The position numbers were made by a program, and so were the translations under genes. The notes under the pieces were generated by a model that saw nothing but the letters and a program-made list of their open reading frames with translations, was not told the DNA's origin and searched no databases. Below are positions 1 through 32,000 of a stretch of DNA of 32,000 nt, piece after piece. The stretch covers positions 1-32,000 of the forward strand of contig NZ_PQWO01000031.1 of the NCBI RefSeq assembly GCF_003231495.1, written 5' to 3'. The stretch is from Acaryochloris thomasi RCC1774 (GTDB taxonomy: Bacteria; Cyanobacteriota; Cyanobacteriia; Thermosynechococcales; Thermosynechococcaceae). Every line of letters begins with the position of its first letter. Within the stretch, counting starts at the first letter, position 1.

Positions 1-156
1 CCTATACCTAGAAAGGAATGTGTCAATTTCGCTGCCTCGAAAAATGCGAAAATTAGCGCCTGAAACCTATACCCTCAAAAAGTTACAGCCTTAGCGTTGT
101 TTTCTGTTCCGATGTACCCTAAACACCGAAACTGACTTAAAATACACACTGTTAAA

Positions 157-993
157 TTATAAAAAACGCTGAAACCCAAACAGACAGGAGTGTAAAGGGT
201 ATTTTTGAGAGTGCTGGTGAGAAATCCAGGTTATAGAGGTTGTTGCTTGCTCCGGTTTGGCAGGGTAATCAAACTCCAGCTTCCTATCCTTCAATCGATA
301 GGAGGCCCCATTGAGCTTGAGATACTCGCCATGATGGAGCGTTCGGTCAATGATGGCACGGGCTAATTCCTCATCATGAAGCACCCTGCCCCAGTGCTTG
401 AGTGGTTTATTGGTGGTGAATAGAATCGGCTTTCCCTTGAGATAGCGTTCATCAACGACCTGAAATAGGACATCAGCGGCCCCTGGTCCATATCCGAGAT
501 AGCCCATCTCATCAATGACCAAGACATGGGGCTGCAGGTAAGGCTTGAGTGCCGCATTGAGATCATGAGCGACTCTCAACTCATTAATGAGCGCAGCCGC
601 CGTCGTGAAACGGGCCATGAACCCGTTCTGAATCGCCTTGTAGGCAATAGCAATACAGATGTGAGTTTTCCCCGTTCCCGGTGGCCCCTCCAAAATTAGC
701 GATCGGTTTTCACTGATCAGCTCTGGCCCTAAGAATCGTCCAAGCATTTGTCGTTTGAGATCGCTTTTGAAGGTGAAGTCAAAGGTTTCAATGGTGGCAT
801 TGAAGGGAAACTTGGCACGGGTAACGTGGTTAGCAACCCGCCTTTCGCTGCGTTGGGCAATCTCCTCTGAGACTAGGCGTTCGAGGAAGTGTTGATAGGA
901 CCAAGCCTCCCGTTCTGCCGTCGGTGTCAGTTCTGGAAGAATCCGTTGAATCGTACTGAGACCCAGGCGCTTGAGCATCATGTCTAAACTCAT
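157..993 (-). CDS. istB: IS21-family helper ATPase IstB
   Basis: 278 aa. Walker A GPPGTGKTH and Walker B LVIDEMGY are present. It lies immediately downstream of, and translationally coupled to, the IstA-like ORF. Confidence 0.9.
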   Translation of the reverse strand: MSLDMMLKRLGLSTIQRILPELTPTAEREAWSYQHFLERLVSEEIAQRSERRVANHVTRAKFPFNATIETFDFTFKSDLKRQMLGRFLGPELISENRSLILEGPPGTGKTHICIAIAYKAIQNGFMARFTTAAALINELRVAHDLNAALKPYLQPHVLVIDEMGYLGYGPGAADVLFQVVDERYLKGKPILFTTNKPLKHWGRVLHDEELARAIIDRTLHHGEYLKLNGASYRLKDRKLEFDYPAKPEQATTSITWISHQHSQKYPLHSCLFGFQRFL

Positions 994-2441
994 GATTGTG
1001 CCCCCAACGCTTGGCTCAGAGCCAAAGGTGTGGCTCCAGCATGTTCAACGATCTCCAGCAAGTATTCACTGCCGAAGCAGTGCAACTCAATGGCTAATTC
1101 AATAGCCGCGAGCAGATCGCTGCGACCAATGCGTTGATAGAGCTGATAGGTGGCATCGACATCTTCCTCCCACGCCAGTGGCCGACGATGGACTAATTCA
1201 GTGAGATAGGACTCAACAATGGGAGCTAAGTCGAGCAGTAATTGACGTTGGGCATAGGGCTTGCCCCGTTTGATTTGGAACAGTTCTTCAGCATGTTCTG
1301 GCAGGACACTCGACTTGCCATTTTCCGGAAACCTCGGATGCTCTGCCAACAAACGGTCATCAAGATAGATCGCCACTTGCCTTTGCTGCAGATGCAGCGT
1401 CACTGTTTGACCAAGCGTTTCAGCAGGAACCGAATATTCTATTCCTCGGTAGTGAACCCGAGCCGTCGGGCGGACAACGACTGAGACCTTAAAGGCATAG
1501 CTCTGGGCTTGATGGTGCAATGGTTGGAGCGGCTCTCGCTTCAACCGCTCTGCGGGGATCTCGCCGGTGGCATCGCAGGGACGCTCGTCATTGACGTGAG
1601 CCATCCACTCTTGAAGTTGACCCTTGATATCGTCAACATCTTTAAAGGTCCGGCCACAGAAGAAGTTCCCTTTGACGAACCCGACTAAATTTTCCACTGA
1701 CCCTTTTTCTTGAGGACGATAGGGCCAGCAGGCTAAGGGAACCAATCCACAGTCAACGGTCAATTGACCAAAGCGCTCGGTCCAATAGACTTTGACGCTG
1801 CCGTCTTCTCGGATCTCACGCGACTTAACGGCAGTGGACATATTGTCGAATACGCCAATCATCGGCACTCCGCCAAAGTGCTCAAAGGCACTCAGCAGGG
1901 ACCGCACCACTGTTTCCTGTTGTTCGTTCTCGACAATCTCGATATCGACATAGCGAGAGTATTTCAGGCGACTGGCAAAAAAGCGGATCAGTTTACGAGT
2001 GCCGTCAGAAAACGTCACCCACCGTTGGCCGAAATCATGTTGGGAAAACTCGCCGGGTAGACCCTCAAAGCGAACAATAGGTCTGCCCTTGGTTTTAGGG
2101 CGGAGGCGTCTGACTAATTCATAGACAGCGGTCTTACCGCCGGTATAGCCCTGCTGGCGCAAGCAAGCTAGAATCTCTTGGCTTTTAATAGGACCGTCTT
2201 CCTTATGGCGAGGCTCTTCTAGGCATTGACGAATCTGGTCTTCATACTCGGTGACTCGGCTGGGACGACCCATATTATGGGATTTCCGGAAACTCTCCTT
2301 ATCAATCTCCTTGATTGGTTCTTCCGTTTCAATTCGGCTGATACTGCGCTCACTAATTCCGGTTAGCTCGCGCACCTCGCCTTGAGGCATATTCTGATCT
2401 CTAAGTTCTTGCACGACATATCGCTCCAATTGGCTGTACAT
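990..2441 (-). CDS. istA: IS21-family transposase IstA
   Basis: 483 aa. It has an N-terminal HTH region and a central DDE-type region (FDNMSTAV ... PYRPQEKGSVE). It is paired with istB. Confidence 0.85.
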   Translation of the reverse strand: MYSQLERYVVQELRDQNMPQGEVRELTGISERSISRIETEEPIKEIDKESFRKSHNMGRPSRVTEYEDQIRQCLEEPRHKEDGPIKSQEILACLRQQGYTGGKTAVYELVRRLRPKTKGRPIVRFEGLPGEFSQHDFGQRWVTFSDGTRKLIRFFASRLKYSRYVDIEIVENEQQETVVRSLLSAFEHFGGVPMIGVFDNMSTAVKSREIREDGSVKVYWTERFGQLTVDCGLVPLACWPYRPQEKGSVENLVGFVKGNFFCGRTFKDVDDIKGQLQEWMAHVNDERPCDATGEIPAERLKREPLQPLHHQAQSYAFKVSVVVRPTARVHYRGIEYSVPAETLGQTVTLHLQQRQVAIYLDDRLLAEHPRFPENGKSSVLPEHAEELFQIKRGKPYAQRQLLLDLAPIVESYLTELVHRRPLAWEEDVDATYQLYQRIGRSDLLAAIELAIELHCFGSEYLLEIVEHAGATPLALSQALGAQS

Positions 2442-2560
2442 CAGGGCTAATCACTAACTGAGCTTTCTTTAATCGTGCTCAAAAAGTGACCAGCTCACCA
2501 GCCAGACTTTACGGAATTGGACCTGTCATACTTTCCGGAATTCACAAAAGCGATAGCAAA

Positions 2561-3661
2561 CTATGTCAAGCGGACGGGTGCCTTAGGCATTGTCGGCAGC
2601 AGCACACTGGGATTACTCAAGAATCTAATCGGGGTCATCCCCTTCAAGATTCGCTTGGGAAAAGCAAACGCCAGCTCAGTCCACGGTTGCCAGTCGCCCA
2701 GCTCTGGATTCGTACAGACGCACATCTGCCCATCCATCATCATCGAGGCTGTGACTATCCCCTTCTCCCTGGCAAGATCAAACCACTCACTAAATCCATC
2801 AGGCACCAGACTCCCTGATTCCTCTACAGGATTGGGATTCCACTTCTCCTGAATCGCCTTGACCAACATCCCAGCAGGCCGTTTTACTATCCCCGCCTGC
2901 TTTTGCTGACGCACGACGGCCAAGGCATCACGAACGACATCGACGGTAGCAGATACTACTGTCCTATGGATGTTCTGGTTCAGCGGCTGTGCAATCACCT
3001 CTTCGACTGCAGCCTTTAGCTCTGGGTCTATTATTCTTCCTTCGGAGTTTAGCGGCACGTTCTGAGAATCGGGATCTGCTGGGGAATCTGTTCCAGGTTT
3101 TTGGGGCGTTGGGTTTTGCAGATTGGGGTTTAGGGGAGAGTTAGCCATACCTTCCTTGTCACTCCACGAAACAGGGTGGAGTGAGGTTGGGTCGTCTGCT
3201 GTTCTCTTCTTATCTCTATAAGAGGGTACGGCAGCATCAGCGTTTGAGTGCTCTGTTTTGGACATTTTTGTCACGGTTTGGACTTTTTGATCCAGAACCT
3301 GTACTTTTTTGTCACTCAGGTTTGGTTTGTTCTCCAGCGTTAACTGCTGCTCTACAGGGGTAATCTCTGCAGCTTCTGGGTGAAAGCAGATGAGCTTAAA
3401 GATACGAGTGCTGTATTGCTTAACGACATCTATCAGGCCAACGCTCAGTAACTCCTGCACGGCTCTCTGAATATGTCGGATGCAGTACGGGCGGCGACGG
3501 TGGCCGCTAGACCACCGGGCGAAGTCTCCTAGCTCTAGCTCCTGGGGCTTCCCTGCAGGTATTTTCCGCAATAGCCAGCGGTAGAGCTGACCCGCACAGG
3601 GGGTCAAAGTAAGGGCGATCGCGTCATGGATATCGGTGACGCGGGCAAAGGCGTTCTTCAT
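2561..3661 (-). CDS. Hypothetical DNA-binding protein with an N-terminal winged-helix; possible plasmid replication initiator
   Basis: 366 aa. The N-terminal ~95 aa look like a wHTH (ELELGDFARW...IRHIQRAVQELLSVGLIDVVKQYSTRIF). A low-complexity Pro/Ser linker follows. The C-terminal motif VKRPAGMLVKAIQEKW resembles tails seen in Rep/DnaD-like initiators. The stop lies only 15 bp from the IS21 end. Confidence 0.35.
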   Translation of the reverse strand: MKNAFARVTDIHDAIALTLTPCAGQLYRWLLRKIPAGKPQELELGDFARWSSGHRRRPYCIRHIQRAVQELLSVGLIDVVKQYSTRIFKLICFHPEAAEITPVEQQLTLENKPNLSDKKVQVLDQKVQTVTKMSKTEHSNADAAVPSYRDKKRTADDPTSLHPVSWSDKEGMANSPLNPNLQNPTPQKPGTDSPADPDSQNVPLNSEGRIIDPELKAAVEEVIAQPLNQNIHRTVVSATVDVVRDALAVVRQQKQAGIVKRPAGMLVKAIQEKWNPNPVEESGSLVPDGFSEWFDLAREKGIVTASMMMDGQMCVCTNPELGDWQPWTELAFAFPKRILKGMTPIRFLSNPSVLLPTMPKAPVRLT

Positions 3662-3850
3662 ATTCTTGCTCCTATCGGTGATGGGAGCGAGGTCGATTGA
3701 GGGTCGTTCGTTAAGACAAATTAAAGCCAGGTTGCACTTTTACGTGCAGGCAGCTTAAAATAGGCGAACGACCTAAAGGGTTTCCTAACGTCTGGCAGTC
3801 CAAAGCTTTCAGTTAGTTCCCGCGACTTCGCTAAATAAATTACCTAATTG

Positions 3851-3876
3851 CCTGAGATGCCACTCTCGGGTTTTTT
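3851..3876 (+). terminator. Intrinsic terminator on the plus strand with no annotated upstream plus-strand gene
   Basis: Stem CCTGAGA (3851-3857) pairs with TCTCGGG (3864-3870): 7 bp including one G-U, with a 6-nt loop. It is followed directly by TTTTTT (3871-3876). Confidence 0.5.
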
Positions 3877-4172
3877 AGGTTTTAAAGGCTGTTTTTGGTT
3901 CCTCCAGATAGATTTGTCTAATTACGGATCAAGTGTACGCCTCTAGCCCCCATTGGCAAAGGGTTTAAAACAAAAGATCACAGGATCGATAGGCAGATAC
4001 ACCCTTCCGGTGAAGTATAGGGAGACCCCCAAAATCATCCAAAATTAGGGCCAAAATAGGGGTTTTTAGTAAAGCTGCGTAAAGTTGGCGTTACGGAAAG
4101 TAACTTGTGAAGCCACAGTAAAGTAACCTCGCCAGCCACAATGAAGGGTGTAAGCACCTTGCCCGAATCCCC

Positions 4173-4844
4173 ATGACCTCACCCTCACCCTCTGACCAAG
4201 AGCCGATTGGCATTGTGATCACACCGATGATCGAACAAGAGATGGCTCAGCGGCAAAGTGAGGCCACTCCTCTACTGGAGCAGTTTGGTACCAGCGCCCT
4301 GCAGGTGGCTATCGAGCAATATGAGCGCTGCGATCGCGGCATGGTGTTGGGCCTCGAAAACGCCAAGGCAAAGAAGTTCCTATACGTGAAGCAAAGGGAC
4401 TGTGCCACAGCACTATGGATGCTATCAGTCGATATGAAGCGGAAAGTTGCCGAGGTAGTCGATCAATATTCACCAGAGAGTGAAGCGGTCGTTGTGATGG
4501 TAGTGCCGCCCGTCGCACATCTATACCTTGCTTCTAGCGAGAAGCCGATGGAAATGATTGAGATGCAGGAGGTTGAGCAAACGACTTTCACATTACCCTC
4601 CGGTGTCAGCTCTCGCAAAGATGAGAAGGGTCCAACAGTTTTCTACACCTTCAGCCACAAAAAGCTCGGTCTGCTGGGTCGGATCGTCCTCCATCCAATT
4701 TCACCCACAAAGATGAACGTCGTTCATGAGGTCGCTAATCCAAAGGGCTTTGAGGATGCTCGAAACCAGCAGAAACGGCTCGATATATTTCTGCCATTGG
4801 CACAGGAGCTAATTGAGCGGCTGTCACTGGGGTTGATGCGATGA
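4173..4844 (+). CDS. Hypothetical protein
   Basis: 223-aa ORF with no recognisable motif. Supported only by length and the absence of a competing ORF. Confidence 0.5.
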   Translation: MTSPSPSDQEPIGIVITPMIEQEMAQRQSEATPLLEQFGTSALQVAIEQYERCDRGMVLGLENAKAKKFLYVKQRDCATALWMLSVDMKRKVAEVVDQYSPESEAVVVMVVPPVAHLYLASSEKPMEMIEMQEVEQTTFTLPSGVSSRKDEKGPTVFYTFSHKKLGLLGRIVLHPISPTKMNVVHEVANPKGFEDARNQQKRLDIFLPLAQELIERLSLGLMR

Positions 4845-4955
4845 TAGAACAAGGATCGGCAAAGATATGGTTACAGCGACAGACAGTGAGATCACCAGCA
4901 GCCCTAGCACTTGTTCGCTAGACTTTCGCTAGACCTAAGATATTCGGTCGATATT

Positions 4956-5129
4956 TTATGTAAGTTTTTCTGTAAGACAGAAACTGAAAGCAGCGTTGGA
5001 TTGGGGATCTAAATCAATCAGGAGAGTCTTCTTGCCCAGTGTGCTCAAAATAGATGAAAGGCCACTGGAAATAGATGTTTTGCCAACCCCCCCTTTCCTG
5101 GCGGCTACGGCGACACGAGATGGAATCAT
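4956..5129 (-). pseudogene. ParA/Soj-type ATPase N-terminal fragment (57 codons)
   Basis: My own translation is MIPSRVAVAARKGGVGKTSISSGLSSILSTLGKKTLLIDLDPQSNAAFSFCLTEKLT*. It contains the deviant Walker A KGGVGKT and the DLDPQ motif, then stops about 150 aa short of a normal ParA. It is too short to appear in the ORF track. Confidence 0.6.
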
Positions 5130-5227
5130 AGAATGATGGATGTTGGGAAGATAAGAGTGCGAAGGGCAGTCACTCTATTCAATCATGACTCTATCGGTCT
5201 CAACGATAATTCAGTTGAGAGTGGGCC

Positions 5228-6421
5228 TTAACTTTCTTTACCCTGACTAATACGCATCCACATCGGCAATTGCAGCTCTTTCCCTGCCTGAATACGTTCA
5301 ATCGCAGCCAGCAGTTCTACTCGCACATCAAATTCGCTCTCCAATTCAGCCGCCTGCAGCAAGGGAGACACAGCACTGGAATCTCCTAATTCATTCAGGA
5401 AACGACCCGCTCGCCATCTGACTAGAGCAGAAGAATCTTCCAACGCTTTAATCATTGCCTCATTGGCCTGAGTCTCTCCCAAATCACTGAGAGCATCTCC
5501 TGCTGTTCGTCGCACAATAGGTGAACGATCTGAAAGTACAACCTGACACAGCGGATGGACGGCTTCAGGGCGCTCGCTCGCACCCATGAGAGCCGCAGCC
5601 CAGCGACGAATTGTATTGCGCTCATCCTTCAGTGCAATAGTCACGGCTGAGAAGGTTTCAGAATTGACTTCAATCTGCTGAATCGCCTTGAGTCGTCTCT
5701 TCCAATCTGGCTGTCGAAGTTCTTCCATTAAAACCTGTTGGGACTTTTGAGCAATGGGCACTTCTCTCCCACGCTCTTGCTCAATCGCTGTTTTCTCAAT
5801 TGCAGCCAATTCCAGATCGTCAATCAGAATATCGAGTTCTTCTGCAACTTGTTGGGCAATCTCCTCTGGATTCCCGAATTGGGGTTGATACGGGGACCAG
5901 AGACGCTCTGCGACATAATCAGCATGGGTTGATTCAATCGTCCGCTGGAGAGCCTGACTAAACCGTTCTGGCAATGCGACACGAGCCCGACTACCATCCC
6001 CTGCAATCACACGAACTTGAACGGGAATGCCCCGAAAGACCTGAATAGCTACCTCGACCTGACCAAAATTCTGAGTCTGATGCTGCGCTGGGGAACCCTT
6101 ATTCACAGATGAGCTGGATTGTTGTTGAATAAGATGATTGCTTAAACTCGAATCAGCTTCCTCTGCAAGTCCGAGCAAGCTGCCTGCTTCTGACAAGATG
6201 GGTTGCCAATCTACGTTCCCTTTGCGCGTGAGGGTGATGAAGTCACCTATCAAGAAAACAGACTGTATTCCCTCTATCGCCAGCAAACTCTGAAAGACTT
6301 CTGGTGCATCCGTTAATTCACCATCTTTTTTAAGCGTCAAGGGCTTAGAGCCAATCTGCTCATCTAGATTTAGCTTCATGCAGTTTGGACTGGGTGTTGT
6401 CTCAATCGAGCGAAGTTTCAT
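5228..6421 (-). CDS. Nfu_N-domain / CvfC-YpgR-like 'virulence factor' family protein with C-terminal HEAT (PBS-lyase type) repeats
   Basis: 397 aa. The N-terminus MKLRSIETTPSPNCMKLNL...DFITLTRKGNVDWQPIL matches the Nfu/NifU N-terminal scaffold domain pattern. The central segment is VQVFRGIPVQVRV. The C-terminus has repeated HEAT-like units (RRWAAALMG, VRRTAGDALSDLG, VRWRAGRFLNELG). Confidence 0.65.
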   Translation of the reverse strand: MKLRSIETTPSPNCMKLNLDEQIGSKPLTLKKDGELTDAPEVFQSLLAIEGIQSVFLIGDFITLTRKGNVDWQPILSEAGSLLGLAEEADSSLSNHLIQQQSSSSVNKGSPAQHQTQNFGQVEVAIQVFRGIPVQVRVIAGDGSRARVALPERFSQALQRTIESTHADYVAERLWSPYQPQFGNPEEIAQQVAEELDILIDDLELAAIEKTAIEQERGREVPIAQKSQQVLMEELRQPDWKRRLKAIQQIEVNSETFSAVTIALKDERNTIRRWAAALMGASERPEAVHPLCQVVLSDRSPIVRRTAGDALSDLGETQANEAMIKALEDSSALVRWRAGRFLNELGDSSAVSPLLQAAELESEFDVRVELLAAIERIQAGKELQLPMWMRISQGKES

Positions 6422-6580
6422 CTGTAAAACTCGTTATGGGTAAAACTGACGGCTTGGTAGAAACAGGGTTCGCCAACCATTTTAATAGAAGAATTAGAAT
6501 GAAAGAGATACGGAGTCTTTGTAGTCGCCCCGCTATTTTGCGGATGGCTTGATGTTTTCAATAGGAGGCTGAGGGTCTCG

Positions 6581-8329
6581 ATGGCAACACAGACAGAACA
6601 ATTCGTTAAAGTCGGACAGCTCCAAGAAATCAAAGCGGCCAAGTGCCCTGTAGTTTACGCTGAAGGCCATGCCATCGCCATTGTGAGCCATAACGGTACA
6701 CTTCATGCCATCGATAACCGCTGTCCTCATATGGGGTTCCCCTTAGACAAAGGCACTGTCAAAGAAGGGATCTTAACTTGTCATTGGCACCATGCTCGTT
6801 TTGATGTGGTGAGTGGCGGCACCTTTGATTTATGGGCTGATGATGTTCCTACTTTCCCTGTTGAGGTCCGGGGAGATGAAGTTTGGGTTGACCTAGCACC
6901 CTCAAATCACTCTGAGGCTCATCACGAAAAACGTCTAAAGGATGGACTGCAGCAGCAGATCTCTCTGGTGATTGCAAAATCTGTCATTGCGTTGCTAGGT
7001 CAAGGCAGTGATGCGACGGCTCCATTCCGACTGGGCCTTGAATTTGGGACGCACTACCGCCGTGCCGGGTGGGGAGCAGGTCTAACCATCCTCACTTGTA
7101 TGCACAACCTACGGCCCTATCTAAAGAGTGAAGATCATCCCCAGGCTTTATATCACGGTCTATCTGCAGTGGCTCGGGACTGTGCAAACGAACCGCCTCA
7201 TTTCAACGTGGAACCTCTTCCCTCAACACCAGCAGATATTGAAACGCTAAAGGGCTGGTTTTGCCAGTTTGTTGAGGTTCGTGATTCCCAAGGTGCGGAA
7301 CGCTGTCTAATGACGGCCATCCAAGCCAGTGCAAGTCCCATCCAAATTGCTGATATTCTGTTTACCGCTGCAACAGATCATCGCTTCATTGATGGTGGAC
7401 ATACCCTCGATTTCACCAACAAAGCACTGGAGGCTCTAGATATTGCTGGCTGGCAACATGCAGCACCTGTTCTTGGAAGCTTAGTTCGAGGTTATACCGA
7501 GGGAGAACGGAAGGAAGAATCGAACGCATGGCGTTCACCCATCGATCTGGTAGATATCCTCAATCAAACTTTTCAGGCGCTTCCAGATGCGATCTCACAA
7601 GGAACAACTCAATTATCGGCTGAACTAGACCAGGATCGTCTTGTGGCAGTGGTATTAGGCGATGATCCAGCTTTAATTTGCACCACGTTGCTCGACCAGA
7701 TTCGGGCGGGATGCTCTGTAACCGATTTAGCGGCAATGGTGGCTTACGCTGCAGCTTTGAGAATTGCTCATTTTCATACGCAAAACGACTTTCGAGATTG
7801 GGACACCGCTCATCATAGTTTTACGTTCGCCAACGCTGTGTATAAAGGACTGCAGCGGGTTAGCTCGCCTGAGCTGACTCGGGGGATTTTCGATGCAGCT
7901 ATGACAATCTATCTCAATCGATTTCTCAATATTCCTGCAGCTCCTTTGCCTAAGCCAGAGAATGAATTGCAGAATCCAGAGCAGCTATTAGATCAACTCC
8001 CAGAGTTATTAGACCGTCAGCAGCAGGTGAATGAGGTCGGTAATCTGGTTGCTCGTTATCTTTACGGAGGGGGAGATGGCGATCGCCTTTTGGCGGTTCT
8101 GGGTCGGTTAATGTTGCGGGAAGATCGAAGCTTTCACACGATTCAAGAATTAGATGCAGCTTTCAACCTATACACACATTGGCAACACAAACCAGACAGG
8201 GTATATATTTTGGTAGCAGCAGCTCGATATCTAGCAGCTCATGCGCCCACAACTCGCGCACAGCACCAAACCTATCAAATTGCAGCCCGACTACACCGAG
8301 GAGAGCATTTATTCGAGTCTTCGACGTAG
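6581..8329 (+). CDS. Rieske [2Fe-2S] domain protein with a large uncharacterised C-terminal domain
   Basis: 582 aa. The Rieske ligand motifs CPHMG and CHWHHARF lie in the first ~100 aa. A good SD (AGGAGG at 6563-6568) precedes the ATG. The remaining ~480 aa have no motif I recognise. Confidence 0.8.
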   Translation: MATQTEQFVKVGQLQEIKAAKCPVVYAEGHAIAIVSHNGTLHAIDNRCPHMGFPLDKGTVKEGILTCHWHHARFDVVSGGTFDLWADDVPTFPVEVRGDEVWVDLAPSNHSEAHHEKRLKDGLQQQISLVIAKSVIALLGQGSDATAPFRLGLEFGTHYRRAGWGAGLTILTCMHNLRPYLKSEDHPQALYHGLSAVARDCANEPPHFNVEPLPSTPADIETLKGWFCQFVEVRDSQGAERCLMTAIQASASPIQIADILFTAATDHRFIDGGHTLDFTNKALEALDIAGWQHAAPVLGSLVRGYTEGERKEESNAWRSPIDLVDILNQTFQALPDAISQGTTQLSAELDQDRLVAVVLGDDPALICTTLLDQIRAGCSVTDLAAMVAYAAALRIAHFHTQNDFRDWDTAHHSFTFANAVYKGLQRVSSPELTRGIFDAAMTIYLNRFLNIPAAPLPKPENELQNPEQLLDQLPELLDRQQQVNEVGNLVARYLYGGGDGDRLLAVLGRLMLREDRSFHTIQELDAAFNLYTHWQHKPDRVYILVAAARYLAAHAPTTRAQHQTYQIAARLHRGEHLFESST

Positions 8330-8336
8330 TTCAAGC

Positions 8337-9161
8337 TCACTGATTTGCCTTCAGCCAACCCACCAGATCCCCCTGTTCCGTAAAGTCTAACAGCGCCTCA
8401 CCCAACTCCTCAGTTTGCTCCAGATCCAACCCTTCTATTTGAGATCGCAACTCAGGGGATACTTCTCCGATGCGACGATTGAGCAGACGGAGGACGAGGG
8501 AGCGTTCGCCTGCTGTGCGTCCCTCTTCTCGGCCTTCACCCTTGATATCTTGGTAGATCACTGACTGTTGCATAACATCTTGCCTCAGCACTCTGTAAAT
8601 AAAGTCCCTGTCTAATGATAGCCCTGCCAGAATAGCCGCAGAAGCCGTTACGTTGCTTTGCACCCGTTCATCTTCAATAGCCTCAGCCTTTGCAGCCACT
8701 TGTCGCAACGTCTGAGCTTTATCTTGAGTCTGCGTCAGTACCGCCAAAGGTAACAAGCCCGGTGAGTTTAGGAAAGACTGGGTAGGCTGTTCCCACAACC
8801 TGACAACCTCAAACTCATGACGAGTACCCAGAATTTCAAAAGCAGTCTGATAGACCAGTTCAGAGGTTGTTGGACTTAAGTAGATAACGACCTGCTTCAT
8901 CTGTTTGTTCGGAAAACGACGGAAGGCCCGCGTCCGATAATCCAACATCCTAAAGGCCATTGTGGGATCCGCTTCGGTCTGGAATTCCAGATGTAAAATA
9001 ATACCTTCAGATTCCAGAAGAATCAGAGCATCAGCACGAATTGGCTCAACGGCAAGTTCCGAAGGGCTTAGTTGGGTTAAAACAACAGGCTGACCCAACA
9101 GCCAGCTAGCAAAGTCACTTGAGAAGGTCTCTGCAAGGAACTTACAGGTGTTGTCATACAT
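8337..9161 (-). CDS. Rpn-family recombination-promoting nuclease / putative transposase (PD-(D/E)XK) with a DUF4351-like C-terminus
   Basis: 274 aa. The N-terminus MYDNTCKFLAETFSSDFASWLLG and the C-terminus LVLRLLNRRIGEVSPELRSQIEGLDLEQTEELGEALLDF are typical of this cyanobacterial family. Confidence 0.6.
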   Translation of the reverse strand: MYDNTCKFLAETFSSDFASWLLGQPVVLTQLSPSELAVEPIRADALILLESEGIILHLEFQTEADPTMAFRMLDYRTRAFRRFPNKQMKQVVIYLSPTTSELVYQTAFEILGTRHEFEVVRLWEQPTQSFLNSPGLLPLAVLTQTQDKAQTLRQVAAKAEAIEDERVQSNVTASAAILAGLSLDRDFIYRVLRQDVMQQSVIYQDIKGEGREEGRTAGERSLVLRLLNRRIGEVSPELRSQIEGLDLEQTEELGEALLDFTEQGDLVGWLKANQ

Positions 9162-9183
9162 GAAGCGATTCTATCGTGCGTTG

Positions 9184-10245
9184 CTAGGAAGCAGTAACGG
9201 CATCTCCTTCATCCTTGGCAGTGGTGACCGGCTCCGGCTGGACGTCAACCACCGGCTTCAGCTTCTCTAGGACTTGCTCCTCTACGGTCTGAGCAACATC
9301 TGGATTCTCTTCTAAATATTTGATGGTATTCTCCCGGCCTTGACCAATATTTTCGCCGCTGTAGCTATACCATGCCCCTTTGCGAACGATGATGTCTTGC
9401 GCTTCAGCCATATCTACCAAACAGCCAATGGTAGATATGCCTTTACCAAACAAGATATCGAACTCTGCAATCCGAAAGGGGGGAGCGACTTTATTCTTAG
9501 CCACTTTCACCTTCGCTCGAATCCCATAGCCTTCGTTCCCTTTCTTAAGAGTCTGAATCCTACGAATATCGAGGCGTACTGAGGCATAAAACTTGAGGGC
9601 GTTGCCTCCTGTCGTGACCTCTGGGCTACCGTAAACAATTCCGATCTTCTGACGGAGCTGATTGAGGAAAATGACGGTGGTGCCAGATTTGCTGATGTTG
9701 CTGGTAATCTTACGGCAGGCTTGACTCATCAATCTGGCCTGCAATCCCATATGGGAGTCGCCCATCTCACCCTCAATCTCGGCCTTGGGGGTCAGCGCCG
9801 CTACAGAGTCAATGACGATTAAATCAATGGCGGAGGAACGCACGAGCTGATCGACGATCTCTAATGCCATTTCGCCAGAATCGGGTTGAGAGACAAGTAG
9901 ATTTTCGATATCTACACCCAGCGCTCCGGCATAAACCGGATCTAAGGCATGTTCAGCGTCCACGAAGGCTGCGACGCCCCCCTGTTTTTGAACTTCTGAG
10001 ATCGCATGAAGGGCCAAGGTTGTTTTACCAGAGCTTTCAGGGCCGTAGATTTCAATCACGCGACCTTTGGGCAGACCTCCTCCTAAGGCTATGTCTAGTG
10101 TTAATGCACCACTAGAAATCGTTTCCACTTCCATCCGAGCAGCGTCACCCAGGCGCATGATGGCACCTTTGCCAAAGGTGCGCTCAATATGATTTACAAC
10201 CGTTCCTAACGCTTTCTCTTTGTCTTTATCAGCAGTAGTAGCCAT
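9184..10245 (-). CDS. recA: Recombinase RecA
   Basis: 353 aa. Canonical RecA sequence including Walker [10 protein letters not shown], and the L1/L2 regions and [13 protein letters not shown]. Confidence 0.97.
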
Positions 10246-10311
10246 TGTTCTCTCTCGTGATGGGTAGTGATGCGCCTGCGAAGATGCTGACTGGTGTTCT
10301 GTGGGTCTTTA

Positions 10312-10325
10312 TAGTACGCTTATAC
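10312..10325. promoter_or_regulatory. LexA-box-like imperfect palindrome upstream of recA
   Basis: TAGTACGCTTATAC lies 67-80 nt upstream of the recA start. It is one mismatch from the cyanobacterial LexA box RGTACNNNDGTWCB as I remember it. It overlaps -10-like TATAAG/TACTAT hexamers on the minus strand. Confidence 0.3.
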
Positions 10326-10384
10326 CATAGCAGGGTCAAGCACCATTTTTTGCCCCTTTCTTTGAGGCTAATGGCAACACTGAG

Positions 10385-10633
10385 ATGAATGCTCAGGTCA
10401 GACTGATTCACGTTTCAACCTTCCCAGACTGGATTGTTTGGGTCAGCTATTCTGATGCCGATGAATACCGCTGCTGGGTCAGAACACCGGAGGGCGCAGC
10501 GCTTCATGATGGAGAGCGATATGCTTCTGAAGAAGCGGCTCTGGAGGCCGGACAGATTTTCGTCTATTCTTCTCTAGAACCTGAGATTGCGGGGGAATGG
10601 CTAGGGCGTCAAAACTGGAGTGATGGTCTCTAA
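10385..10633 (+). CDS. Hypothetical small protein
   Basis: 82-aa ORF divergent from recA, with no motif recognised. Confidence 0.4.
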   Translation: MNAQVRLIHVSTFPDWIVWVSYSDADEYRCWVRTPEGAALHDGERYASEEAALEAGQIFVYSSLEPEIAGEWLGRQNWSDGL

Positions 10634-10810
10634 CCAGTCAAAGACAGAGGCGAGCTGCTCTAAGGAAATCAGACCGTATTGCCACAGGATGATGTGCAGA
10701 TGGCTCGACGGTTCAGGTTGCTGACGTAGGGCGAGGTTGATAGACTCACTGGGTATTGTCAATTCCTGTCTCAGATATTCGATTAGCTGGGTTTGAACAG
10801 AAGAAGACAT
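10601..10810 (-). CDS. DUF2949-like small cyanobacterial protein
   Basis: 69 aa. The pattern LIEYLRQELTIP...ILWQYGLISLEQLASVFDWLE matches my memory of the DUF2949 family. Confidence 0.55.
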   Translation of the reverse strand: MSSSVQTQLIEYLRQELTIPSESINLALRQQPEPSSHLHIILWQYGLISLEQLASVFDWLETITPVLTP

Positions 10811-10987
10811 GAGTCTGTGAGGAATTAAGAAGAACGTTGAAAGTAGATTAGCTCGGCCCTGGCTTTTTTCTTTCCTACCTAAAGATAGAATTAAAAGTTC
10901 TCTACTGATAGATATTCATCTAATTTCTGCAGATTTGCCGATCGTGTTAGAAATCTTTGCAGCTTTGTAAATTGGAGGCAGCTAGCG

Positions 10988-12859
10988 GTGATTGAACAAC
11001 GGTTCTCAAAAGAAGCAATCACCCAAGCCAAGACGATCTCAACCCAACACCAACCCGATCTCACCCGCCCCCAAGTCCAAGGCATCACTATCGACGGCCC
11101 CACCTCCCTCGATCTCGATGACGCCATCTGGTGCGAAGAAACCGACACGGGCGCAACAATCCAAGTCCACATCAGCGACGTATCCGATCGCATCCCCCTC
11201 AACTCCCCATTAGACCAAAGCGCGATCGCAACCACCCAAACCCGCTACTACCGGCAGGGCAACACCCCCATGCTGCCGCGAGTCCTCAGCGAAAATGCAC
11301 TAAGTCTTCAAGAGGGCCAACCCAGAGCCACCCTAACGTTCGAGCTAGAGCTAGCCAATGACGGCACAGTCAGCAACTGCAAAATCTTCGAGTCCTACCT
11401 AATCAGCGCCAAACGCTTCAGCTACGCCCAGGCCGACTACGCCATAGCAAGTCCTAAACTCAGATGGCACAGCACGCTGAAGCTATGCCAGGAGTGGACC
11501 GCCAAGCTAAACCAGCAGCGGATGGCAACAGGGGCTATTGGAGCATCAGCTTTCGGCAAAAACATATACATCAATGAAGAAGGAAATCTATCCGATAATC
11601 CCAATGCGAAATACCACAGCCATCGCGTCATAGAAGAGTTTATGATTGCGGCCAACACCGCTGCGGCCCAATGGCTAGCCGACCGTGATCAACCGGCCCT
11701 CTATCGTAACCACACCGCAAAAGCGATCGCACCGGGCCAGGACGAGATGCTGCAGGCGTTGCTGGTGCTGGGGTCGGCCACCGCGATACGACGGCGGTTG
11801 CAGAGCTGGATGAATCGAGCAGAGTATAGCCCCGCACTCATTGGTCATTTTGCGCTGAATCTTCCGGCCTATGGTCACTTCACCTCGCCAATACGCCGGG
11901 TGGCTGACCTGATCAATCATCGGATCATCAAGGCGTTGCTGCGCGGGGAAGAGTCGCCCTACACAAAGCAAGATCTTGAGGAACTGGGGCGTCATATCAA
12001 TGAGACGGTTCTAGAAGATGAGCGGAAAACCACCACTTACTACAAAGACAAGGCCAAGCAAGGGCTGCAGGAAAAGCTGGAGTCGGAAGAAAGCTTTACT
12101 GAGCTGCCGGAGAAAGAATTTAGCCGGTTAATCAAACATGCTGAGGGAGAGCTGCCGGTAGCCCTGGCGGAGGAAGTGCGATCGCGGTTGGAGCAGGATC
12201 GGCTTGTTGTTTTGGATTACTACCTGCTGCTTATACAAGGTTGCGATTTGGAGCTGCAGGAATTGGTGTTGAAGCATCTGGAAGGGAAGGTGCAGGATGC
12301 GGCCAGCGTGTTGTCTATGGCAGTTACTCAGGAAGAATCCTGGGAAGGGCTGGAGTATACAGAGTTAGCTCAGGAGGGACGCTTTCTGGCCTGGGCCGAA
12401 GTATACGTCGATGGGGAGCTGCGGACTTCCGTGGAGGCGGGTTGCGATCTGCGTAAGCAGGTGGCGCGGCATCGGGCTTGTTGGCTTTGGCTTTCTGCGT
12501 TCGAGAGTGGGGAGCTGGTGGGGGTGGATGCGCGGGTTGTGCTAGAGCTGCCGGTGGTTGTCGCTGTTGAGCCGGTGGTGGATTTGAAGGAGGGGAAGTT
12601 GCGATCGCTGTTAGAGAAGCCGCTTCTTGATGGGCAGAATCATGTGGGGCGGTTGATCGAGATCTGTCAGGCGATGGGGTGGGAGTTACCCACCTTTGAG
12701 TTTGAAGATAGAGACGATGGTTTCTACTGCCGGTGCATCTGTGGCGGGGTTGTGGGGGATGCGATCTCGGGGAAGAAGAAATTGAGTAAGCAGAGGGCGG
12801 CGATGGGAGTGTTGCAGAAACTCCCTTACGCAGATTCAAAAGCCACCGGCTCATCGTGA
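10988..12859 (+). CDS. RNB-domain 3'-5' exoribonuclease (RNase II/R superfamily) lacking N-terminal cold-shock domains, with C-terminal dsRBD-like modules
   Basis: 623 aa with a GTG start preceded by GGAGG. RNB motif I is ITIDGPTSLDLDDAI at residues ~33-47. The RNB signature is HFALNLPAYGHFTSPIRRVADLINHR. The C-terminal end LIEICQAMGWELPTFEF...GKKKLSKQRAAMGVLQKL fits the dsRNA-binding motif pattern. Confidence 0.8.
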   Translation: MIEQRFSKEAITQAKTISTQHQPDLTRPQVQGITIDGPTSLDLDDAIWCEETDTGATIQVHISDVSDRIPLNSPLDQSAIATTQTRYYRQGNTPMLPRVLSENALSLQEGQPRATLTFELELANDGTVSNCKIFESYLISAKRFSYAQADYAIASPKLRWHSTLKLCQEWTAKLNQQRMATGAIGASAFGKNIYINEEGNLSDNPNAKYHSHRVIEEFMIAANTAAAQWLADRDQPALYRNHTAKAIAPGQDEMLQALLVLGSATAIRRRLQSWMNRAEYSPALIGHFALNLPAYGHFTSPIRRVADLINHRIIKALLRGEESPYTKQDLEELGRHINETVLEDERKTTTYYKDKAKQGLQEKLESEESFTELPEKEFSRLIKHAEGELPVALAEEVRSRLEQDRLVVLDYYLLLIQGCDLELQELVLKHLEGKVQDAASVLSMAVTQEESWEGLEYTELAQEGRFLAWAEVYVDGELRTSVEAGCDLRKQVARHRACWLWLSAFESGELVGVDARVVLELPVVVAVEPVVDLKEGKLRSLLEKPLLDGQNHVGRLIEICQAMGWELPTFEFEDRDDGFYCRCICGGVVGDAISGKKKLSKQRAAMGVLQKLPYADSKATGSS

Positions 12860-13047
12860 GGCTCCTGCTGACGGGCCAGCCATAGATCGTAGTTAGCCTG
12901 CATCTGCAGCCAGCTCTCAGGTGACCCGCCAAATACCTTAGACAGTCAAATCGCCAGATATGGCGTCACCGAGCTTTGACCGGAGACCACACGAGCAAAC
13001 GTTGAGTGAGCCACATTGAGCTTAGTTGCAACACAACCATTACGCTT
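12826..13047 (-). pseudogene. HigA-family (XRE HTH) antitoxin remnant, 5'-truncated and carrying an in-frame TGA
   Basis: My own translation is KRNGCVATKLNVAHSTFARVVSGQSSVTPYLAI*LSKVFGGSPESWLQMQANYDLWLARQQEPHDEPVAFESA*. The HTH and the FGxSPExWLxxQxxYDLW tail are hallmarks of HigA antidotes. The TGA at 12946-12948 sits where the family has Arg (CGA). There is no start codon. An in-frame TAG lies at 13048-13050, just after the CHAT gene stop. Confidence 0.55.
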
Positions 13048-13057
13048 CTAGGCTAGA

Positions 13058-15733
13058 TTACAGCCAGTTACCAATCAAAATAAAAGCAGCCCAAAAGCAG
13101 GGATGCCTATACCCTTTACCGGATTTAATCAGACTCAATTGTGCGGCCTGCAGGGCTTGAGCTTTGCTGAATTGAGGGTTGTTTAGGGCTTGATAAAACT
13201 GCTCTGAAAATTCAGCCGTGGCTTGGTCGTCAATAAACCAAAGGGAGGCGAGAGTACTTCTAGCTCCAGCTTGAATAGCACTCCCCGCTAGCCCCAAAGC
13301 CGCTCGATTATCGCCCACCGCAGTTTGACAAGCGGAAAGCATAAGCAGATCAATGGCCCTTTGGGGGCTGTTTACCTCCCGGAGCAGTTGTTCAAAATCA
13401 CTTAATGTCAGCTTGCTATTGTTACCCAATACCAAGAAGGTATTTTCAGGCTCAGGGCTGAATCGGGCGTGGGTTGCAATATGAATGATGGGGTAGTTTC
13501 TCCGACTCAACTCTATATAGAGGCGCTCACGAGTAAACGCATCATTAATCAACTTCTTACTTCTCGGAAACTGCGCTTCAATGCGCTCGACTTCTGAGGC
13601 CACAAAATGCAGCGCTGGGAAATATTGATTATCCACTTGGGCCGCCTCAGTTAAGCCTAAAATCATTGCCTTTAGAGAAGAATGTTTCAGAGGTTGTGGA
13701 TCGATGAGGTGTAAAGAGGGAGTTGTAGCAATGGCAAAGCGCTCAATCAAAAACTGCTGGCCATCGAACAAAGCCGCCATGGGAACCGTTCGGAACAGGC
13801 CATCTTGAACAAAGACGAGGGTGTTAACCTGAGCTTCGGTCAATGCGGTCTCAAAGGGCTGAATCAGCCATTGATATAGCTGTTCTGCAGACTGACGATT
13901 GGTGTAGGGTCCTAGGTTGCGTTCAAGGCCAACTCGGTAGTCATTAATTGTATTTTGTAAAGTTGATTTAGATTCTTGAATCCAGGCCAGTTGCCGCTGG
14001 CCGTTGGGCAGGGTCAAAATAACAGCGCTGCGCTGCGGCAAGATAATGGTGCTGAGGGTTGCAGTTCCTGCAGGACCGACCTGCTCGACGGGGGTAGCCG
14101 GTAAGGCGGTGAGTGCACAATCATTGCCAAAGTAATTTTGCAATTCCGCTAGCTTGAGGGAGTCCAGGGTGTTGAGAGCCTTTGTCAGTTGCTGGGTCTG
14201 GGCTGGGGCGGGAATGGATTCTGCCCCATTTTGCTGTAGATAAAGGGTCACCAATTCTCGATAAAGGGGTTCGATATTGTCACGAAAGTCAAACTGCAGG
14301 TCGCGATTGGCATTTAATATGTCTCTACGAATTTTCCCTAAGGTTGAGACGGCTCGTTGGTAGAATTTGATGGACTCTTCTGTTTGTCCATGGGCATTTA
14401 GAATCCGTCCTGTTTGCCATTCCCAAAGATAAAGACTGTCATTGCTGTCCAAATCGGCTGCGATCCAGCGAGCCTTTTGCGTGATTCTCAGGGCTTGCCG
14501 ATGGTCCTGGCGACATTCGTACCAGTGGCCCAGTTCGCCCAATGCAAAAGATTTAGAGCGGCGATCGCCCACTTGCTCAGCTGTTTTTAGAGCCTGTTTG
14601 AGCAGACTTCGAGCTTGGGAAGCCGTCTCTTGGGGATAACACTGTGGCCCTTCAGAGGATAGGGCTGGGTCCACAACTGAGCGATAAAGATGGGCCAAAT
14701 CAATTGCGGCAAAAACGGCTTCTTGGCTGACAGGTAAGCGAGGAATGAGGTTGAGAGCCTTCTTTTTGGCGGGTTCTACTTTTGGGTGAAATGCATCTTT
14801 GCGCCTGTAAATCGGGATTATTCTCAGCAGGGTCTGAACACTCGTGAGGGGCTTATCCTGCTGTTGAGAAAGGGACAAGCTTTGTTTGAAATAGCTTAGG
14901 GCTTGAGTTTCATTGTCCTGAGCTTTTTGGTGCAGTGCCGTCACCTTCCGAATGTTACCCTCTTGTCGTGAGCTGAGGGGAGAGGTTTGGTTAAGACGGC
15001 TTGCTGTCACACTTTGATTCTCAGAGCGGGCCTGACGGTAGTCAACTTCAGCTTGTGCGAGATAGGCATTTGCCAAACTGCTGAGCATCACTGTTTGGTA
15101 GTTCGGCAGCTTCGATGCCAGGGCTAATCCCTCCTCTAGGGAATCAATGGCCTGTTGATGATCTCCACGAGCAAGATACGCATTACCGATGCTGCCTAAG
15201 GCTGCCGCTTCACCCGCTGAATCTTTAGCGTGACGTGCAATATCGATGGCGCTGCCAGCCTGACAGTCTGGGGTAGGGTTACAGAGCACAGCAATGGCGC
15301 GTCGATGCTGTCCTAATTGGCTATAGGCTTGGGCCTGTTCTGTCAGTATACGTCCGACTTTTTGTGTGTTGCCGAGCTGACGTTGCAGGAGAATCACCTG
15401 CTGCCAGTGTTGTAAGACTTGAGCCGTTTGCCCCAGGTGACGATGGGCACGGGCCAGGTTTTCAAGCACGATGGCATTGTTTGCCAGGTCCCGTTGGGTT
15501 TGATAAAAGGGCAAAGCAGCTTGCCAACGTTCGATGGCTCCTTGATAATCTCGACTCTGGTAGAGATCGTATCCTTGCTGCACAAGCTGGCCGGCATTGT
15601 TGTTGGCCGTGTTCGTAGATCGTTGCTGAGTCGGCGCCCCCTGTCCCCCATGCGCCCAAAGCAGACTGAGGATCAAACTGGTGAGAAAGAGAACCTTCAG
15701 CAGAGGACGCGTACAGATTTTGCTTATCATCAT
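13058..15733 (-). CDS. Exported TPR-repeat CHAT-domain (caspase-like) protease
   Basis: 891 aa. The N-terminal signal peptide is MMISKICTRPLLKVLFLTSLILSLLWAHG. It contains multiple TPR-like units. The C-terminal CHAT domain has a candidate His/Cys dyad: IIHIATHARF (H755, codon 13469-13471) and LSACQTA (C802, codon 13328-13330). The family-typical end is HPCFWAAFILIGNWL. Confidence 0.85.
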   Translation of the reverse strand: MMISKICTRPLLKVLFLTSLILSLLWAHGGQGAPTQQRSTNTANNNAGQLVQQGYDLYQSRDYQGAIERWQAALPFYQTQRDLANNAIVLENLARAHRHLGQTAQVLQHWQQVILLQRQLGNTQKVGRILTEQAQAYSQLGQHRRAIAVLCNPTPDCQAGSAIDIARHAKDSAGEAAALGSIGNAYLARGDHQQAIDSLEEGLALASKLPNYQTVMLSSLANAYLAQAEVDYRQARSENQSVTASRLNQTSPLSSRQEGNIRKVTALHQKAQDNETQALSYFKQSLSLSQQQDKPLTSVQTLLRIIPIYRRKDAFHPKVEPAKKKALNLIPRLPVSQEAVFAAIDLAHLYRSVVDPALSSEGPQCYPQETASQARSLLKQALKTAEQVGDRRSKSFALGELGHWYECRQDHRQALRITQKARWIAADLDSNDSLYLWEWQTGRILNAHGQTEESIKFYQRAVSTLGKIRRDILNANRDLQFDFRDNIEPLYRELVTLYLQQNGAESIPAPAQTQQLTKALNTLDSLKLAELQNYFGNDCALTALPATPVEQVGPAGTATLSTIILPQRSAVILTLPNGQRQLAWIQESKSTLQNTINDYRVGLERNLGPYTNRQSAEQLYQWLIQPFETALTEAQVNTLVFVQDGLFRTVPMAALFDGQQFLIERFAIATTPSLHLIDPQPLKHSSLKAMILGLTEAAQVDNQYFPALHFVASEVERIEAQFPRSKKLINDAFTRERLYIELSRRNYPIIHIATHARFSPEPENTFLVLGNNSKLTLSDFEQLLREVNSPQRAIDLLMLSACQTAVGDNRAALGLAGSAIQAGARSTLASLWFIDDQATAEFSEQFYQALNNPQFSKAQALQAAQLSLIKSGKGYRHPCFWAAFILIGNWL

Positions 15734-15739
15734 GAACCT

Positions 15740-17479
15740 CTACAGGGGCTGATATTGCAAAGAGAAGTAGAAGCCTTGCTCCTGGAGGGAGTTACCCCGA
15801 TCATCAAGGTCCACTATGGGCAAGCCGTAGTCGAAACGTAGGCTCAGATCTGGGATTGGCTGCCAGCGGAGTCCGACACCGATGCCCACTAACGCAGATG
15901 GAGAGGGATCGGCACCAAAGTTGTTCCAACCTTTCCCGGCGTCAATGAAGGGCGATAGCTGCAAAACATTGGGGTTCGACGTCAGCGGAAACTGGCATTC
16001 CACCGTACCGAGGATGCCGTTATCGGTGAGGAGTTGATTGGAAGCGTAGCCCCGCACGGAACTAATTCCACCAATGCCAAACCGTTCTTGATTGAGCAGG
16101 GAATCGGGCGTCAGTTGGGTGCTGAGGCGACTGATGAGTAAAGCCCTTAAGGGTAACCGCTGCACATATTGAGCTTGTCCGACCCAGGAGAAGAAATTTG
16201 CGGATGGCCCCTCTACATTGACAGTGGCGTCGAAGACATCCACGCCCAAGTTGAATTGGGAACGAAGGGCAACAACGTTTCGGGGTTGCCGCTGAGTCCA
16301 TTCCTGTGAGAAGCGCAGCACTCGTGTTTTAGCGATTCCATCCGCATCAGGGCCTTGTGAAAATGGGAAAGGTTGATCTGCTAAAAAACTCTGATTCTGT
16401 TGCAGGTCAAAGGAGAGCCCCAGCGCAATCTCGGTGTTAGGAGTTTTGACAACCGGTTGTCGTAGCTCAAGGGACAGGCTTTCAAAGTCATTGCTGATAT
16501 CTAGAGGTCTGAGTTCAGAGGCAACAATTTCACTCGCGGCGTTACTGTATCTGACACCAATCGTACCGTCTCGGGCATTGATGGGCACAGTGTAGCCAAG
16601 GTCGTAAAGATTAAGTCCAGCGGTGATTGAAGTAGCGGCGGTGATGCGATCGCCCAATCCTAAGAAATTATCGTGAGCAAGATTGAGGCTACCTTGAATA
16701 GAGCCAATGGCTGGGCTGCGATAGTTATCGATACTGGCCCCCACATGGAATTCTCGGGCTTGTTCGACATTAACCAGTAAGGTGTTTAGACCGGGTGAAC
16801 TGCCGACGGTTAGTTCAGCATTCACACGCTTCAGGAGAGGATTTAGCTGCAGGAGCTGTAGTTTTTTCTCCAGCTCAGCTTGGTTTAAGGGGACTTTCGC
16901 GGCTGGGGAAATGCGGCGGCGAACATACTTTTTTCGCAGACGTTTGAGACCGATAATCTGAATTTCTTCGAGTTGTCCTTCAACAACTTGAATTTGAATG
17001 ATGCCATCACTGAGGTTTTGGTTGCTGGGAAGGAAGGCTCCGGAGGTAATGTAGCCGTTGTCGTTATAGAGTTTAGCGATCCGAGTGCGGAGGTCTAGGA
17101 GTTGTTCTAGGGTAACCGTTTGATTCTCCAGGGCTTGGACTTCAGCTTCAATTTCTTCTTGAAGTACCGTTGCACCAAGCACTTCGATGGTCTCAACAAA
17201 GAAGCTTGCTTCAGGTACCTCTGGTGATGAGGACTCTATTGGGGATGAAGGGGATATTGATTTAGGTAGGATCGGGGTGGTGGGTTTTGGAGCTGTGGGC
17301 AAGTCAATGGGGTTTGGGTCAATAGGTCTAACGGGGGGCAGGCTTTCTAGACTATTGGGTAGCGGGTTTGTTTGGCTCCAGACTGGGGCCAGCACGGGCG
17401 TTAAGGTCAAAAGGCTGGCTGTGAACAACAGGCTGCTCAAGCCAAGCTTTCGTGTTTTTTGGGTTGCTGAGCAGGGCAT
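15740..17479 (-). CDS. ShlB/FhaC/HecB-family two-partner-secretion outer-membrane transporter (TpsB, POTRA plus beta-barrel)
   Basis: 579 aa. It has a signal peptide, a Pro-rich linker, a POTRA-like region (IEVLGATVL...LLDLRTRIAKLYNDNGYITSGAFLP) and a beta-barrel ending FYFSLQYQPL. It starts 97 bp downstream of the TpsA gene, and its stop lies 6 bp upstream of the CHAT gene start. Confidence 0.85.
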   Translation of the reverse strand: MPCSATQKTRKLGLSSLLFTASLLTLTPVLAPVWSQTNPLPNSLESLPPVRPIDPNPIDLPTAPKPTTPILPKSISPSSPIESSSPEVPEASFFVETIEVLGATVLQEEIEAEVQALENQTVTLEQLLDLRTRIAKLYNDNGYITSGAFLPSNQNLSDGIIQIQVVEGQLEEIQIIGLKRLRKKYVRRRISPAAKVPLNQAELEKKLQLLQLNPLLKRVNAELTVGSSPGLNTLLVNVEQAREFHVGASIDNYRSPAIGSIQGSLNLAHDNFLGLGDRITAATSITAGLNLYDLGYTVPINARDGTIGVRYSNAASEIVASELRPLDISNDFESLSLELRQPVVKTPNTEIALGLSFDLQQNQSFLADQPFPFSQGPDADGIAKTRVLRFSQEWTQRQPRNVVALRSQFNLGVDVFDATVNVEGPSANFFSWVGQAQYVQRLPLRALLISRLSTQLTPDSLLNQERFGIGGISSVRGYASNQLLTDNGILGTVECQFPLTSNPNVLQLSPFIDAGKGWNNFGADPSPSALVGIGVGLRWQPIPDLSLRFDYGLPIVDLDDRGNSLQEQGFYFSLQYQPL

Positions 17480-17576
17480 AGAAGACTTCAGTTGGCTTGC
17501 TGCTAGGGAGTTTGTGGATTAATGAGAGACGTTTACCTGGGGGTCAGAATGAGGGGCCTCAGACTGATGAACAACA

Positions 17577-20435
17577 TTATTTGGAGCACTCTCGGCTGAT
17601 GACCAGTTTGCCGTCTGGCAGACGATACACGCTTTCGGGTTCAATGATGGGATCGCCGATTTGCCAGGGGGGATTGCCGTGCACTGGGGCCGTGTTTTTG
17701 TTAGTGGGGATAGTTTGGACGGTGCCGGTGGGAAGGGAGGGAGCGGCAGGGTGACCAGGGCGGGCGCGCAGGCTATCTGAACCGGTGATTATGAAGTTGC
17801 CTTGGGCGTTATTGGTGCGGACGATACAGCTATTAGCGAGCAGATCATTGGTATCGACTAGATTATCAGGGAGTTCTGTAAGGCTTTCTTCAATGGTGCT
17901 GTTATCTGGGGTGGTGATGATACCGGCAGAGATCTCGCCAGAAGCATTGATATCGACCCTGCCATTGCCATCTAGGTTGGTAAAGTTGACGATGTTGGGA
18001 GTGAAGGTGAAACTCTCGCCGATAAAGATAGGGGTGTTGAGCTCAATATTGCCACCACGACCATCTTGGGAAAAGGCGAGGATGTCACTATCACCGAAGG
18101 CAATGATGTATTTACCCGCTGATAAGGCAATATTCCCACCATCGCCAGTGCCTCTGACATCGGTCAAAATATTGCTGTTGTCAAGACGGATGGTGTTGGT
18201 GGCAGTGATACCAATCGTACCTCCAGTGGCTTGGCTTGCAGAAGTAGTGATACTGCTGTTCGACGCTTTGAGTAAGTTATGTAGATTGAGAGTGATATTG
18301 CCTGAATCAGCTTCCCCCTCAGAACTAGCACTAATTGCAGCTTGATCCTCTAGGGTCAGAGTATCCGCAGATACTTCGATGTTTCCCCCCACACCATTTG
18401 TTCCCTCTTCCGCACCGACTGAGATAAGACTATTTTCACCAGAAAGAGAAATTTCATCTTCTACAAAAATGGTGATAGCTCCTGCTGAACTGTTGCTGCC
18501 AGTAAGTGACGAGATTTTGCTACCATCCACTACAGAGAGTGTACTGGCCTCAATAAAGATTGTTCCAGCATTTCCTTCACCAAAAGTGCTAGCAGATAGT
18601 TGAGCCCCATCTTTGAGAACAAGTGACTGAGTTTTAACATTTACTTCACCCGCATTGCCTTGTCCCCGAGAGTTATTCTCACTGACGACTCCACTCCCCG
18701 CTAAGTTATTCAAACCCTCAAACAAGATAGATTCATTGGCAATTACTCTGACTGTTCCAGCATTGCCTCGACCAAAGGTGCTAGCAGAGAGGAAAGCCCC
18801 ATCCTTGAGTATAAGAGACTTGGTCTCTAGCTCTACTTCACCCGCATTTCCGCGTCCGCTAGTGTCTGAGGCTCTTGCTGCTGCGGCTCTACTTGCCCGC
18901 CCTAAGCTATCTTCTCCTTCAAACAAGACAGATTCATTGGCATATATTTTGACGGTGCCAGCGTCTCTTCCTCCGTTCGTACTAGCAGATAAAATTGCTC
19001 CATTTCTGAGAACAAGTGACTGGGTGGTAATATTAACCTCACCTGGATTCCCTTGCTCATCAGACGTTGTCTCACTAGTGACAGTGGCGCCACTTGGCGT
19101 AGGGCCCTCTGGTGTTTGATTACCATCTTCTCCCTCGAACAAAACAGATTCACTTGCGCGTACTGTTACTGTCCCAGCATTCCCTTCACCAAAAGCATTA
19201 GCCGATAGTTGAGCCCCATCTTTGAGAACAAGTGACTGGGTTTTAATATTGACTGCGCCTGCGTTTCCTTGTCCGACAGGACCAACTACGCTGGCTGCTC
19301 GACTTCCCCGTCCTTGACTATCCAACCCTTCGAGTAATACTGACTCAACAGCCTGTATTTTGACCGTGCCAGCATTGCCTCTACCAAAGGTGCTAGCAGA
19401 GAGAAAAGCTCCATTCTTAACTGTAAGAGAGTTGGCCACTACCTCCACTACACCAGCATTTCCCTGAGTACCAGGCAACACTGCGCTAGCGACTCTGGTA
19501 TTTTCTCCCTCAAGCAATACATAATCGCTTGCCTGTATTCTGACAGTGCCAGCATCCCGCTGACCAAAGTTACTCGCTTCTACTCGAGCCCCATCTGCTA
19601 GATCCACTTGATTCGCCACCAACGTTACAGACCCACCAGGTGCAACGATAGATCCTGTCTGTATAAGACTATCCCCTACCAGTCCCACAGATTGCAGCTC
19701 ATCAACCATCAAATTTCCCTCATTGATAATAGAGCCAGACTGCTGGGCTGCTTGCTCAAAAAATGAAGCCGCAGGACTCACCGACAGCAATTGACTCTGC
19801 CCTGGCTCTATTGCACTGAAAACCCCTTGTTCGCCTAGCTCGATCTCATCTGCAGTAGAGGCATAAAATGACCCCGCCAATTGCAAATCTGTATTGGGTC
19901 CAAACAAAAATCCATTGGGATTTAACAACCATAGATTGGCATCCCCTAAAACCCCCAACTGACCCAAAATATTGGAGGAATTACTGCCCGTCACCCGAGA
20001 AAGAATGTTACTTATACCTGTGGGATTCGCAAAGAAGACTCCGCGCCCTTCCCCAACATTGAATTCCTGAAAACTATGGAACAGGTTCCCACCGCGAACA
20101 GCACCACCCACAATCCGATCTGACTGACCATCAATTGGCGTCACAAAAGAGCTTTCGACTTGCAATGTTTGATCTGGCCTAACCTGTGCTCTAGCCTGAA
20201 GATTGCACACAGTGGTCATCACTGTCATAAACATCACAGCTCCACTGAATGTCCATAAGCATTGTTGAAACAGCCCTCCCTTGATCACCAAACCACTTTC
20301 ATTCACATAGGAAAGACTAAATCTTAATGGTCTACTTTTCTTAACTGAAACAGCCCAAATCTTGGAAGGCAGTATTTTCATTAGACTTCTTGCAATATCA
20401 TCATGCTGTGCTGTGTCGTACTGACCTATTCTCAC
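17577..20435 (-). CDS. Filamentous-hemagglutinin-N-terminal (TPS) domain exoprotein, beta-helical repeat protein (TpsA)
   Basis: Up to 952 aa. The TPS secretion domain is NPTGISNILSRVTG...LWLLNPNGFLFGPN. There are at least 11 GNAGTV/GNAGEV beta-helix units. The Cys-flanked C-terminal tail is NSCIVRT...DPIIEPESVYRLPDGKLVISREC. The start is uncertain: GTG at 20435 or ATG at 20381 (MKILPSK). Confidence 0.85.
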   Translation of the reverse strand: MRIGQYDTAQHDDIARSLMKILPSKIWAVSVKKSRPLRFSLSYVNESGLVIKGGLFQQCLWTFSGAVMFMTVMTTVCNLQARAQVRPDQTLQVESSFVTPIDGQSDRIVGGAVRGGNLFHSFQEFNVGEGRGVFFANPTGISNILSRVTGSNSSNILGQLGVLGDANLWLLNPNGFLFGPNTDLQLAGSFYASTADEIELGEQGVFSAIEPGQSQLLSVSPAASFFEQAAQQSGSIINEGNLMVDELQSVGLVGDSLIQTGSIVAPGGSVTLVANQVDLADGARVEASNFGQRDAGTVRIQASDYVLLEGENTRVASAVLPGTQGNAGVVEVVANSLTVKNGAFLSASTFGRGNAGTVKIQAVESVLLEGLDSQGRGSRAASVVGPVGQGNAGAVNIKTQSLVLKDGAQLSANAFGEGNAGTVTVRASESVLFEGEDGNQTPEGPTPSGATVTSETTSDEQGNPGEVNITTQSLVLRNGAILSASTNGGRDAGTVKIYANESVLFEGEDSLGRASRAAAARASDTSGRGNAGEVELETKSLILKDGAFLSASTFGRGNAGTVRVIANESILFEGLNNLAGSGVVSENNSRGQGNAGEVNVKTQSLVLKDGAQLSASTFGEGNAGTIFIEASTLSVVDGSKISSLTGSNSSAGAITIFVEDEISLSGENSLISVGAEEGTNGVGGNIEVSADTLTLEDQAAISASSEGEADSGNITLNLHNLLKASNSSITTSASQATGGTIGITATNTIRLDNSNILTDVRGTGDGGNIALSAGKYIIAFGDSDILAFSQDGRGGNIELNTPIFIGESFTFTPNIVNFTNLDGNGRVDINASGEISAGIITTPDNSTIEESLTELPDNLVDTNDLLANSCIVRTNNAQGNFIITGSDSLRARPGHPAAPSLPTGTVQTIPTNKNTAPVHGNPPWQIGDPIIEPESVYRLPDGKLVISRECSK
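18540..19460 (-). repeat. Intragenic higher-order DNA repeats within the TpsA gene (period about 610 bp)
   Basis: An exact 35-nt match GATAGTTGAGCCCCATCTTTGAGAACAAGTGACTG occurs at 18595-18629 and 19204-19238, with about 85-90% identity in the flanks. A second pair starts at 18757 and 19369 (CCAGCATTGCCTC.ACCAAAGGTGCTAGCAGAGAG). A third, more diverged copy lies near 18990-19040. Confidence 0.8.
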
Positions 20436-20575
20436 ATCCCTTAAACCGCCAAAGTCGGTACTATCAGTTTTACAACTTGTCGAACTTAATCAGCAAAGCT
20501 TCTATTGCACTTCCGATGTATAGTTTATGCCTTCTGTAGATCAATGGCACTGACTTAAGAAGTTAGAAAAAGGCT

Positions 20576-20608
20576 GCAAGTCTTGACAGTTACAGAATCA
20601 AGACTTGC
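20576..20608 (-). terminator. Perfect 11-bp stem hairpin, candidate minus-strand terminator
   Basis: GCAAGTCTTGA (20576-20586) pairs with TCAAGACTTGC (20598-20608), with an 11-nt loop. On the minus strand it is followed by AGCC then TTTTT. It lies just outside the left end of the nested IS. Confidence 0.4.
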
Positions 20609-21747
20609 AATCCATAAATAATCTACCTTCCACTATGTCTGAGCCTGGTTCTAACGGAATCTGGGGTCTATCAGAATATGTACCTACTTTGGTCTTCAAG
20701 GATCTGATGCTTCTTTCACTGTAGAGTCTTTTAGCACTCTCTCAGCGAAGGAAAATATAGCAAGCATGGCAGCCTCAACTCGCGGAGATCACACGATCTG
20801 TCTACCCTTCGACAATGAAACTCAATATCGTGAGCTTGTGCAAGATGCTCTGGGCTTCAGACTCCATCTGAGTCAGACTTTGACTACTCACCCGGAACTA
20901 TTCCCTAAAGAGATGGAGGCAGGCTTTCGGTTCCATGATTTCATCTACTCCTTCAAACAAGATCTGACCCTGCGTCGCATCAAGCTGACTGCCACTGGAG
21001 ACATCTATCAGCTCCGACCGGATTTCATGATGCCCTACATGGTCGGTAAGACCCATGAAATGGAGAAAGCCCTTTACCTGTGCCGGTTTGCGGTTCCCTT
21101 CGATGCCATCGTCTATGTCTTAGGCCGCAACGCAATGTACTGGTATCGGGCTTACATCTCTCTGGGACGGCCTTCCATTGTCGGAACGACGATCAAAGAT
21201 CTCAAGCTGCTACCAAGAAACCTGGTTGTCGATGAAAAACATAGCTGGCTCAAAGGAGAGAAAGTCTTTCTACCCACCACTGTCGCCAACGGTTGTATCC
21301 TAGGTGTTAGTGTCACAGATTCAGCAAGTCCGAAAGCTCTGACAGAAGGCTGTCGCGAGTTTCACCAAGAAGCACTGAACCTAGATCCGGCCTATGCTCC
21401 CCACACTGTTAATCATGACGGCTGGCCCGCGACACAGACAGCAATGAAAGCGATCTTCCCCACCGTAACCTTGATCCTGTGCTTTCTCCATTCGGTGTTG
21501 AAGATACAAAAAAGCTGTCGTCGGACGCCAGAGATCTGGAAGCGCCTGACAGGAATGCTTTGGGCCGCGTATAAGCAACCCAATAAGACTCGATTTCAGA
21601 AGGGGTTGCGTCAATTACAAAAATGGACCAAAGAGAATGTCACTTCCCCGCACCTCCGCATATAAGTGTTCAAGGCCTGTCGTAAGGCGACGAAGTTTAA
21701 GGTGGCCTATGCCTATCCAAAAGCCTACCGAACCAGTAACGAAGTAG

Positions 21748-22942
21748 CAGGGTTATTTCATTCTAAATAAAGTGACGAGAACATCCAGCCCTTGTCCAGC
21801 TCTTCGTTGTGCCTGTGCCATATTGTCAAAGTCATTGTGACGATACAGGTTGAGCGCCAAATTACGTGCTAGAGCAAAGATGTTGGGTAGTGGCTGTACC
21901 CGTATTCGAGAATTGTCCTCGCCCTGAGTAACATCTCGAACATGATGGACCTTATTCTCCACATGCCAATAGTCCCGAATGCGTCGTGAAAATTGTTGAG
22001 CTGTTTCCTCTAGGGAGCTGATGTAATAGCGAGTTGTGGGCTTGTTGATGATCAGATATTTTCCTTTGAGCAGATGACGATAGCTAACGACTCGAATAAT
22101 AGTCTTCAGTCCAGCCCATTGCTGTGCCTCTGAAAAGAGTTCAATCGAACGGCAGATACTGACGCTGCGCCGTTCAACGCGACCATGTCCTCTCTCAACG
22201 CTGTCAACGCGCTCTTGGGGCTGAAAGTGCCGCTTGATGGCTTTGAAGAAGTTACCGTGATTACCTTTGACTGCTCCTAAATAGTGATTGCCTGAATCAA
22301 TGATTGCCTGACATGTTTTTTTGGGTGTTGAGCGCATCAAAAGCAAAGACGACGCCCCGTTGCGCTAAAGCCTGCAGCACAGGCGGAAAGGCTGTTATTT
22401 CATTGCTTTTCTTGTCCACTGGTTGAATCGGCAAAATCAGGCCGCGTTCGACGATATACACGGTGACCAATTGAATGGCCCGATGTGATTCACTCGTACT
22501 CGCCGGAGTCTCTACATTGTAAGAACCGCGCAACACCTTCCCCTCAAATGCTAGTGTTTCGCCAGACAATGGTTCAATCTCAAAGAAGCTGGCTAGACAA
22601 GCACTATAGGCTTTGTAATCGAGGTCTAACAACACTCGACGAATGGTGCTGTAGGACGGAAGCCGGTCTTTGGCTGGCTCAAATAAGGCCAACAGGTCGG
22701 CTCGATAGCTTTTAAGCCAATCACTGATGGCGATAAAGCCACGACAGCCTGCAGTAACCGATAGGGTGAACAAGGCTAAGCACAGAGGCTGGTTATGGCG
22801 ACGACCGGCTCCGCGACGGTGGTCGGGTAAATCTTTGAAGGCATCTATGATGGCTAAGGTGCTCATGGTTAAAGGAAAATTCGTCCACAACACCATGACT
22901 ATAAAGCCAGCTCATGAACTTGGCTAGAATGAAATAACCCTG
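21748..22942 (-). mobile_element. ISAs1-family insertion sequence (1195 bp)
   Basis: Perfect 18-bp inverted repeats: CAGGGTTATTTCATTCTA at 21748-21765 and its reverse complement at 22925-22942. It is flanked by the 10-bp direct target duplication AACGAAGTAG (21738-21747 and 22943-22952). Confidence 0.9.
21753..22896 (-). pseudogene. ISAs1-family (H-repeat-associated type) transposase split by a frameshift in a homopolymer
   Basis: The ORFs 22297-22896 (N-terminal, DLPDHRRGAGRRH motif) and 21753-22346 (C-terminal) overlap by 50 nt. The frame change maps to the A7 run (T7 on the plus strand, 22316-22322). The reading switches from DALNTQKNMSGNH* to ..TPKKTCQAIIDSGNHYLGAVKGN. Confidence 0.75.
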
Positions 22943-23312
22943 AACGAAGTAGACAGGTTGATGAATCATCAAAATCGTCAACTCTATTCTATGCAATACT
23001 TTCACGGGAAAATCGATTCAGCTCGTCAATCAATGAGAGCAATGGCTTTAGTGTGGAACTTTCATCCCTACGGAACCAAGACCAGAGATGAAGTAAAGGG
23101 GCGGCTCTCGCCATTTCAAGATCTCAATGGGTTTAGCTATCACGAAAACTGGCTGAACAACTTATCGATCAGTATGTCGATGAATGGCCGTAGTTAGGTG
23201 CTTTCAGGTGACCCCAGAAACCGTTAGAACGAGGTTTAGGTCAAGACTTATGCTGTTCTTCGCTAAGCTGGTTCAAGATTCCGAGCGCAACAATCCTTGG
23301 AAGCGTAATAAA

Positions 23313-23624
23313 TCAACTTGTTACTGATTCTACTTCAATATGCTTGAAGCTATTGAGAATAGATTCTGAATCGTAATTTTCGATGCCATGATATTCTCCT
23401 TGTCGATTTGGCACCCCCACCTCAATCCTCCCCCCATAGAAGCGATCACCCTGCGACTCCAAGCAAAACCCTCCGAACAACAGCCCCAGCCACAATCGTC
23501 CCAAAGATAACCCCAAGCCTTCCTGCAGCTCAACTAAAGACACCTGTTGAACATCATCATCCAGATACGCCCGGATCGCATCGACCCAATCCACCACGCC
23601 CTCTAATCCACTATTGCTCGACAA
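23313..23624 (-). CDS. Small protein paralogous to the C-terminal domain of the 213-aa acidic protein
   Basis: About 92-103 aa. WVDAIRAYL...LSLGRLWLGLLFGGFCLESQGDRFYGG aligns with WVDAIAKVL...LSIGRLWLGLLLGGFDLQQVGEFYSF of ORF 24149-24790. The start is uncertain: TTG at 23624, or GTG about 23594-23597 after GAGGG. Confidence 0.6.
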   Translation of the reverse strand: MSSNSGLEGVVDWVDAIRAYLDDDVQQVSLVELQEGLGLSLGRLWLGLLFGGFCLESQGDRFYGGRIEVGVPNRQGEYHGIENYDSESILNSFKHIEVESVTS

Positions 23625-24148
23625 ACCTCTAGACGCATGAACAATGGCTCTCGAATTCCAGCTTCATTTGTATTCATCGCTGGCAGATGACCAACAGGAG
23701 ACGAGTCCTCAAAGGATAATTGATGGTACAAAAGAATCTTTCCATCTTTCATCCACCCGACACGCTCACGAAAGGTGCGATAGCTTTTGTAGTCAAAGGT
23801 TCCGTCAATGGTGTTACCTGTTTCAACATATAGTCGCTTCTGAACAGTAAACCCAAACCGTCCTTGGCTGTGGGTCGCCCACATCTGTTCGATTCTATTT
23901 AGATCTTTGCAAGGAAAGCTCTCGAACTTCACTCTCGATAGGTAACCGTTGGGCGAAAGAAATCCACCGGAACGCCTTGGACCCACCTTATAAAATAGTT
24001 GCTTGGTCAACTGGTCAGCCTGACGCCAGTTACCACTGGCTAGATGCTTCTCTAATTGCTGATATTCAGGTTCATAGCGATTGCAGCCCCATATTCCCAA
24101 ACTCAAGAGTAGGATAAACGACAATCCATGACGATAGGGCCAATTCAC
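23603..24148 (-). CDS. GUN4-like domain protein, probable lipoprotein
   Basis: 181 aa. The signal/lipobox-like N-terminus is MNWPYRHGLSFILLLSLGIWGC. The GUN4-type pattern is GNWRQADQLT...FPCKDLNRIEQMWATHSQGRFGFTVQ. The GTG start directly abuts the stop of the upstream gene. Confidence 0.7.
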   Translation of the reverse strand: MNWPYRHGLSFILLLSLGIWGCNRYEPEYQQLEKHLASGNWRQADQLTKQLFYKVGPRRSGGFLSPNGYLSRVKFESFPCKDLNRIEQMWATHSQGRFGFTVQKRLYVETGNTIDGTFDYKSYRTFRERVGWMKDGKILLYHQLSFEDSSPVGHLPAMNTNEAGIREPLFMRLEVCRAIVD

Positions 24149-24790
24149 TTACTTCACCATGATGTCGAAACTATAAAACTCGCCAACTTGCTGCAAATCA
24201 AAGCCGCCTAGCAATAATCCTAACCAGAGTCGCCCGATTGATAGCTCCAACTTCTCTTTCAACTGAACAAGAACCAGTCCATCTTTTGCCTGCAGAACCT
24301 TTGCGATCGCATCCACCCAAGCCCCCACATCTTCTTCTTCGATCACAGCAAACACCTCTTCCGGCTCAGGCTCAGGCAAAGGATCACCTACGCCCAGCTC
24401 CTGCAACAAAGCTTCCTGATCATCAACCTCAGCAAAGAACTCTTCAGCTTTAGGAAAAGTCCGGCGAGTGGTCGGCTCCCGCTCAGCCACCAGCCCGTCA
24501 TCACAATCCATGTAACGACGCACCAAGCCGTCATCAATGTCATAGATTGGCCCTTCCAGGCTATGCGAGTCGTGCCAACCCTCCAGCAAGACATCAGCCC
24601 GCAAACCGTAATACTCTGAGATCTGCAAGAACACGTCTCCCGCGATCGCAAGCTGCTGAGCTGGGGGCAACTCATCCAGCTCCCAGATCAGATCCAAGCT
24701 GGGCAGCAAAGCTGAGACTGAACTCTCTTCAGGATCTTGCTCTGCCGTCTCAATCTGTAACTGTAGATCCAGCTCAAGTTGAAGCATCAT
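24149..24790 (-). CDS. Highly acidic hypothetical protein with a C-terminal domain shared with ORF 23313-23624
   Basis: 213 aa. A GAGGTGA SD precedes the start. It is rich in D/E and has an LPEPEPEE linker. The C-terminal ~60 aa domain is paralogous to the small downstream ORF. Confidence 0.65.
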   Translation of the reverse strand: MMLQLELDLQLQIETAEQDPEESSVSALLPSLDLIWELDELPPAQQLAIAGDVFLQISEYYGLRADVLLEGWHDSHSLEGPIYDIDDGLVRRYMDCDDGLVAEREPTTRRTFPKAEEFFAEVDDQEALLQELGVGDPLPEPEPEEVFAVIEEEDVGAWVDAIAKVLQAKDGLVLVQLKEKLELSIGRLWLGLLLGGFDLQQVGEFYSFDIMVK

Positions 24791-24795
24791 TCACC

Positions 24796-25275
24796 TCAAG
24801 GACACAGCGGACAGGGGCGCACTGGACACTCGCTCGGATGTATATCCATCTCATCTTCAAACTGCAGGAGCACGCCCCCCACCAAATCACCCGAGAAACT
24901 TTTGAGCACCCTCAGCGAATGCCGTGTCACATCTGCCTTTTTCCAGCCCAGCGTATGCACGGGTTCCTCAATCCTCACCCGCTCTTGGCCTACCCAGAGG
25001 TCAAACTGAATGGCATGGACCGGCGCATCCACTCGCTCACGATAGAAATAGCGGTAGGCCGCAGGTTTGATGGGAGGCTCCACCGTCTGCTCAGGAATGA
25101 CTTTTCCCGTCTCCACTGCATACAGATCGCGTCGTTCTCGATTCCGGCGATCGCGGCGGCGATAGGAAGCCCGACGCACATGGCACTTCTGCCCAACCCA
25201 GCACTCTTTTGCTTTGGCTACGTCAACGCCCTGCTTGGCACAGCGACGGCATTTCTCGTTGGCCTTCCTGGGCAT
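24796..25275 (-). CDS. Hypothetical Cys-cluster / Arg-rich protein (possible zinc-ribbon nucleic-acid binder)
   Basis: 159 aa. A GGAGGG SD precedes the ATG. The N-terminus has CRRC...C...C-H, followed by RRASYRRRDRRNRERR. The C-terminus is CPVRPCPLCP. It is the first gene of a four-gene cluster with gaps of 5 bp or less. Confidence 0.6.
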   Translation of the reverse strand: MPRKANEKCRRCAKQGVDVAKAKECWVGQKCHVRRASYRRRDRRNRERRDLYAVETGKVIPEQTVEPPIKPAAYRYFYRERVDAPVHAIQFDLWVGQERVRIEEPVHTLGWKKADVTRHSLRVLKSFSGDLVGGVLLQFEDEMDIHPSECPVRPCPLCP

Positions 25276-25332
25276 CGAACACCCTCCAGTAGGAAGTTAC
25301 AGAATCAAGCACAGGCTAACATGGCTTATTAG

Positions 25333-25362
25333 GCAAAGTATAGTCAAAGTTTGTCAAAGCCT
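25333..25362. promoter_or_regulatory. Three 10-bp-phased CAAAG repeats in the divergent intergenic region
   Basis: GCAAAGTATA GTCAAAGTTT GTCAAAGCCT lies between the start of the four-gene operon (25275) and the recombinase gene (25491). Confidence 0.35.
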
Positions 25363-25450
25363 TGATTATGACCGAGATCCATCAGCTTCGCTTATCATTT
25401 CCAGCCTCTACCGACATCAACTCACCACGACATCAGGTTTTAAGTACACT

Positions 25451-25477
25451 AGTTGGTAGTTGTACAAACTACCAACT
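25451..25477. promoter_or_regulatory. Perfect 11-bp-arm palindrome immediately upstream of the recombinase gene (operator or recombination core site candidate)
   Basis: AGTTGGTAGTT-GTACA-AACTACCAACT ends 13 bp before the recombinase ATG and sits directly upstream of its AGGTGAG SD. Confidence 0.45.
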
Positions 25478-25490
25478 CTTAGGTGAGATC

Positions 25491-26204
25491 ATGAAACCGA
25501 ATGATACTGGGCATCGGAGAGATCGGCAGGGACAGGCGACGGCCTTCAAAACCCCTGAACCCGTTCTGTTCTTGATCGATATGATTGAGGGTGACCAGAA
25601 TCAGTTGATGGCCCACTTTGCCTACTATGGCTGTGCTCGGATAAATGCGGTGACGTGGCTGCAGGCGGAAGATGTTCAGGGGGATATCATTCGCTTTCGC
25701 AAGGAGCACAGTAAGACAGCTGCTTATCACACGCTGAAGATGGCGGCGAGTTTGAAGCAGGTGTTGGAAGCCTATGATTTGCCGGAAAGGGGGTATCTGT
25801 TTCCGGCTAGAAGGGGAAATCGACCGAAGAAGCATTTCCGTCAGCGGTGGGTGGAGGGACAACGAGTCTCTGAGGTGAGCGGGAAGCGGGTTTGTCCAGT
25901 TAGGAGTACTCAAGGGTTTGATAAGGCTTTAGGAGTGGCTGTGAGACGTATATTAACGGCAGAGGACTCTGGGATTGATGAGGCGATCTCAAGGGTGCCT
26001 GAGGTGGCGAGGGTGGGCAGGCAAGCTTTCTTTGGGGTCAGCTCTCATTCGTTTAGGCGATCTATGCTGCAATTCTTATTTTATACAAAGGGGTGGGAAG
26101 CGCCTAAATGCATGGCAATCTCAGGGCACAAGAGTTTGGATGCTTTCTATCGGTATATTGCTTACGAAACCCAGGCGGCTCAGAGTGAATATGCTTTGAT
26201 CTGA
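25491..26204 (+). CDS. Short tyrosine recombinase / site-specific integrase (mostly catalytic domain)
   Basis: 237 aa from the ATG at 25491 (SD AGGTGAG). Catalytic residues fit: R in YYGCARINAV, HSFRRS (HxxR), SGHKS and YRYI (the nucleophile Tyr). The longer 25362 start in the ORF track lacks an RBS and runs through the palindrome. Confidence 0.75.
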   Translation: MKPNDTGHRRDRQGQATAFKTPEPVLFLIDMIEGDQNQLMAHFAYYGCARINAVTWLQAEDVQGDIIRFRKEHSKTAAYHTLKMAASLKQVLEAYDLPERGYLFPARRGNRPKKHFRQRWVEGQRVSEVSGKRVCPVRSTQGFDKALGVAVRRILTAEDSGIDEAISRVPEVARVGRQAFFGVSSHSFRRSMLQFLFYTKGWEAPKCMAISGHKSLDAFYRYIAYETQAAQSEYALI

Positions 26205-26386
26205 TTTGCTGAAATGCAAGGCTGGATTGAGGAGATCGCGGAGATGGATGAGTGCTCAGTTTAGTAATATTTAAGGTTGCAATTTCATATGCTTTGGCAA
26301 AATAATGAAATATTTTTCTGACATTCATTCAAAGTGTTACTTTAGTTCGTAATAAGCCTCTAATCTTTGATTATCCATATACAACA

Positions 26387-27004
26387 ATGCCTACAACAAT
26401 AGCAATTGTGAGCCGCAAAGGTGGAGTAGGCAAAAGCACACTCTGCTCCAATCTGGCAGTTGCTGCCCGTACATCCACAATTATTGACTGCGACGATCAA
26501 GCATCACTCGCGGACTGGGGAGATCGTCGCACAAGCAAGAATCCATCAGTCATTTCTGTTCCCGCAAAAAGAGCTACGGCTACTCTCAAAAAAATTAATA
26601 CCCGCTGGAATTTCATCGATACACCAGGGACACTAGACGCTAATGTGATTGAAGTTATGCAAGCGTCAGATTTTGTCTTAGTTGTGCTGCGATATGGACA
26701 ATTTGAGCTTGATTCCATTTCCACTACACTCTCTGCAGTCAAGTTAATTAACCGCCCTGCAGCAATTGCTTTGAACCTATTGCACCCCAATACGAACGCT
26801 AAAGCCCTGATAGAGAGTATTGAGGAAGCTCAATTGGGCTTTCCTATCTGCCCCGTGGCTATCTGCAACCGAGCTAACTTCCAAGCTGCTGCAATCGAAG
26901 GGCTAGGGGTGACTGAAGAATCAAAGGACACAGCCGCCGCTCAAGAAGTATCTGGCCTCTGGTCCTGGATGAAAAAGGAGATAAAGAATGCCTCGTCGAG
27001 CTGA
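26387..27004 (+). CDS. parA: Small ParA-family partition ATPase
   Basis: 205 aa. The deviant Walker A is SRKGGVGKST. It overlaps the downstream ParB-like gene by 17 bp. Confidence 0.8.
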   Translation: MPTTIAIVSRKGGVGKSTLCSNLAVAARTSTIIDCDDQASLADWGDRRTSKNPSVISVPAKRATATLKKINTRWNFIDTPGTLDANVIEVMQASDFVLVVLRYGQFELDSISTTLSAVKLINRPAAIALNLLHPNTNAKALIESIEEAQLGFPICPVAICNRANFQAAAIEGLGVTEESKDTAAAQEVSGLWSWMKKEIKNASSS

Positions 27005-27758
27005 TCTAAGTAAAGCCAAAACTAGGTCTTCAGATCCCGCAGTAGCTAAATCAATCCTTGAACAACAGACTCAAGACAACATATATATTCCATTGAACAA
27101 AATTGCCTCTAGACCCACTGGTGACACTAGAGGCCTAAATGATGGACATATATCAGAATTAGTAAATAGCATTTCAGTCATTGGCCTGATCACCCCATTA
27201 ACCATTGACAAGAAGCATCAATTATTAGCAGGTGCTCATCGGAAGGCAGCCTTACATAAGCTTTCCCAGAATAGTCCAAAAAGATACCACGAACTCTTCC
27301 CCGAGGGAGTCCCAGTCCGCATCATGGACATTGATTCTGACATTGACACTGTCAACGCGCTTCAGATAGAAGTAGAAGAAAACACTCAACGAAGAAACTA
27401 TACAGCATCTGAGATCAAAGACGCAGCTCGCAAGCTTGAAGAAGCTGGCTATGAGAAACTTCGCGGACGTCCTGCCCAAGGCCAAAAATCTCTTAATAGA
27501 GAGCTAATGTCTGTATTTCGACTAAGCAGAAGGCGTATCACAGATATTCTTAATGAAGAGAAAGAAGAAAAGATAAGTGCGCAGGGGTGCGCACTTATCA
27601 ATGAACTGAGAAACTACCTCAAAAAAACAGAGAAGATCTATGAGAGTATCGATCCTGAGGCTTCAAGCAAAGAGATTCAACGAGTGGAGAAAGACTTAGG
27701 AAAGCTTGTAATCAGCTTGAAGAAAGCTATAAAAAGTGAAGAGAATAGAACAGACTAA
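26988..27758 (+). CDS. ParB/Srx N-terminal-domain protein (partition or nuclease-like)
   Basis: 256 aa. The ParB N-domain pattern is LVNSISVIGLITPLTIDKKHQLLAGAHRKAA. It has a Lys/Glu-rich C-terminus and is coupled to parA. Confidence 0.65.
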   Translation: MPRRADLSKAKTRSSDPAVAKSILEQQTQDNIYIPLNKIASRPTGDTRGLNDGHISELVNSISVIGLITPLTIDKKHQLLAGAHRKAALHKLSQNSPKRYHELFPEGVPVRIMDIDSDIDTVNALQIEVEENTQRRNYTASEIKDAARKLEEAGYEKLRGRPAQGQKSLNRELMSVFRLSRRRITDILNEEKEEKISAQGCALINELRNYLKKTEKIYESIDPEASSKEIQRVEKDLGKLVISLKKAIKSEENRTD

Positions 27759-27819
27759 GCAAAGCATTTTGGATGCCAGTTATCAATGACTAGGCCAGCA
27801 CTGCAGATATCAAAATCTT

Positions 27820-28140
27820 TTACTCTTCCTTTCCCAAATAAACAGAGCGATGCTTTCTACCATCCCAATAGCGCAGATAGCGATAGGGTCCACAACCCCT
27901 GATATATTTCAGCTCGATGTAACCCTGCTGATTAAGGGGCCTTCCATACTCATCTCGCTCAGCTCCATTTGTATCACTGCTATCTGAATCCCGTTCTCTA
28001 AGTACAATCTCAAGCCCAGAGATTAAAGATCGCAAATCAGCATCAGAGAGCTTAGAAGCATCTTTAAGCAACTGCTGAATATTCGCCGTTTTCTTTGGAG
28101 ACTTCCGAGTCATTGTATTAGGGTACAATTTAACTTCCAT
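27820..28140 (-). CDS. Hypothetical small protein
   Basis: 106 aa, or about 97 aa from MTRKSPKK. The C-terminal motif is GYIELKYIRGCGPYRYLRYWDGRKHRSVYLGK. It is divergent from the PD-(D/E)XK gene. Confidence 0.5.
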   Translation of the reverse strand: MEVKLYPNTMTRKSPKKTANIQQLLKDASKLSDADLRSLISGLEIVLRERDSDSSDTNGAERDEYGRPLNQQGYIELKYIRGCGPYRYLRYWDGRKHRSVYLGKEE

Positions 28141-28220
28141 ATTTGTACCCTAACTTTCTGCATTCCTGCCCTTGAAGGTAAACAACGCGAGATAATACGA
28201 GTACCTTCTCTTTAAAGCCT

Positions 28221-29009
28221 ATGGCTTACCCCATCTCAGCAACTCGACTGAAGCTATACAAGAGTTGCCCCCAGTCCTACTACTTCCGCTATGAGCGGGG
28301 ACTAAAGGAACAGTCAGCCTTTGGCTCTCCTGCACTGGGCAAAGCTGTCCATGCAGCTCTCAAAGATGTCTACGAGCAATGGAACTATGCCTATCCCATT
28401 CCCAATCTCGAATGGTTCTCTCAGTGCTGGCAATCGCACACTGTTGACTTAAAAGCGAATCAAGTAGACGACGGTTGGCGGATGCTGCAGAAGTACTACG
28501 AAAGGTATGTTGAACCCTTACCCATGTTGAGAAAGCCATTAGGGGTAGAGAAGTCTATTAAGGGTTCTTTCCGAGTCGGTTACTACGAGTTTGTCATTAG
28601 GGGCCAATACGATCGTCTGGATTATGTCGAAGATGGCTTAGAGCTGATTGATTATAAGACCACAAAATTGGTTAGCCCACCGGATGCTGTGGATATCCAA
28701 TTGGGTCTCTACGATTTACTTCTCAAACAAACCTATCAGCAGGCTCTCCACAAGCTCAGTCTCATCTACCTACGGACGGGTGAGAAAGTCACCTATGAAG
28801 TTACTCCAGAGCATCGGAAGGAATCAAAGCGTTTAATCGAAAAGCTGGCGGTTAGCCTACAAAAAGAGGATGAATGGCGACCGAAGAAAGGAGAGCAGTG
28901 CGCTCGCTGTAGCTACGCCCGGTATTGCTCTGAAATGGAGGAGGTACCTGAACCACTACCAGTGACAGCCAGAAAACCTAAAGAGATGCAGCTGCTGCTG
29001 CCGTTTTGA
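28221..29009 (+). CDS. Cas4-like / RecB-family PD-(D/E)XK nuclease with a four-Cys (Fe-S type) signature
   Basis: 262 aa. The N-terminus is KLYKSCPQSYYFRY. The nuclease core is YDRLDYVEDGLELIDYKT (D...DxK). The C-terminal cluster is CARCSYARYC. Confidence 0.7.
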   Translation: MAYPISATRLKLYKSCPQSYYFRYERGLKEQSAFGSPALGKAVHAALKDVYEQWNYAYPIPNLEWFSQCWQSHTVDLKANQVDDGWRMLQKYYERYVEPLPMLRKPLGVEKSIKGSFRVGYYEFVIRGQYDRLDYVEDGLELIDYKTTKLVSPPDAVDIQLGLYDLLLKQTYQQALHKLSLIYLRTGEKVTYEVTPEHRKESKRLIEKLAVSLQKEDEWRPKKGEQCARCSYARYCSEMEEVPEPLPVTARKPKEMQLLLPF

Positions 29010-29053
29010 GAAGAAGGGATGAATATCTTGATTCGTACTTTTACACAAATAAC

Positions 29054-29086
29054 TACCCCGGCTTTCTTGTATTGAAAGCCGGGGTA
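29054..29086. terminator. Bidirectional hairpin between convergent genes
   Basis: A perfect 13-bp stem: TACCCCGGCTTTC (29054-29066) pairs with GAAAGCCGGGGTA (29074-29086), with a 7-nt loop. It lies between the stops at 29009 (+) and 29121 (-). The flanking U-tracts are weak. Confidence 0.55.
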
Positions 29087-29120
29087 ATTCTGAACAACTA
29101 GCAATGAACTAACTGGATGT

Positions 29121-29963
29121 CTAGCTTTTTCGCCAGATTGCGGCGTATCTAGCTTGGCCATTGACCTCATAGCCACTCACATGAGTCAGCCGATATCCTT
29201 GGGAAGTCAATTGATTAAAGGTCTGCTGATACTGAGCTGAACTAAGGCCATGACGAGCTTGCCAAGGAGATGAGCCTCCTTTGACCCACAGTGCGGCATA
29301 TTTGGCTATGCCGTTGACCTCATAGCCACTGACAGTACTTAGCCGATAACCCTGAGAGACAAGGCTGTCGAATTTAGCCTGATACTGAGAGGAAGTCATT
29401 CCATGATGAGCTTTCCATTGAGCATTGCCACCCTTGCGCCAGATTGCGGCAAATCGGGCTTTGCCGGCCACGTTGTAAGCACTGACGTGGGTGAGGCGAT
29501 ATCCCTTGCCCACTAGGACATCAAACGTTTGTTGGTATTGGGAGGCGCTCATTCCGTGACGAGCTTGCCAAGGTGTTGTACCTCTACGTTTTTGCCACAG
29601 GGCCGCATAGAGTGCTTGGCCGTTGGATTCATACCCACTGACGTCAACGAGCTGATAGCCTTGGCCCACATATTGATCAAACTTCTGTTGGTATTGGGCC
29701 GAGGTCATCCCGTGCCGTGCAACCCAGGGGACTGAACGACCTTGGGACCAGATGGCTGCATATTTTGGTTTGCCATTGATGCTGTATCCGCTGACATCTG
29801 ATAAGCGATAGCCTTGGCTGACATACTGGTCGAACCGTTGTTGATATTGGGCTGAGGTCATTCCGTGACGGGCGGCCCAGGTCGCGGCTAACGCGGGACC
29901 ACACATCAAGGCGATAGCAGTCGTGGCCAGAAGTGGCTTAACTAATATTGATAGTTTTTTCAT
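29121..29963 (-). CDS. Secreted protein made of five tandem ~50-aa repeats (possibly the 'bacterial tandem repeat domain 1' type)
   Basis: Start taken at MKKLSILVKPLLATTAIALMCGPALA (signal peptide). It is followed by 5 units of W.ARHGM[TS]..QYQQ.FD.....GYRL..VSGY..NG...YAA[IL]W. Confidence 0.75.
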   Translation of the reverse strand: MKKLSILVKPLLATTAIALMCGPALAATWAARHGMTSAQYQQRFDQYVSQGYRLSDVSGYSINGKPKYAAIWSQGRSVPWVARHGMTSAQYQQKFDQYVGQGYQLVDVSGYESNGQALYAALWQKRRGTTPWQARHGMSASQYQQTFDVLVGKGYRLTHVSAYNVAGKARFAAIWRKGGNAQWKAHHGMTSSQYQAKFDSLVSQGYRLSTVSGYEVNGIAKYAALWVKGGSSPWQARHGLSSAQYQQTFNQLTSQGYRLTHVSGYEVNGQARYAAIWRKS

Positions 29964-30196
29964 GATGTTATTTCTCATAAATATGTTGTTTGAAGATCTA
30001 CAACTCAAACAACGCCCCTTTCTTTACACTCACTAAGTTAAGTGAATGGCTTGGTGCGCCTGATGATGTGGGTCACGTCTGGCATTGATAGTCATCACTT
30101 CGGTTTAATTTGGAGGAATATATATCAACCCAATACATTTGATGAAATAATCAAATCCATTGAATGCTGCTTCAGGTTATGGCAAAGCTAAAAGTC

Positions 30197-32000
30197 ATGA
30201 AACTCCTGATTGTTGAGTCCCCCGGCAAAATCAAGAAGCTCAAAGGCATCCTTGGCAGTGACTGGATAGTGAAGGCCAGCGTGGGTCACATCCGTGAACT
30301 GGCAAACGATGGTCAAGACTCCCTTGGCTTTGAGCTTGGACTTCATCAAATTGACTGTCGCTATATTCCCCGCAGCCCTCAAGCAAAACAGACGATCTCT
30401 GACCTACGAGCTGCGACCAAAAAAGCCAAGCAAGTCTTCCTCGCCACTGACCCCGACCGCGAAGGGGAAACAATCGCTTGGCATCTCCAAGATGCATTGC
30501 ACCTCAAAAAGGCTCAACGCGTTGTCTATACCGAGATCACAGATCGGGCTGTCAAAGCGGCAGTTTCTAATCCCAGACCGCTCAATCAAGCTCTTGTCGA
30601 TGCGGGCCGATGTCGGGACTGTCTGGATAAATTAGTCGGCTATCGTGGCTCACCCCTGGTATGGCGCTTGAACAATGGCGCAAAAAGTGTGGGCCGGGTC
30701 CAATCTGCCACCCTTCATCTGATCTGCCAGCGAGAGAGAGAAATCCAGGCTTTTACACCGCTGGATTACTGGTCTGTTTTTGTTGACTATCAGGAAGGCT
30801 TTCGAGCTTTTTATCACGGATCTAGTTCACCCTCAGATCAGGCACTATCGAGTATTGATGATGCGGGTGCCTCAGTCGTCACTCCAGAATCAACCAGAGT
30901 TTTGAGTGAAGCTGAGGCAGAACGCATTGTAGATATTGCTCAGGAAGAGAGTCACACCATTGAACAAGTAGAGGGAAAGCTCAGCCCCAAGCAACCCCCA
31001 GCTCCGTTTATTACCTCTAGCCTGCAGCAGGCGGCAGGGTCACGTCAGAAACTCAGCCCAGAGCGGACGATGGAGGTGGCTCAAAAGCTCTATGAGAAGG
31101 GTCTGATAACTTACATGCGGACGGATTCAGTGCAGCTCAGTTCTGAATTTTGCCAAGCGGCCCGCAGTTGGTTGCAGGCGAATGACTCGGAGAATGTCCC
31201 GCAGAAGGTGGCAAAGCAACGGAGTAAGAAGGGTGCTCAAGAGGCCCATGAAGCGATTCGACCGACTGACCTAACCAAAAGTTCTGCGGGCCTAAAGCAA
31301 GAGCTGCCTGAAGATGAATTCAAGCTGTACGTTCTCATTTGGATGCGGGCGATCTCGTCGCAATGTAAACCGGCTCAGATTCGGAAAACGAAGGTCTTGA
31401 TCCGGTCCGGTCTAATCCAATGGCAAGCCAAAGGGCAGGTGGTGGAGTTCAAGGGCTACAGCAAGTATTGGCAAGACATCAGTGCCGACAAGCAACTCCC
31501 TGTTCTCCAGGATGGTCAGCAGCTTCAGATTCAGCAGGTGGGTCATGAGCAAAAGCAAACGCAGCCACCGTCCCGCTTTACGGAACCGAAGCTGGTACAG
31601 ATCATGGAGAAGAAGGGGATTGGTCGTCCTTCTACCTATGCACCCACAATTAAGACCCTGAAACTGCGTCAGTATGTGGAGGTGCTGAAGAAGCAGCTGC
31701 AGCCGACGACAATGGGGCTAGAGGTAGATGAGTTTATGGGCAAGGCGCTCCCAGAATTGCTCGAAGCCAAGTTCACGGCTCAGATGGAAGGGCAGCTTGA
31801 TCTAATCTCGGAGGGGAAGCAAGACTGGCAGCAGTATCTGATCGGTTGGAATCAGAACTATCTTGAACCAGCTTTGGGTAAGGCGGTGAGTACTCTACCT
31901 GCACCAAAGCCAGGGCAATACCCGGAAAGGAAACTGCATAAGTCGCGGACAAAGTGCCCGCTTTGTAATCAGGCATTGTCAAAGGTGCCGACCAAGAACA
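30197..32000 (+). CDS. topA: Type IA DNA topoisomerase, 3'-partial (runs off the window)
   Basis: My own translation is open from the ATG at 30197 to the window end. The Toprim motif is MKLLIVESPGKIKKL, with DPDREGE. The active-site region is LITYMRTDS, followed by EAHEAIRPTD. A Zn-finger begins at KCPLCNQ. It is not in the ORF track because there is no stop in the window. Confidence 0.9.
   Translation, partial: MKLLIVESPGKIKKLKGILGSDWIVKASVGHIRELANDGQDSLGFELGLHQIDCRYIPRSPQAKQTISDLRAATKKAKQVFLATDPDREGETIAWHLQDALHLKKAQRVVYTEITDRAVKAAVSNPRPLNQALVDAGRCRDCLDKLVGYRGSPLVWRLNNGAKSVGRVQSATLHLICQREREIQAFTPLDYWSVFVDYQEGFRAFYHGSSSPSDQALSSIDDAGASVVTPESTRVLSEAEAERIVDIAQEESHTIEQVEGKLSPKQPPAPFITSSLQQAAGSRQKLSPERTMEVAQKLYEKGLITYMRTDSVQLSSEFCQAARSWLQANDSENVPQKVAKQRSKKGAQEAHEAIRPTDLTKSSAGLKQELPEDEFKLYVLIWMRAISSQCKPAQIRKTKVLIRSGLIQWQAKGQVVEFKGYSKYWQDISADKQLPVLQDGQQLQIQQVGHEQKQTQPPSRFTEPKLVQIMEKKGIGRPSTYAPTIKTLKLRQYVEVLKKQLQPTTMGLEVDEFMGKALPELLEAKFTAQMEGQLDLISEGKQDWQQYLIGWNQNYLEPALGKAVSTLPAPKPGQYPERKLHKSRTKCPLCNQALSKVPTKN

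Follow-up and report, generated by a model that had tools for sequence, protein, structure and literature searches.

One of the described systems closest to the locus studied here is the two-partner secretion (TPS) pair CdrA/CdrB of P. aeruginosa. A C-terminal cysteine hook holds the beta-rich fibre of the exoprotein CdrA (a TpsA) in CdrB, and LapG, a cysteine protease of the periplasm, sheds the fibre by cutting this end. C-terminal processing of a TpsA is also described for Bordetella, where SphB1 (and DegP) remove a C-terminal portion of FhaB in regulated steps, with ~370 kDa given for FhaB versus ~250 kDa for mature FHA. A review of the field describes TPS as a two-gene system, and maturation protease genes appear not to lie in TPS operons. 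On the protease side, the Myxococcus anti-sigma factor DdvA is the only characterised periplasmic TPR-CHAT protein, with neither its signal nor its substrate known, and according to the paper on DdvA, Craspase is the only bacterial CHAT protease whose physiological substrates are known, while the specificity of these enzymes is unpredictable. A preliminary description of our locus knew of no characterised example of a TPS pair with a CHAT protease, which is true for CHAT proteins, but the concept as such is known from CdrA/CdrB with LapG and from the processing of FhaB by SphB1.

The window analysed here is a stretch of 32,000 nucleotides from Acaryochloris thomasi RCC1774 (contig NZ_PQWO01000031.1), whose minus strand carries the trio TpsA, TpsB and TPR-CHAT in this order with gaps of 97 bp and 6 bp (Table 1). 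The open reading frames agree exactly with the co-oriented order and the gaps initially reported, and no terminator-like site was found in either gap. At the second junction, a GAGG-like ribosome-binding site ends 4 nt before the ATG of the CHAT gene, and since the TAG of tpsB lies inside this site, the sequence suggests that tpsB and the CHAT gene are translationally coupled. The closest relative (L132) has the identical co-oriented order, its two gaps measuring 92 and 12 bp, and in a blastn comparison the homology between the two loci ends at the CHAT stop codon.

Table 1. Features of the TpsA-TpsB-CHAT locus; positions are those of the 32,000-nucleotide window.
Feature	Position	Strand	Description
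tpsA	17577..20435	-	952 aa from first GTG; TPS domain, beta-helix and Cys-bracketed tail (Pfam, NCBIfam, AF2)
TPS secretion domain of TpsA	19524..20189	-	residues 83-304; NPTG at 137, NPNG at 172; PF05860, TIGR01901
beta-helix repeat region of TpsA	17904..19523	-	residues 305-844; AF2 strands, high pLDDT to ~844
tail module of TpsA	17580..17903	-	residues 845-952; two conserved blocks and a variable linker
Cys870 (ANSC), first tail cysteine	17826..17828	-	invariant in 45 tail-bearing proteins; codon checked
Cys950 (SREC), second tail cysteine	17586..17588	-	invariant in 45 tail-bearing proteins; codon checked
tpsB	15740..17479	-	579 aa; predicted Omp85-type transporter; Pfam ShlB, POTRA_2, Omp85
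tpsB/CHAT junction	15734..15745	-	sequence ctgTAGAGGTTCATGATG; stop TAG of tpsB within GAGG-like ribosome-binding site
TPR-CHAT gene	13058..15733	-	891 aa; predicted caspase-like cysteine protease with export signal; Pfam CHAT and TPRs
export signal of CHAT protein	15635..15733	-	residues 1-33; charged n-region and 17-residue hydrophobic helix
TPR/helical-repeat scaffold of CHAT	14129..15598	-	residues 46-535; TPR Pfam and PDB TPR matches; all-helical in AF2
CHAT catalytic domain	13067..13894	-	residues 614-889; His755 (13469-13471), Cys802 (13328-13330); codons checked

Judged by their sequences, TpsA and TpsB have the features of a two-partner secretion (type Vb) pair, namely a TPS domain with NPNG-type motifs, POTRA domains and the VRGY motif that marks loop L6 of the barrel in the Omp85 family, here at residue 475 of TpsB. 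The TPS domain of TpsA matches PF05860 with E=2.8e-39 and also the NCBIfam model TIGR01901, and the AF2 model of the whole protein (pLDDT 79.5) has EtpA, HxuA, HMW1, FHA and HpmA as its closest solved folds. For TpsB, the matches are ShlB (PF03865, E=5.7e-29), POTRA_2 (E=1.9e-17) and the Omp85 family of Pfam, and the protein is composed of a signal peptide, a Pro-rich linker of ~55 aa, POTRA domains (residues 93-168) and a ShlB barrel (residues 234-579). The start of TpsA is ambiguous: the database entry (P0148, 885 aa) begins at Met68 (20234), and GTG Val50 (20288) or Met19 (20381) would give a more normal signal peptide; one of these two is probably the true start. No toxin or adhesin domain of Pfam or NCBIfam matched TpsA, in agreement with the earlier remark that it has no recognisable end of this kind. 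Across the family, the conserved ends are the TPS domain and the C-terminal tail, and the middle varies in length: tail-family proteins range from 386 to 2255 aa with a beta-helix of variable length, and the beta-helix region of A. thomasi TpsA is ~4 kb shorter than that of L132 (blastn).

The Cys-bracketed tail (NSC...SREC) to which the preliminary description drew attention is indeed present, but it is not merely the mark of a missing domain, as it forms a conserved module of ~108 residues. Its first block reads L.ANSC...G.F.ITG.GGLP.RP and its second W..GDPI.EP.G.Y.L.NG.LVLSREC, with a variable linker in between. The two invariant cysteines bracket ~80 residues at the extreme C-terminus, Cys950 being three residues from the end of the protein (...ANSC870...SREC950SK), and this extreme C-terminal position recurs in 150 of the 150 best matches listed for the tail profile. 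A TPS domain was found in 36 of the 45 tail carriers, and in the TpsA genes that adjoin CHAT homologues the tail is 42-59% identical. The module has no Pfam match and no sequence match in the PDB. AF2 predicts it to be unstructured on its own with a pLDDT <50, a value which may partly be lowered by the shallow alignment (32 sequences). Strong conservation together with a predicted lack of structure of its own is the typical picture for a segment that folds upon binding to a partner, and we propose from the sequence that the tail is a periplasmic retention and recognition element of TpsA. Neither a conserved AA (TAAG-type di-alanine) site nor any other assignable cleavage motif is conserved in the tail consensus. 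The combination of a TpsA/TpsB pair with a linked extra small gene set is also reminiscent of the CDI systems (CdiA/CdiB/CdiI). In contrast to these, the C-terminus of TpsA is not polymorphic but shared in conserved form by hundreds of proteins, no toxin domain was found, and no candidate immunity gene lies behind tpsA, where tpsB and the CHAT gene come next.

The third protein matches the CHAT family with high significance (PF12770, E=1.6e-62) together with TPR families, and 860 homologues were retrieved at E<=1e-10. His755 lies in the motif HIATHA and Cys802 in LSACQT, and both residues are invariant in 25 homologues with 46-78% identity. The intact dyad postulated initially is thus present, and its loss in orthologs, considered beforehand as an argument against the idea, was seen in none of the 25. 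This invariance argues for TPR-CHAT being an active cysteine protease, as predicted from the sequence. At the N-terminus, a charged and a hydrophobic (~17 residues) segment is common to nearly all of the 25 aligned homologues, as judged by eye; only ~10 residues precede the hydrophobic stretch, and the AF2 model (pLDDT 81.6, pTM 0.74) shows a helix from residue 5 to 29 and disorder from there to residue 45. The “clear signal peptide” of the preliminary description therefore holds as a conserved export-type N-terminus, but the sequence does not distinguish between a cleaved Sec signal and an uncleaved membrane (signal) anchor, and it could be either. In the mature part, another five cysteines do not vary among the 25 homologues, which fits an oxidising compartment. 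In a Foldseek search, the AF2 model retrieved DdvA, Craspase Csx29 and separase (E 1e-12 to 1e-17). The initial comparison with Craspase is valid for the fold only, and the best structural match is DdvA. Csx29 shares the TPR-CHAT architecture (Foldseek E ~1e-15, target-normalised TM 0.5-0.56), similarity at the sequence level is not detectable, and Craspase is an RNA-guided enzyme of the cytoplasm in complex with Cas7-11, whereas the CHAT protein here has an export signal. When 18 of the 29 large ORFs of the window were scanned with Pfam, none matched Cas proteins, Csx30 or Csx31, and PADLOC recognised only a generic TPR in the three cluster proteins.

An exported protein encoded 6 bp downstream of tpsB could in principle be a second cargo secreted through TpsB, as had been suggested at the outset. 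Substrate recognition by TpsB needs a TPS domain. The CHAT protein has none according to Pfam and NCBIfam, which makes this idea unlikely; in addition, its AF2 model is compact with helical and alpha/beta parts instead of a beta-helix, and in most other genomes the CHAT gene is not adjacent to a tpsB. Taken together, we regard a second cargo as extremely improbable.

The features of TpsA and of the CHAT protein can be combined in a tentative model, to which we assign a probability of roughly 0.4: the fibre would be held in TpsB by a disulfide-locked tail, which the CHAT protease would cut in the periplasm. Following export of TpsA by Sec, TpsB would recognise the TPS domain and thread the protein across the outer membrane, where it would form a beta-helix fibre, while the last ~108 residues would remain in the periplasm as an intrinsically unstructured tail. 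There, Cys870 and Cys950 would form a disulfide loop too bulky for the TpsB pore, so that the fibre would stay tethered to the cell like CdrA by its cysteine hook. The TPR-CHAT protein, either soluble in the periplasm or anchored in the inner membrane, would then bind the extended tail via its TPR scaffold (residues 46-535), the substrate-binding region that we propose from the model. TPR arrays bind extended peptides, and for a TPR-CHAT protein in the periplasm DdvA is a structural precedent. The His755/Cys802 site would cut the bound tail, and we infer that the cut would mature or release the fibre or, alternatively, clear stalled precursors.

Compared with the CdrA/CdrB-LapG system, the locus has in common a TpsA with a conserved C-terminal tail containing two cysteines and an exported cysteine protease, which is encoded beside it. 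The protease itself is different, as TPR-CHAT has a caspase fold (clan CD) and is not LapG, and in contrast to CdrAB/LapG its gene is linked to the TPS genes. Neither a LapG-family protease nor LapD was matched by Pfam in 18 window ORFs or in the four neighbour families (DUF928, CHASE2 kinase, regulator and c9), and instead of the LapD/c-di-GMP control of P. aeruginosa, the regulator, where relatives of our locus have one, is a CHASE2 two-component system together with DUF928. Moreover, the tail has no conserved TAAG-like site. FhaB/FhaC with SphB1 resembles the model in that a C-terminal portion of a TpsA precursor is removed by dedicated proteases, which is described for Bordetella and proposed here. 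The FhaB prodomain is large, whereas the tail here has ~108 residues, and the FhaB proteases are a subtilisin autotransporter and DegP encoded elsewhere, in contrast to the linked CHAT gene.

The CHAT protease could also act as a sorting transpeptidase that removes the tail and joins TpsA covalently to an acceptor in the envelope (lipopolysaccharide, exopolysaccharide or an S-layer component). The clan CD enzymes PorU (type IX secretion), GPI8 and legumain carry out sorting or transpeptidation-type reactions, and a conserved C-terminal module on many paralogous cargos, often with one clan CD enzyme nearby, is the genomic signature of pairs of sorting signals and sorting enzymes. To our knowledge, transpeptidase activity has been reported for no CHAT protein. 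Those treated in the DdvA paper are hydrolytic proteases or uncharacterised. Since acceptor-related genes are not conserved in the cluster, and a tail of ~108 residues with a pair of cysteines would suit a plug more than a sorting signal that is cleaved off, we consider a transpeptidase very unlikely.

Besides the protein features, gene neighbourhoods in cyanobacteria allow insights into the association of the CHAT protease with TpsA. A TpsA is present in 54 of 80 CHAT-seeded loci, and a TPS gene in 30 of the 36 cyanobacterial loci among them that extend 8 kb or more to each side; in the remaining ~1/6 of these full-flank loci, no TPS gene lies within 10 kb. In the reverse direction, seeding with the tail gave 15 loci with a length of 12 kb or more, 12 of which contain a CHAT gene. 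The synteny proposed for A. thomasi is thus conserved beyond this genome in both search directions. In contrast, the idea of a “hard-wired” three-gene unit has to be corrected, as the co-oriented order of TpsA, TpsB and CHAT is lineage-specific: in the most frequent layout, TpsA is divergent from CHAT (36/80 loci), and TpsB directly follows a tail-bearing TpsA in only 15 of 69 cases and is often encoded elsewhere. The linkage of CHAT and TpsA is kept through divergent, convergent and co-oriented layouts, with intergenic gaps that are variable and reach several kb. In several loci, a single CHAT gene is accompanied by two or three tail-bearing TpsA genes, which is what one would expect if one enzyme acted on several substrates with a common recognition module. 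The distances between CHAT proteins and between the adjacent tails are correlated (Mantel r=0.61, permutation maximum 0.24), a value which is confounded by species phylogeny and inheritance of the whole locus.

The same data have to be weighed for a CHAT protein that is a non-proteolytic partner, for instance a periplasmic chaperone or quality control factor, or that acts on another envelope substrate, so that it would lie close to TPS genes only because of common regulation or because the locus is inherited as one block. The variable layouts with gaps of up to several kb and the frequent lack of TpsB in the locus are in line with this explanation, and block inheritance can yield the Mantel signal. 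Against it, the invariant dyad speaks for an active protease, the reverse census recovered CHAT in most tail-seeded loci, and a linkage that survived many rearrangements and is found in different cyanobacterial orders suggests that proximity is selected for. All in all, we judge this explanation as distinctly unlikely. The recurring pairing of CHAT with a tailed TpsA suggests a protease-controlled anchoring or release system that has not been described before.

The usual cyanobacterial cluster consists of CHAT, TpsA, DUF928, a CHASE2 histidine kinase and a LuxR-type response regulator, and we found no published description of such a cluster. Of the 80 CHAT loci, 43 contain DUF928, 32 the CHASE2 kinase and 29 the response regulator, and the order of these genes beside CHAT is fixed. 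The linkage of CHAT to DUF928 and CHASE2 is therefore about as frequent as that to TpsA, which implies that TpsA need not be the substrate. This opens up a different explanation: TPR-CHAT would be the sensor or protease of a periplasmic signalling module with DUF928 and the CHASE2 kinase/regulator pair, and the tail would serve as activating ligand or as readout of the state of the fibre (load, binding or stalled secretion) instead of being the part that is matured. CHAT would then cut DUF928, the CHASE2 domain or itself, and the window would represent a remnant without the signalling half. Some CHAT loci (L067, L072 and L075) indeed have these genes and lack TpsA. The best structural match of the CHAT protein, DdvA (Foldseek E ~1e-16), points in the same direction, since it is a signal-transducing anti-sigma factor, the sole characterised TPR-CHAT of the periplasm and thought to cut itself. 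Both are extracytoplasmic TPR-CHAT proteins with a His-Cys dyad and a preceding hydrophobic helix and flexible linker. However, the CHAT protein here lacks the cytoplasmic zinc-binding anti-sigma domain of DdvA, and no gene for an ECF sigma factor is adjacent; DdvA is part of a phage-defence regulon, whereas CHAT here is found in a TPS/DUF928/CHASE2 neighbourhood, and the global TM-score of only 0.28 indicates that the relative arrangement of the domains differs. Furthermore, tblastn of DUF928, the CHASE2 histidine kinase and the response regulator against the 32-kb window gave no match, yet the trio is intact and tpsB and CHAT are apparently translationally coupled. A signalling module also leaves unexplained why every partner TpsA ends in the conserved tail with the invariant pair of cysteines. 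On balance, we consider this explanation rather unlikely.

Under the tethering model, which we continue to prefer, the A. thomasi locus would be a minimal three-gene version without DUF928, the CHASE2 kinase and the LuxR-type regulator, and in most cyanobacteria DUF928 and the CHASE2 kinase with its regulator would probably control or report the step of tail cutting. In its most far-reaching form, the system would be an envelope circuit of filamentous and other large-genome cyanobacteria, in which a periplasmic TPR-CHAT protease reads and cuts the disulfide-locked tail of the fibre and couples the state of the fibre to transcription via DUF928 and the CHASE2 kinase (outside-in surface sensing or regulated shedding), or is a sorting transpeptidase with a caspase fold. 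This scenario is a speculative one which we regard as unlikely, and if true, it would for the first time place CHASE2 and DUF928 in a pathway or assign them a ligand, and it would provide a first extracytoplasmic substrate of a bacterial CHAT protease.

With the cluster, an obvious candidate for the substrate of a bacterial CHAT protease becomes available, and DUF928 and CHASE2, domains without known function or ligand, are tied to a concrete process in the envelope. The conserved combination of a TpsA-adjacent protease and a tail would also give a genetically compact model for tethering and release of type Vb fibres. The system probably bears on adhesion, formation of mats or sheaths, or cell-cell contact in cyanobacteria. 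It is also frequent, as relatives of CHAT are encoded on 506 genomic stretches (one-genome-per-species data) and the profile of the tail matches 1,635 protein clusters.

Three genes for TpsA, TpsB and a TPR-CHAT protein had been proposed in the preliminary description, and long minus-strand ORFs are located at exactly those places, with labels that are supported by domain searches of all three proteins. TpsA carries the TPS secretion domain (Pfam PF05860, E=2.8e-39, residues 83-304; TIGR01901 also matches) including NPTG and NPNG motifs, TpsB matches ShlB, POTRA_2 and Omp85 in Pfam and contains the VRGY loop motif, and the third protein combines TPR repeats with a following CHAT domain (PF12770, E=1.6e-62, residues 614-889). 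The latter is identical (100%) to C1752_10372 of Acaryochloris thomasi RCC1774, and TpsA corresponds to C1752_10374. The genes are separated by 97 bp (tpsA/tpsB) and 6 bp (tpsB/CHAT gene), and the CHAT ATG follows 4 nt after a GAGG-like ribosome-binding site that includes the tpsB stop codon. Neither gap contains a terminator-like site in a scan that was overall at chance level, and as promoter counts were at chance level too, these scans are uninformative on co-transcription, which is plausible from the gene arrangement. According to domain scans, the surrounding genes are unrelated to the cluster, with the CHAT gene being followed downstream by an RNase II/R-like gene in convergent orientation and, after this, recA, and with transposase fragments located upstream of tpsA.

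Features of the window and of related cyanobacterial loci (L numbers; L132 is the closest relative)
Feature	Location	Coordinates	Strand	Remarks
tpsA	window	17577-20435	minus	952 aa counted from GTG
tpsB	window	15740-17479	minus	579 aa
TPR-CHAT gene	window	13058-15733	minus	891 aa
Ambiguous tpsA start	window	20234-20435	minus	
TpsB proline-rich linker	window	17204-17370	minus	~55 residues (~37-92), signal peptide to first POTRA
Transposase remnant, immediately upstream of tpsA	window	20766-21665	plus	
Transposase remnant, immediately upstream of tpsA	window	21753-22346	minus	
Transposase remnant, immediately upstream of tpsA	window	22297-22896	minus	
RNase II/R-like gene	window	10988-12859	plus	RNB domain, C-terminal double-stranded-RNA-binding motif
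IS21-type element	window	157-2441	minus	IstB 157-993; IstA-like integrase/transposase 990-2441
Nfu_N, 'Virulence_fact' domain and HEAT repeats in one protein	window	5228-6421	minus	unrelated to cluster
GUN4-like protein gene	window	23603-24148	minus	unrelated to cluster
DUF928/CHASE2 module	L029	12762-17179		
DUF928/CHASE2 module	L132	12661-16165		
Second tail subtype	L002	13737-18137		
Second tail subtype	L004	10815-13841		
Second tail subtype	L027	16440-20084		
Second tail subtype	L077	14092-16440		

The start of tpsA is ambiguous, as the database entry begins at Met68 and its signal peptide then lacks a charged n-region; GTG Val50 or ATG Met19 would provide a more conventional leader. Among the transposase remnants, one is a weak IS256-like fragment, and two overlapping ORFs make up a DDE_Tnp_1 transposase that a frameshift has probably split. 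The RNB match of the RNase II/R-like gene starts close to the N-terminus of the protein, and this region has a GC content of 0.56, above its surroundings, together with stronger skews.

The Cys-bracketed end of TpsA, already recognised from the sequence, turned out to be a conserved module (residues 845-952). TpsA proteins encoded beside CHAT homologues elsewhere have C-termini 42-59% identical to the last 112 residues of the window protein, with the consensus L.ANSCI.R....G.F.ITG.GGLP.RPGD, a variable linker and W..GDPI.EP.G.Y.L.NG.LVLSREC. Since a word-indexed search for homologues of the 112-aa tail returned only six short fragments, we used an exhaustive profile search over 1.84 billion representative proteins instead, which gave 1,635 matches at E<=1e-3 and 574 at E<=1e-30. 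In all of the best 150 of these 1,635 matches, which are proteins of up to 2,255 aa, the tail forms the extreme C-terminus. An alignment of 45 carriers, 36 of which have a Pfam TPS domain, revealed C870, C950, W924, E932, P893 and G885 as invariant, and the module has no match in Pfam, NCBIfam or PDB sequences. In the AlphaFold2 model of TpsA, the part from the TPS domain through the beta-helix, to about residue 844, is confident, with EtpA, HxuA, HMW1, FHA and HpmA, all TpsA proteins, as closest solved folds, and the pLDDT falls below 50 over residues 845-952. A conserved tail predicted to have no fold of its own is what would be expected of a partner-binding or pore-threading element. A possible role as CDI toxin system was rejected, as the TpsA C-terminus is conserved and no toxin domain was found. 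Besides, some CHAT-adjacent TpsA proteins carry a second, related tail subtype ending in ...EA(T/Q)GW....G.V.LTA.C in place of ...EPQGVYRL.NG.LVLSREC.

For the TPR-CHAT protein, 860 homologues were found at E<=1e-10, including over 100 full-length ones that are 45-54% identical and stem from many cyanobacterial genera. In an alignment of 25 homologues, His755, Cys802 and five further cysteines are invariant, and nearly all start with basic residues ahead of a hydrophobic segment of about 15-17 residues. AlphaFold2 (pLDDT 81.6, pTM 0.74) predicts a helix for residues 5-29 and a disordered linker thereafter, so the N-terminus is a predicted export signal, either cleaved or serving as a membrane anchor. 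Considering this signal, and with no cas-like gene detected by Pfam in 18 of the 29 large window ORFs, membership in a Craspase/CRISPR system was rejected. PADLOC models applied to the three cluster proteins gave only a generic TPR match, and a defence-system reading is therefore unsupported. The alternative of CHAT as a second cargo of TpsB, raised in the preliminary description, is unlikely because the protein has no TPS domain. Two lesser rivals concern its activity: it could act as a sorting transpeptidase, or it could be non-proteolytic or work on an unrelated substrate. No solved CHAT structure was detected by sequence, where TPR proteins were the only hits of the CHAT profile among solved structures; in structure, the model best matches the TPR-CHAT in the periplasmic part of DdvA, an anti-sigma factor of Myxococcus, together with Craspase Csx29 and separase.

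For the genomic context, we scanned one genome per species and obtained 506 stretches encoding a CHAT relative, the best 80 of which are all cyanobacterial. Clustering of all ORFs in these 80 loci identified TpsA in 54, DUF928 in 43, a CHASE2 histidine kinase in 32, a LuxR-type response regulator in 29 and TpsB in 12. The census of CHAT genes next to TPS genes that had been suggested beforehand thus supports the association, with a TPS gene present in 30 of the 36 loci with flanks of 8 kb or more in both directions. Most commonly, CHAT and TpsA are divergent (36/80 loci, median gap 693 bp), with DUF928, kinase and regulator genes convergent and downstream of CHAT; other arrangements seen are convergent or co-oriented, and one CHAT is accompanied by two or three TpsA genes in several loci. 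With the tail as seed instead, we evaluated 15 metagenome loci with lengths of 12 kb or more and found CHAT and DUF928 in 12 each, TpsB in 10 and the CHASE2 kinase in 9. TpsB directly follows a tail-bearing TpsA in just 15 of 69 testable cases, so that it is TpsA to which CHAT is robustly linked, and not the TPS pair as a whole. Pairwise distances of CHAT proteins and adjacent tails are correlated (Mantel r=0.61, permutation maximum 0.24), which is compatible with inheritance as a unit and at the same time confounded by species phylogeny. Several genomes possess two separate CHAT loci (L025/L028, L032/L059, L018/L074, L053/L080, L045/L067). In the first three pairs, which were tested, neither the CHAT proteins nor the tails are mutual nearest relatives, suggesting old paralogous systems, possibly with cognate specificity.

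The closest characterised functional analogue is CdrA/CdrB of Pseudomonas, in which a C-terminal cysteine hook keeps the CdrA fibre in the CdrB pore until the periplasmic cysteine protease LapG cleaves the retention module and the adhesin is shed. By analogy, we favour with a probability of about 0.4 a model based on genomic data and structure prediction in which a C870-C950 disulfide would lock the TpsA tail inside the periplasm so that the fibre stays tethered, and the exported TPR-CHAT would bind the extended tail and then cut it. In most species, the DUF928/CHASE2 module may regulate or report this step. The main rival, which we consider rather unlikely, assigns the TPR-CHAT to the DUF928/CHASE2 pathway as a DdvA-like signalling protease, with the tail as ligand and not as substrate. 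That a periplasmic cysteine protease works on a TpsA C-terminal tail is an established idea; compared to known systems, the tail-cutting model differs in protease family, tail module, genetic linkage and the associated DUF928 and CHASE2 genes. According to a review on TPS systems, genes for maturation proteases apparently lie outside the TPS operons. In the literature searched, with short coverage of subscription journals, we found no relevant link of CHAT to two-partner secretion, hemagglutinin or CHASE2 and no description of the present cluster, of which earlier comparative-genomics notes may exist; for DUF928, a single paper reports a cluster of CHASE2, DUF928 and WD40 genes. The CHAT/TpsA system is widespread, conserved and testable.

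In L132, whose CHAT protein is 78% identical to that of the window, TpsA (2,255 aa), TpsB and CHAT are encoded on the same strand, separated by 92 and 12 bp and followed by convergent DUF928, CHASE2 and regulator genes. At the nucleotide level, the two loci are homologous in the parts of tpsA that encode the TPS domain and the C-terminus, in tpsB and in the CHAT gene, up to the CHAT stop codon, where homology ends, and the TpsA repeat region is ~4 kb shorter in the window. As no trace of DUF928, CHASE2 kinase or regulator was found within the 32 kb, the window represents a minimal three-gene version, and the transposase remnants may be linked to this rearranged state.

In most cyanobacterial relatives, the module beside CHAT consists of a secreted DUF928 protein, the CHASE2 histidine kinase and the LuxR-type response regulator, often joined by another protein (cluster c9, about 245 aa) without Pfam match. 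No function or ligand is known to us for any of the four. Genes for S8 subtilisin-like proteases and for repeat-rich proteins, RTX-like as judged by eye, recur beside or between TpsA and CHAT in a minority of loci (cluster c13 in L026, L030, L037, L039, L040, L052 and L057; cluster c7 in L004, L012, L027, L048, L060, L078 and others), and these may be additional accessory components.

Follow-up and report, generated by a model that had tools for sequence, protein, structure and literature searches.

The first two of four closely packed genes on a plasmid-like contig of Acaryochloris thomasi RCC1774 form a two-protein module of large cyanobacterial plasmids, whereas the GUN4 gene and the gene fragment that follow them were added in this genome. 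The gene pair, here called P1-P2, is conserved, co-inherited and restricted to cyanobacteria, and lies mostly on large plasmids. P1 and P2 may be a heterocomplex that binds DNA and helps or controls the plasmid's recombinase, for example in multimer resolution, a reading to which we assign a probability of roughly 0.4. The toxin-antitoxin, replication-initiator and kleisin-like readings of the pair are weaker.

The locus and its local additions

The analyzed stretch of 32,000 nucleotides (the window) contains the features listed in Table 1. The layout of four minus-strand ORFs given by the first-pass annotation was confirmed: P1 and P2 are separated by 5 bp, P2 and P3 abut (TAA followed directly by GTG), and P3 and P4 overlap by 22 bp. 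The good Shine-Dalgarno sequences reported for the first two ORFs are also present (GGAGG 7 nt before the P1 ATG and GAGG 4-7 nt before the P2 ATG). In NCBI, P2 starts one ATG later and is 212 aa long, and P4 is given in GenBank as a 93-aa version. The grouping of all four genes into one system, however, did not hold. In the closest relative (locus L003, P1 80% identical), P1-P2 is followed by unrelated genes, and neither a GUN4 gene nor a P4 gene lies beside P1-P2 in any of about 90 other loci. P3 and P4 are local additions in the A. thomasi genome, located beside an IS-driven rearrangement. The ParA/ParB arrangement of the window is also present in L003.

Table 1 Features of the P1-P2 locus in the window.
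Feature	Position	Strand	Description
P1 (ORF1)	24796..25275	-	159 aa, basic, pI 9.5
P2 (ORF2)	24149..24790	-	213 aa, pI 4.05
P3 (ORF3)	23603..24148	-	181 aa, GTG start, GUN4 domain
P4 (ORF4)	23313..23624	-	103 aa, TTG start, C-terminal winged-helix piece of P2 paralog
Divergent control region, P1/recombinase	25276..25490	.	heptamers and palindrome
Short tyrosine recombinase, divergent from P1	25491..26204	+	237 aa
ParA	26387-27004	+	Pfam and NCBIfam matches; plasmid partition gene beside module
ParB-like protein	26988-27758	+	Pfam and NCBIfam matches; plasmid partition gene beside module

P3 does carry the GUN4 domain ascribed to it: residues 27-160 match Pfam GUN4 (PF05419) with E=1.4e-31 and 110 bits (cutoff 29.2). 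It also matches the C-terminal domain of PADLOC PD-T4-6 (4e-30). P3 thus shares the core GUN4 domain with GUN4/Ycf53 as a strong match, but differs from it in being plasmid-borne, in having a secretion- or lipoprotein-like leader, and in lacking the N-terminal helical domain of cyanobacterial Ycf53. We therefore rejected its identification as the GUN4/Ycf53 regulator of Mg-chelatase, since a hydrophobic leader of only 26 residues precedes the core. P3 is similar to the GUN4-like domains, either stand-alone or fused to kinases and NACHT proteins, that are common on cyanobacterial plasmids, and to the C-terminus of PD-T4-6. Its leader (MNWPYRHGLSFILLLSLGIWGC) ends in IWGC. Of the lipoprotein-type signal described earlier, the hydrophobic leader stands, but W at position -2 is one residue off the lipobox rule applied here ([LVI][ASTVI][GAS]C); a lipoprotein is plausible but not canonical. 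No P3 homolog was found downstream of P2 in L003 or in any other locus examined, and plasmid GUN4 genes elsewhere are far from P1-P2. P3 is a singleton cluster at 90% identity, and the P3 and P4 clusters hold only the A. thomasi genome's own copies. P3 is a lineage-specific addition outside the conserved module. Neither the proposed coupling of a complex to a tetrapyrrole-binding GUN4 lipoprotein nor a co-occurrence of the P2-type domain with GUN4 was borne out by the roughly 90 other loci, where no GUN4 gene lies beside the pair. Since the GUN4 gene and the "small paralog" were added locally, no tetrapyrrole link is to be inferred.

P4 duplicates the C-terminal domain of P2, as had been noted by eye (21 of 40 residues identical by BLASTP). 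Its nearest relative is the paralog P0013, about 66% identical over 64 aa by eye (LESQGDRFYGGRIEVGV versus LESQGDRFYGGRIVVGV). Rather than the small paralog that had been proposed, it appears to be a P2-paralog fragment and is probably a gene remnant. P4 has an unrelated tail of about 30 aa and a substitution, L194F, at an invariant column of the P2 family, and no P2-like sequence was found in frame upstream of it. No tblastn match to P4 was detected in plasmids, and it was found solely in the A. thomasi genome, which also encodes another truncated P2 fragment (P0018).

The conserved gene pair P1-P2

P1 was detected by tblastn at 74 places in 66 cyanobacterial plasmids of PLSDB, and it is present on pREB1-pREB7 of A. 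marina MBIC11017 (tblastn); pREB8 carries a copy of the pair with P0041 as P1 and H96 as the P2 match. A search of 185,579 species genomes gave 182 loci with relatives of P1-P2, and the 80 of these that were kept are all cyanobacterial. At 90% identity the P1 family falls into 333 clusters, and at 50% into 320; all members with a named source are cyanobacterial. P2 lies directly downstream of P1 at all loci examined. The pair is typically present in a single copy per plasmid, though in several copies per genome, and it also occurs on Mb-scale replicons; paralogs on co-resident plasmids are 83-98% identical. Both genes are under purifying selection, with dN/dS ratios of 0.06 for P1 (against L003) and 0.13 for P2, in support of their being real coding genes.

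Three clusters (P0146, P0158, and P0163) that share less than 50% identity with one another contain natural P1-P2 fusions, and these fused forms have two P1-type domains per P2. Because some lineages encode one fused chain, P1 and P2 function as one unit. The suggestion of an interacting complex thus gains support for P1 and P2 (constant order and adjacency, and three fused lineages), but P3 and P4 are not members of it. P1, P2 and P4 had no family match in Pfam, NCBIfam, PHROG or PADLOC, and PDB sequence-profile searches with P1 and P2 gave no match. The initial impression that the combination is unlike any described system agrees with this result, as P1 and P2 are outside all families in the databases searched. 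Matches to ToxS, Transformer, bZIP_1 and HRDC in a scan of individual P1 and P2 members (E≤1) were discarded as low-complexity or basic-region noise.

In P1, the C4 zinc motif at the N-terminus is accompanied by a long Arg-rich helix spanning residues 28-55 and by a small beta3-alpha-beta domain that holds a putative H2C2 site. Ten residues are invariant in the family alignment: C9, C12, C25, C31, R35, H87, H107, G110, C150 and C155. Among them, C9, C12, C25 and C31 form a putative C4 zinc site, and H87, H107, C150 and C155 a putative H2C2 site. The motifs CRRC, RRASYRRRDRRNRERR and CPVRPCPLCP pointed out earlier were found, while the "CxxC...C..H" reading is superseded by the C4 and putative H2C2 sites of the family alignments. 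The basic helix shows the conserved pattern RRSxYRxR...N, and nine P1 homologs gave weak matches to bZIP basic regions in the Pfam scan of aligned members (E≤1). The invariant zinc ligands and the conserved basic helix fit a nucleic-acid binder, and P1 may bind nucleic acid through these two elements. The AF2 model of P1 (pLDDT 88.6) had no fold match by Foldseek better than E=0.15 in PDB or E=0.02 in BFVD. The weak matches lean towards RNase-H-like folds, which was not counted as evidence.

P2 is extremely acidic, as originally described (pI 4.05, 48 D+E among 213 residues). According to AF2 secondary structure and alignments, a three-helix domain at its N-terminus (1-74) is joined through a disordered acidic linker (~79-150) to a C-terminal winged helix bearing an invariant WLGLLLGGF...FY motif. 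Every top Foldseek match of P2 in PDB is a winged-helix protein; the local rmsd is 2-3 A, although E exceeds 0.6. Its putative recognition helix is nearly all hydrophobic (WLGLLLGGF). The winged-helix domain would then probably be a protein-contact surface and not a DNA reader, and P2 may bind P1.

This three-part layout, with a helical N-terminus, an acidic disordered linker and a hydrophobic winged helix, matches ScpA, as does the size of P2. P2 could accordingly be imagined as a highly diverged kleisin-like protein (ScpA, Rad21) with P1 as its partner, the two linking plasmid DNA to the host SMC complex or interfering with that complex, but we regard this as very improbable. Residues 4-67 of the Stanieria P2 match Pfam Rad21_Rec8_N near threshold (E=1.6e-4; 22.3 bits, with the gathering cutoff at 23.1), although a kleisin Pfam match of any kind was obtained for only one of 30 P2 members. 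Relaxed hhalign, for which ScpA profiles were built from PDB-verified and plasmid-record sequences, gave a collinear full-length alignment of P2 to a 10-sequence ScpA profile, but with a probability of only 0.5-0.7%; kleisin homology of P2 is not claimed because this probability is below 1%. The two P1-type domains per P2 in fused forms recall the two partner domains of ScpA-ScpB. However, P1 lacks the tandem winged-helix architecture of ScpB, no gene for an SMC ATPase is located close by and no SMC-like gene recurs within 10 kb of the pair. ScpA was not found in the PDB sequence searches, no kleisin was among the top 50 Foldseek matches of P2, and its C-terminal domain is a generic winged helix. 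A more elaborate picture, equally improbable, would be a cyanobacteria-specific plasmid machine in which P2 is a highly diverged kleisin-like bridge with SMC-binding termini and P1 a zinc-binding tether of new fold, and in which host SMC is recruited or evaded alongside the Xer-like recombinase.

The basic/acidic pairing in a tight two-gene operon is also what an addiction system with P1 as toxin and P2 as antitoxin would present, and toxin-first type II systems (HigBA, HicAB, MqsRA) share with P1-P2 the order of a basic product followed by an acidic one, the latter with a DNA-binding-type fold and a disordered segment, as in the linker of many antitoxins. Toxin-antitoxin genes are frequent neighbors of the pair on plasmids, with HicAB directly upstream on pREB1, a RES toxin upstream in Stanieria, and VapBC nearby, and several copies per genome would suit such a system. 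The toxin/immunity idea raised at first is nevertheless disfavored and seems to us clearly unlikely. Stable fusions exist in three divergent lineages, P1 and P2 match no toxin or antitoxin family in PADLOC, Pfam or NCBIfam, and both are larger than typical components. The P1 invariants are almost all zinc ligands or basic-helix residues, with no obvious catalytic set, and the strict operon coupling with an integrase in Nostocales is untypical of toxin-antitoxin pairs.

Few replication proteins are known for large cyanobacterial plasmids, and known cyanobacterial Rep proteins account for only some plasmids (PMC10899382). A replication initiator, or its direct controller, would be expected in about one copy per large plasmid, as is usual for P1-P2. 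The window has no recognizable Rep gene, P2 has a winged-helix domain as do iteron-binding initiators, and parAB lies beside the pair in the window, L003, pCC7120alpha, Chroococcidiopsis and Pseudanabaena. Proximity to parAB was rejected as a general rule, however, since just 6 of the 54 larger loci have ParA or ParB within 10 kb, and on one complete 44-kb plasmid P1-P2 lies between transposases, 13 kb from parA. No iteron array was found within 22900-28300 beyond the three heptamers described below. The copies on Mb-scale replicons also speak against initiation, and the identity of copies on co-resident plasmids is hard to square with incompatibility determinants, which leaves this role a slim chance. 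CyRepA and CyRepX, which were considered as relatives of P1 or P2, are large helicase-like proteins and unrelated. A recurring 324-aa ORF downstream of the pair had been taken for ParM, an identity that proved wrong.

Linkage to Xer-like recombinases

Of 70 informative loci, 41 have a recombinase directly upstream of P1-P2 in the same orientation, usually separated from it by 3 nt, and 15 more have one within 4 kb; none was found within that distance in the remaining 14. The complete 44-kb plasmid has no detectable tyrosine recombinase. The linked recombinase is Xer-like, with best NCBIfam and PDB matches to XerD, XerC and XerA, and almost every one of the 71 plasmids carrying it has just one copy. 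When the coordinates of integrase and P1 tblastn matches were cross-matched in Nostocales, nearly all plasmids listed whose integrase shares 78% identity or more with the pCC7120alpha integrase had P1 next to it, within about 700 bp. The exceptions are NZ_CP117772.1, with the two matches about 570 kb apart, and NZ_AP023442.1, with an integrase match and no P1 among the matches listed. The operon had been regarded as mobile cargo between an IS and the recombinase, which does not agree with a conserved plasmid module tied to a Xer-like recombinase in most lineages.

In Nostocales, integrase, P1 and P2 form a sharply bounded 2.4-kb block of 80-89% nucleotide identity with unalignable flanks. Such a block, the several near-identical copies per genome and the transposases flanking the pair on one plasmid would suit a small mobile or integrative cassette spreading among plasmids, with P1-P2 as directionality or targeting accessories. 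The edges of the block, however, coincide with the start codon of the integrase and the stop codon of P2, a search for conserved terminal or att-like repeats gave none, a tRNA gene lies within 10 kb in none of 45 loci, and the block is normally single copy per plasmid; we give a cassette slender odds. The same absence of att-like repeats and of a tRNA target separates P1-P2 loci from lambda Int/Xis-type systems, which they resemble in having small proteins, one basic and likely DNA-binding, beside a tyrosine recombinase. Moreover, P1 and P2 match no excisionase or HTH_17-type family, the linked recombinase is a simple Xer type without an arm-binding domain, and the pair is also found without a nearby recombinase.

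We favor instead a role for P1-P2 as an accessory or control factor of site-specific recombination that would keep large multicopy plasmids monomeric, analogous to the accessory proteins that Xer needs at the plasmid sites cer and psi. In both cases, a Xer-type recombinase is found with non-catalytic proteins (ArgR, PepA and ArcA at cer/psi) on multicopy plasmids, and P1-P2 is consistently linked on plasmids to a single-copy Xer-type recombinase, as an accessory factor would be. The 14 loci with no recombinase within 4 kb and the 44-kb plasmid count against this role. P1-P2 also differs from the cer/psi system in that recombinase and candidate accessories are both plasmid-encoded, often in one operon, and in that P1 and P2 are unrelated to ArgR, PepA and ArcA in sequence and fold; the functional link is inferred from gene linkage, and the sites are candidates. 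Plasmid resolution by well-studied tyrosine recombinases encoded on the plasmid itself, such as Cre/loxP and ResD/rfsF, is not known to require accessory genes of its own, a further point against this role.

The maintenance of 50-500 kb plasmids in polyploid cyanobacteria is poorly understood. The integrase-P1-P2 module, which spans Nostocales, Acaryochloris, Leptolyngbya, Pseudanabaena, Stanieria and Chroococcidiopsis, is among the few gene sets common to dozens of large plasmids and is covered by no database. If P1-P2 does act as an accessory factor, Xer-type recombination would have a new class of accessory proteins, with P1 as a member without detectable structural relatives, and the pair would also be useful for building stable cyanobacterial vectors.

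A search beside the Nostocales operon gave no conserved recombination site, which also weighs against an accessory role. A recurrent 31-bp palindrome (CCAACATGC...GCGATCGCATGTTGG) occurs near it at variable distances of 0.15-7.5 kb, but was rejected as a recombination site. It contains the HIP1 octamer GCGATCGC, which is abundant in cyanobacteria, and is therefore probably a dispersed repeat.

The short recombinase and control region of the window

The recombinase of the window belongs to a separate, short subfamily and shares only 15-21% identity with the Xer-like one linked to P1-P2 elsewhere. Any protein-protein specificity between P1-P2 and its recombinase therefore cannot be strict, a point against the accessory role. 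It gave a partial match to Pfam Phage_integrase (1e-4) and a match to a PHROG integrase (1e-12), and the catalytic residues R/H-x-x-R/H/Y of other recombinases have aligned counterparts in it. The L003 homolog is 88% identical (dN/dS 0.04) and also 237 aa long, making ATG 25491 the most likely start; TTG 25362 is less likely.

The region between P1 and this recombinase contains three direct heptamers (GGCAAAG/GTCAAAG/GTCAAAG, 25332-25359, spacing 10-11 bp) and a perfect palindrome (AGTTGGTAGTT-N5-AACTACCAACT, 11-5-11, 25451-25477) located 14 bp before the recombinase ATG. The heptamers and palindrome could be an operator or a recombination site. The heptamers overlap the divergent promoters of P1 and the recombinase, which would also suit a plasmid transcriptional regulator pair with P1 as DNA binder and P2 as modulator, controlling its own expression and perhaps neighboring maintenance genes but not acting directly in recombination. 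The basic helix and zinc motif of P1, the basic/acidic pairing, and the persistence of the pair at loci without a nearby recombinase are consistent with such a regulator. Transcriptional control, however, leaves the very tight coupling with the Nostocales integrase (3-nt gap) unexplained, and the nearly all-hydrophobic putative recognition helix of P2 does not favor it; we consider it unlikely. As an accessory factor of recombination, the P1-P2 complex would bind sites near the recombinase gene, for which the heptamers and palindrome are candidates. Both elements are kept in L003, where the surrounding intergenic sequence has diverged, and the palindrome occurs once in the window.

Conserved P1-P2 gene pair and its distribution

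The four minus-strand ORFs described by the first-pass annotation (P1 to P4; see table) were recovered at the same coordinates, spaced by a 5-bp gap, a direct abutment and a 22-bp overlap, and Shine-Dalgarno sites precede P1 and P2. The source genes, found as exact matches, are C1752_10378 to C1752_10382 of A. thomasi RCC1774, located on a 39.9-kb contig. The surroundings are plasmid-like, with IS elements and with ParA and a ParB-like protein just past a divergent recombinase; the window also holds a TPS-ShlB-CHAT cluster, RecA and a DUF4351 protein. The annotation had further proposed a four-component system with a tetrapyrrole link. This proposal is unsupported. The closest relative (locus L003) has no GUN4 gene, P4 or IS. 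The conserved unit is P1-P2, not the four genes. In the closest relative, P1 and P2 show 80% and 67% amino acid identity to those of the window, and the homology fades at the end of P2. Its gene order is ParA-ParB, a divergent 237-aa recombinase, P1-P2, unrelated genes (PMSR and a hydrolase), and then the same TPS-ShlB-CHAT cluster. The dN/dS ratios between the two loci were 0.06 for P1 and 0.13 for P2, and therefore both are real genes.

Features of the P1-P2 locus, the rest of the window and other P1-P2 loci
Feature	Location	Strand	Remark
P1	24796-25275	-	basic, pI 9.5
P2	24149-24790	-	very acidic, pI 4.05
P3	23603-24148	-	Pfam GUN4 match, 1.4e-31
P4	23313-23624	-	first ~60 residues match P2 C-terminal domain
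Recombinase	25491-26204		237 aa, divergent from P1
IS21-type pair	157-2441		IstB-like ATPase and Mu-type transposase, left end of window
RecA gene	9184-10245		full-length
RNB-family exoribonuclease gene	10988-12859		with dsRNA-binding domain
TPS, ShlB and CHAT-TPR cluster	13058-20435		TPS filamentous-haemagglutinin-like
IS cluster	20766-22896
Stretch downstream of P4	23000-23234		~235 bp
Palindrome	27572-27599		GATAAGTGCGCA-N4-TGCGCACTTATC, 12-bp arms, perfect
ORF	27820-28140		106 aa, unannotated
Inverted repeat	28118-28153		11 bp, perfect, 14-bp spacer
Cas4-like nuclease gene	28221-29009		PD-(D/E)XK
HicA-HicB, A. marina pREB1	L001:6355-6778	same as P1	directly 5' of P1
RES toxin gene, Stanieria	L008:4540-5001	same as P1	directly 5' of P1
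DUF4058 gene, Chroococcidiopsis	L007:4213-4998	same as P1	directly 5' of P1
P2-like gene, A. marina pREB6	L002:761-1384		no adjacent P1
~324-aa ORF, Nostocales	L051:2209-3483	convergent	one of 21 loci

By tblastn, P1 was found at 74 places in 66 cyanobacterial plasmids, usually as one copy per plasmid. The hosts include Nostoc, Acaryochloris, Calothrix, Pseudanabaena, Stanieria, Leptolyngbya, Chroococcidiopsis and Kovacikia, and the plasmids include pREB1-pREB7 of A. marina MBIC11017; the pREB8 copy (P0041) was among the P1 profile-search homologs and was also found as a P2 match. P2 lies directly 3' of P1 at all loci inspected. A scan of one genome per species gave 182 relatives, of which 80 were kept; all 80 were cyanobacterial, and P1 was immediately 5' of P2 in about 70 of them. 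None of the clusters from the profile searches (333 at 90% identity, 320 at 50%) has a Pfam domain, and all their source-named members are cyanobacterial. No published description of the pair was found in a literature search. P1-P2 is a real and widespread pair of unannotated plasmid genes to which an Xer-like recombinase is linked. A role as replication initiator is unlikely, because copies within one genome are 83-98% identical, iterons are absent around the window locus, and parAB is nearby at just six of 54 larger loci. Homologs of the TPS, ShlB and CHAT-TPR cluster recur near the pair: within 10 kb of P1-P2, TPS homologs were present at 15 and CHAT proteins at 11 of 89 loci.

Architecture of P1 and P2

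Ten residues of P1 (C9, C12, C25, C31, R35, H87, H107, G110, C150 and C155) were invariant in an alignment of 118 sequences. From this invariance we read a putative C4 site and a putative H2C2 site. In the structural model of P1 (pLDDT 88.6), a short region with the zinc motif, a long helix rich in Arg (residues 28-55) and a beta3-alpha-beta domain can be distinguished; the model had no significant match in PDB or BFVD. The P2 model, built from 13 sequences (pLDDT 65.7), shows an N-terminal domain of three helices and a winged helix at the C-terminus, joined by a disordered acidic linker (residues 79-150). Its top Foldseek matches were all winged-helix proteins, superposing locally at 2-3 A with non-significant E-values. 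The third helix of a winged helix is usually the DNA reader; in P2 it is the invariant hydrophobic WLGLLLGGF, and contact with a protein therefore seems the more likely role.

An exhaustive search uncovered three clusters, sharing less than 50% identity with one another, in which P1 and P2 are joined in one chain of 466-518 aa. Each chain carries the zinc motif and basic helix of P1, next a tandem pair of P1-type beta domains, and after these all of P2. Such natural fusions argue that P1 and P2 form an obligate complex, as opposed to an antagonistic toxin-antitoxin pair. The toxin-antitoxin reading is disfavoured by these fusions and by the absence of family matches. In a metagenomic P1 homolog of 379 aa (P0135), a single zinc motif and basic helix precede three beta domains in tandem, so the beta domain is a module that can be repeated.

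P2 resembles ScpA in layout and size, and a Stanieria P2 homolog scored 22.3 bits against Rad21_Rec8_N (cutoff, 23.1). No kleisin-family match was found in other P2 members. Alignment of P2 by hhalign to ScpA profiles, built from PDB-checked and plasmid-record sequences, gave a probability of 0.5-0.7%, and a relaxed run gave a collinear alignment. That P2 is a diverged kleisin-like protein is very improbable.

Linkage to an Xer-like recombinase

Among 70 loci with at least 1.1 kb of sequence 5' of P1, a tyrosine recombinase of about 340 aa is encoded on the same strand and ends 3 nt before P1 at 41; at a further 15 a recombinase lies within 4 kb of P1, and at the remaining 14 none was found within this distance. 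The integrase has a SAM-like N-terminal domain and a catalytic domain, with best matches to XerD, XerC and XerA in NCBIfam and to XerA and XerD in PDB. Of the 71 plasmids carrying it, most have just one copy. Cross-matching the coordinates of integrase matches to the P1 tblastn matches placed P1 within about 700 bp of the integrase in nearly all listed Nostocales plasmids whose integrase is at least 78% identical to that of the Nostoc PCC 7120 plasmid pCC7120alpha, whose integrase, P1 and P2 have the accessions WP_010999636, WP_010999637 and WP_010999638. The exceptions were NZ_CP117772.1, with the two about 570 kb apart, and NZ_AP023442.1, for which P1 was not among the matches listed.

Across 23 Nostocales loci, integrase-P1-P2 forms a 2.4-kb block of 80-89% nucleotide identity, running from the start codon of the integrase gene to the stop codon of P2, with both flanks unalignable. 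No terminal repeats were seen at these blocks, and no tRNA gene occurred within 10 kb of P1-P2 at 45 loci. We regard a mobile integrase cassette as improbable. Xer recombinases need accessory proteins at cer and psi, and these offer a comparison for P1-P2. Our main reading, with a probability of about 0.4, is that P1 and P2 make up a heterocomplex that binds DNA and assists or controls the site-specific recombinase of the plasmid, for example in multimer resolution. Against this reading, P1-P2 also occurs with no recombinase in the vicinity, a complete 44-kb plasmid being one such case; the recombinase subfamily in the window differs; and no recombination site is defined. The recombinase next to P1 in the window and its close relative is of a different, short type (237 aa, 15-21% identical to the usual one) and in divergent orientation.

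In the intergenic region between P1 and this recombinase, the window and its close relative share three conserved heptamers (GNCAAAG) spaced 10-11 bp apart and a perfect 11-5-11 palindrome 14 bp ahead of the recombinase ATG, whereas the sequence around these elements diverges. A purely regulatory role of P1-P2 seems somewhat unlikely.

In other genomes, different same-strand genes lie directly 5' of P1 with small gaps or overlaps (see table). At 21 Nostocales loci a convergent ORF, about 324 aa long, has its centre some 2.3 kb downstream of the midpoint of P2. This ORF matched nothing in Pfam or PDB and overlaps a 156-aa ORF on the same strand; either may be the true gene. A palindromic element of 29-32 bp (CCAACATGC...GCGATCGCATGTTGG) with HIP1 inside lies 0.15-7.5 kb 5' of the integrase at L016, L023, L024, L043, L056, L058 and ten other Nostoc loci, and is probably a dispersed repeat.

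Local additions and neighbouring sequences

P3 and P4 are local additions. At 90% identity, their clusters contain A. thomasi copies only. Genes with a GUN4 domain occur commonly on cyanobacterial plasmids, frequently as fusions with kinases or NACHT NTPases, and where a plasmid has both a GUN4 gene and P1-P2 the two are far apart. P3 has a further match in PADLOC, to the C-terminal domain of model PD-T4-6. P4 corresponds to the winged helix at the C-terminus of a P2 paralog, with C1752_08437 as its closest match, and ends in an unrelated tail some 30 aa long. C1752_08966 is another paralog locus of A. thomasi. P4 is probably a remnant of a rearrangement next to the IS cluster, because no P2-like sequence lies in frame 5' of it, an otherwise invariant P2-family column is altered in it (L194F), and the same genome has a second truncated P2 fragment, C1752_12223. 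Alternatively, P4 may be expressed as a stand-alone domain. Solo or truncated P2-like genes without an adjacent P1 were seen on A. marina pREB6 (L002) and in A. thomasi (P0018, which is C1752_12223), and therefore P4-like partial P2 copies recur in Acaryochloris. Six other Acaryochloris plasmids carry sequences with 78-84% identity to the stretch that directly follows P4; this stretch probably represents a dispersed repeat or an IS end.

On the other side of the locus, the palindrome in the 3' part of the ParB-like gene could be a centromere-like site. Past this gene lies the Cas4-like nuclease gene, near which no CRISPR-Cas genes were found, with the 106-aa ORF between them. The inverted repeat spans the start of this ORF and sits in the gap ahead of the nuclease gene.
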